DNA from: Balneola sp. | GTDB lineage: Bacteria > Bacteroidota > Rhodothermia > Balneolales > Balneolaceae | Assembly: GCA_048058975.1 (NCBI GenBank) | Contig: JBLLNP010000010.1 | Coordinates: forward strand, 59,473 to 83,472 | DNA length: 24,000 bases | Direction of reading: 5' to 3' | Shown: positions 1 to 24,000 of the stretch, one piece after another | Position numbering within the stretch: position 1 is the first letter of the stretch | Layout: each line of letters starts with the position of its first letter | The notes under the pieces: model-generated | The model's database searches: none | What the model was told of the DNA's origin: nothing | Seen by the model: the letters and a program-made list of their open reading frames with translations, nothing else | Position numbers and translations under genes: made by a program

Positions 1-393
1 AAAGGAGAATTTGGAACAGCAGATAATCCCGGAGTCTTCTTTGTAAACTCTTATGCTAAATTAACCGGAGGCGTTCCTGATGGTTATGGAATCCTGGTGA
101 TCCGTTCAGGCGGAGAACTGGAATACGAAGGTGCACTTTCTGTGGCCGGGAACTTCACCTTTAATGGCCTGATTGTTTTTGAAAATGCTTTCGATTTCAC
201 CGGAAAAGGTACCCCTGATCTAAACGGATCTGTACTAATAGGAAACACACCAAATAACAATACCACCTTAGATGTGGATTTAGGTGGAAACCTACAAATA
301 CAGTACGATTGCGCTGCAATTGAATACGCAAGAATAGCCTCTGCAAACCATCTCAAGCAGAACAGATACACACGAGTAAGCACCTTTGAGTAA
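1..393 (+). CDS. 3' end of a larger gene cut by the window edge; fibre/pilus-associated protein with a beta-rich PilX/PilY-like C-terminus; function unassigned
   Basis: Frame +1 is open from nt 1 (KGEFGTADNPGVFFVNS...) to TAA 391-393, so the listed ATG at 97 is internal. The Gly/Asn-rich strand pattern (GILVIRSGGELEYEGALSVAGNFTFNGLIVF...LNGSVLIGN...LQIQYD) echoes the C-terminus of ORF 1631-3058 (LNLLGGLIQRN...NYQYDGRL). Confidence 0.5.
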   Translation, partial: KGEFGTADNPGVFFVNSYAKLTGGVPDGYGILVIRSGGELEYEGALSVAGNFTFNGLIVFENAFDFTGKGTPDLNGSVLIGNTPNNNTTLDVDLGGNLQIQYDCAAIEYARIASANHLKQNRYTRVSTFE

Positions 394-509
394 CCCTCGT
401 GAAAATTTCTGTAATATTTTTTGATTCAACCCCTCTTATACTATAGGTTCAGGAGAATTTAAGTTATACTTAGCATAATCTTGTTCTTTTGGTTTTCAAA
501 GCCTGATTT

Positions 510-529
510 ATATTAAGATTTCTTAATAT
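510..529. promoter_or_regulatory. Perfect 8-bp inverted repeat ATATTAAG-N4-CTTAATAT in a 208-bp AT-rich intergenic region; possible operator or weak hairpin
   Basis: I read ATATTAAGatttCTTAATAT directly. It lies 73 nt upstream of the ATG at 602, in the only long non-coding gap of the first 3.4 kb. Confidence 0.25.
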
Positions 530-601
530 TTAAAAGTTTTATTAAACCAATTTAATTCGTGTAGAGAGTGCGCATTTGTATATTAAAACAAAAAAGGTGC
601 C

Positions 602-1021
602 ATGACTAGTTACGCCGAAATAATTTACCTGACAGTTGCGATGGTGGTTTTTTCGATGCTTTCTATAAATACTGCCAAGAATTTTAACACTTCCCGAAGC
701 AATATTTACAGAACTGAGCTCGAATACAGAGCCATTGCAGTAGCACAGGATGAACTGGATAAGGTTCAATGGATTTATGATGACAATGAGCTTGATCCCA
801 ACAATGCTTCGTATGTGTATGCCAATTATCCTATCACAGAAACTCATACGTATGGCTCAAGCAATGAATACAGCAGCAGCTATGTAATTGATGCCCATTC
901 TGTGCTAATTGGCGACAACGGTAGCCAAAAACGATACCAGGTTACTGTAAGTGTTTTGAATGATGAAGTAAATCCGGACGTATTTATTACCATGGACTAT
1001 GTAAAATCCTATTCATATTAA
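602..1021 (+). CDS. Small N-terminally anchored pseudopilin-like protein (minor-pilin-like); hypothetical
   Basis: 139-aa ORF preceded by AAGGTG. It has a single N-terminal hydrophobic helix (SYAEIIYLTVAMVVFSMLS) with a Glu near the N-terminus, but no canonical G/FTLIE prepilin cleavage motif. The stop lies 10 nt before the next SD-preceded ATG. Confidence 0.6.
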   Translation: MTSYAEIIYLTVAMVVFSMLSINTAKNFNTSRSNIYRTELEYRAIAVAQDELDKVQWIYDDNELDPNNASYVYANYPITETHTYGSSNEYSSSYVIDAHSVLIGDNGSQKRYQVTVSVLNDEVNPDVFITMDYVKSYSY

Positions 1022-1030
1022 GGAGTAGTT

Positions 1031-1618
1031 ATGAATGTAGGTTTAATGACGACTTTTGTAGTAGGTGGGCTTTTCATGATCTCGATGCTTGCCTTTAATC
1101 AACAGCTTATTACTGGTTCTCAGGAATTTATGTTGAGTACCATCAGCCAGGACTATCTGGATGAAGTAGTAACTGTGCTTTCTAACGATTTTAACCGGAT
1201 TGGATACAATACCGGAATAGCTGTTCCATTTACTACCCTTCAGACTAACAACATCATTTTTCAAGCTGATGCTTATGATAATGATAATTACGGTGCTACT
1301 AATATTCGCTGGTACTTTGATACAAGCGATCCTGTAACTACCACCGAAAATCCTAATGATTACTATTTGAAAAGAGAAGGGCCGATAACGGCGAATACGT
1401 ACGGTACAATTAAGTTTCCTGTTACCGTATTTAAGCTTAGTTACTATACCGCAGATGGTACTGCAACCTTTGATAAGAATTCAGTAAAGAAAATTGAAGT
1501 TCAGATTATTTCAGAATCAAGTGATGCTTATACCGTTGGTAATGGAAGTGAAGAGTTTTATCCAAAAAATGTTTGGAAACGTATTTTCGTGCCAAACAAC
1601 ATCAATTTGCCATATTAA
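1031..1618 (+). CDS. N-terminally anchored pseudopilin-like protein; hypothetical
   Basis: 195-aa ORF with an AAGGAG SD 6 nt upstream. The N-terminal helix is LMTTFVVGGLFMISMLAF and the remainder is beta-rich. It is tightly coupled to the flanking genes. Confidence 0.6.
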   Translation: MNVGLMTTFVVGGLFMISMLAFNQQLITGSQEFMLSTISQDYLDEVVTVLSNDFNRIGYNTGIAVPFTTLQTNNIIFQADAYDNDNYGATNIRWYFDTSDPVTTTENPNDYYLKREGPITANTYGTIKFPVTVFKLSYYTADGTATFDKNSVKKIEVQIISESSDAYTVGNGSEEFYPKNVWKRIFVPNNINLPY

Positions 1619-1630
1619 AGAGGAGTTATT

Positions 1631-3058
1631 ATGGGAAAGAGTCTTTTATTTTTAGTTGGAGGGTTAACCATTATAACCGGGTACATGCAGGTTCAGAATA
1701 ATCAGCGCCTGCAAACCCTTCCGGAAGTTACCGCTGCTTATTTTGAAGAGCAGCAGGCTAGAAACATTGCTAAAAGCATGATTGACAATGCCATTGAGCA
1801 CATGAAAGCCAACAATAGCTGGACAGACAGCCTTGAGATTACAGATGTAATGAATGTAGGCTCGGTACTTAACCGAGACTTACTACAAACAAAAAATATT
1901 GTAAAGTTGGTCAAAGCTGGAGGGGAACGCCCAAGCAACCAACAACAAGAAATAGAAGCAGACCAGTTACTGGCAGCAATGGATCAGGCAGGGATAAGTG
2001 GTTCCCTCAAAAGTTATACCCAAAGTTCAACCAATATACCTGTAAATAACAGCGTAGGAACCTGGGATGAATACAAAGTACTGTTGGTAAGTACCAGCAC
2101 CTATGACGGAATAGAAATCACAACCGAAGTACTTATGCAGCGGGATTCATTCTCAAAATACTCTTATATGACGGATGATGAGCTTAGTTCTGCGGGTTCT
2201 GACATTTGGTTTATGGGTTCAGATAATATTTACGGGCCAATACACACCAATGGTACTTTTAAGATGTCCGGTACCCCTTCTTTTTATGGATTGATTACGA
2301 GCCCGAATAACTGGGTAGCTCACTCCACAAACGGGGCAACCCCAAATTTCTACGGTGGGGAGAATTTCAACGCACCTACTAAAAGCTCGCCCAGCAGCTA
2401 TGAAATTTCAAAATTAACTACCGCTGCTGCTAGTGGAGGTTTAAGCTTTACTAACCAGTTAGATATTCGGTTCTATGAAAGTGGAGGTGTTGGATACGCT
2501 GACATCAATGAGTGGAACGGTACTTCATGGAGCGGTATAACTACCTATAACCTAAGTACTACTAATGGAGTGATTTCTACTACTGGTCGTGTTGATGTTG
2601 AAGGTGTTATAAAAGGGCAGATAACTCTGCATTCTGAGTCTTTGATTGAGATAGATGGTGATATCACCTATTTTACTAATCCACTTGTGGATTCCAGTTC
2701 TACTGATATGCTGGGCATAGTTAGCGAAGATAACGTACGTATTGATGAAAATGCTCATTCGGCATCGGGTTCTCTCGATTTAGATATTCACGCTTCCATT
2801 ATGGCAATGAATACCTCATTTTATGTAGAGAATTATGCTTCCTATAGCCCCAGAGGCTCCTTAAACCTACTTGGTGGCCTTATTCAAAGAAACCGGGGTC
2901 CAGTTGGCACTTTTTCCGGAACAACTATTGTATCCGGCTTTTCTAAAAACTATCAATATGATGGTCGTTTGAAAGGATCTATTCCTCCACATTTTCCAAG
3001 AGAAAGTATATTCTCTATTGTGTATTGGAAAGATGAAGTTGTAAAGGTTACAAATTAA
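1631..3058 (+). CDS. PilX-N-like anchored large fibre-associated protein (possibly PilX_N/DUF4900-type); hypothetical
   Basis: 475-aa ORF with a GAGGAG SD upstream. The N-terminal helix is SLLFLVGGLTIITGYM. The motif IYGPIHTNGTFKMSGTPSFYGLITS and the repetitive beta-rich C-terminus recall PilX-like type IV pilus accessory proteins. This assignment is from memory and is not verified. Confidence 0.55.
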   Translation: MGKSLLFLVGGLTIITGYMQVQNNQRLQTLPEVTAAYFEEQQARNIAKSMIDNAIEHMKANNSWTDSLEITDVMNVGSVLNRDLLQTKNIVKLVKAGGERPSNQQQEIEADQLLAAMDQAGISGSLKSYTQSSTNIPVNNSVGTWDEYKVLLVSTSTYDGIEITTEVLMQRDSFSKYSYMTDDELSSAGSDIWFMGSDNIYGPIHTNGTFKMSGTPSFYGLITSPNNWVAHSTNGATPNFYGGENFNAPTKSSPSSYEISKLTTAAASGGLSFTNQLDIRFYESGGVGYADINEWNGTSWSGITTYNLSTTNGVISTTGRVDVEGVIKGQITLHSESLIEIDGDITYFTNPLVDSSSTDMLGIVSEDNVRIDENAHSASGSLDLDIHASIMAMNTSFYVENYASYSPRGSLNLLGGLIQRNRGPVGTFSGTTIVSGFSKNYQYDGRLKGSIPPHFPRESIFSIVYWKDEVVKVTN

Positions 3059-3062
3059 ACTA

Positions 3063-3458
3063 ATGAGAACTATTTTCACCCTACTCCTTCTGGGGGTATT
3101 TTCTCTGTTCGGCTCTTCTACTATTGAAGCGCGGCAGCAAGTAACATTTAACGTTAATTTGAAACCTCAACTTGAGGATAGCATATTCGTTCCCGGAAGA
3201 GATCAACTACAACTTGTGGGAAATTTACAACCTATCAATACAGCTCGTCCTTATTTTTTAACAGATACGGAACCGATCGATAGCGTTTACAGTGTAACTA
3301 TTACATTCCCTGGTAGATTTCGAAATCAGACTCTTATCTACAATTTCGAGATGACTGTTAACTACATCAAACAAAAAGAAAGCCTGGAACGCAGGCTGCT
3401 TCTGCGTACGGGTGAAGTGGAATTGGACGCACTATATTTCAATGCTTTTGCCTGGTAG
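3063..3458 (+). CDS. Small secreted beta-sandwich-like protein (CBM20-like pattern, weak); hypothetical
   Basis: 131-aa ORF starting 4 nt after the previous stop. The signal peptide is MRTIFTLLLLGVFSLFGSSTIEA. The strand pattern is VTFNVNL...LQLVGNL...YSVTITFP...IYNFEM. Confidence 0.55.
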   Translation: MRTIFTLLLLGVFSLFGSSTIEARQQVTFNVNLKPQLEDSIFVPGRDQLQLVGNLQPINTARPYFLTDTEPIDSVYSVTITFPGRFRNQTLIYNFEMTVNYIKQKESLERRLLLRTGEVELDALYFNAFAW

Positions 3459-3556
3459 CCTGATAAAGGATTACAATCTGTTAATTAAGAAACATTAACT
3501 GGTTAAAAAGTGCTGGATATGCAATCTTTAACTTAAAAGATTACACATTCAATCTC

Positions 3557-4072
3557 ATGAGGCAGTTAGCATTTCTGGTTACCATTTTTACTTTTTTGTC
3601 CTTCACCTCCTCTGTATCAGCTCAGGACAATGACCCAAGGCCCAGCGTTACTGCCTTAGTAAATATTTCTGCCCAGGTAGTACAATCCATTCAGCTCATA
3701 ACAGTTAATTCCATGACCTTTGGAAATGTGCAACCGGGACAGCTTGAGATATACGTTAACCCCATCAACGATGTAAATGCCGGTTATATGATTGCCGTTG
3801 GAACACCTGGTGCAGAATTCCGGCTCGATTTTCAGCAAGTACGAAACCTTACCAATGTGGAAGACGAAGGTTTTCTCACTTTCCAATACGAACTTTCCGG
3901 TAACGATACAGAAGACCAGTCCAGTTCTGAATTAATAGAAAATGAAAACCGTAGCATCGTTTTTAATGCGGATGGAGAATATCACATCTGGGTTGGTGGA
4001 CGAGTTAACATTGAGAATGCAACCCCTGGTAGTTACGAAGGCGATTTTACTATCGAAATAGATTATATCTGA
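3557..4072 (+). CDS. Secreted fimbrial subunit, SCPU/DUF4402-type (Csu-like archaic chaperone-usher family), paralogue 1
   Basis: The signal peptide ends SVSAQ|D. It has an N-proximal FG motif (MTFGNVQPGQ) and a C-terminal signature shared by all four paralogues (IWVGGRVNIENATPGSYEGDFTIEIDYI-COOH). Confidence 0.65.
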   Translation: MRQLAFLVTIFTFLSFTSSVSAQDNDPRPSVTALVNISAQVVQSIQLITVNSMTFGNVQPGQLEIYVNPINDVNAGYMIAVGTPGAEFRLDFQQVRNLTNVEDEGFLTFQYELSGNDTEDQSSSELIENENRSIVFNADGEYHIWVGGRVNIENATPGSYEGDFTIEIDYI

Positions 4073-4076
4073 GCTA

Positions 4077-4679
4077 ATGTGCAAACTGCATCAAATAGCA
4101 CTAACTGCATTAATTCTCTTAATCAGTTTTACGTCTAATGCTCAGGAGATCAATTTTGGAACTTTCAGTAGTTCATATTCTATGACGGTTACCCCAACAA
4201 ATGGGACAACACTTAATTTCGGGCAATTAATCTCAGGCGATGTAGATCCCGTAACAATAGCTCTGGACGATTTCGAAACGATTATTATTAGCGTTACAGG
4301 AGTAAAGTATCTGGATGTATTTGTACAAATCACTGCTCCTGATTACATAATCAAAGACGATCAACCCGGATGCGTAACCGATAATTGCAGAGTACCCTTT
4401 ACCCTTTCCGCGGCTTATGCGAACAAAGGAATGGAAAACAGCAACCAGGCAGTCATTATGAATGTACTCTCTAATTCTGCCAGTGCCCTCTTCCCGATAA
4501 GATCGAGAGGAAACGCGCCTCCCGGCCCTCCCCCAACTCCTGTGTACGAAGGATATAATCCAGCCTTGTATGAAGATACAGCCTATATCTATGTGTATGG
4601 AAGTCTTGCTGCAGGCACTTACGATGCCGGAACCTACACTTCTTTAACTGATATTTCAGTGATGGTTTCCTATGATTAA
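4077..4679 (+). CDS. Secreted fimbrial subunit, SCPU/DUF4402-type, paralogue 2 (larger, with a PPGPPPTP insert; candidate minor or tip subunit)
   Basis: The signal peptide ends SNAQ|E. It has the LNFGQLISGD motif and the C-terminal signature YVYGSLAAGTYDAGTYTSLTDISVMVSYD-COOH. The start lies 4 nt after the previous stop. Confidence 0.65.
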   Translation: MCKLHQIALTALILLISFTSNAQEINFGTFSSSYSMTVTPTNGTTLNFGQLISGDVDPVTIALDDFETIIISVTGVKYLDVFVQITAPDYIIKDDQPGCVTDNCRVPFTLSAAYANKGMENSNQAVIMNVLSNSASALFPIRSRGNAPPGPPPTPVYEGYNPALYEDTAYIYVYGSLAAGTYDAGTYTSLTDISVMVSYD

Positions 4680-5202
4680 GACTGGTAAATACATATCAGC
4701 TTTTCTTTTTTTAATTGCTCTTGGATACCAAAATTTGAATGCCCAGTTCATAAACCTGCAAATACGAATTGAACCTGAAATAACAGCCAAGGTTGAGCAA
4801 AATCTCGATTTCGGAGAATTAGTTATTGGTTCAGGAGAAAAGTATATAGGCCTTGGCGATTTGAATATGGGCGTGTTCAGTATTCGTGCGCTCTACACCC
4901 AAAGCATCTATTTATCTATGAATGCTACCGATGCCCTGGTTCACACCAATCCTTTTATAGGAGATCGGATCCCAATCGATTTGAATATTGCTTACAACAA
5001 CACGGGAAATAACAATGCAAACCGGTCTATTGAATTATCTGAAAACCTGGTTTATTTACCTGTGTATGACAATCCCGGCAACCCAAGGCCAAACCCGATC
5101 TGGCAGGAACTCTATGTGTATGTGTTCGGCACCATAGAGGTTGGAGAAGTTGCTACCGGAGAATATTTTTCTGAACTCACCTTGGTTGTACAGTATGATT
5201 AA
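4672..5202 (+). CDS. Secreted fimbrial subunit, SCPU/DUF4402-type, paralogue 3
   Basis: The ATG overlaps the previous gene by 8 nt (ATGATTAA). The signal peptide ends LNAQ|F. It has the LDFGELVIGSG motif and the C-terminal signature YVFGTIEVGEVATGEYFSELTLVVQYD-COOH. Confidence 0.65.
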   Translation: MIKTGKYISAFLFLIALGYQNLNAQFINLQIRIEPEITAKVEQNLDFGELVIGSGEKYIGLGDLNMGVFSIRALYTQSIYLSMNATDALVHTNPFIGDRIPIDLNIAYNNTGNNNANRSIELSENLVYLPVYDNPGNPRPNPIWQELYVYVFGTIEVGEVATGEYFSELTLVVQYD

Positions 5203-5205
5203 GGG

Positions 5206-5238
5206 TTTCTTAATAAAACAGGGTATTTCATTAAGAAA
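5206..5238. promoter_or_regulatory. Perfect 9-bp inverted repeat TTTCTTAAT-N15-ATTAAGAAA immediately after the stop of paralogue 3, inside the 181-nt gap before the major-subunit gene
   Basis: I read the arms directly at 5206-5214 and 5230-5238. The element is AT-rich and has no following T-tract, so it is more likely a protein-binding site or weak attenuator than a strong terminator. Confidence 0.25.
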
Positions 5239-5383
5239 TAAAAACCTTCTTAAAACACCCAAAAACGCCATTTTTATCCTTTTCTTAGACGTTTTTAATT
5301 AAGACACTCTAACTTGTACCCCTCCAAACTAATGGATAAGTTTGTATCAGAAATTAACAAACCAACACTCTCAACTTATTACT

Positions 5384-5890
5384 ATGAAAACTTTAAAAAC
5401 TCTTTCGATCTTTGTTGTTGCTGCTTTTTTAAGCAATGGTGCTTTCGCACAGGAAACTGCTGATGTAGCTGTTTCTGCTACTGTTGAAGCTGCTTTAGTT
5501 CTTACTCCAACAGCGGTTGCTCTTGGAACTATTCAAACTGGTGCTGCTTCTATCATTGACGCTAACGCAAATGATGATGCTACTGAAGCTAACTTAGGTA
5601 CTGGTGCTTCTGCTGGTTCTTTGCAAATTACTGGAACTTCTGGTGCAAGCGTTGATGTATCATGGGGAAATGCCACTCTTGATAATGGTTCTAACCCTAT
5701 CACTTTTACTCCATCTGTATGGTTAGGTGCTTCTGAGCTTACTACTCCTGCTGGTACTTCAGTAACTTTGACTGGCGGTGATATCACTATCGATGTTGGA
5801 GGCGCATTAGCTGCTCCAGGAGGAACTGGTACCTACAACACTTCTACTGGTTCTGGATCACCAATTACTTTCACAGTTTCTTATAACTAA
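5384..5890 (+). CDS. Candidate major fimbrial subunit, SCPU/DUF4402-type, paralogue 4
   Basis: I prefer the ATG at 5384 (MKTLKTLSIFVVAAFLSNGAFAQ|E) over the TTG at 5342 in the ORF track. The mature protein is Ala/Thr/Gly/Ser-rich, with C-terminal signature ITIDVGGALAAPGGTGTYNTSTGSGSPITFTVSYN-COOH. It shows strong NNT codon preference (GCT/ACT/GGT/TCT), has its own upstream gap, and is followed by a strong terminator. Confidence 0.7.
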   Translation: MKTLKTLSIFVVAAFLSNGAFAQETADVAVSATVEAALVLTPTAVALGTIQTGAASIIDANANDDATEANLGTGASAGSLQITGTSGASVDVSWGNATLDNGSNPITFTPSVWLGASELTTPAGTSVTLTGGDITIDVGGALAAPGGTGTYNTSTGSGSPITFTVSYN

Positions 5891-5905
5891 GAAGGTTAAG
5901 AATTT

Positions 5906-5944
5906 AAAAAAGTCTCATTACTTCGGTGATGAGACTTTTTTTTT
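5906..5944 (+). terminator. Rho-independent terminator or attenuator with a cUUCGg tetraloop after the major-subunit gene
   Basis: AAAAAGTCTCAT-TA-C(TTCG)G-TG-ATGAGACTTTTTTTTT. The core stems are 5911-5918 and 5929-5936, the loop is C-UUCG-G (5921-5926), and a 9-T run follows (5936-5944). Confidence 0.8.
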
Positions 5945-6039
5945 ATCAGAAAAGACGGAGATTTTCTTCAAATTTAATCTTATATAAAACTTTAGCACTT
6001 TTTAGCTATTTTATTACGGGTTCAAATAAAATTGGAAAA

Positions 6040-6882
6040 ATGAAAAATATCATCTCGTCTATTACTTTCTTCGCATTGCTCCTTTTGCTTTTTCAAGGAG
6101 TACTTATTGCTCAGGTAACTATTTCACCTACCAACTTGTTTATTGACGACAATGCTCAATTTGGTTCTTATATGGTGATTAATGGTTCCAATGAAGCACA
6201 GGAAATAAGCATCGATTTCTTCTTCGCCTATTCCCACTCTGATGAAAACGGAACCAGAGGAATTGTCCAGGATGACTCAGTGAGTGAAAGCCTGTATTCT
6301 ATCGCCGATAATGTTCGTGCTTTCCCCAGGAACTTTACCCTTGCCCCGGGCCAACGACAAACGGTTCGCTTAAGAGTTTCAGGCACAAATGAATTACAGG
6401 ATGGAACCTATTGGTCTCGTATTAAAACCACTTCCACCCCGGAAACTCCCCCATTGGAAATTCAGAACAATGACGCAGTTACCGCAAGAGTAGGAATAAA
6501 AGTGGAGCAGGTAACCGGACTATTTTTCAAAAAAGGGAGCGTAACTACCGGAATTGAAATTAATGGGATAGAAACCAGTACCGAAAATGATGGGAATACG
6601 CTTAATGTACTTGTTGATTTACTAAGAACAGGTAACTCTCCTTTCCTTGGAACTATTACCACAGAAGTTTTAAATGCGCAGGGTTCCAGCGTACTAAGCG
6701 ACTTCGTTTCAACATCTATCTATTTTGACGGCAAGTTCAAACAACAACTTAATATCCAGGATTTACAACCCGGTAGTTACCAGATTAAAGTAACGTTTGA
6801 AAGCAGTAGGACTGATATTGATCAAAGCAGGCTGGTTCAAATGCCTGTTTCAACCCAAACCGTACCATTCTCTATCAGGTGA
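6040..6882 (+). CDS. Periplasmic fimbrial chaperone-like protein (PapD-like, two Ig-like domains)
   Basis: I prefer the ATG at 6040 (MKNIISSITFFALLLLLFQGVLIAQ|V). The GTG at 5926 in the ORF track lies inside the terminator hairpin. The N-domain pattern VTISPTNLFIDDNAQFGSYMVINGSNEAQEISI...FPRNFTLAPGQRQTVRLRV...DGTYWSRIK matches the PapD_N layout. The gene sits between the subunit genes and the usher-like gene. Confidence 0.6.
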   Translation: MKNIISSITFFALLLLLFQGVLIAQVTISPTNLFIDDNAQFGSYMVINGSNEAQEISIDFFFAYSHSDENGTRGIVQDDSVSESLYSIADNVRAFPRNFTLAPGQRQTVRLRVSGTNELQDGTYWSRIKTTSTPETPPLEIQNNDAVTARVGIKVEQVTGLFFKKGSVTTGIEINGIETSTENDGNTLNVLVDLLRTGNSPFLGTITTEVLNAQGSSVLSDFVSTSIYFDGKFKQQLNIQDLQPGSYQIKVTFESSRTDIDQSRLVQMPVSTQTVPFSIR

Positions 6883-6905
6883 CACATTGGTATTCATCAT
6901 AATTA

Positions 6906-9893
6906 ATTCATTCACTGGTCATTATTTTATGTTGTTTATTTAGTTCTACCATTGTAAACGGCCAAAATAGTGATGATGAAGATTTTGAAGTATACCTGTC
7001 TTTTCGACACCGCGGAATAATTAACACGGTTATCATTTCTTATTATAAGAATGATGAATTCTATCTTCCTGTAAACGATATTTTCTCTAAGTTTCAGATT
7101 GAAACTGAAATTTCAGGTATTAAAACCTCCGGGCGCTTTGGCGTAGAACAAACTCCCTATTCTATTGATTTCACAGAACAGGTTATCCGTTTTGGGGATG
7201 AAAGTTACACCCTCACCAAAGAAGAGTTTCTGATTAAAGATCTGGACAATTATATGCCCGCAAGAATATTTAATGAAGTATTCGGGCTTAATTTCGAAGT
7301 AGATTTTAATAACCTCGCTCTTTCTCTCGATACAGAAAAAGAACTACCTATCGTTGAACGTGCAATCAGAAATCAGAGAAGAAATTTAGCCAATCAAAAC
7401 AGAACGGGGATCTCCTATTTCCCGCTAGAAAAAAAACGATCCTTCAGTTTGCTGGATGGTGGCTTTGCTGATTATAGTTTCTCATCGGCCACTAACCGTG
7501 AACGAACTAATTTTAGTGCAAGTACAGCTTTAGGGCTTCAACTGGCAGGTGGGGACCTTGAAGGCACTATTTTTGGAAACTACAACAAAGATGATTCCTT
7601 TATTGAAACTAATTCACTTCGCTGGAGGTACGTCATCAGAAACAATCCGGCAATATCAACCATTACAGCTGGACAAACTAACCTTGATGGCGTTGTAAAT
7701 GCGCCATACACTGGTATTAGACTTACTAATCAACCTAATGAACCCAGAAGATTCTTTGATGAGTTTGCAATCGATGGAAATACTTTCCCGCTTTCTGAAG
7801 TTGAACTCTACCTGAATAATTCACTTGTTGACTTCCAGACTGCTGATGACGCCGGGAATTACCGATTCCTCACTCCTTTATATTATGGCTCTTCCCAGCT
7901 GGATATCCGAATTTTTGGCCCGACAGGTCAAACAGTGGAACAATCTTCCAGAATTCAGGTCCCTTTCACTTTTTTACCCAAAGGAGTGCTAAACTATAAT
8001 CTAAATGCCGGTATTCTGGATAATCCCCTTTTCGGAACTACAGAACGAACCAATGTTTTTACTGCAAACTCTGCGTTTGGAGTAACAAAATGGATGACTG
8101 CAAAAGTAGGGTATGAGTTTTATGAAGGCTCAGGAATTGTGGAAGATAATTCCGCTTTAACAGGAACTATCTCTTCTCGGCTGCTTTCGAATTATATACT
8201 CACCCTCGAAGGTGTTTCAGGTGGGTATTACCGCTCTGCTCTTAATGCCGTTTATGCCAGTTCCGCAAGTATTAATGTTGATTATATCAACTTTATTGAC
8301 AATGCGACAATCTATAACAGTTCGAGTAATGATCAACAAATCCTGGCAAATGTCTTCTTCCCCATTTCTCTTGGGAACTTCCCTTTAAGTGTCCGTACCT
8401 CCATTTTCTCCCGGTTTAGAGATGACATCAGTTTTTCTACGTTTCGTATGGATCTTAATGCTCGTTTGAGGAAGTTGAATTTAAGACTAGGTTATACCGA
8501 GCGATTAAACAACTCATTCCAGGTCTTTAACTTTGAGAATAATTCTACCCTTGAAGCTGCATTAACCTACAACGTACCAAGGACAAGAGACATACCAGGC
8601 TTCATTCGCGGCACTTTATTCAGAGGTCAATTCCGGTACGATCCAAAGGAAAAAAAACCGGAAATATTTGAATTACTGTATTCAAGAAGTGTAACAACCA
8701 ATGGGAGGTTGCAGCTTACCTTGGGCAGAAACTTCCAATCAGAATTTAACTCCATTCGCTTCAATTTTGTGATAGATTTTGGGAAAGTAAGGTCTAATTC
8801 TACATTTACAATGCTGGGAGATAATTATAATGTCACTCAAAACTTCAGGGGATCAGTTGGGTACGACTCTAATTACAAGAACTTTTTATTCACAAGCAGA
8901 GACCAGGTAGGAAGATCGGGGGCCGCTGTTAAGCTATTTGTTGACAACAACAATAATAACACCTTTGACGAAGGAGATGAGCCTATTAACGAAGGCACCA
9001 TTCGGGTTGGGCGAAGCGGTACATCTTCTACTCAAAAAGACGGGATTTTTTACTATACACAGATGTTGCCCTATTTCCAGTACAATCTGGAAATGAATAA
9101 AGGCTCTATCAGAAACCCTATGCTTGTTCCCGAACTGGAGAAATTCTCGATTATTACCGATCCCAACTCTTTCAAAAAAATTGAAATTCCGTTTTACATG
9201 TCTGGTATTATTGAAGGAGAAGTAATCAGACAATATCTAAACGGAGGTGAAAAAGGTATTGGTGGTCTTAAACTGGTATTAAGCTCTTTAGAAAAGGATT
9301 TTGTTAAAGAAATCAGAACGTATTCTGATGGAAGTTTTTATGAATATGAATTGCCTCCGGGTAAATATGAAATTGTTGTAGATCAGGGACAGCTGGACAT
9401 CCTGAACTCGAAATCTCTCCCTGAAAAAATTGAGCTCGAAATCGAAGCTATACCCGAAGGAGACTTCCTTGAGGGAATAAACTTTACCCTTGTCCCTGTT
9501 GATTTCGAAGAACAACCTGAGGAAGTAGAAACCGTAACAGAAGCTCCGGTTACCTTAGCGGATGTCCCCATCGAAATAATTAATTCCCCTGAAGTTATCC
9601 TTTATGAACAACAGCTACTTACTAATGTTGAAAAAGCTTTACGTTTGATTATTCTAACGCAAAATGCCTTCTTCGAAAAAGACTTTGAAACCGCATTTGG
9701 CTATATTAATGAGTCACTTAACAACTTCGAGACGGCACAAGGATACGCTTTAAAAGGCAGTATACAGTATTTTCAGGGAGACCGAACCGGTGCAGTAACC
9801 AGCTGGAGAATGGCTTTGCGGTTCGATCCTGATATTTACATCCCTACTCTCGAAGAGTTAGATCAAAAAGTAACGGTTAGTTCTTCTGAATAA
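6906..9893 (+). CDS. Usher-like outer-membrane fimbrial assembly protein with a C-terminal acidic linker and TPR-like extension; the 5' end is uncertain (no canonical start before ATG 7254)
   Basis: The frame is open from 6903. Codons 6906-7253 encode a signal-peptide-like segment (IHSLVIILCCLFSSTIVNGQ) and an usher-N-domain-like segment (EVYLSFRHRGIINTVIISYYKNDEFYLPVNDIFSKFQIE). The body has an amphipathic beta-strand pattern rich in aromatic-terminated strands (TAKVGYEFY, LRLGYTERL, LEAALTYNV, IRFNFVIDFG). Two beta-sandwich-like modules follow, including GIIEGEVIR...GGLKLVL...TYSDGSFYEYELPPGKYEIVV. The first ATG/GTG/TTG in frame is at 7254. Confidence 0.6.
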   Translation: MHSLVIILCCLFSSTIVNGQNSDDEDFEVYLSFRHRGIINTVIISYYKNDEFYLPVNDIFSKFQIETEISGIKTSGRFGVEQTPYSIDFTEQVIRFGDESYTLTKEEFLIKDLDNYMPARIFNEVFGLNFEVDFNNLALSLDTEKELPIVERAIRNQRRNLANQNRTGISYFPLEKKRSFSLLDGGFADYSFSSATNRERTNFSASTALGLQLAGGDLEGTIFGNYNKDDSFIETNSLRWRYVIRNNPAISTITAGQTNLDGVVNAPYTGIRLTNQPNEPRRFFDEFAIDGNTFPLSEVELYLNNSLVDFQTADDAGNYRFLTPLYYGSSQLDIRIFGPTGQTVEQSSRIQVPFTFLPKGVLNYNLNAGILDNPLFGTTERTNVFTANSAFGVTKWMTAKVGYEFYEGSGIVEDNSALTGTISSRLLSNYILTLEGVSGGYYRSALNAVYASSASINVDYINFIDNATIYNSSSNDQQILANVFFPISLGNFPLSVRTSIFSRFRDDISFSTFRMDLNARLRKLNLRLGYTERLNNSFQVFNFENNSTLEAALTYNVPRTRDIPGFIRGTLFRGQFRYDPKEKKPEIFELLYSRSVTTNGRLQLTLGRNFQSEFNSIRFNFVIDFGKVRSNSTFTMLGDNYNVTQNFRGSVGYDSNYKNFLFTSRDQVGRSGAAVKLFVDNNNNNTFDEGDEPINEGTIRVGRSGTSSTQKDGIFYYTQMLPYFQYNLEMNKGSIRNPMLVPELEKFSIITDPNSFKKIEIPFYMSGIIEGEVIRQYLNGGEKGIGGLKLVLSSLEKDFVKEIRTYSDGSFYEYELPPGKYEIVVDQGQLDILNSKSLPEKIELEIEAIPEGDFLEGINFTLVPVDFEEQPEEVETVTEAPVTLADVPIEIINSPEVILYEQQLLTNVEKALRLIILTQNAFFEKDFETAFGYINESLNNFETAQGYALKGSIQYFQGDRTGAVTSWRMALRFDPDIYIPTLEELDQKVTVSSSE

Positions 9894-9895
9894 CA

Positions 9896-11755
9896 ATGCA
9901 TTCGATTAACAACTTACATATCGGATCAGGTTTTTTACCATGGAAGAAGTACACCCTGAATTGGATGAAAACTCTGTTTTCCTCTATTCTGTTTATTGTT
10001 ATTGCTGTTTTAACATTTTCGGCTTCAGTTCTTGCACAAAACGCTGTTGATCCAGCAAATTCTCAGTCTCTCGATCTTAAAGTCTCCTCGTTGGAGCAAA
10101 GCTATGATGCCCAGGTTTACTTACTGCTCTCTAATTACTTCGACCGTAAAAAATTCTTCGTAAATACAGGAATAAACGCAGAATTTGTTGATGAAACTAT
10201 TGAAACTACTTCGAATGCGATCGTCAGGAATCAACCGGATCCGATAATTATGCCTGGTCTTCCCTTCCTTCCTCAGGAGAATCTAAGACAACCGAGCGGT
10301 ATCGGCGAGTCGCCTGAAACAGTCGTAAATCAAAATACGGTTCGCACTCTACGGTTAATTGATGTGAATATCAGTATCTATGCTGATACCTCCTTTAATG
10401 CTGAGGAAATCCAGTTTATGCGATTACTAACGGGAATTTCTGCGAAAATTAATGAATCCCGTGGCGATGTAATCACCATTGCTCAGATCCCTATTCCAAA
10501 ATTCGGAGATGATGACCCTGTTCGTATTGTTCAGACAGAACCGGAAGATTTTAACCTTGTTGCATCATTCAGGCAGTACATTCCAGGCTTTGTACTTTTA
10601 TTTTTGTTTGGCATGATTATGTTTGTAAGTCACTACTTCAACAACAAATCGAACAATAATCGCGTCTCTCCTCTCCAGCAAAGAGAGAGTATTAAACACG
10701 ATATTAGCATTAGTGACTACAATCCCCGCACAGTAGAACAAGTAATGGTAAATGGGAGTACTCAACGGGATCCTTCCATTGAAGTAGATGAATTGATTGA
10801 AAGCTTCTTTACCAAATCACAGGAAATTTCCCTCTTATTTGAATTCTGGATGTCCGATTCTCCTGAAGAAGGAATTACTAAAGCAGCTGAAGTAGTGGCT
10901 AGTGTTGACCAAAGCCTGCTTAGGGCCATCAAAAATGATATGCAAAGCGAAAACTATGAAGCTATTGTTACTGCTTTGGAAGAGTTACAACCGATGACCT
11001 CTGAGTATAAAAACTCGGTAATCAGAAATTTCAATTCCGTTCTTCGATCAGGAAACAAAAACTCACTCAGTTCAAAAAAGAACGGTCACATTACACTTTT
11101 CAAGTTTTTAGATCATATCAACGAGCGCCAAATGGTGAACCTGTTAGAAGACGAAGGCTACCAAACCGGAGCTTTGATTTTAGATTATCTGCCAGATGAT
11201 AAAGCTGCACGTATACTCGATCGTCTTGATAAAACGAAGAGTACAAACATCATGCTTAAAATGACCACTATAAATACCATCCCCTACAAACTTCAGAGTG
11301 AGATTTCTGCCCGGTTGTTTGAAAAGGCAATGGATTTAATTGATGAAGAGCGCGAACAGCGTCTTGGAGCGGAAAACATACTGCCAGTACTTGATAAACT
11401 TCCCCTTAGCGAGCAACAAAATTATATCGACCAACTAAAGGCAACAAATTCTATAGTAGGCGAAATTGTAGAACGACAGTTTATCACGGTTGATCAGGTA
11501 ATTAGCCTGACAGACGATATCATAAAAGATGCACTCAAAGATATAAACACCTCCACCCTGTTGGATGCCATCATCGGGCTGGATCAAAAACTGATCGATA
11601 AAATCTTATCCGTAAGGCCAAGAAGAGAGCAACGACTAATTCGCCTTGAATTAAGTGAAATGGGAGGTAATACTTCGAAAGATACTACCTACGCGAAAGC
11701 TAAAATGATGGAATCTATTCGAAATACTGTGAAAGAATCCAAAAAAGATCAGTAA
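9896..11755 (+). CDS. Membrane protein combining a FliF/SctJ-like periplasmic segment, a TM helix and a complete FliG-like (N, M, C) cytoplasmic region
   Basis: The ATG lies 2 nt after the usher stop, and an alternative ATG at 9965 gives MKTLFSSILFIVIAVLTFSASVLAQ|N. The periplasmic part ends ...TLRLIDVNISIYADTSFNAEEIQFMRLLTGISAKINESRGDVITIAQIPIP, followed by the TM helix YIPGFVLLFLFGMIMFVSHYF. The cytoplasmic part contains LLEDEGYQTGALILDYLPDDKAARILDRL (FliG-M, EHPQ-motif region) and LLDAIIGLDQKLIDKILSVRPRREQRLIRLELSEMG (FliG-C-like). Confidence 0.7.
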   Translation: MHSINNLHIGSGFLPWKKYTLNWMKTLFSSILFIVIAVLTFSASVLAQNAVDPANSQSLDLKVSSLEQSYDAQVYLLLSNYFDRKKFFVNTGINAEFVDETIETTSNAIVRNQPDPIIMPGLPFLPQENLRQPSGIGESPETVVNQNTVRTLRLIDVNISIYADTSFNAEEIQFMRLLTGISAKINESRGDVITIAQIPIPKFGDDDPVRIVQTEPEDFNLVASFRQYIPGFVLLFLFGMIMFVSHYFNNKSNNNRVSPLQQRESIKHDISISDYNPRTVEQVMVNGSTQRDPSIEVDELIESFFTKSQEISLLFEFWMSDSPEEGITKAAEVVASVDQSLLRAIKNDMQSENYEAIVTALEELQPMTSEYKNSVIRNFNSVLRSGNKNSLSSKKNGHITLFKFLDHINERQMVNLLEDEGYQTGALILDYLPDDKAARILDRLDKTKSTNIMLKMTTINTIPYKLQSEISARLFEKAMDLIDEEREQRLGAENILPVLDKLPLSEQQNYIDQLKATNSIVGEIVERQFITVDQVISLTDDIIKDALKDINTSTLLDAIIGLDQKLIDKILSVRPRREQRLIRLELSEMGGNTSKDTTYAKAKMMESIRNTVKESKKDQ

Positions 11756-11760
11756 CTCCT

Positions 11761-12303
11761 ATCAGGAAGAAAAGAAACATATCACTGGTAACCTTTAGCT
11801 TTCTGGGTATTTTTTTACTCTCTTTAGCTTGTGGATCATCAAGAGAAACCTCATCTCCTGCGGAAACTCCGACTGTGCAGGATAATAGTGTGAATATTGT
11901 CGATACTCCCGTTCAAGCAGCTCTTGAGGACACTGTAAGTCCTGAACAGAAACGCAGAGAACAACTCACTGAGCTTTATAAAGAAGAATTAAGCGATCAA
12001 TATCAGGCAGATGCTAACGGATTGATTAACTTCTACATTCTGGCACAGCAACGTTTTTTTACTGGCGATTACCAAAACGCGCTTATTCTTATTAATCGTG
12101 CGGCTTCAATAAAAGAAAATGCAGATGTACTGGCTTTGAAAGGCAGCATTTACCTTGGTCTTGGGCAAACTGAGAATTTTGTGGCTAATTGGAGACAGGC
12201 ACTGGAATTGGATGCAGATGTTCCAATCCCCCCTCTCCCTTATATAGTACAGCAGCTACAACTAAATGGGTTGTTAGACGAAAATCTTCAAAAGGCTTTT
12301 TAA
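11761..12303 (+). CDS. TPR-like lipoprotein; the 5' end is inferred at a non-canonical ATC (first canonical start is GTG 11875)
   Basis: The frame is open from 11704. Codons 11761-11832 read (I/M)RKKRNISLVTFSFLGIFLLSLAC|GSS, a textbook lipoprotein signal with lipobox Cys. The C-terminal half (FFTGDYQNALILINRAASIKENADVLALKGSIYLGLGQTENFVANWRQALELDADVPIP) is TPR-like and paralogous to the usher C-terminus. Confidence 0.6.
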   Translation: MRKKRNISLVTFSFLGIFLLSLACGSSRETSSPAETPTVQDNSVNIVDTPVQAALEDTVSPEQKRREQLTELYKEELSDQYQADANGLINFYILAQQRFFTGDYQNALILINRAASIKENADVLALKGSIYLGLGQTENFVANWRQALELDADVPIPPLPYIVQQLQLNGLLDENLQKAF

Positions 12304-12304
12304 A

Positions 12305-13102
12305 GTGAGAACTTCTGTATTAAACATTTTAAGCTTTCTGGTTTCCGTAGTATTTCTTGGATGGGGAGCACTCCTCGTAATGGGATTTACCCAATATGAT
12401 TTAATCCCATCTGAATATAGCTTTCTTAACCTGCCTAGTTTGGCCATCGTTTTTGGCGGAATTTCTGCCAGTGTTTTTATCAGTTATCCGTTTCGTAAAG
12501 TAGTACAGGCCTTAAGAGACAGTACCAAGTTGTTTTCGCAGAGTACCATTACCGACGAGATGCTTGAACGGGATATAGATGATATCCTGGAATGGCAAAA
12601 AATGATAAATGCCGATAAAATTCAGGCTGTTTCCGAGCTTAGCAAAACCTACAACGATCGTTTTGAAGGATATCTTTTTTCCGTGCTGGATACCAATTAC
12701 TCAACCGAGGAATTGAGAGAGCTAGGTGAAATAAACATCACAGAAAACTACACAAGGCAGCAGCAAATAAACCAGATCATAGCCAGTATGGGACGAACCT
12801 CACCCGTTTTTGGTATGCTTGGAACCCTTTTTGGACTTGTAGTAATTCTTTCGGGATTTAGTGAAGTTGAATCTTTGCTAACCGGTCTTGGAGCAGCCTT
12901 AATGACTACTCTTTACGGAATCATAATTGGGAACTTTGTTTTTACCCCAATGGCAAAAAAGATGAATAATATTGCTTCTTTGCAATATTTCCGCGAAAAA
13001 CTAATCCTGGAGGGGATTATTCTTATCGAAGAACGAAAAACATCCCTACAGATCTACGACCGCTTGCAAGCACATATGCGTCGGGGAAGTTATAAACTCT
13101 AA
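12305..13102 (+). CDS. motA: MotA/PomA-type proton-channel stator subunit (MotA_ExbB family, 4 TM)
   Basis: The GTG start lies 1 nt after the previous stop. There are two N-terminal TM helices, a cytoplasmic loop of about 100 aa, then SPVFGMLGTLFGLVVILSGF and LGAALMTTLYGIIIGNFVFTPMAKKM. These are the conserved TM3/TM4 with the Pro residues typical of MotA. The topology is 4-TM MotA-like rather than 3-TM ExbB/TolQ-like. Confidence 0.8.
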   Translation: MRTSVLNILSFLVSVVFLGWGALLVMGFTQYDLIPSEYSFLNLPSLAIVFGGISASVFISYPFRKVVQALRDSTKLFSQSTITDEMLERDIDDILEWQKMINADKIQAVSELSKTYNDRFEGYLFSVLDTNYSTEELRELGEINITENYTRQQQINQIIASMGRTSPVFGMLGTLFGLVVILSGFSEVESLLTGLGAALMTTLYGIIIGNFVFTPMAKKMNNIASLQYFREKLILEGIILIEERKTSLQIYDRLQAHMRRGSYKL

Positions 13103-13113
13103 GAGCTTTATTT

Positions 13114-14862
13114 GTGGAACCTAAGCCACTAAATAGTAATCGTAATTCTTTATTTCCGGGTGAACCATTCGAACCGGAAGATGACGAAAGCTGGCAGGTT
13201 AGCTATCTGGATATCATCACAATTATTTTAGGTTTCTTAATCATACTTCTGTCTGCTTCCCAACTAGCTAAAACTGATTTTACTTCACTATCTACGTTAT
13301 TTGGCAATAACTCAGACCGAACCGAATTCATCACTACCCCGGTTGAGGAAATACAGGAAGAACTGGAAACTCTTCTCCAAACCCAAATAGAACAAGAACG
13401 TTTAGAAGTTATCCGTGACTTAAATGATATCAGAATCCGATTCAGAAGTGACGATTTCTACCCTTCAGGAAGTGCAAATATACAAGGATCCGGACTGGAT
13501 TTACTGAACCATGTTCTGCGTGCTTTCCAGCAAACTACCTACAACGATTTTAGCATCGATGTTGAGGGACATACCGACAACGTCCCTATCTCATCTGATC
13601 AATACCCTTCGAACTGGGAGCTTTCAACGGCTCGTGCTTCCAACGTAGTGAAGTATTTCAATCAAATGGGTATTGAGCAAGATCGCCTTAAAGCATCAGG
13701 TTTTGCTGATTCCCGGCCATTAATTCAGTTTGATTCATTTGGTAATCCATTTGCTGCAAGCAAAGAAAAGAACCGAAGAGTTGTACTCCGCTTATATTAT
13801 ACCACAGAAGGACTACAGCGGCAGGCTACTCAGGATGCACTCGCCATACGTGATAACCCGCCTGTGAACGCTGAGGAGGAGGTCTCTCAGCCTGCTGCAT
13901 CAACCGCCGAACAACTTGCTCAGGAAATTGCCCAGATCAGCACATCAAACCAACAGGAACTCATTCCTGAACCTGAGACCCCTCCCGCCCCGGCTCAGAC
14001 CCAGACACCTGTACCTGATCCGACCCCAAACGAAGAAATTTCTCAACGAATCCCTCCTTCTGTCGAACCGGAATCAGATGATACATTACCATTTATTCCT
14101 TCTGTGTTTGATCAGGCTGCATCATGCGATTTTGTGGTTCAAACAGGAAGTTATCAATCACTTTCAAGTGGCTTCCAGGTAGCTAAGAATTCTGAGAATA
14201 AAAGTGGATATGAATTTGAAGTCTCATACAACAATTCGTTGTATTCTGTCCGCTCAAATAAACTTGGATCGCTTTCTAATGCACTATTTGTTCAGAATAT
14301 TGTTTCTAAAGCTTTGAATGAATCCACTATAGGAATTGTGCATCAATGTTATCAATCGAGGCAGCTCGCACCTGAGACACTAACCTATCAGATTCAGTTT
14401 GGAGCATTCAGAAACCAGGAAAACGCACTTAATTATACTATGAATGTGCTGGATCAATACGGAATTCAAACCTATATGAACCGAAGAGGCTCTACGTATC
14501 TTGTAGTTGCAGGGCCTTATACAGGCAGAGAAACTGTGACCGAACAATTACAGGCATTCAAAGAGAAAGGAGTTACTGAAAAAATATATATCCGCCATAC
14601 TGATGAATCTGTAAAGGAATATAATTTTATCTATCAAGTTCAATTGGCTTCATTTTCTAGTCAAAGCGAAGCAAGAACGGCCTTACAGCAAATCCAAACA
14701 AATCTTCAGATTCCGGTAAGCGTTAAACAGCTGAATGATGGAAATTACTATGTGGTCTCAGAAAGGATTACAGACTGGGATGAAACCACTCAGCTCTTCA
14801 GTCGGGCACAAAACAGCAGCTTGAGCTTGAAGCCTGTGATATACTATCTGGAATATCTGTAA
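13114..14862 (+). CDS. motB: MotB-type stator subunit with an OmpA-like peptidoglycan-binding domain, a Pro-rich linker and three C-terminal SPOR-like domains
   Basis: GTG start. The MotB N-terminus WQVSYLDIITIILGFLIILLSAS carries the invariant TM Asp (D33, nt 13210-13212). The OmpA-like core is IDVEGHTDNVPISSDQYPSNWELSTARASNVVKYF...GFADSRPL...NRRVVLRL (nt about 13420-13800). The linker is PEPETPPAPAQTQTPVPDPTP. SPOR-like units lie at about 14125-14313, 14380-14583 and 14626-14838. Confidence 0.8.
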   Translation: MEPKPLNSNRNSLFPGEPFEPEDDESWQVSYLDIITIILGFLIILLSASQLAKTDFTSLSTLFGNNSDRTEFITTPVEEIQEELETLLQTQIEQERLEVIRDLNDIRIRFRSDDFYPSGSANIQGSGLDLLNHVLRAFQQTTYNDFSIDVEGHTDNVPISSDQYPSNWELSTARASNVVKYFNQMGIEQDRLKASGFADSRPLIQFDSFGNPFAASKEKNRRVVLRLYYTTEGLQRQATQDALAIRDNPPVNAEEEVSQPAASTAEQLAQEIAQISTSNQQELIPEPETPPAPAQTQTPVPDPTPNEEISQRIPPSVEPESDDTLPFIPSVFDQAASCDFVVQTGSYQSLSSGFQVAKNSENKSGYEFEVSYNNSLYSVRSNKLGSLSNALFVQNIVSKALNESTIGIVHQCYQSRQLAPETLTYQIQFGAFRNQENALNYTMNVLDQYGIQTYMNRRGSTYLVVAGPYTGRETVTEQLQAFKEKGVTEKIYIRHTDESVKEYNFIYQVQLASFSSQSEARTALQQIQTNLQIPVSVKQLNDGNYYVVSERITDWDETTQLFSRAQNSSLSLKPVIYYLEYL

Positions 14863-14867
14863 ACAAA

Positions 14868-14898
14868 AAAGGCTTCTTAATCATCTTAAGAAGCCTTT
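14868..14898. terminator. Bidirectional rho-independent terminator between the convergent motB-like and PDH E2 genes
   Basis: A perfect 13-bp stem AAAGGCTTCTTAA / TTAAGAAGCCTTT with loop TCATC. An A-run lies upstream, which is a T-run on the minus strand. A shorter T-rich tail follows on the plus strand. Confidence 0.8.
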
Positions 14899-14917
14899 CT
14901 GAAAGTCAAACCTTTGT

Positions 14918-16156
14918 CTAGAGAAGCATTGACAATGGATTCTCGATAAGATTTCTAACCGTGTTAAGGAACTGAGCTGCTTTTGCACCATCCACTACCC
15001 GGTGATCGCTGGAAAGAGTAACCTTCATTCGTTTGCCTGGCACAATTTCACCATTCTCTACTACAGGCACATCTCTTATAGCTCCCACAGCAAGAATACA
15101 AGCATTTGGAGGGTTTATAATCGCTGTGAATTCTTCAATCCCAAACATTCCAAGATTACTGATGGTGAAGGTACTTCCCTCCATTTGATCTGGCTGAAGC
15201 TTACGATCGCGCGCCAATCCTGCAAGCTCTCTGGTTTCAGATGAAATTTGAAGTAAGCCTTTTTTGTCTGCATGATTAATTACAGGAGTCATTAAGCCTT
15301 CATCAATTGCTACAGCTACCGCGATATTAACATCACCATGCTCCATAATCACATCGCCTAGCCATGAACTATTTATTGCTTGATGGCGCGTTAAGGCAAT
15401 TGCACAAGCTTTTACCACAATATCATTAAAGCTGATTTTAACATCATTAGCTTCGTTCATAGCCTTACGGGCTGCGAATGCCGCTTTCATATCAATATCG
15501 ATGGTCTCATAGAAATGAGGATTAGTAAACTTGCTCTCAGAAAGTCGGCGAGCAATCACCTTTCTCATCTGAGAGATTTTTACTTCCTTACTTTCAAGAC
15601 TATCGAAACTTGGAGCAGGTGTAGATGCGGCAGCCGGTTTTGTTAATCCACCTGAACCTTTAAAGTCCTCTACATCCTTTTTTACAATACGTCCTTCAGG
15701 CCCTGTTCCACTTACACCGGATAGATCAATTCCTTTGTCCTCGGCAATTTTCTTGGCCAATGGTGAAGCTTTAACTCTACCATTATCAGAAGAAGAGGAA
15801 CTTTCAGTCTGGGTTGAAGCCTCTTCTTTCGTAGGCTCTGAAGTTGCTTCTTGTTTTACCTCTTCTTTTTCTTCTGAGGAAGAAGCCCCCTCTTCGAGCA
15901 TACCGGAAATGTCTTCTCCTTTTTCTCCAATAATTGCAATTATTCCACCCAATGGAACGGCGTCACCTTCTCCGGGGACAATTTTCAGAATGGTACCTCC
16001 GTCAAATACTTCCACATCCATAGTAGCCTTGTCCGTTTCTACTTCGGCGATAATATCACCTGCTTCTACGGTGTCACCTTCTTTCACATTCCATTTCGCG
16101 ATAACCCCTTCTTCCATGGTATCGCTGAGTTTGGGCATTTCAATCTTAATTGCCAT
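14918..16156 (-). CDS. pdhC: Pyruvate dehydrogenase complex E2, dihydrolipoamide acetyltransferase
   Basis: The lipoyl domain is MPKLSDTMEEGVIAKW...ETDKATMDVE, followed by an Ala/Ser/Glu-rich linker and an E3/E1-binding segment (ASPLAKKIAEDKGIDLSGVSGTGPEGRIVKKDV). The catalytic motif is SSDHRVVDGAKAAQFL. The gene lies downstream of the E1 alpha/beta genes. Confidence 0.95.
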   Translation of the reverse strand: MAIKIEMPKLSDTMEEGVIAKWNVKEGDTVEAGDIIAEVETDKATMDVEVFDGGTILKIVPGEGDAVPLGGIIAIIGEKGEDISGMLEEGASSSEEKEEVKQEATSEPTKEEASTQTESSSSSDNGRVKASPLAKKIAEDKGIDLSGVSGTGPEGRIVKKDVEDFKGSGGLTKPAAASTPAPSFDSLESKEVKISQMRKVIARRLSESKFTNPHFYETIDIDMKAAFAARKAMNEANDVKISFNDIVVKACAIALTRHQAINSSWLGDVIMEHGDVNIAVAVAIDEGLMTPVINHADKKGLLQISSETRELAGLARDRKLQPDQMEGSTFTISNLGMFGIEEFTAIINPPNACILAVGAIRDVPVVENGEIVPGKRMKVTLSSDHRVVDGAKAAQFLNTVRNLIENPLSMLL

Positions 16157-16177
16157 AATTCCTGAGTTTGAGTGAGT

Positions 16178-17161
16178 TTAAGTTCTGTAAGTTACCTGTT
16201 TTACTGCATCAATAACCTGCTTTGGACTTGGAAACCATGCATCAAAAAGGTTTTTAGCGAATGGAGCATTTATATCCGGCAATGTAACCCGCTGAACTGG
16301 GGCATCCAGATAATCAAAGGCTTCGCGCTGAATCAAAAAGCCAATTTCTGCTGCAAATCCAGCAAATGGATGAGCTTCATCTACTACTACGCATCGGTTC
16401 GTTTTCTTAACCGATTCGATAATTAAAGGAAGATCAAGAGGTTTTACCGTTCTTGGATCTATGATTTCCACTTCTACACCGTCTTTGGCAAGCTGATTGG
16501 CAGCCTGAACTGCTACATGATACATTTTCCCGTGAGCAACAATAGTCACATCGCTTCCTTCACGTTTAATTTTTCCTTTTCCAATAGGAATGATGTAGTC
16601 ATCTTCGTCTGATACTTCGCCTTTCAACCCATACATTTGTTCAGATTCCATGAAAAGTACAGGGTTGTCGTCGCGAATTGCTGATTTCATCAGACCTTTC
16701 GCATCATCTGGTTCGGAAACGTAAATTACTTTTAGCCCGGGAAAGTGAGCATACATGGAATCGTATGCAACAGAATGTGTTGCTCCCAACTGCCCTGCTG
16801 AAGCATTTGGGCCACGAAATACAATAGGGCAATCAGCCTGACCGCCGGTCATATATTTTACTTTTGTAGCGTGATTTATGATTTGGTCAGCTGCCAGTAC
16901 AGCAAAATTAAAAGTCATGAACTCGACAATAGGTCTGAGTCCACCCATTGCTGCACCAACACCAATCCCCGCGAACCCAAGCTCTGAAATTGGAGTATCG
17001 ATAACCCTTCTAAAGCCATATTTATCGAGGAGACCTTCGGTTACTTTGTAAGCACCGTTATATTCAGCGACTTCCTCTCCCATAACGAACACTCGTTCAT
17101 CACGGCCCATTTCTTCATCGATCGCGTGCTTTATTGCTTCTCTAAATTGTAATTCAGCCAT
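16178..17161 (-). CDS. pdhB: Pyruvate dehydrogenase E1 component, beta subunit
   Basis: 327 aa with typical transketolase-like pyrimidine-binding and C-terminal domains (VIDTPISELGFAGIGVGAAMGGLRPIVEFMTFNF...). It sits between E1 alpha and E2. Confidence 0.95.
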   Translation of the reverse strand: MAELQFREAIKHAIDEEMGRDERVFVMGEEVAEYNGAYKVTEGLLDKYGFRRVIDTPISELGFAGIGVGAAMGGLRPIVEFMTFNFAVLAADQIINHATKVKYMTGGQADCPIVFRGPNASAGQLGATHSVAYDSMYAHFPGLKVIYVSEPDDAKGLMKSAIRDDNPVLFMESEQMYGLKGEVSDEDDYIIPIGKGKIKREGSDVTIVAHGKMYHVAVQAANQLAKDGVEVEIIDPRTVKPLDLPLIIESVKKTNRCVVVDEAHPFAGFAAEIGFLIQREAFDYLDAPVQRVTLPDINAPFAKNLFDAWFPSPKQVIDAVKQVTYRT

Positions 17162-17184
17162 TTGTAGTAGTTAGTCTCTTAAAA

Positions 17185-18285
17185 TTAAACGTGGAAGTAA
17201 GGATCGTCTTCAACAAACATGTCATCGTACATCTCTTCCAATTCCGGGAATGGAGATTCATCCGCAAATTCCACCGCATCCAATACATCCTGCTCAATGC
17301 GGTCCTCCACTTCTTTCAAAGAATTTTCATCTGCTATTTTATTGGAAAGGATATATTCCTTTAATCTCAGAATCGGATCTATTTTTTGGTACTCTTCCAA
17401 TTCTTCTTTACTTCGGTATTTCTGAGGATCAGACATTGAGTGGCCTCTGTAACGGTAAGTACGAATTTCCACGAAATATGGCTCGTCGTTCTCGCGAACA
17501 TCATCGGCAATTTCTTTCATTTTCTCATATACAGAGAACACATCCATTCCGTTAATCACAGCACTTTTCATTCCGTATCCTTTGGCGCGATCCACGATTT
17601 CAGCTACGGTGTGTCGTTTTGCGGCGGTCCCCATAGAGTAGCCATTGTTTTCCACAACAAAAATAACCGGAAGCTTCCATAGCTGAGCCATATTCATGGT
17701 TTCATGAAGGGCTCCCTGATCAACAGCACCGTCTCCGAAGAACGTAGCCGATATTTTACCTGTCCTGTTGTATTTGTTCGCAAATGCGAGTCCTGCTCCG
17801 ATAGGAATATGACCTCCTACAATTCCATATCCTCCCCAGAAATGATTCTCTGATTTGGCAAAGTGCATTGAACCACCTTTACCCTTAGAACATCCTGTAG
17901 CTTTACCAAAAAGCTCAGCCATTCCTTCTTTTGGCGTGATTCCACGACATAATCCCCAGCCGTGATCCCTATAACCGGTTATAATGTCATCTTTGTCATC
18001 AAAGGCGAATACGGTGCCTGTAGAAATAGCTTCCTGGCCAATATAAAGATGTAGAAACCCACCGAATTTACCCTTCTGGTACTGTTGCATTGAACGTTCT
18101 TCGAAACGACGTTGCAGATACATTTGCTCGTACATCGCTTTCAGATCGTCTTCTGAAAGTCCTAATGCTTTATGCTTCTTTTTAGTAGCAGGTGGTAAGT
18201 CAACCCCTTTCTGTACTACTCCGTCGCTTTCTTCGCCAATGCCACGAGGGGCAAAAACGATGTCGTCTTTTTTATTTTTCGCCAT
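17185..18285 (-). CDS. pdhA: Pyruvate dehydrogenase E1 component, alpha subunit (TPP-binding)
   Basis: The TPP motif is GDGAVDQGALHETMNMAQLWKLPVIFVVENNGY and the phosphorylation-loop-like segment is YRYRGHSMSDP. I prefer the ATG at 18285 (MAKNKKDD...) over the TTG at 18315 used by the ORF track. Confidence 0.93.
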   Translation of the reverse strand: MAKNKKDDIVFAPRGIGEESDGVVQKGVDLPPATKKKHKALGLSEDDLKAMYEQMYLQRRFEERSMQQYQKGKFGGFLHLYIGQEAISTGTVFAFDDKDDIITGYRDHGWGLCRGITPKEGMAELFGKATGCSKGKGGSMHFAKSENHFWGGYGIVGGHIPIGAGLAFANKYNRTGKISATFFGDGAVDQGALHETMNMAQLWKLPVIFVVENNGYSMGTAAKRHTVAEIVDRAKGYGMKSAVINGMDVFSVYEKMKEIADDVRENDEPYFVEIRTYRYRGHSMSDPQKYRSKEELEEYQKIDPILRLKEYILSNKIADENSLKEVEDRIEQDVLDAVEFADESPFPELEEMYDDMFVEDDPYFHV

Positions 18286-18371
18286 AGTTAATTTCTTCTT
18301 ATCGATATCCCTCAAAAGGGGTCAAAATATATCTATTTTTTTGGAAGTTTTCGTGGTTGGATTTATCTGAC

Positions 18372-21041
18372 TCAACTAATGCTTTCCAACACAATATCAT
18401 TCACCTTTTCCAGTGCCTCGCCAAGTTTTTCGGGGATTCGCCCACCAGCGGTTGCAAGGTTGGGTTGGCCACCACCTCCTCCGCCAACTAAACGACCAAG
18501 TTGTCCCACTAAAGCTCCGGCTTTTAATCCCTTTTCTTTGATCAGGTCTTCGGTAACAGCTACCATCAGAAAGACTTTTCCTTCGGCCTCATCCTTTGAA
18601 CCAAGTACTGTTACGGTATTTTTTGGTGATTTTTGAAGAGCGTCATAACCAAGCTGCTTCAGCACATTCATATCCGCGCCGGAGATTTCCCCTTTTACCA
18701 AAGAGATAGAATTATTCAGGTTTTCAGAAGAGTTCAACAACTCATCCAGTTTCGCTCCGGTATTTTGGAGATTGAGTTTTTCCAGCTCTTTTTCGAGTGC
18801 TTTCTTTTCTTCCTGAAGTTTTTGGATGCTGGCTACCAGATCATCCGTTTGCCCAAATGCTGATTTAATACTTCTAACCGTGTGCTTTTCTTCCCGAATG
18901 AGCTTATCAGCAGCTTTACCGGTAACAGCCTCAATCCTTCTTATGCCAGCAGCTACCGAACTTTCGTGAACAAACCGGAAATAGCCAATCTCCCCGGTTG
19001 CACCCACATGTGTGCCACCGCATAATTCCACAGAATAATCCTCATCAAAAGTTATTACACGAACAAAATCACCGTACTTTTCCCCGAAAAGCATCATTGC
19101 TCCTTTTTCGCGAGCCTCATCAATCGGCACATTCCGTTCTTCGATCAAAGGGATGTTTTCCTGGATTTTCTCATTTACTTGTGCTTCCACTTTATCCAAT
19201 TGTTCCTGAGTCATTGCTTCGTAGTGAGAAAAATCAAAACGAAGATGATGCTCATTAACCAAAGATCCTTTTTGGGCAACATGATCACCGAGAACATCTC
19301 TTAGAGCAGCGTGAGCTAAGTGTGTAGCAGAGTGATGTTTCTGGATTTCGAGTCTGCGGTTTATATCAATGGTTGCCGTCCAGTTGCCATCCAGTTTCTC
19401 AGGAAGTTTTGCAGTGTAATGGATGAAATTCCCTTGATTTTTCTGAACATCTATAATATGAATAAACTCTTCTCCATTATTGAGCATACCGGTATCAGCA
19501 ACTTGCCCCCCACTTTCTGCATAAAAAGGAGTTTTTGAAAGTTGAAGTGCAAAACGATCGCCTTCTTTCCTGTAAGCAGTGATTTGTACTTCAGTTTCGA
19601 AATCATCATAGCCCGTAAATTCAAAATCAGATGTTTCTTGTAAAAACACCCATTCATTTACTAAACTCTGATCAACTCCGAACTTACCAGCTGCGCGAGC
19701 GCGATCTTTCTGCTCCTTCATGTTTGTGTTGAAGCCTTCCTCATCCACTTCAATCCCTTGTTCCCGAGCCATTAGCTGTGTTAAATCGATCGGAAAGCCA
19801 TAGGTATCATGTAATTTGAAAGCATCTTCTCCGGAAAGTTTTTTCTTTCCTTTAATCATTTCGCTGAAGATGTCTATGCCCTGACCCAGAGTCTTCAAAA
19901 AGCTCTTTTCTTCGGCACGAACCACATTGGTTATATATTCCTGTTGTGCAACTACTTCCGGGAATACTTCCTTAAACTGGTCAGCAAGTACATTCACCAG
20001 TTTGTACATAAACGGTTCTTTAAAACCGAGCTTATCCCATCCATAACGTATCGCTCGACGCTGAATACGCCGGATTACATAGCCACGACCATCATTTCCC
20101 GGAGAAGCTCCATCCGCAATTGAAAAAACCACGGCACGAATGTGATCAGCTATTACGCGCATGGCAATGTCTTTCTCTTCATCCTGACCATACTTCACCC
20201 CAGCCAGTTTAGAAATCTCATTTAAAAGCGGAGTAAATACATCAGAATCGTAATTGGAGAACTTACCTTGCAGAACAGCACACACTCTTTCAAAGCCCAT
20301 CCCCGTATCCACATGCTGCGCCGGAAGTGTTTTTAGTGCTCCATCAGCCTGACGATTAAATTGGATGAATACAAGATTCCAGATTTCCATCACCCGAGGA
20401 TCGTCCATATTTACAAGCTCGGCACCATCTTGTTTTTTACGCTCCTCATCAGAACGAAGATCGATGTGTACTTCAGAACAAGGACCACACGGTCCGGTAT
20501 CTCCCATTTCCCAGAAGTTATCTTTCTTGCCAAACTTCAGAATGTGATTATGCGCGATGGAAGTCTCGCTTTTCCAGAGTTCAATAGCTTCATCATCAAC
20601 AGGAAGACCGTCTTCTTCATCTCCCCCAAAAACGGTAGCATACAACCGGTCAGGATCCATTCCCCAACGATCAACCAATAATTCCCATGCCCAGGCAATA
20701 GCATCTTTTTTGAAGTAGTCTCCAAAAGACCAGTTTCCGAGCATCTCAAACAGTGTATGATGGTAAGTATCATGCCCTACTTCTTCCAGATCGTTATGCT
20801 TACCACTCACCCGAATACATTTCTGGGTATCGGCAGCTCTATTCCATAACTTCCCCCCATGATTTAGTGCTTTTTCTTCCCCAAGAAAAATCGGCTTAAA
20901 TTGGTTCATTCCCGCATTGGTGAATAAAAGCGTAGGATCGTCTTTTGGAACAACCGGTGCACTTTCAACAATGGCGTGTTCCTTCTCTGCAAAGAATTCC
21001 AGAAATTCGTTTCTGATTTGGGAAGATGTCTTAACGGGCAT
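18372..21041 (-). CDS. alaS: Alanine--tRNA ligase
   Basis: 889 aa. The N-terminus FLEFFAEKEHAIVESAPVVPKDDPTLLFTNAGMNQFK is class II AlaRS. The editing-domain motifs are HSATHLAHAAL and CGGTHV. The C-terminus is DHHA1-like (GGGGGGQPNLATAGG). Confidence 0.97.
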   Translation of the reverse strand: MPVKTSSQIRNEFLEFFAEKEHAIVESAPVVPKDDPTLLFTNAGMNQFKPIFLGEEKALNHGGKLWNRAADTQKCIRVSGKHNDLEEVGHDTYHHTLFEMLGNWSFGDYFKKDAIAWAWELLVDRWGMDPDRLYATVFGGDEEDGLPVDDEAIELWKSETSIAHNHILKFGKKDNFWEMGDTGPCGPCSEVHIDLRSDEERKKQDGAELVNMDDPRVMEIWNLVFIQFNRQADGALKTLPAQHVDTGMGFERVCAVLQGKFSNYDSDVFTPLLNEISKLAGVKYGQDEEKDIAMRVIADHIRAVVFSIADGASPGNDGRGYVIRRIQRRAIRYGWDKLGFKEPFMYKLVNVLADQFKEVFPEVVAQQEYITNVVRAEEKSFLKTLGQGIDIFSEMIKGKKKLSGEDAFKLHDTYGFPIDLTQLMAREQGIEVDEEGFNTNMKEQKDRARAAGKFGVDQSLVNEWVFLQETSDFEFTGYDDFETEVQITAYRKEGDRFALQLSKTPFYAESGGQVADTGMLNNGEEFIHIIDVQKNQGNFIHYTAKLPEKLDGNWTATIDINRRLEIQKHHSATHLAHAALRDVLGDHVAQKGSLVNEHHLRFDFSHYEAMTQEQLDKVEAQVNEKIQENIPLIEERNVPIDEAREKGAMMLFGEKYGDFVRVITFDEDYSVELCGGTHVGATGEIGYFRFVHESSVAAGIRRIEAVTGKAADKLIREEKHTVRSIKSAFGQTDDLVASIQKLQEEKKALEKELEKLNLQNTGAKLDELLNSSENLNNSISLVKGEISGADMNVLKQLGYDALQKSPKNTVTVLGSKDEAEGKVFLMVAVTEDLIKEKGLKAGALVGQLGRLVGGGGGGQPNLATAGGRIPEKLGEALEKVNDIVLESIS

Positions 21042-21156
21042 TAATTTACGCTGTAGAAATTTTGATTTTAAGGGTTGGGAAGATAGAAAATTTCCAGCTC
21101 TAACTCATGGAACTAATTGAACTACTGAAAGTTATTACATAAAAGAAAAGAAGCCG

Positions 21157-21726
21157 ATGAAAACAATATTGAACTATTTTTTAAGAGGGATGTTAATCGT
21201 ATTCCCGTTAGGTGCTACCATCTACTTGGTTAGCATAACCATCAACTGGGTAAATAATATTTTTGATAATCTTTTCTTTAGTTGGTTTGAATGGAATGTA
21301 CCAGGGCTTGGGATTCTTTCAGGTTTTGTAATTATCTCATTAGTTGGATTTGTTTTTACCCGTGCTTTCACCAAGCCTATTGTTCATTTATTTGAGAATC
21401 TCTTCTCAAAAACTCCTTTGGTAAGCATTATTTATACGTCGCTTAGAGATTTAACGGAAGCTTTTGTGGGAGATAAAAAGAAATTTACTAAACCTGTGCG
21501 TATTCAGTTTGGTGAAATGGGCCTGGTTCGGTTTGGGTTTATCACCCAGGAGACGCTTAGTAATCTGGAAATGGAAAATGAAGTTGCCGTTTATTGCCCC
21601 CACTCTTATAACTTTTCCGGAAACTTGTATATCGTGCCTAAAGAGTCAGTCACTCCTGTTAAAGCAGAACCGGCTGACTTCATGCGCTTTATAGTTTCGG
21701 GTGGTGTAACCGGATTTGGGAAATAA
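21157..21726 (+). CDS. DUF502-family membrane protein
   Basis: 189 aa with two N-terminal TM helices and a conserved segment (PGLGILSGFVIISLVGFVF...LFSKTPLVSIIYTSLRDL) typical of DUF502. It is divergent from alaS. Confidence 0.7.
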   Translation: MKTILNYFLRGMLIVFPLGATIYLVSITINWVNNIFDNLFFSWFEWNVPGLGILSGFVIISLVGFVFTRAFTKPIVHLFENLFSKTPLVSIIYTSLRDLTEAFVGDKKKFTKPVRIQFGEMGLVRFGFITQETLSNLEMENEVAVYCPHSYNFSGNLYIVPKESVTPVKAEPADFMRFIVSGGVTGFGK

Positions 21727-21789
21727 AGCAGCCAAAAAAACACTAAACATTAAACTTCGTGATTTTGTGTTTTAGTGGCCTATAAACTT

Positions 21790-22713
21790 CTAGTAAACCT
21801 CTTCGAATGTTCTGTCTGAGGGCTTGAGCATGTCTTTTACTTCTTCCCAGCTCCACTCATTCGGATCTTCTGATTCCGGTTGTCCCTTTAGTCTGAGGTA
21901 ATCCATAAATCCTTTTTTTGCCAGGTTATGATAAATCCCGGATTCCATCCCTTTCATCCCGCAGAGGTAGATTAGTGTGTTGTCTTTACCCAAAATCGGA
22001 CTCAGGATTTCTTCCTGATCATCAATAGCAGTCTGAACGTAATACTTACTTCCATCTTCGCGCCGGTCTTCCCTGGAAATCATTTTGATGTAGTGAAAAT
22101 TCTCGTGTTTCTCAGCCATTTCTGTAAAAAACTTAGGGTAAAGTAAATCTGTGCGATATGGACATCCAAAAACCAATGCTACCTCACCCTTAAAATTATT
22201 CTCGAACAATTCAATGATCATCCCTCTGAAAGGAGCAATCCCGGTTCCAGTTGCAAAAAATACAAAATTGAAGTCATCCACATTTTCGGGAAGTAAATAA
22301 CGACGACCGCTTGGCCCGGTAACTTTCAACTTATCTCCCGGTTTTAGATTGCATAAGTAATTTGAGCACACTCCCATATAGAAAGTACCATCAACTTCAT
22401 CCATAGCCCGCTTAACTGTTGTTGATACCAGATGTTTTTTCCCGCCTTCTCCATTTGAAGGTGATGAAACCGAATACAAACGAAGTTTATGAGGTTTTCC
22501 TTTTTCATCTTCTCCGGGAGGTAAAACACCTATTGATTGACCTACTCTGAACTTACCCTCCAAGTCTGTACCTGATATATCAAATGTCATGTGTCGGACG
22601 ATATTCGGGCTACTCTCCGCCGTACATACATAGTTTTCCACTACGGTTGCTTCCGTGGGATTTTTTGGGGAATGAATATTTAGTTCTACTTCCGGTAAAA
22701 TTATTTCTGGCAT
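21790..22713 (-). CDS. Ferredoxin--NADP+ reductase, plant-type (FNR family)
   Basis: The FAD motif is RLYSVSS. Other motifs are GVCSNYLC, the NADP motif ATGTGIAPFRGM and CGMKGMESGI. The terminal aromatic residue is ...EEVY-COOH. Confidence 0.9.
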   Translation of the reverse strand: MPEIILPEVELNIHSPKNPTEATVVENYVCTAESSPNIVRHMTFDISGTDLEGKFRVGQSIGVLPPGEDEKGKPHKLRLYSVSSPSNGEGGKKHLVSTTVKRAMDEVDGTFYMGVCSNYLCNLKPGDKLKVTGPSGRRYLLPENVDDFNFVFFATGTGIAPFRGMIIELFENNFKGEVALVFGCPYRTDLLYPKFFTEMAEKHENFHYIKMISREDRREDGSKYYVQTAIDDQEEILSPILGKDNTLIYLCGMKGMESGIYHNLAKKGFMDYLRLKGQPESEDPNEWSWEEVKDMLKPSDRTFEEVY

Positions 22714-22736
22714 AACTTAAATGATTGAGTGCATAA

Positions 22737-22769
22737 AAAAATCCCAGTCAATGTAATGACTGGGATTTT
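22737..22769 (-). terminator. Rho-independent terminator of the 22814-23500 gene
   Basis: A perfect stem AAAATCCCAGTCA / TGACTGGGATTTT with loop ATGTAA. On the minus strand it is followed by a 7-T run (complement of A 22734-22740). Confidence 0.8.
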
Positions 22770-22813
22770 AAATAAGAAGTATGAATTAATTAAGTAGAAG
22801 TAAGCCTGATCAA

Positions 22814-23500
22814 TTATTGATTACTGATACGGTATCGTACCAGCTCATCAACAGTAGGCCTCTCTCCTCTCTCTTCTATCAACCTTTCAGCTAACCGATC
22901 TGTCACATTAATGCTTCTCATTCGCATCAGATTTTTAGTGAGCTCTTCAAGAGTATAGCCTAAATCCATCATGCGGCTTGTAAAGTTTGCAGTAACCCCA
23001 TTTCGTCGAGTTTCAATTAAATCATCAATGGTAAAATCATATCCAAGCTCCTTCATCATACTGGCGTAAGTCGCACTTACATCTGCATCCTGTAATGCAA
23101 CTAGTTGTTCTAAGGTAACATTAGTGTAACCAATATCGTGGAGTCGCTGTGTTTCTGTTGCAGTTACTCCCTCATCACGTAATGAAGTAAGCTCCTCATT
23201 AGTTAGTGTACCATAACCAAGTTGTTCCATCCATTCACCCATACCAGCCAGAAGGTCGGCATCATATTCGTTAAACGACTGTACTACTTCAGAAATAGGG
23301 TTTTCGAAATCAGAAAAGAAATTACTTACTCTGTTTCCTGCATAGAATATCAGGGAACCTATGAATAGAATTACTAATATATAATTAGCTGTTTTAGGGC
23401 TGCCAGATTCTGATTTTGATGAAACACCTAAACCAGAAGCTTCTGTTTCGCTTTCTAAATCCTGCAAGTCGTTTTTTAGATTCCTGAACTTTGTATTCAT
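22814..23500 (-). CDS. Single-pass membrane protein with about five tandem 28-30-aa GY...L(T/S)xEEL...GV(T/S)A repeats; hypothetical
   Basis: 228 aa with a charged N-terminus and TM helix YILVILFIGSLIFYAG. The repeats are LGYGTLTNEELTSLRDEGVTATETQRLHD / IGYTNVTLEQLVALQDADVSATYASMMKE / LGYDFTIDDLIETRRNGVTANFTSRMMD / LGYTLEELTKNLMRMRSINVTDRLAERLIEE / RGERPTVDELVRYR. Confidence 0.65.
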   Translation of the reverse strand: MNTKFRNLKNDLQDLESETEASGLGVSSKSESGSPKTANYILVILFIGSLIFYAGNRVSNFFSDFENPISEVVQSFNEYDADLLAGMGEWMEQLGYGTLTNEELTSLRDEGVTATETQRLHDIGYTNVTLEQLVALQDADVSATYASMMKELGYDFTIDDLIETRRNGVTANFTSRMMDLGYTLEELTKNLMRMRSINVTDRLAERLIEERGERPTVDELVRYRISNQ

Positions 23501-23569
23501 AGTTTGCCCATCAATTTGCGGGAAGGTTACGCAACTGTGAGCCTAAAGATGCATAAAAAGCTCTAATTT

Positions 23570-23944
23570 TTAAACTAACTCGAAAGATTTTGTGAGATCA
23601 TTTAAAGTGAACGGTTTTGTGATCAAATCGATGCACTCTGTAGCACGGGCACGGTCGTAATTAACACGATCTGAATTTCCGGTAAGATAGATTACTGAAG
23701 TTGAAATCTTTTCCTTAATAGCTGTTACAGCCTCAATGCCATCCATTTCACCTTTCAAACGAATATCCATAAGTATTAAGTCTGGCTTGCTCTCAAATGC
23801 AAATTCGATTGCCTCCTGCCCCGATGCTGCCTTGCCTATAACTTCATGTCCTAGCTCTCTAACCATGTTTTCTATTACAAGTGAGATGATCATGTCATCT
23901 TCAACAATTAGTACTCGTTTCTTCTTTCCTAGTAATTCTGTCAA
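23570..23944 (-). CDS. Stand-alone response-regulator receiver domain (CheY-like)
   Basis: 124 aa. It has the acidic pocket in KRVLIVEDD, the phospho-acceptor Asp in DLILMDIRL, the conserved T in VIYLTG and K in ITKPF. There is no output domain. Confidence 0.9.
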   Translation of the reverse strand: MTELLGKKKRVLIVEDDMIISLVIENMVRELGHEVIGKAASGQEAIEFAFESKPDLILMDIRLKGEMDGIEAVTAIKEKISTSVIYLTGNSDRVNYDRARATECIDLITKPFTLNDLTKSFELV

Positions 23945-24000
23945 TGTATTACTTCTTTATTTATAATTAATGAAATTGTCCTTCTACTATCACAGCTAAT

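Follow-up and report, generated by a model that had tools for sequence, protein, structure and literature searches.

Gene content of the locus

Chaperone-usher assembly of surface fibres requires no inner-membrane energy. Some outer-membrane processes are energised by 5:2 inner-membrane motors; GldLM, which belongs to type IX secretion/gliding, is one of them. Septal or polar peptidoglycan is the target of SPOR domains. Here we describe a locus in which chaperone-usher-type genes run on into rotor and stator genes. The chaperone-usher class closest to it is presumably the archaic (sigma) class, represented by the Csu pili of Acinetobacter and the Mcu/spore-coat-U system of Myxococcus. As in chaperone-usher pili, several small secreted subunits with a C-terminal Gly...penultimate-Tyr motif are followed by one periplasmic Ig-type protein and one usher, and a terminator lies after the gene of the probable major subunit. 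Unlike in these pili, the subunits are DUF4402 proteins by Pfam (not Fimbrial or SCPU), the chaperone is barely recognisable, the usher is extended at its C-terminus by a TPR domain or SPOR tail, and the operon continues into the motor genes. No description of fimbrial genes combined with a rotor-stator was found in the searchable literature.

The locus occupies positions 3557-14862 of the window (the whole 24,000-nucleotide stretch of DNA analysed) and contains ten co-oriented genes on the + strand:

3557..4072, +, subunit 1, secreted DUF4402 fimbrial-type protein (Pfam DUF4402, 25.3 bits; signal peptide ends ...SAQ)
4077..4679, +, subunit 2, paralogous, secreted; same C-terminal motif as subunit 1, orthologues match DUF4402
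4672..5202, +, subunit 3, paralogous, secreted; 8-nt overlap with subunit 2
5384..5890, +, subunit 4, Ala/Thr/Gly/Ser-rich; intergenic gaps of 181 nt before and 149 nt after
5906..5945, +, intrinsic-terminator-like hairpin and U-run directly 3' of subunit 4 (dG -20.5 kcal/mol, z -4.9)
6040..6882, +, periplasmic two-Ig-domain protein, chaperone candidate between subunits and usher; 4-nt overlap with the usher start
6879..9893 (start 6879 or 6903), +, outer-membrane usher; model fold match to FimD/PapC
9896..11755, +, rotor protein; Pfam FliG domains, structural-model matches to FliG and FliF RBM3
about 11761..12303, +, TPR lipoprotein; lipobox LSLAC/GSS in frame, homologous to the TPR proteins of a stand-alone cassette described below
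12305..13102, +, MotA-type stator A subunit; four TM helices, long cytoplasmic loop, both conserved prolines
13114..14862, +, MotB-type stator B subunit; TM Asp33, plug, OmpA-like domain

The preliminary description had listed eleven + strand ORFs; we count ten genes, and the strand, the coordinates, and the gaps of -8 to 181 nt were reproduced. Its family assignments were supported by profile or fold except for the chaperone, which gave weak PapD_N matches only. The downstream flank is annotated as PDH and AlaRS by synteny with locus L001. A stand-alone receiver domain is encoded at 23570-23944 of the window.

Subunits, chaperone candidate, and usher

The C-terminus of subunit 1 carries a G...G-x-Y...Y-x-COOH motif. 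The common C-terminal signature previously ascribed to the four paralogous subunits was conserved in the homologue alignment, with G148, G158, Y160, and the penultimate Y170 kept in at least 90% of 88 subunit homologues; DUF4402 matched 41 of the 88 (best E 1.2e-12). Subunit 1 is probably a minor or tip subunit, and subunit 4 is probably the major fibre subunit. Across loci, the gene of subunit 4 is flanked by median gaps of 110 nt before and 134 nt after, and a hairpin with a T-run, differing in stem sequence, follows its orthologue in 32 of 32 distinct loci. This terminator stands between subunit 4 and the genes from chaperone to MotB, and the subunit and motor genes need not be co-expressed.

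The position of the two-Ig-domain protein between the subunits and the usher is consistent with the proposed PapD-like chaperone. However, PapD_N matched 7 of 29 homologues (best E 0.003), and a profile of the candidate found no match among PDB sequences.

Although a Pfam search of the window usher protein gave no match, its AlphaFold model (pLDDT 82) matched FimD and PapC in Foldseek (E 1e-29 to 1e-22, probability 1.0, 740-950 columns) over the N-terminal domain, barrel, plug, and C-terminal domains, in agreement with the usher-like barrel suggested earlier. In the protein, an N-terminal domain precedes a barrel that contains a plug, and the C-terminal part is made up of Ig-like domains and a TPR domain (about aa 890-990). 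This TPR domain, a paralogue of the TPR lipoprotein of the motor, shares 35-41% identity with that lipoprotein and 34% with the TPR of the cassette. In this MAG, codon 8 of the usher ORF is an in-frame TAA (6900-6902); the residue here is Lys in close homologues, which begin MTHWYTSK....

Rotor protein, TPR lipoprotein, and stator

The FliF/FliG-like protein noticed 2 nt past the usher stop was confirmed by Pfam (FliG_M, 7e-12; FliG_C, 1e-10; FliG_N, 4e-8), and its structural model matched full-length FliG (E 8e-9, 313 columns) and, separately, the RBM3/S-ring of FliF (E 3e-5 to 3e-4). A signal peptide or TM1 is followed by a periplasmic domain that resembles FliF-RBM3/beta-collar and bears an invariant PGLP motif; a TM helix connects this domain to the FliG N/M/C domains in the cytoplasm. 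The protein shares with the flagellar motor the FliG N/M/C domains, in which equivalents of R281 and D289 are conserved (R577 and E585), and with the FliF MS-ring the RBM3/beta-collar-like periplasmic domain. In the corresponding FliG helix, R574, R577, E578, Q579, L581, and E585 were invariant in 37 sequences. Unlike in the flagellar motor, the FliF-like and FliG parts are in one polypeptide with one RBM. The canonical FliG D288 is not conserved at the aligned position, and the FliM-binding EHPQR motif is degenerate (EGYQT).

The TPR lipoprotein is supported by the in-frame lipobox and by homologues bearing lipoprotein signal peptides, whereas an ATG/GTG/TTG start before the lipobox is lacking in the window. 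Its frame is open from 11743, and no such codon occurs before 11875; ATC at 11761 is a possible start codon.

The 4-TM protein was verified as a MotA-type channel: it matched MotA_ExbB (1.5e-16), and its best relatives were MotP, PomA, and MotA. The MotP model gave an E-value of 1e-29, compared with E >= 0.01 for the tolQ and exbB models. Asp33, the plug, and the OmpA-like domain, together with SPOR repeats, were likewise found in the predicted MotB-type protein, in which a Pro/Glu/Gln-rich linker precedes a triple-SPOR tail. The long loop and both prolines of MotA and the channel Asp, plug, and OmpA domain of MotB are shared with flagellar MotA5B2/PomAB, whereas the three terminal SPOR repeats and the loss of the MotA R90/E98 motif are not; the aligned positions do not retain this charge pair. 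In the MotA loop, D90, W97, and Q98 were invariant, and K99 and E121 were at least 90% conserved. Judging from sequence conservation, these residues and those of the rotor FliG helix are interface candidates. The channel Asp, the plug, the MotA prolines, and the FliG torque helix were invariant or nearly so across 37-46 sequences.

Like ExbBD-TonB, TolQRA-Pal, and GldLM (PMC9127263), the proposed machine would use an ion-driven MotAB-family inner-membrane complex that acts on the outer membrane across the periplasm. Unlike in those systems, the stator is flagellar-type rather than Tol/Exb-type and would face a cytoplasmic FliG ring, whereas theirs drives a periplasmic B-subunit arm. Zorya (ZorAB) also has a MotAB-family complex, and the window MotB matched ZorB models at 55 bits, which reflects general MotB similarity. 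However, it scored far higher against flagellar MotD (135 bits), and no ZorA match, long ZorA tail, or ZorC/D/E-type gene was found at the locus.

Conservation of the linked locus and occurrence of its modules alone

A survey of related genomes revealed consistent motor-fimbrial synteny: the order of subunits, chaperone, usher, fusion protein, TPR, MotA, and MotB was the same in 45 of 45 species-level Balneolaceae genome loci, and further metagenome contigs also had this order. Fusion-protein identity across the linked loci was 38-94%. The block was found in at least two different chromosomal surroundings, with PDH/AlaRS or sigma-54 in the downstream flank and an upstream pilin-like block present in some loci and absent in others. 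Since the adjacency is kept in all 45 loci and in these different surroundings, it is not due to chance in one genome. Median junction gaps were -4 nt from chaperone to usher, 2 nt from usher to rotor, and then 23, 8, and 12 nt to TPR, MotA, and MotB, respectively.

Gracilimonas, Fodinibius, and other Balneolaceae include loci with intact fibre genes but no motor. Therefore, the motor is accessory, and assembly as such does not depend on it. In the four Balneolaceae loci without the four motor genes, every usher lacks the TPR end, which is found on ushers only where motor genes are present, and carries a SPOR tail of the MotB type (4/4). In all motor-bearing loci, the triple-SPOR tail (~250 aa) is on MotB. 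The tail of the window MotB aligned colinearly with that of Gracilimonas usher P0176 (E 1e-13); the SPOR tail has been relocated between MotB and the usher.

The FliG-like/TPR/MotA/MotB quartet did not originate at this locus. In Balneolaceae it represents, in reduced form, a widespread cassette of five genes, which encode the fusion protein, a secreted protein of ~360 aa, a TPR protein, MotA, and MotB. The fusion architecture occurs in well over 100 clusters of several lineages, always within this cassette. In 24 loci of other lineages (Elusimicrobiota and unassigned metagenome contigs) the cassette stands alone, and no usher, chaperone, or subunit gene was found within 10 kb. The quartet and the cassette share the fusion architecture, the PGLP and RGD motifs, homologous TPR proteins, and a MotA that is 40% identical (197 bits, compared with 75 bits for the best solved flagellar MotA). 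The ~360-aa protein, whose N-domain weakly resembles FlgO (E 0.002 in one member), is found in the cassette but not in the quartet, and the cassette MotB also differs in that it lacks a SPOR tail. Loci in which the rotor gene follows an usher are exactly those without the ~360-aa gene, which supports a link between usher and motor. No description of the cassette was found in the searchable literature, and it is apparently undescribed so far.

In an ancestor of Balneolaceae, an independent cassette could have come to lie downstream of a fimbrial operon, leaving neighbours, not partners, held together by vertical inheritance and shared transcription. The 24 cassettes without fimbrial genes and the four fimbrial operons alone agree with this, and since all linked loci belong to one family, Balneolaceae, vertical inheritance could preserve the adjacency. 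Nevertheless, we consider it unlikely, given that ushers carry the cassette-specific TPR as a fusion only in loci with the cassette, that the ~360-aa protein is lost only in usher-linked loci, that the SPOR tail remains with the usher once the motor genes go, and that the linked genes form one block in different surroundings.

Relation to flagella

As stated in the preliminary description, no fliE/H/I/M/N, flg, flh, or che genes were found in the 24 kb. Unlike the flagellar motor, the locus lacks FliM/FliN, type III export gate, rod, hook, and filament genes, and its outer-membrane partner would be an usher (in the cassette, the ~360-aa secreted protein) together with the TPR lipoprotein. The nearest families of the motor genes are nevertheless flagellar, Aliifodinibius of the same family retains an incomplete flagellar gene set (PMC9909488), and B. 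vulgaris is described as flagellated (PMC5167729). The motor genes could be left over from a flagellar regulon in decay, or they could supply fliF/fliG/motAB for a flagellum encoded elsewhere. This is highly improbable: the fusion has RBM3 without RBM1/2 or a separate FliF, it is kept throughout the clusters of the same cassette, and the motor sequences are strongly conserved rather than decaying. Furthermore, the locus is present (as L045) in Gracilimonas tropica DSM 19535, whose genome has only 17 COG-N genes (PMC4642740), and the flagellar-assembly genes of Aliifodinibius are reported to be absent from Balneola and G. tropica (PMC9909488). In G. tropica, the locus is therefore not the sole fliF/fliG/motAB source of a complete flagellar regulon.

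Proposed coupling of the motor to the usher

We propose, with a probability of roughly 0.55, that the locus encodes one composite envelope machine in which an ion-driven rotor-stator is coupled via TPR modules to the usher. The single apparatus envisaged earlier is upheld in part: the identities of the parts, their linkage, the TPR paralogy, and the SPOR relocation argue for it, whereas the fibre genes also persist where the motor is absent. It is favoured because the usher TPR is paralogous to that of the motor and present only with it, because the triple-SPOR tail is on MotB with the motor and on the usher without it, and because the median usher-rotor gap is 2 nt. It is weakened by the non-conservation of MotA R90/E98 and FliG D288 and the degenerate EHPQR, by the usher stop at codon 8 in this MAG, by the terminator after subunit 4, and by the description of locus-bearing G. 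tropica as non-motile (PMC4642740). Fibre genes without motor and cassettes without usher also mean that each module is self-sufficient somewhere, and the linked loci come from one family, which weakens it further.

The modules might instead be coupled with no work done on the fibre; the motor part would then be a scaffold anchored to peptidoglycan or a device for positioning, or it would report on or control usher activity as a mechanosensor or gate. Anchoring domains (SPOR and OmpA) are prominent, motor-less ushers are themselves SPOR-tethered, pointing to anchoring or positioning as the requirement that is conserved, and chaperone-usher assembly does without inner-membrane energy. Such a role seems quite unlikely, as the near-invariant channel Asp, plug, MotA prolines, and FliG torque helix are expected for an active ion-driven motor. 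The non-motile G. tropica (PMC4642740) would fit it.

In the composite machine, the fibre part would be a chaperone-usher system of DUF4402 subunits, three minor ones and then the major one with its own terminator. Ion flow through the MotA/MotB units would use the Asp33 channel, with anchorage to peptidoglycan provided by their OmpA-like and triple-SPOR domains. The target of the stator would be the charged helix that is conserved in the C-domain of FliG (R577 and E585), the FliG module belonging to a putative ring-forming inner-membrane protein with the FliF RBM3/beta-collar-like periplasmic part, at whose distal collar tip the invariant PGLP motif would lie. Two paralogous TPR modules, the lipoprotein and the usher C-terminal domain, may couple this tip to the usher in the outer membrane. 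Through this coupling, ion-motive force would reach the usher or fibre and result in turning, extrusion, retraction, or gating. Coupling, use of the PMF, and rotation or retraction are what we infer from the parts and their arrangement, as are ring formation, physical contacts, and the use of energy. If this is true, the locus may represent a new way of powering a surface fibre in marine Balneolaceae.

Gene layout of the locus and its flanks

The preliminary description gave eleven + strand ORFs at 3557-14862. The genes are indeed co-oriented, and they number ten: four fibre subunits, a chaperone candidate, an usher, a fusion (rotor) protein, a TPR lipoprotein, MotA, and MotB. The successive gaps are 4, −8, 181, 149, −4, and 2 nt, then a short gap whose size is set by the start of the TPR gene, and finally 1 and 11 nt. 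The G+C content of the window is ca. 0.40. Since no G+C break was observed across 3-15 kb (range 0.385–0.441), a recent horizontal island was rejected. Promoter motif scans were uninformative (sigma-70, 34 found vs 38 expected; Bacteroidetes-type, 1 vs 0.9). The following features accompany the assembly and motor genes.

1-393: C-terminal end of an ORF running off the window; judged from position and sequence, it may encode another DUF4900-type protein
602-3458: four small proteins that begin with a hydrophobic helix, including one DUF4900 protein, upstream of the subunits
5384-5890, + strand: subunit 4, rich in Ala, Thr, Gly, and Ser, with long intergenic gaps on both sides
5906-5945: hairpin and U-run after subunit 4 (dG −20.5 kcal/mol, z −4.9)
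22814-23500: 228-aa protein without family match, adjoining the receiver-domain gene
23570-23944, − strand: stand-alone response-regulator receiver domain of 124 aa (Response_reg, E 4e-22), ca. 9 kb downstream of the locus

The upstream block was compared between window 1-3458 and the upstream parts of five homologous loci (L001, L004, L005, L051, and L055). The block, made up of a 131-aa secreted protein and proteins of 139, 195, and 475 aa (DUF4900 in the 475-aa one), is found in many, not all, loci; in relatives a giant protein of 1700–2700 aa precedes it, bearing DUF2341, Invasin_D3, and a C-terminal sorting domain of the T9SS type. On the downstream side, synteny with L001 identifies housekeeping genes (pyruvate dehydrogenase, AlaRS, and DUF502).

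Fibre subunits and the hairpin after subunit 4

Subunits 1–4 are paralogues. Aligning 88 sequences that represent all four showed at least 90% conservation of G148, G158, Y160, and the penultimate Y170; 41 of them matched DUF4402 (best E 1.2e-12). The C-terminal Gly and penultimate Tyr that mark the chaperone-binding strand of chaperone-usher subunits are thus present. The hairpin following subunit 4, missed by a generic terminator scan, was spotted by eye and confirmed by folding. A similar hairpin and T-run lies 3′ of the orthologous subunit 4 gene in all 32 distinct loci, with differing stem sequences. In classical pilus operons, the major subunit gene is followed by an attenuator. By analogy, subunit 4 is probably the major subunit, and the hairpin after its gene an attenuator that probably fixes how much major subunit is made relative to the assembly and motor proteins.

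Candidate chaperone and usher

The product of 6040-6882 is a secreted protein of 280 aa with Ig-type matches. PapD_N matches were weak and came from 7 of 29 homologues (best E 0.003). Scores to other Ig-type families were as good or better, and the profile of the protein gave no match among PDB sequences. The chaperone assignment therefore leans mainly on position, and we refer to this protein as a candidate chaperone. The window usher likewise gave no match to Pfam, NCBIfam, or, by profile, PDB sequences; Pfam and NCBIfam were also empty for the window chaperone, and Pfam Usher was found in only 2 of 38 usher homologues. However, the AlphaFold model of the usher (pLDDT 82) matched FimD/PapC in Foldseek with E 1e-29 to 1e-22 (probability 1.0, 740–950 columns). 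The predicted structure supports the usher-like barrel claimed earlier, with an N-terminal domain, a 24-strand barrel with plug, and C-terminal Ig-like domains. An extra helical TPR domain lies at its C-terminus (ca. residues 890–990). Among the family assignments of the preliminary description, profile searches upheld those of FliG, MotA/MotB, and DUF4402, and predicted structure that of the usher; the chaperone stays a candidate.

The reading frame of the usher overlaps the chaperone stop, beginning with GTG 6879, and is interrupted by an in-frame TAA at codon 8 (window 6879-6902). Homologues 83–97% identical have Lys (AAA) at this codon (MTHWYTSKLIHS...). The NCBI annotation covers only 879 aa, from ATG 7254, and over this part the window matches NCBI protein ACMZ7B_08340 [Balneola sp.] with 100% identity. 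The TAA reflects either a genuine nonsense mutation of this MAG or faulty assembly, and the usher of this MAG may be inactive.

The fusion protein and the MotA/MotB stator

The fusion protein of 619 aa starts 2 nt past the usher stop. Pfam identified FliG_M (7e-12), FliG_C (1.2e-10), and FliG_N (4e-8), and against solved structures the protein aligned to the middle and C-terminal domains of Thermotoga maritima FliG (E 4e-14). In the predicted model (pLDDT 71), an N-terminal hydrophobic helix, whose ...AQ end is shared with the signal peptides of neighbouring secreted proteins, precedes a periplasmic part consisting of one alpha-beta-beta-alpha-beta unit with two strands of 23–25 residues; a transmembrane helix (229–249) and an all-helical cytoplasmic part (293–618) follow. 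Foldseek returned two separate sets of matches, one to full-length FliG (8wiw; E 8e-9, 313 columns) and one to many entries of the FliF MS-ring RBM3/S-ring (E 3e-5 to 3e-4, probability 1.0, ca. 165–185 columns). Weaker matches were to SpoIIIAG and a model of the Salmonella needle complex (injectisome basal body). The two sets indicate that this protein is a natural, reduced FliF-FliG fusion, and all three FliG domains reported for its cytoplasmic half are supported by both Pfam and predicted structure.

Across 37 members of the fusion family, conservation is highest in the helix that aligns with the FliG torque helix. R574, R577 (= E. coli R281), E578, Q579, L581, and E585 (= D289) are invariant in it, and the D288 position is Leu. 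The FliM-binding motif EHPQR is degenerate (EGYQT). In the loop joining the two long periplasmic strands, PGLP is invariant (consensus MPGLPFLP).

Homologues of the TPR protein have lipoprotein signal peptides. The lipobox of the window protein (LSLAC/GSS; signal peptide RKKRNISLVTFSFLGIFLLSLAC/GSS) is in frame at 11743-11875; no ATG, GTG, or TTG lies ahead of it, and the start would be ATC 11761, ATA 11779, or CTG 11785.

MotA (265 aa) matched MotP/MotA/PomA best in NCBIfam (E 1e-29 to 1e-24), and its closest solved relatives are MotA of C. sporogenes (7e-20) and PomA. Four transmembrane helices, the long cytoplasmic loop, and the conserved prolines of TM3 and TM4 are all present. The charge pair facing FliG, R90/E98, is not kept, R..GLL.LE aligning to INADKIQAVSE, and E111 is not conserved. 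In the loop of the window family, D90, W97, and Q98 are invariant, and K99 and E121 are at least 90% conserved. MotB has Asp33 in its transmembrane helix within a block of invariant columns, matches MotB_plug at 26.7 bits (cutoff 24), has an OmpA-like domain (E 3.5e-13), and can be aligned to C. sporogenes MotB. After this domain follow a Pro/Glu/Gln-rich linker and three SPOR-like repeats. These sequence features agree with the MotA/MotB stator first proposed, with a flagellar-type A subunit and a B subunit having the channel Asp, plug, and OmpA-like domain.

Linkage of fibre and motor genes in Balneolaceae

The fusion-protein alignment was scanned against one genome per species (GTDB). Forty-five loci were found, all in Balneolaceae, among them those of two cultured strains that carry the full locus, Gracilimonas tropica DSM 19535 and Balneola sp. 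EhC07. Mapped by tblastn, the order subunits–chaperone–usher–fusion–TPR–MotA–MotB (with its SPOR tail) was found in every locus with enough flank. The motor quartet is thus consistently syntenic with the fibre genes, a point that the preliminary description had proposed to check. Median gaps are −4 nt between chaperone and usher, 2 nt between usher and fusion (range −14 to 75), and then 23, 8, and 12 nt. The surroundings of the block vary, with PDH/AlaRS or sigma-54 genes downstream and the pilin-like block upstream present or absent.

In a separate observation on L008, a locus whose motor genes are 80–92% identical to those of the window, subunits, chaperone, and usher are only 31–58% identical; for L006, L007, and L009, which are closely related to L008, the figure is 72–95% in both halves. 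This suggests that the fibre half of L008 was replaced by recombination beside a conserved motor half.

A second form of the usher, of 1160–1550 aa, has SPOR repeats at its end in place of the TPR. In all four loci examined with this form (Gracilimonas twice, Fodinibius, and one Balneolaceae MAG), subunits, chaperone, and usher are present and the four motor genes are absent. These motor-less loci occupy the same chromosomal positions as motor-bearing ones, and such orthologues are compatible with fibre assembly that would be independent of inner-membrane energy. Residues 913–1160 of P0176, a Gracilimonas usher from a motor-less locus, are colinear over ca. 250 residues with MotB aa 338–580 (window 14125-14856; E 1e-13), and the shared tail has three SPOR-like repeats and conserved Cys residues (C...QCY). 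The usher bodies of Gracilimonas and the window are 53% identical up to residue ca. 895. Therefore, a single in-frame deletion between the linkers of usher and MotB, or the reverse, interconverts the two forms. The peptidoglycan-binding tail is always retained, on the stator if it is present and on the usher if the stator is absent. SPOR-type Gracilimonas ushers are as near to the window usher (52–55%) as TPR-type ushers, and both forms occur with both kinds of flank; repeated loss of the motor thus seems more likely than repeated gain.

A stand-alone five-gene cassette

When 1.84 billion cluster representatives were searched exhaustively with HMMER, 144 proteins scored at E ≤ 1e-30, ca. 15 of them of Balneolaceae type (>550 bits). 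About 100 further clusters (50% identity) of 580–750 aa match the fusion profile end to end, including the periplasmic domain; two of these proteins are annotated as Elusimicrobiota. A profile word-index search for distant fusion proteins gave only 6 matches. Gene contexts were obtained for five loci by look-up (L056–L060) and for 19 metagenome loci by narrow alignment, 17 of which reach past the fusion gene. As far as the contigs reach, 22 loci share one arrangement: fusion, a secreted protein of ca. 360 aa, TPR protein, MotA, and MotB. The cassette MotB comprises plug and OmpA domains, and the TPR protein is a lipoprotein at least in L056. Housekeeping genes surround all five gene-annotated loci, and no match to a DUF4402 subunit, chaperone, or usher was found within 10 kb in any of the 24. 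The cassettes (L056–L078) lie in Elusimicrobiota and in unassigned marine and other metagenome contigs. Two variants were seen: in L056 a CheR methyltransferase gene (6180-7001) directly follows MotB, and in L059 (14758-15783), the Elusimicrobiota cassette, MotB terminates in a TPR segment akin in type to the cassette TPR protein.

In the ca. 360-aa protein, the N-terminal domain is conserved and matched FlgO weakly in one case (E 0.002); the C-terminal half is beta-rich. Homology to the usher was rejected (BLASTP E 0.5; hhalign probability 5%), so the usher is a replacement and not a descendant of this protein. With the L056 cassette MotA, the window MotA shares 40% identity (197 bits), compared with 75 bits for the best solved flagellar MotA, and the cassette TPR is homologous to both the window TPR protein (37%) and the C-terminal TPR of the usher (34%). 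These relationships show that the Balneolaceae quartet is the cassette minus the ca. 360-aa gene, placed behind an usher that acquired a copy of the TPR.

Relation to the flagellum and other ion-driven systems

The FliG N/M/C domains and the charged torque helix, with R577 and E585 invariant, are common to this system and the flagellum. However, flagellar FliF has RBM1, RBM2, and RBM3, whereas the window protein is predicted to have only one RBM3-like unit, fused to FliG. FliM and FliN genes are absent from the 24 kb and the flanks of ca. 50 loci, as are type III export gate, rod, hook, and filament genes from the window and its flanks, in line with the absence of other flagellar genes noted at the outset. 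That the locus is a remnant of a flagellar regulon, a reading to which the shared FliG and stator domains would lend themselves, was rejected and is highly improbable.

Tol/Ton systems (ExbBD and TolQR) were rejected, since MotA matched tolQ at E 0.014 and exbB at E 0.05–0.1 versus E 1.7e-29 for MotP. The Zorya defence system, in which ZorA with a long cytoplasmic tail is accompanied by ZorC/D or ZorE, differs from this locus; it was rejected, as MotA had no ZorA match and MotB only generic ZorB matches.

On whether the host has its own flagellar regulon, a question left by the preliminary description, the genome-level evidence is from the literature on G. tropica and Balneola: G. tropica, with 17 COG-N genes, is described as non-motile (PMC4642740), and both are reported in a KEGG comparison to be without the flagellar-assembly genes found in Aliifodinibius (PMC9909488). 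Since G. tropica carries the locus, a simple correlation between motility and the locus fails. Balneola vulgaris DSM 17893 is described as motile and flagellated (PMC5167729), but its genome is reported without those same genes (PMC9909488). B. vulgaris is not among the 45 loci of the species-level scan; if the fibre is motor-driven, the filaments described as flagella might be the fibre and motor machine of such a locus.

Discussion

In the mechanism that we propose, stator units fixed to peptidoglycan by OmpA and SPOR would act on the conserved FliG helix and so drive a ring made of the fusion protein. With its invariant PGLP tip, the periplasmic collar would touch the TPR modules of the lipoprotein and usher, and inner-membrane energy would thereby reach the usher or the fibre. 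The preliminary description had envisaged a single apparatus. The gene linkage, the paralogous TPRs, and the relocated SPOR repeats favour this; the ring, its contacts, and the use of the energy are what we infer. Our main reading is functional coupling of the rotor-stator to the usher or fibre, to which we assign a probability of roughly 0.55. Caution comes from the fact that each half is self-sufficient in some lineage and the linked loci all belong to one family, as would suit two modules that are independent neighbours; against the constant linkage and the shared TPR, we regard this as unlikely. The MotA/FliG charge pairs also deviate from the canonical ones. The relocated peptidoglycan anchor fits an usher that is free of the wall when the motor is present, although positioning and similar roles are also possible. 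The coupled modules might instead serve as a scaffold, a positioning device, or a sensor; the invariant torque-helix residues and channel Asp point towards a motor, and such a non-motor role is quite unlikely. Within coupling, the specific idea that the FliF/FliG-MotAB rotor-stator drives the fibre, by turning or cyclic movement, has a slim chance in our estimate.

FliG and flagellar-type MotAB are usually regarded as hallmarks of the flagellum, and the chaperone-usher pathway is thought to be independent of inner-membrane energy. In the literature covered, which excludes most subscription journals, no description was found of FliG/MotAB beside an usher or DUF4402, or of the five-gene cassette. 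Within these limits, the composite locus and the cassette both appear to be undescribed, in agreement with the preliminary description, which knew of no system with this gene combination. A survey of stators regards flagellar-type features as specialisations for flagellar rotation (PMC12505986), and another asks whether rotor proteins lacking a filament have another function (bioRxiv 10.1101/2024.12.05.626484). The locus is a concrete, conserved case of a minimal rotor (FliF-RBM3 and FliG) with a stator outside any flagellum, which one bacterial family joins to a chaperone-usher fibre. The two cultured carriers named above make the question directly testable.

If the fibre is driven, it would be a second, independently assembled ion-powered appendage, with a flagellar-type motor that dispenses with type III secretion, rod, and hook. 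In that case, the cassette found by itself in Elusimicrobiota and other lineages would serve outer-membrane work as a general motor of flagellar type. It could be related to the ancestor of the flagellar motor, or else be a piece of that motor that was re-used repeatedly. The wider cassette thus bears on the origin or re-use of the flagellar motor. If the coupling is real, the Balneolaceae locus would represent a new means of powering or controlling a surface fibre, and a simple system for studying a rotor-stator without the ca. 40 other flagellar proteins.

Follow-up and report, generated by a model that had tools for sequence, protein, structure and literature searches.

The locus described here raises the question of what connects an outer-membrane usher with the rotor and stator genes that directly follow its own gene. 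Pili of the chaperone-usher type are the textbook example of fibres that assemble across the outer membrane with no energy supplied from outside. The window analysed comprises 24,000 nucleotides of the marine Balneolaceae bacterium Balneola sp. (GCA_048058975.1, contig JBLLNP010000010.1, positions 59,473-83,472 of the forward strand), and an earlier note on this DNA had pointed to a single TPR-like module that both ends the usher and forms the body of a lipoprotein encoded between the FliG-like and MotA genes, taking this as a hint that the fimbrial and motor modules are functionally one system. The features concerned, with the basis of each assignment, are as follows.

6906..9893, + strand: outer-membrane usher, 995 aa (AF2 model, Foldseek)
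9498..9569, + strand: disordered acidic Pro/Glu/Val linker, usher residues 865-888 (AF2 pLDDT)
9570..9890, + strand: usher TPR tail, residues 889-995, containing the earlier segment 9639-9860 (AF2)
9896..11755, + strand: FliF/FliG-like bitopic inner-membrane protein (Pfam FliG_M 7e-12, FliG_C 1.2e-10)
11761..11832, + strand: predicted lipoprotein signal peptide with lipobox L-A-C (11824-11832), Cys codon 11830-11832 (direct sequence reading)
11833..12303, + strand: mature TPR lipoprotein, containing the earlier segment 12025-12246 (Pfam TPR_8)
12305..13102, + strand: MotA-type stator A subunit (Pfam MotA_ExbB 1.5e-16)
13114..14862, + strand: MotB-type stator B subunit (Pfam MotB_plug, OmpA, SPOR)

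The usher, FliG-like, lipoprotein, MotA and MotB genes are separated by 2, 5, 1, and 11 nt, respectively, and a promoter and terminator scan of the locus gave counts at chance level. Upstream of the usher lie a candidate chaperone gene and four genes for putative DUF4402/SCPU-like subunits; the 318-aa chaperone-like protein carries a signal peptide and has no Pfam or PDB sequence match, and of the small subunit genes just one scores at the threshold of DUF4402.

The AF2 model of the usher (mean pLDDT 81.9) consists of an N-terminal domain, a 24-strand-type barrel with an internal plug-like segment, and two C-terminal beta-sandwich domains. When compared with the PDB by Foldseek, it aligns over about 900 columns with FimD (9bog_D, E 1.5e-28) and PapC (7lhg_C, E 4e-22), and the top 19 matches are all FimD or PapC (E 1.5e-28 to 2.4e-8). 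At the sequence level, the window usher has no match to Pfam Usher (PF00577) at E ≤ 1, the homologue P0183 scores 25.8 bits against the same model, below its cut-off of 27.1, and the usher family profile retrieved no usher from the PDB. Judged by its predicted fold, the window protein is a genuine FimD/PapC-type usher with a C-terminal extension. Its reading frame is open from 6903 and no canonical start precedes 7254, which leaves the true start codon uncertain.

The extension follows the second C-terminal beta-sandwich and begins with the linker, in which pLDDT falls below 50 at residues 870-884. For the tail beyond it, AF2 predicts a long lead-in helix, two TPR hairpins, and a capping helix (helices 895-923, 927-940, 944-956, and 960-973, cap 982-988; pLDDT 84-93), and the usher family profile matches consensus TPR proteins in the PDB at positions 919-980 (E 5e-4). 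The helical hairpins and C-terminal cap by which TPR domains are recognized are present in the predicted tail, and with two recognizable repeats and the lead-in helix, short of the typical minimum of three, it is a minimal TPR-like module. A search with TPR HMMs, which the earlier note had proposed, succeeded for one copy and not for the other: the lipoprotein lies above the curated cut-off of TPR_8 (E 2.5e-6, 27.6 bits against 25.7), whereas the usher tail alone stays below that of TPR_2 (13.9 bits, E 0.064). The accompanying remark that canonical ushers have no TPR tail agrees with the solved structures of FimD and PapC, both of which stop after the second C-terminal domain.

In the lipoprotein frame, the first canonical start is a GTG at 11875, and a basic/hydrophobic leader is encoded upstream of it, the start probably being a non-canonical ATC at 11761. 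The label of lipoprotein is borne out by the predicted signal peptide and by the lipobox Cys, which is kept in homologues with ATG starts, and the second TPR copy is on these grounds a predicted lipoprotein. Its mature form has a Ser/Thr/acidic tether of about 35 residues, followed from about 11932 by the helical domain homologous to the usher tail. As had been supposed, both copies should be periplasmic, one lying after the usher C-terminal domains and the other behind the lipobox signal peptide.

The translations originally quoted for 9639-9860 and 12025-12246 are identical to the re-read window sequence, and formal comparison of the two 74-residue stretches upheld their gapless alignment (BLASTP, 28/67 identities, zero gaps, E 5e-15). 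At 42%, the identity is higher than the rough third counted by eye, and over the full 85-column module it is about 30%; the BLASTP match between the lipoprotein and the usher spans 136 aa. Such a likeness could be due to chance or could be of the kind common to any two TPR repeats, a reading to which the sub-threshold Pfam score of the isolated tail lends some weight, as does the breadth of the module profile: built from three sequences and searched against 1.8 billion representative proteins, it matches 29,065 of them at E ≤ 1e-3, mostly multi-repeat TPR proteins, which swamped the search and gave no clean picture of distant relatives. The Smith-Waterman score of tail against lipoprotein, however, is 118, compared with 22.9 ± 4.2 for shuffled sequences (z = 22, none of 2000 as high), so that the duplicated module survives the shuffled-control test. 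The likeness is not confined to the repeats: the lead-in helix and the D-P-x-[IV]-P-[IV]-P/capping segment share it too. The clades of the module tree are also well supported. Nor does the objection that the module is a ubiquitous generic TPR hold: within its own genome only three places match at E < 1e-8, the two copies at this locus and a further lipoprotein on contig C1, and the next-best TPR protein reaches only E 0.02. Across 40 relatives, the scores likewise fall into two groups, the module family at E < 1e-17 and other TPR proteins at E > 6e-8. Chance or generic resemblance is ruled out by the shuffles together with this gap, its probability being negligible, and as judged from these scores the usher tail and lipoprotein module is a specific family, distinct from generic TPR.

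The genes adjoining the two copies encode a non-flagellar rotor and stator set. The FliF/FliG-like protein comprises a signal/anchor, a periplasmic domain of about 190 aa, a TM helix, and cytoplasmic FliG_M and FliG_C domains, and its orthologues show a weak match to YscJ_FliF_C, below threshold. The MotA-type protein matches the NCBIfam MotP, PomA, and MotA models at E 1e-24 to 1e-29, in each case under the equivalog cut-off, and the MotB-type protein has a plug, an OmpA-like domain, a Pro-rich linker, and three SPOR repeats. In this genome, which is 90% complete, FliG_C is encoded only in the frames of the two fusion proteins, and neither FHIPEP (FlhA) nor flagellin was found.

These genes belong to a five-gene cassette made up of an outer-membrane partner, a TPR protein, MotA, MotB, and the FliF/FliG-like protein. 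Adjacent TPR, MotA, and MotB genes also occur in this genome's second cassette and in Bacteroidota MAGs outside the order, and each such set adjoins a gene for a protein of about 370-390 aa. The copy in this genome is modelled as an outer-membrane beta-barrel; of the four copies from outside the order, one matches it by BLAST (E 9e-8) and three do not. Homology between the 367-aa protein of the paralogous cassette and the usher was considered and rejected (hhalign probability 2%). In the module tree, the usher tails form one clade (99/94) and the cluster lipoproteins another (99/72), and the two group together (97/88) against the paralogue type. Tails and cluster lipoproteins are separate, old sister clades, with no sign of gene conversion, and the tail is conserved as highly as the usher body. 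Identity between tail and lipoprotein is 30.0% within genomes and 29.4% between them, giving no within-genome excess of the kind left by gene conversion or co-evolution; by this crude measure there is no co-evolution. Together, these results show that an old duplication within the usher-linked form of the cassette gave rise to the copies, which have since evolved separately under purifying selection.

The inheritance of the tail was followed through the order. Both TPR copies are kept in every orthologous cluster examined, that is, in the window and 34 other loci from three families. When the count is limited to TPR-tailed ushers for which at least 2.5 kb of sequence follows downstream, 35 of 35 are followed by a FliF/FliG-like gene and a TPR lipoprotein, compared with 0 of 40 ushers that are SPOR-tailed or tail-less; on the usher-body tree, all 12 independent contrasts are concordant (p = 0.0005). 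About half of the ushers sampled have a SPOR tail or no tail, and no motor. In each of eight sister pairs of TPR-tailed and SPOR-tailed ushers, the likeness breaks exactly at the linker: the usher bodies are mostly 50-98% identical (lower in the most diverged pairs), similarity falls to noise at the linker, and the two forms of the locus share no homology downstream of it. Since similarity breaks at this point, the tail belongs to the motor cassette; the comparison shows that it has been inherited as the first element of that cassette and not with the usher body, and the linker is, in these alignments, the junction at which alternative usher tails are exchanged.

The idea that the fimbrial and motor modules are functionally one system stands only in part. 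The tail is evolutionarily part of the motor cassette, a closer tie than the letters of the window alone could have revealed, but fibre genes are present in many motor-less relatives, and because these have an usher with a SPOR tail or none and no motor, the phrase cannot mean that the usher needs the motor. The SPOR repeats carried by the usher in motor-less relatives are found at this locus on MotB, whose triple array is collinear with those usher tails at 22-28% identity, although MotB of family f6 lacks SPOR repeats and the either/or pattern is for that reason not universal. An origin of SPOR-tailed ushers by recent deletion from the TPR tail to the MotB core, with fusion to the MotB SPOR array, was rejected, because even usher bodies with 81% identity go with arrays that share only 22-28%.

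Co-occurrence this complete can be explained by physical linkage, since the tail occupies the opening 320 nt of a 3' cassette that can be swapped. It might have a motor-independent job, such as fixing the usher to the wall or some other envelope protein, pilotin-like help in usher insertion, or the reception of chaperone-subunit complexes, and simply hitch-hike with the adjoining motor genes. The tail and the FliG-like gene lie 2 nt apart and are exchanged as a single block, for which reason their co-occurrence requires no functional link, and the alternative SPOR tail, a wall-binding domain, suggests anchoring as a generic role of usher tails. On the other hand, the closest relatives of the tail are the cassette's own lipoproteins, the lipoprotein is a core member of the cassette even where the usher is absent, and none of the 35 TPR-tailed ushers lacks the adjoining FliG-like gene and lipoprotein. 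Reduced clusters in another family bear on both sides: FliG_C and the cognate MotAB have been lost and the tail is retained, but not alone, for the lipoprotein remains as well, as does the periplasmic portion of the FliF/FliG-like protein. In one of these clusters, G262, both modules sit on long branches, which may reflect relaxed constraint on the two. Taken together, an independent job for the tail is considered rather unlikely.

Because the tail always travels with the rotor/stator gene set, it is inferred to be the strongest candidate for what physically joins the pore to the motor. The reading preferred here, given a probability of about one half, is that the module is a docking adaptor that connects the usher in the outer membrane with the rotor/stator on the latter's periplasmic side. 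Each copy would be held on a flexible tether, one from the usher C-terminal domain and one from the lipid anchor, and both would probably bind the same partner, preferably the periplasmic domain of the FliF/FliG-like protein or, as a second choice, the periplasmic part of MotB. The ancestral cassette would have relied on one free TPR protein to do this for its small beta-barrel protein, and an usher that replaced the barrel protein would have acquired its own covalent TPR copy. The two copies could alternatively bind each other, the lipoprotein forming the motor-side half of a TPR-TPR bridge, as their constant joint presence in usher-linked clusters and their flexible tethers would allow. Ancestral and paralogous cassettes, however, hold a single TPR protein and none on the outer-membrane partner, so TPR-TPR pairing cannot have been the original function of the module; likeness and co-variation are not in excess within genomes, and two-repeat TPRs more usually bind peptides or other folds. 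Such a bridge is accordingly considered improbable.

A bolder version of the docking reading, speculative and on balance doubtful, is that a miniature ion-driven rotor/stator, made of a FliF/FliG fusion ring and MotAB, would be docked under the chaperone-usher pore by the two TPR copies acting as physical clamps, one on the pore and one on a lipid anchor. The outcome would be a proton- or sodium-powered usher, the tail/linker junction being a natural site at which a motor could be plugged in to turn a passive usher into a powered one. No description of this system was found in the literature, where non-flagellar FliG-like and MotA genes, DUF4402, chaperone-usher loci with FliG, MotA, or MotB, and ushers with SPOR were covered, and a powered usher, if real, would be a kind of surface-fibre machine not described so far. 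If the module docks pore to motor, the interface would be confined to about 100 residues and would bear on whether an ion-driven motor can act on an usher. Independently of docking, a true usher carries a domain paralogous to one of the core components of a FliF/FliG-MotAB cassette of non-flagellar type, and this domain is exchanged together with that cassette; modular usher C-terminal tails, TPR or SPOR, joined at one linker, are new and useful to know of, as is the presence in Bacteroidota of a motor cassette of five genes that includes an outer-membrane partner.

Among known systems, the FimD/PapC ushers share with the Balneola usher the predicted fold, matched by Foldseek at E 1.5e-28 to 1e-14 over about 900 columns, and the upstream setting of candidate chaperone and putative subunit genes; they differ in showing no significant sequence match to it, in lacking the added linker and TPR tail (SPOR in relatives), and in not being directly followed by rotor/stator genes. 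Small periplasmic TPR adaptors, several of them lipid-anchored, are encoded in the operons of other trans-envelope systems, including PilF/PilW of type IV pili, BamD, and CpoB/YbgF of Tol-Pal, which uses a MotAB-like 5:2 motor. These have three or more repeats compared with two in the Balneola module, the module-profile search found no homology to envelope TPR lipoproteins above the generic TPR level, and none of them is known as a paralogue of an usher-fused domain. Among the periplasmic scaffolds of flagellar motors, MotX of the Vibrio T-ring, an SLR protein, is a looser parallel. The nearest published analogue of the rotor protein encoded between the two TPR copies is the natural FliF-FliG fusion of the Chlamydiaceae, which is membrane-anchored and occurs without a flagellum (PMC4768692), although of the FliG domains it keeps only FliG_M, and no MotAB, TPR lipoprotein, or usher is encoded with it. 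A precedent for a TPR adaptor acting on a stator is the flagellar motor of Campylobacter jejuni, in which the stators are connected with the region of the MS ring by spokes of PflA, and MotB dimers are held in a rim of PflB; a TPR protein is encoded near flagellar genes in about half of flagellated species (PMC11870540). PflA and PflB have many repeats and extra domains and serve a real flagellum, whereas the Balneola module has two repeats and is lipid-anchored or usher-fused; since the genome shows neither FlhA nor flagellin, the comparison with flagellar scaffolds is one of functional analogy only, the common ground being periplasmic TPR-type proteins that are encoded with a MotAB-type stator and, in Balneola by analogy, would act on it.

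The C-terminal module of the 995-aa usher (9639-9860) and the body of the TPR lipoprotein encoded between the rotor and MotA genes (12025-12246), for both of which the translations quoted in the earlier note were reproduced exactly, align without gaps with 28 of 67 residues identical (42%; BLASTP E 5e-15), a somewhat higher identity than the "roughly one third" that the note had attached to the same gapless alignment. Compared formally with shuffled controls, the alignment is significant, its Smith-Waterman score of 118 standing against 22.9 +/- 4.2 (maximum 45) for 2000 shuffles (z = 22). With flanks included, usher and lipoprotein can be aligned over 136 residues, and the mature lipoprotein has its counterpart, essentially over its entire length, in the final ~125 residues of the usher; the similarity is real. 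The lipoprotein carries an L-A-C lipobox (Cys codon 11830-11832), the cysteine of which is kept in homologues with ATG starts; there is no canonical start upstream of its signal peptide (region 11761-11877), and translation probably begins at ATC 11761. A TAA in the usher frame (6900-6902) is followed by a signal-peptide-like stretch with a start perhaps at ATT 6906, the first ATG coming 117 codons later (region 6903-7256). The public collection holds the usher at 879 aa and the lipoprotein at 142 aa, both shortened by gene callers.

Across the window's 3.18-Mb genome, the lipoprotein segment matches three places at E < 1e-8, namely its own locus, the tail of the usher, and a lipoprotein of 207 aa encoded on contig C1, and the fourth-best match has an E of 0.02; a ubiquitous generic TPR at similar identity, the alternative raised in the earlier note, is thus not what this genome contains. 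When a profile of three module sequences was run over 40 relatives, two well-separated score groups were obtained, the family at E < 1e-17 and ordinary TPR proteins at E > 6e-8, and the module is a specific family rather than a generic TPR. It is nevertheless a bona fide TPR. In the TPR HMM searches proposed earlier, the lipoprotein passes the Pfam TPR_8 cut-off and the usher tail, searched alone, falls below threshold; the usher family profile matches consensus TPR proteins in the PDB at positions 919-980, and a search of a library of 1.8 billion proteins with the module profile yields TPR proteins in the tens of thousands. Among the residues retained by every group are A-Q, where helix A1 begins, E-x-A, A-L-K-G-S, W-x-x-A, and D-P, after which an [IV]-P-[IV]-P segment leads to the capping helix in all groups except f36, a Bacteroidota group from outside the order. 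A library representative of 639 aa (P0306) ends with the module in full length (residues 555-637), has no other Pfam domain, and may represent either a third architecture or a truncated usher.

The 995-aa protein had no match to Pfam Usher, and no usher was found when its family profile was searched against the PDB by sequence. An AlphaFold2 model built with 80 homologues (mean pLDDT 81.9) places an N-terminal domain before a large barrel, an internal segment of which is modelled less confidently, followed by these parts:

Usher residues 672-864, two beta-sandwich domains
Usher residues 865-888, a disordered stretch
Usher residues 895-988, five helices

Since only FimD and PapC fill the first 19 places of a Foldseek search of the PDB (E 1.5e-28 to 2.4e-8, up to 930 columns aligned), the protein is, by its modelled fold, a genuine usher. 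The C-terminal domains of FimD and PapC are periplasmic, and by analogy the tail that lies behind them should be periplasmic too.

The usher is followed in the window by genes for the FliF/FliG-like protein, TPR lipoprotein, MotA, and MotB, with gaps of 2, 5, 1, and 11 nt, and the respective motor genes match FliG_M/FliG_C, MotA_ExbB, and MotB_plug with OmpA and SPOR in Pfam. Neither FlhA (FHIPEP) nor flagellin was detected in the 90%-complete genome, and its only two FliG_C frames are the FliF/FliG-like fusion of the window and a paralogue on C1, so the motor is non-flagellar. Further upstream (602-3458) lie three pilin-like genes with N-terminal hydrophobic helices and a 131-aa gene, directly before the DUF4402 subunit genes, a position that they keep in relatives. 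Two motor-less Gracilimonas clusters have three unannotated genes in this position, likened to them by size and position; G. mengyeensis does not.

Of 283 genomes of the order, 180 have a member of the usher family. Tails were classified at 76 fetched loci, of which the 75 that extend 2.5 kb or more downstream were used for counts. A FliG-like gene and a TPR lipoprotein follow 35/35 TPR-tailed ushers and 0/40 others, so that orthologous clusters with the tail keep both copies of the module. In every TPR-tailed case with downstream room, the FliG-like gene begins 0-90 nt after the usher and the lipoprotein gene ~1.8-2.5 kb further on, mostly with MotA next and then MotB with three SPOR repeats, whereas ushers that are SPOR-tailed (one to five repeats) or tail-less have none of these motor genes within ~10 kb downstream, an arrangement also visible in the called genes of three Gracilimonas records. 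The state of the tail changes at least 12 times on the usher-body tree, even within genera, and all 12 independent contrasts are concordant (sign test p = 0.0005).

In eight sister pairs, identity stays high through the second C-terminal domain and falls to noise from the linker on (for most of the body, the five closest pairs share 58-98% identity, and the three more diverged ones less), so the tail and everything downstream make up a 3' cassette that can be replaced, with its joint at the acidic linker. Evolutionarily, the TPR tail is part of the motor cassette. Because tail and motor genes form one linkage block, co-inheritance alone is no proof of shared function, and motor-less relatives exist, so the fibre does not depend on the motor; the earlier note's duplicated module holds, and its reading of the fimbrial and motor modules as one functional system is partly supported. 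The triple SPOR array of MotB (13114-14862) is collinear with the usher SPOR tails (one to five repeats) of motor-less clusters (loci L030 and L032-L092), and the MotB tail has no match at E 1e-3 among the remaining frames of the window's genome. Repeated deletion fusing the usher to the MotB array was rejected as an origin of these tails, the arrays being 22-28% identical even at 81% usher-body identity. The two SPOR classes are old (about 25% identity), with no recent interconversion. Where a motor is lacking, SPOR repeats lie on the usher; where the usher is TPR-tailed, they lie on MotB. This placement fits a common wall-anchored assembly; the pattern is not universal, as one family (f6) combines a TPR-tailed usher with a short MotB.

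A 92-row module tree unites the usher tails (99/94) and the usher-cluster lipoproteins (99/72) as single clades, jointly split from the paralogue-type and out-of-order proteins (97/88), and AU tests did not exclude other sister arrangements. The tail/lipoprotein duplication is older than the divergence of three families of the order. Tail and lipoprotein are 30.0% identical within genomes and 29.4% between them, and this equality shows that there is no gene conversion. At deep divergence the tail (45%) is conserved as much as the usher body (40%), and the tail is therefore under purifying selection.

The genome also holds a paralogous cassette, at which no usher is present:

Contig C1, locus L007, 7069-12123, genes for a FliF/FliG-like protein (611 aa), a 367-aa protein, a TPR lipoprotein, MotA, and a short MotB without SPOR

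The 367-aa protein is modelled (pLDDT 83) with an alpha/beta periplasmic domain in front of a small outer-membrane barrel, and has Foldseek matches to TolB, LpoB C-terminal domains, and OmpA/OmpW-type barrels; a relationship to the usher was ruled out (hhalign probability 2%). The same arrangement, ordered ~390-aa protein, TPR, MotA, MotB, FliG-like, is found outside the order in Bacteroidota MAGs variously labelled Chitinophagaceae, Ignavibacteriae, or Bacteroidota, and among 400 genomes sampled from the phylum, only those of the window's order and that one family contained the module. These cassettes establish the TPR protein as a core member of a motor cassette with its own outer-membrane partner, and the usher-linked cassette has the look of a derived form, with the usher in place of that partner.

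Reduced clusters occur in two near-complete genomes (G040 and G262) of another family of the order:

G040, locus L021, 9895-11460, rotor protein with a gained LysM domain, the periplasmic domain, and FliG_M, lacking FliG_C
G262, locus L095, 10311-11189, rotor protein shortened to its periplasmic part, a remnant of 293 aa aligning to periplasmic residues 119-195 of the window protein

MotAB is absent beside both clusters, and the only MotA in these genomes is distant (27% identity). Usher tail and lipoprotein are kept in both, with both modules of G262 on long branches of the module tree. From these two genomes, the reduced clusters favour the rotor protein's periplasmic part over the stator as a candidate partner.

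Homology, specificity, fold, conservation, cassette membership, and modular swapping of the module are established by these comparisons, and we infer that it would serve as an adaptor for docking the outer-membrane pore to the rotor/stator unit, with two flexibly tethered copies reaching the same periplasmic partner. This candidate role is testable and potentially important, in a system built of known kinds of component (usher, TPR adaptor). In a term search of a survey of MotAB relatives (PMC12505986), "Bacteroidota" does not appear and "FliG" occurs once. A FliF-FliG fusion published from Chlamydia (PMC4768692) provides an analogue of the window's rotor protein, and the nearest functional precedent for a TPR adaptor here is the PflA/PflB TPR scaffold, which in Campylobacter connects the MS-ring region to MotB (PMC11870540).

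Follow-up and report, generated by a model that had tools for sequence, protein, structure and literature searches.

The gene at 9896..11755 (+) of the analysed stretch of Balneola sp. DNA (24,000 nucleotides, hereafter the window) codes for a membrane-anchored protein of 619 residues in which parts of two flagellar rotor proteins are joined. We read it as a natural fusion in which the last third of FliF, comprising RBM3 with a collar hairpin reduced in length, TM2 and, probably, the tail that binds FliG, is joined end to end with FliG-like N, M and C domains. The homology of the two halves to FliF and FliG, including conserved torque-helix charges, and the obligate neighbourhood of the gene with flagellar-type MotAB are established by the data below. 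The fusion, its own MotAB and its pilus-assembly-like neighbours point to an undescribed machine made of flagellar motor parts, and no description of this fusion family or system was found in the literature. In the reading that we prefer, to which we assign a probability of roughly 0.65, the protein forms a minimal rotor ring devoid of type III export, powered by MotAB and linked to a fibre platform in the outer membrane; both the ring and its rotation are inferred. The fusion harbours the following features:

9896..10036, + strand: N-terminal extension and probable cleavable signal peptide, residues 1-47 (hydrophobic helix 17-44 in the AlphaFold2 models)
10070..10489, + strand: periplasmic FliF RBM3-like domain, residues 59-198, from model and profile (alpha1 59-81, long hairpin of beta strands 87-109 and 140-164, alpha2 169-183, beta3 192-198)
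10250..10273, + strand: MPGLPFLP motif, residues 119-126, a low-confidence loop at the hairpin tip, invariant in the family
10460..10468, + strand: RGD motif (R189, G190, D191) before beta3, invariant in the family and aligned with the RGD of FliF
10577..10651, + strand: TM helix, residues 228-252, equivalent to FliF TM2 (helix 229-252 in the models)
10772..10861, + strand: two helices with a FliF C-terminal tail-like motif (consensus P-Q-E-I-A-L-L-F-E-Y-W-I-D)
10862..11089, + strand: FliG N-domain-like helical region, residues 323-398 (Foldseek; TIGR00207 from position 62)
11090..11398, + strand: FliG middle domain and long linker helix, residues 399-501 (Pfam FliG_M; E. coli FliG alignment)
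11399..11752, + strand: FliG C-terminal domain, residues 502-619 (Pfam FliG_C; T. maritima FliG_C)
11615..11662, + strand: torque helix, residues 574-589 (R574, R577, E578, Q579, L581 and E585 invariant)

A sequence-only reading had already proposed a FliF-FliG fusion here. All the peptides it quoted are found in the 619-residue translation, and the segments it named as extracytoplasmic (nt 10037-10576), transmembrane (nt 10577-10639) and cytoplasmic (nt 10781-11740) correspond to residues 48-227, 228-248 and 296-615, respectively. With regard to the N-terminus, for which it had suggested a signal peptide or first TM helix with a VLAQ|N site, a cleavable-looking signal peptide is retained, but the site is not: the likely cut is VLA|QN, because Q48 is nearly invariant in the family alignment and a Gln also directly follows the hydrophobic region in the other secreted proteins of the cluster. 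The N-terminal TM of FliF is thus probably replaced by a signal peptide whose cleavage is inferred, and we infer that the protein, once rid of it, would cross the inner membrane a single time. Residues 1-47 evolve fast (dN 0.55-0.75 versus 0.05-0.09 for the remainder of the fusion) and several homologues are about 20 residues shorter at this end, so that translation may start at ATG 9965 (M24) instead of 9896. The FliF profile alignment runs through TM2, and basic residues lie on the cytoplasmic side after this helix, which is followed in the models by an all-helical region (293-618).

FliF self-assembles into a ring of about 33-34 subunits, and the suggestion that the periplasmic part of the fusion adopts a ring-building fold is well supported. 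The core blocks of the RBM3-like domain, with its collar-like beta-hairpin, are modelled by AlphaFold2 with a mean pLDDT >90, and the top 18 PDB matches of the model in Foldseek are all FliF, nearly all of them cryo-EM structures of the MS ring or S ring (RBM3/collar), with E-values of 2e-8 to 7e-6. A profile of this domain retrieves canonical FliF among 1.84 billion sequences (E 1e-5 to 2e-4) and, once refined, matches FliF on both sides of the collar insertion, over alpha1-beta1 and beta2-alpha2-beta3-TM2. The RGD motif, expected before the TM helix as in FliF, sits exactly where the profile aligns to FliF. Pfam YscJ_FliF_C is matched by 12 of 46 divergent relatives; the fusion of the window itself gave no match to it at E up to 0.1. 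Nor was any match to the RBM1-RBM2 region (Pfam YscJ_FliF) found in the fusion, whose only ~180 periplasmic residues are all used by the single RBM3-like domain. The MPGLPFLP loop keeps P120, G121, L122, P123 and P126 without exception in 38 family members, and LPGLP is retained in the divergent family, making the loop a candidate partner-binding site, a role that is inferred.

Between the TM helix and the FliG-like region, the motif PQEIALLFEYWID resembles the ends of FliF proteins, namely, DPRVVALVIRQWINND in E. coli and NPEVARKIIKNWIGD in P0225. It can be aligned with the final residues of E. coli FliF at a low, non-significant score, and also, again with non-significant scores, to the C-termini of P0229 and P0238, which are FliF-like but of unchecked identity. 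Its W318 is nearly invariant, and a P...A.L...WI pattern is conserved among 46 divergent relatives. These resemblances are suggestive, but do not prove, that the two helices correspond to the FliG-binding tail of FliF.

The cytoplasmic half had been divided by the sequence-only reading into three FliG-like parts. Two of these are supported by Pfam, FliG_M covering residues 411-480 (45.8 bits for a cut-off of 25) and FliG_C residues 513-614 (42 bits for a cut-off of 23.3), whereas the N-domain has only structural alignment and TIGR00207 in its favour. The latter (fliG) aligns residues 352-610 to profile positions 62-319 of 338, with a score of 67.4 bits, below the equivalog cut-off of 226.7 bits. 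The Pfam FliG_N match of the fusion sits on the FliG_M region (421-476), and not on the segment proposed as FliG-N. BLASTP against E. coli FliG gives an E-value of 2e-7, and hhalign 4.5e-6 over E. coli FliG 114-295, without extending into the N-domain-like region. The best Foldseek matches of the cytoplasmic model are full-length FliG chains of 310-331 residues, with 311-330 aligned columns and E about 1e-8; for T. maritima FliG_C, the TM-score normalised by target length is 0.70-0.78. The half is therefore more than an array of MgtE_N-like repeats, as two FliG domains pass the Pfam cut-offs and FliG comes out on top in Foldseek.

As had been noticed from the letters alone, the FliM-binding EHPQR motif is degenerate (E420-G-Y-Q423 ... 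K455); of these positions, the Glu alone is frequent among 92 relatives (62/92), H, P, Q and R not being conserved. The torque-helix charges are conserved in the close family, where R577 pairs with E. coli R281 and E585 with D289, both being invariant; E. coli D288 pairs with L584. At the R281 position, 90 of 92 divergent fused relatives have a basic residue (R or K), and the acidic positions are only partially conserved in the wider family.

The fusion gene belongs to a cluster whose order is four Caf1/CsuA-like subunits, a chaperone-like protein, an usher-like protein, the fusion, a TPR lipoprotein, MotA and MotB:

3557..5890, + strand: four small secreted DUF4402-like proteins, from DUF4402 matches (ORFs 3557-4072, 4077-4679, 4672-5202 and 5342-5890)
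5926..6882, + strand: chaperone-like periplasmic protein (conserved position in the cluster; sub-threshold PapD_N)
6906..9893, + strand: usher-like protein of about 995 aa with Ig-like domains and a C-terminal TPR-like domain (L052 homologue alignment)
11761..12303, + strand: TPR lipoprotein with lipobox LSLAC (TPR_8 match; lipoboxes of homologues)
12305..13102, + strand: MotA-like stator A subunit, PomA/MotP type (Pfam MotA_ExbB; NCBIfam MotP 102.7 bits, PomA 85.9 bits)
13114..14862, + strand: MotB-like stator B subunit (Pfam MotB_plug, OmpA and two SPOR; NCBIfam MotD 135 bits)

The MotA-like gene is the most conserved of the cluster (64-93% identity), and the best NCBIfam matches of the stator pair are MotP, PomA and MotD. 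The MotB-like protein is composed of a TM segment with Asp33, a plug (MotB_plug, 26.7 bits for a cut-off of 24), an OmpA domain, a Pro/Gln-rich linker and two SPOR domains; Asp33, within a YLDI motif, is invariant in 50 sequences. As judged from its sequence, the stator is of the flagellar type, with plug, channel Asp and peptidoglycan-binding OmpA domain. The equivalence of MotA loop charges to E. coli R90 and E98 depends on the alignment used: MAFFT places the always-basic K/R105 of the MotA-like protein opposite R90 and S113 opposite E98; BLASTP sets its LERD 87-90 opposite LERD 97-100 of E. coli, so that E88 faces E98.

Upstream of the fusion, the assignments are weaker. The profile of the small-subunit family finds Caf1 (E 0.017-0.07) and CsuA/B (E 0.08) as best PDB matches, below significance, and the four DUF4402-like proteins are candidate chaperone-usher fibre subunits. 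The chaperone-like protein probably starts at ATG 6040, giving about 280 aa; three of its relatives show sub-threshold PapD_N matches (E 0.004-0.06), and a PDB profile search with its family returned no match. For the usher-like protein, residues 25-124, which precede the ATG at 7254, are covered by the homologue alignment, and one relative has a weak Usher match (E 0.012). As hhalign of the upstream genes against FimC, FimD and FimA found nothing, their putative chaperone-usher identity rests on sub-threshold matches. The TPR lipoprotein probably starts at ATC 11761, the listed GTG 11875 being too late in view of the in-frame upstream sequence. Its TPR is paralogous to the C-terminal TPR domain of the usher-like protein (38% identity, E 5e-14), and a TPR domain is joined to the C-terminus of the fusion itself in three relatives (P0119, P0253 and P0147). 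Further, in the absence of FliG and MotAB, the usher-like protein is still found together with a FliF-like domain.

The whole block is conserved, in a fixed order, in 47 Balneolaceae species, and about 90 divergent 50%-identity cluster representatives carry the same fusion architecture. The pairing with an adjacent MotA and MotB, seen from the outset, holds in every fusion locus that extends far enough downstream, MotAB lying directly downstream of the fusion in 5 of the 5 distant loci inspected; the fusion gene is also always found amid fibre and usher-like genes. Both domains of the fusion are under strong purifying selection (dN 0.05-0.09, with dS saturated), and an alignment of 38 proteins has 45 invariant columns. 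The cluster is flanked by conserved housekeeping genes (PDH, AlaRS) and not by a defence island. Gracilimonas tropica DSM 19535 and Balneola sp. EhC07 are cultured carriers of it.

The following mechanism can be proposed. After cleavage of the signal peptide, leaving one span of the inner membrane, the RBM3 domains would oligomerise into an S-ring-like periplasmic ring, with the FliG domains arranged as a ring beneath the membrane. The flow of ions through the neighbouring stators, of MotA5B2 type, would then push the FliG_C torque helix, and the ring would be turned or strained. Since RBM1 and RBM2 are lacking, and genes for export gate, rod, hook, FliM and FliN are absent from the cluster, such a ring would not be a flagellar basal body. 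Its periplasmic face would probably be linked to the usher-like outer-membrane protein assembling a Caf1/Csu-like fibre, a link provided by the TPR lipoprotein together with its paralogous domain at the usher-like C-terminus; thus, the proton- or sodium-motive force would be conveyed to fibre assembly, secretion or movement. The most specific version, a novel envelope machine in which a FliF-RBM3/FliG rotor with MotAB is TPR-coupled to a chaperone-usher-like platform and rotates, extrudes or retracts a Caf1/Csu-like fibre, remains tentative, and we would sooner expect it to need revision than to hold as worded.

Could the fusion simply be the rotor of an ordinary flagellum, in which FliF and FliG happen to be fused and the other flagellar genes lie elsewhere in the genome? 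Spontaneous and engineered FliF-FliG fusions do assemble and work, Balneola vulgaris has been described as flagellated and motile (PMC5167729), and some Balneolaceae (Aliifodinibius) have many flagellar KEGG orthologues (PMC9909488). However, the protein is devoid of RBM1 and RBM2, which build the inner part of the MS ring in canonical FliF (PMC11739650), its FliM-binding motif has degenerated, and its gene is constantly set among fibre and usher-like genes. Further, no FliM, FliN, FlhA, rod or hook gene was found in the window or in eight Pfam-annotated related loci, and Balneola and G. tropica, which carry the cluster, are reported to have no flagellar-assembly genes, most of the family being non-motile (PMC9909488). 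This absence rests on the inspected loci (flanks of at most about 10 kb per side) and on the KEGG analysis of one paper, and we regard an ordinary flagellum as very unlikely. Partial flagellar gene sets in Balneolaceae have been interpreted as remnants (PMC9909488) and rotor proteins have been noted in non-motile species by a survey (bioRxiv 10.1101/2024.12.05.626484), which, with the weak Pfam MgtE_N match of the fusion, would suit a decaying relic without function, or a role unrelated to MotAB such as an MgtE_N-like regulator or sensor. To this we give hardly any credence in view of the purifying selection and invariant columns, the gene order fixed in 47 species, the MotAB pairing kept in distant lineages and the architecture retained by the divergent representatives. 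With regard to a Zorya-type anti-phage system, to which the FliG-like protein would be an accessory, the MotB-like protein matches ZorB models at 34-55 bits, but its flagellar MotB/MotD match in NCBIfam is far stronger, the MotA-like protein has no ZorA match, ZorC, ZorD and ZorE were not found among the cluster proteins scanned, and the surroundings are housekeeping genes. Only generic ZorB/MotB similarity remains, and this identity was rejected.

The evidence does not separate the rotating rotor from a force-transducing scaffold, in which MotAB would drive limited conformational work on FliG, gating or energising the usher-like pore without continuous rotation, as ExbBD acts on TonB. Homology and synteny speak for it in identical terms, and TPR tethers to an outer-membrane protein would impede free rotation. 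To our knowledge, though, every known combination of a ring-building motif with a FliG torque helix belongs to a rotating ring. Other 5:2 motors do drive outer-membrane processes without a filament (PMC12204202), and the scaffold, which we consider rather unlikely, has to be kept in mind. The rotor ring driven by MotAB remains our preferred reading.

It is an open question whether, in the origin of the flagellar motor, the type III export core preceded the pair of rotor and stator or followed it, as is the smallest unit able to take torque from MotAB. In the present family, a putative rotor made of one protein is accompanied by a stator of its own, in a cluster without export apparatus or switch genes. 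The family is conserved under purifying selection in mostly non-motile bacteria that are reported to lack flagellar genes, and the question of motor origin becomes testable in cultured strains. It also accounts for the 'rotor proteins without filaments' of genome surveys and for KEGG-style calls of 'incomplete flagellar pathways' in this phylum, and a chaperone-usher-like fibre pathway may here be wired to an ion-driven motor. If the TPR-coupled fibre machine exists, the torque interface between FliG and MotA would have been put to use a second time, independently. Such a machine might be a reduced descendant of the flagellar motor or else a still extant relative of that motor's pre-export ancestor, and it could lie behind the motility and the 'flagella' described in Balneola vulgaris.

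Compared with known systems, the fusion shares with canonical FliF and FliG, working with MotAB or PomAB, the RBM3/collar fold, the RGD before TM2, the FliG M and C domains, the torque helix with the Arg that corresponds to R281, and a neighbouring stator that has a plug, a channel Asp and an OmpA domain; a tail-like motif is a further, suggestive resemblance. It differs from them as a single polypeptide, membrane-anchored and 619 aa long where FliG is soluble and about 330 aa, in lacking RBM1/RBM2, in the probable replacement of the N-terminal TM by a cleaved signal peptide, in a collar insertion of about 30 residues instead of about 90, and in its degenerate EHPQR motif. Its cluster also lacks genes for FliM/FliN, for an export apparatus and for rod, hook or filament, and contains fibre and usher-like genes in their place. 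The latter recall Caf1 and the archaic Csu chaperone-usher systems in their succession of subunits, chaperone-sized gene and usher-sized gene, with a subunit profile nearest to Caf1 and CsuA/B, but all matches are below significance and the usher-like protein bears an extra TPR domain; we know of no chaperone-usher system that needs an inner-membrane energy source. A motor of the MotAB family beside genes for an outer-membrane or surface apparatus is also found in GldLM/PorLM (type IX secretion, gliding), ExbBD-TonB and TolQR-TolA. The likeness is a functional analogy only, since none of these uses a FliG/FliF-type rotor ring, and in each the B subunit either includes the periplasmic transducer or binds it.

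Covalent joining of FliF and FliG is mechanically viable, as spontaneous or engineered fusions in Salmonella and Vibrio form 1:1 rings and, in Salmonella, working motors (e.g. PMC11481574); unlike the Balneolaceae protein, these are laboratory constructs with full-length FliF inside complete flagella. A natural FliF-FliG fusion is present in Chlamydiaceae, bacteria not thought to be flagellated (Bergeron 2016, PMC4768692), and likewise combines a FliF-like N-terminal part (signal sequence, RBMs, TMs) with a FliG-like cytoplasmic part. It has about 330 aa, with an RBM2-like domain, one unassigned RBM and the FliG middle domain only, is devoid of the torque-generating C-domain and has been proposed to act with the injectisome, and stator genes are not listed among the few flagellar genes of Chlamydia (PMC4768692). 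Set against this published description, the Balneolaceae fusion, with 619 aa, carries RBM3 and FliG-like N, M and C regions, with MotAB alongside.

An uninterrupted open reading frame for a protein of 619 aa runs from 9896 to 11755 (+), and all peptides quoted in the sequence-only reading, which had taken the product for a natural FliF-FliG fusion, are present in it. Relative to the four closest loci, dN amounts to 0.05-0.09 in the periplasmic and cytoplasmic domains, with synonymous sites saturated; judged on sequence, the gene is maintained and not decaying. Residues 1-47 evolve about 10 times faster than the remainder. Residues 17-44 form a hydrophobic helix in the AlphaFold2 model, and the N-terminal hydrophobic stretch ends in VLA directly before QN, with Q48 nearly invariant in the family alignment. 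A Gln directly after the hydrophobic region is also found in the other secreted proteins of the cluster. The 'Q-rule' has been described for Bacteroidetes signal peptidase I substrates, with no extension to the whole FCB group (PMC5837995); the N-termini of the cluster resemble it, although the lineage is here taken as outside Bacteroidota proper. Because of this hydrophobic end, the conserved Q48, the likeness to the Q-rule, and the fast evolution of residues 1-47, the mature protein is probably single-pass, and translation may start at ATG 9965 instead of 9896. Every predicted signal peptide between 3557 and 11755 is followed by Gln (SAQ, NAQ, NAQ, FAQ, IAQ, NGQ, LAQ). Promoter and terminator scans revealed no difference from shuffled sequence.

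Two AlphaFold2 models were obtained, one of the full-length protein from a 38-sequence family alignment and one of residues 45-262 from a 23-sequence alignment. The predicted features, in residues of the fusion protein, are as follows.

59-81 (alpha), 87-109 (beta), 140-164 (beta), 169-183 (alpha), 192-198 (beta): periplasmic domain, core blocks with mean pLDDT >90
229-252: TM helix
between the TM helix and the cytoplasmic region: disordered linker
293-618: all-helical cytoplasmic region

In the model, the alpha-beta-beta-alpha-beta order of the periplasmic domain is that of the ring-building motif (RBM) of FliF, and the two unusually long predicted strands correspond to the site of the FliF beta-collar insertion. 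When the periplasmic model alone was compared with the PDB by Foldseek, the 18 best matches were all FliF (E 2e-8 to 7e-6). Of these, 17 are cryo-EM MS-ring/S-ring (RBM3/collar) structures from Salmonella and Vibrio, the remaining one being an integrative FliF model; TM-scores reached 0.5-0.6 on RBM3-only targets. The next matches were OsmC/Ohr, PrgK, and SpoIIIAG, at E values of about 0.004-0.03.

A HMMER search of PDB sequences with the periplasmic-domain profile gave a best FliF match at E 0.96, aligned exactly at the RGD before TM2, and a comparison of the N-domain profile with just E. coli FliF by hhalign matched no more than 28 columns, at the RGD motif, with a probability of 1%. Each of these is unconvincing alone; the link to FliF is settled by an exhaustive search together with the fold search. 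The former, a HMMER search of 1.84 billion representative proteins, yielded 158 matches at E <=1e-3, including canonical FliF proteins with Pfam YscJ_FliF and YscJ_FliF_C domains (P0225, E 1.3e-5; P0231, 4.2e-5; P0239, 1.8e-4), and provides the decisive link at the level of profile comparison. With a refined profile, the entire periplasmic domain aligns to P0231 in a single piece, and to P0225 in two, alpha1-beta1 at 238-281 and beta2-alpha2-beta3-TM2 at 369-484. As aligned, the two pieces are those of an RBM3 split by a collar insertion of about 90 residues, the corresponding insertion in the fusion protein being only about 30 residues. Just N-terminal to the FliG part, the family has the consensus P-Q-E-I-A-L-L-F-E-Y-W-I-D, with W318 nearly invariant. 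This motif resembles the C-terminal end of E. coli FliF (...DPRVVALVIRQWINNDHE) and other FliF ends (NPEVARKIIKNWIGD), and aligns with non-significant scores to the ends of E. coli FliF and of P0229 and P0238, two FliF-like proteins without a Pfam check; it is suggestive of a remnant of the FliG-binding tail. The exhaustive search also yielded P0237 (532 aa) and P0230 (452 aa), in which the RBM3-like domain is repeated in tandem, two or three times, with no FliG part and, in P0237, with a C-terminal TPR; the same periplasmic module thus occurs in a further architecture.

With regard to the cytoplasmic half, Pfam FliG_M matches residues 411-480 (45.8 bits, gathering score 25) and FliG_C residues 513-614 (42 bits, gathering score 23.3). 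The M and C parts of the three FliG-like parts proposed from the sequence are thereby supported, whereas the FliG-N segment remains unconfirmed by the Pfam model, since the FliG_N match falls on the M region (421-476). MgtE_N reached 18.4 bits, below its cut-off. The NCBI fliG equivalog TIGR00207 aligns at 62-319 of its 338 positions with residues 352-610; as its 67 bits are far below the cut-off of 227, the protein is, by these profiles, a FliG homologue but not an orthodox FliG. A Foldseek search of the PDB with the whole model placed full-length FliG chains on top (3hjl, 8wiw, 8umx; 311-330 columns aligned at E about 1e-8), with FliF MS-ring structures next in the same list. Among 46 divergent fused relatives, Pfam matches were obtained for FliG_C in all 46, FliG_M in 41, FliG_N in 26, and YscJ_FliF_C in 12. 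In the alignment, the invariant R577 and E585 correspond to R281 and D289 of E. coli FliG, while D288 pairs with L584 and K264 with I560; the R281 position is occupied by R in 81 and by K in 9 of 92 divergent fused proteins. The FliM-binding motif EHPQR reads E-G-Y-Q ... K in the fusion protein and is unconserved in the wider family, which fits the absence of FliM and FliN from the inspected loci, whole genomes not having been scanned.

The 101 homologues share 38-94% identity, nearly all have 570-635 aa, and all named ones come from Balneola or Balneolaceae. With one genome scanned per species, the fusion gene is present in 47 species, nearly all labelled Balneolaceae; its cultured carriers include Balneola sp. 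EhC07 and Gracilimonas tropica DSM 19535. Complete Balneolaceae chromosomes with the cluster include OZ244932.1, CP051242.1, and OZ254085.1. Every locus long enough displays the same gene order: three or four small DUF4402-like secreted proteins, a ~280-aa protein, a ~1000-aa protein, the fusion, a TPR protein, MotA, and MotB. The housekeeping flanks (pyruvate dehydrogenase, AlaRS) are the same in two annotated Balneolaceae loci and the window. About 92 divergent representatives from the exhaustive search share the fused architecture, and the adjacency to MotAB that had been noted here holds for them too where inspected, MotA and MotB lying 3' of the fusion in 5/5 distant loci. Genes for ~280-aa and ~970-aa proteins lie 5' of it in three of these five, one of the three also having four small DUF4402-like genes. 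In a Bacteroidales variant from a MAG (L054 / L055), an usher-like gene (967 aa) and a TPR gene flank the gene for a 322-aa protein (P0116) that combines LysM with a FliF-RBM3-like domain and has no FliG part; MotAB is absent from the vicinity. Among the fused proteins, P0119 and P0170 likewise carry LysM N-terminal to their RBM3-like domain. Word-indexed protein searches with the divergent N-domain and divergent full-length alignments returned almost no matches, and the taxonomy of the wider family consequently rests only on one 'Bacteroidales' name and on the type IX secretion sorting domains of neighbours.

On the 5' side of the cluster (602-3458), a small secreted protein accompanies three proteins with hydrophobic N-terminal helices (139, 195, and 475 aa) that look pilin-like, the 475-aa one matching DUF4900. 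This group is kept in about half of the loci; in relatives it follows a protein of 2500-2700 aa that contains DUF2341 and Laminin_G_3 as well as a type IX secretion sorting domain. In the close relative L007 (OZ252011.1), identity to the window is 73-91% for the fusion, TPR, MotA, and MotB and 75-83% for the pilin-like genes, but only 31-53% for the genes of the fibre subunits, the chaperone-like protein, and the usher-like protein (window 3557-9893). Such a pattern suggests that the surface-exposed part has undergone cassette replacement or diversifying selection.

The MotA-like protein (12305-13102) has MotP and PomA as best NCBIfam matches. In the alignment it is missing segment 112-132 of E. 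coli MotA, and in this it resembles PomA-type stators, which have a shorter four-helix interface (PMC12505986). The MotB-like protein (13114-14862) harbours a plug, the invariant channel Asp33, an OmpA domain and, in Balneolaceae, also two SPOR domains. The counterparts of R90 and E98 in the MotA loop change with the alignment used. Covariation between this loop and the torque helix was uninformative, because the candidate residues do not vary in Balneolaceae and distant MotA/fusion pairs numbered only five. Within MotB (582 aa in total), a Pro/Gln/Glu-rich linker and the two C-terminal SPOR (septal peptidoglycan-binding) domains span 13830-14862; in the five distant loci inspected, MotB has only 220-235 aa, without that linker and SPOR. 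A Zorya identity was considered and rejected.

As for the upstream genes, the small-protein profile had chaperone-usher fibre subunits as its best PDB matches, Caf1 at E 0.017-0.07 (six sequences) and CsuA/B at E 0.08, while PapD_N was sub-threshold in three ~280-aa proteins and Usher weak in one ~970-aa protein. Neither the chaperone-like nor the usher-like family retrieved a chaperone or an usher in PDB profile searches. Since the matches obtained are weak or sub-threshold, and none of FimD, FimC, and FimA was matched when compared by hhalign with the usher-like, chaperone-like, and subunit families, the chaperone-usher reading is no more than a lead. Over its last ~80 residues (9650-9890), the usher-like protein is paralogous to the TPR lipoprotein's C-terminal domain (12035-12270; 38% identity, E 5e-14). 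In three distant relatives (P0119, P0253, P0147), the rotor ORF runs on through a lipobox-like hydrophobic segment into that TPR domain, and through these 'Rosetta-stone' fusions the TPR module is physically linked to the rotor protein.

Several listed starts in the cluster call for revision. For the usher-like gene (listed ORF 7254..9893), ATG 7254 is not the start: the in-frame stretch 6903-7253 codes for a segment resembling a signal peptide and for some 100 residues alignable with homologues, and since it contains no ATG, GTG, or TTG, the start is probably ATT 6906 (or CTG 6915). The TPR protein is a lipoprotein (IRKKRNISLVTFSFLGIFLLSLAC, followed by GSS) whose signal peptide lies 5' of the listed GTG start (11761-11874); in the absence of a canonical in-frame start, translation probably begins at ATC 11761, the second non-canonical start within the cluster if both readings hold. 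The chaperone-like ORF is likely over-extended (5926-6039), with its start at ATG 6040 (MKNIISS..., ~280 aa as in homologues), and so is that of the fourth small subunit (5342-5383), with its start at ATG 5384 (MKTLKTL...).

What the evidence shows is the homology of both halves, the predicted topology, the conserved torque-helix charge, and, in the loci inspected, the strict co-occurrence with a flagellar-type stator; the mechanism itself is inferred. The RBM3 domains would form a periplasmic ring and the FliG domains a ring beneath the membrane, which MotAB would turn or strain. The TPR modules would link the ring to the outer-membrane usher-like protein, hence to the fibre, and may do so by binding to the MPGLPFLP loop, which is invariant and lies at the tip of the hairpin. 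The outcome would be either fibre rotation or energised assembly, between which present evidence cannot decide.

A comparative study reported no KEGG flagellar-assembly genes for Gracilimonas tropica, Balneola, Fodinibius, and others, an incomplete flagellar set for Aliifodinibius, and a lack of motility in the described species of Aliifodinibius and Fodinibius (PMC9909488). The absence of these genes from the genus conflicts with the description of Balneola vulgaris as motile with flagella (PMC5167729), and the matter is unresolved without whole-genome scans. Given the cluster, the nature of the Balneola vulgaris filament may deserve a new look.

Neither the fusion family nor the cluster is described in the literature that our searches on non-flagellar FliG, DUF4402, natural fusions, and FliG-like and FliF-like proteins brought up. 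Rotor proteins in non-motile species were noted by a survey and left unexplained (bioRxiv 10.1101/2024.12.05.626484), and a paper on MotAB phylogeny makes no mention of FliG-linked non-flagellar stators (PMC12505986). The system as a whole has a realistic chance of being a new kind of machine. When full-length FliF and FliG are fused in the laboratory, the products form rings. The natural FliF-FliG fusion described in Chlamydiaceae, of about 330 aa, differs from the present protein in having an RBM2-like domain and the FliG middle domain only, with no stator reported (PMC4768692).
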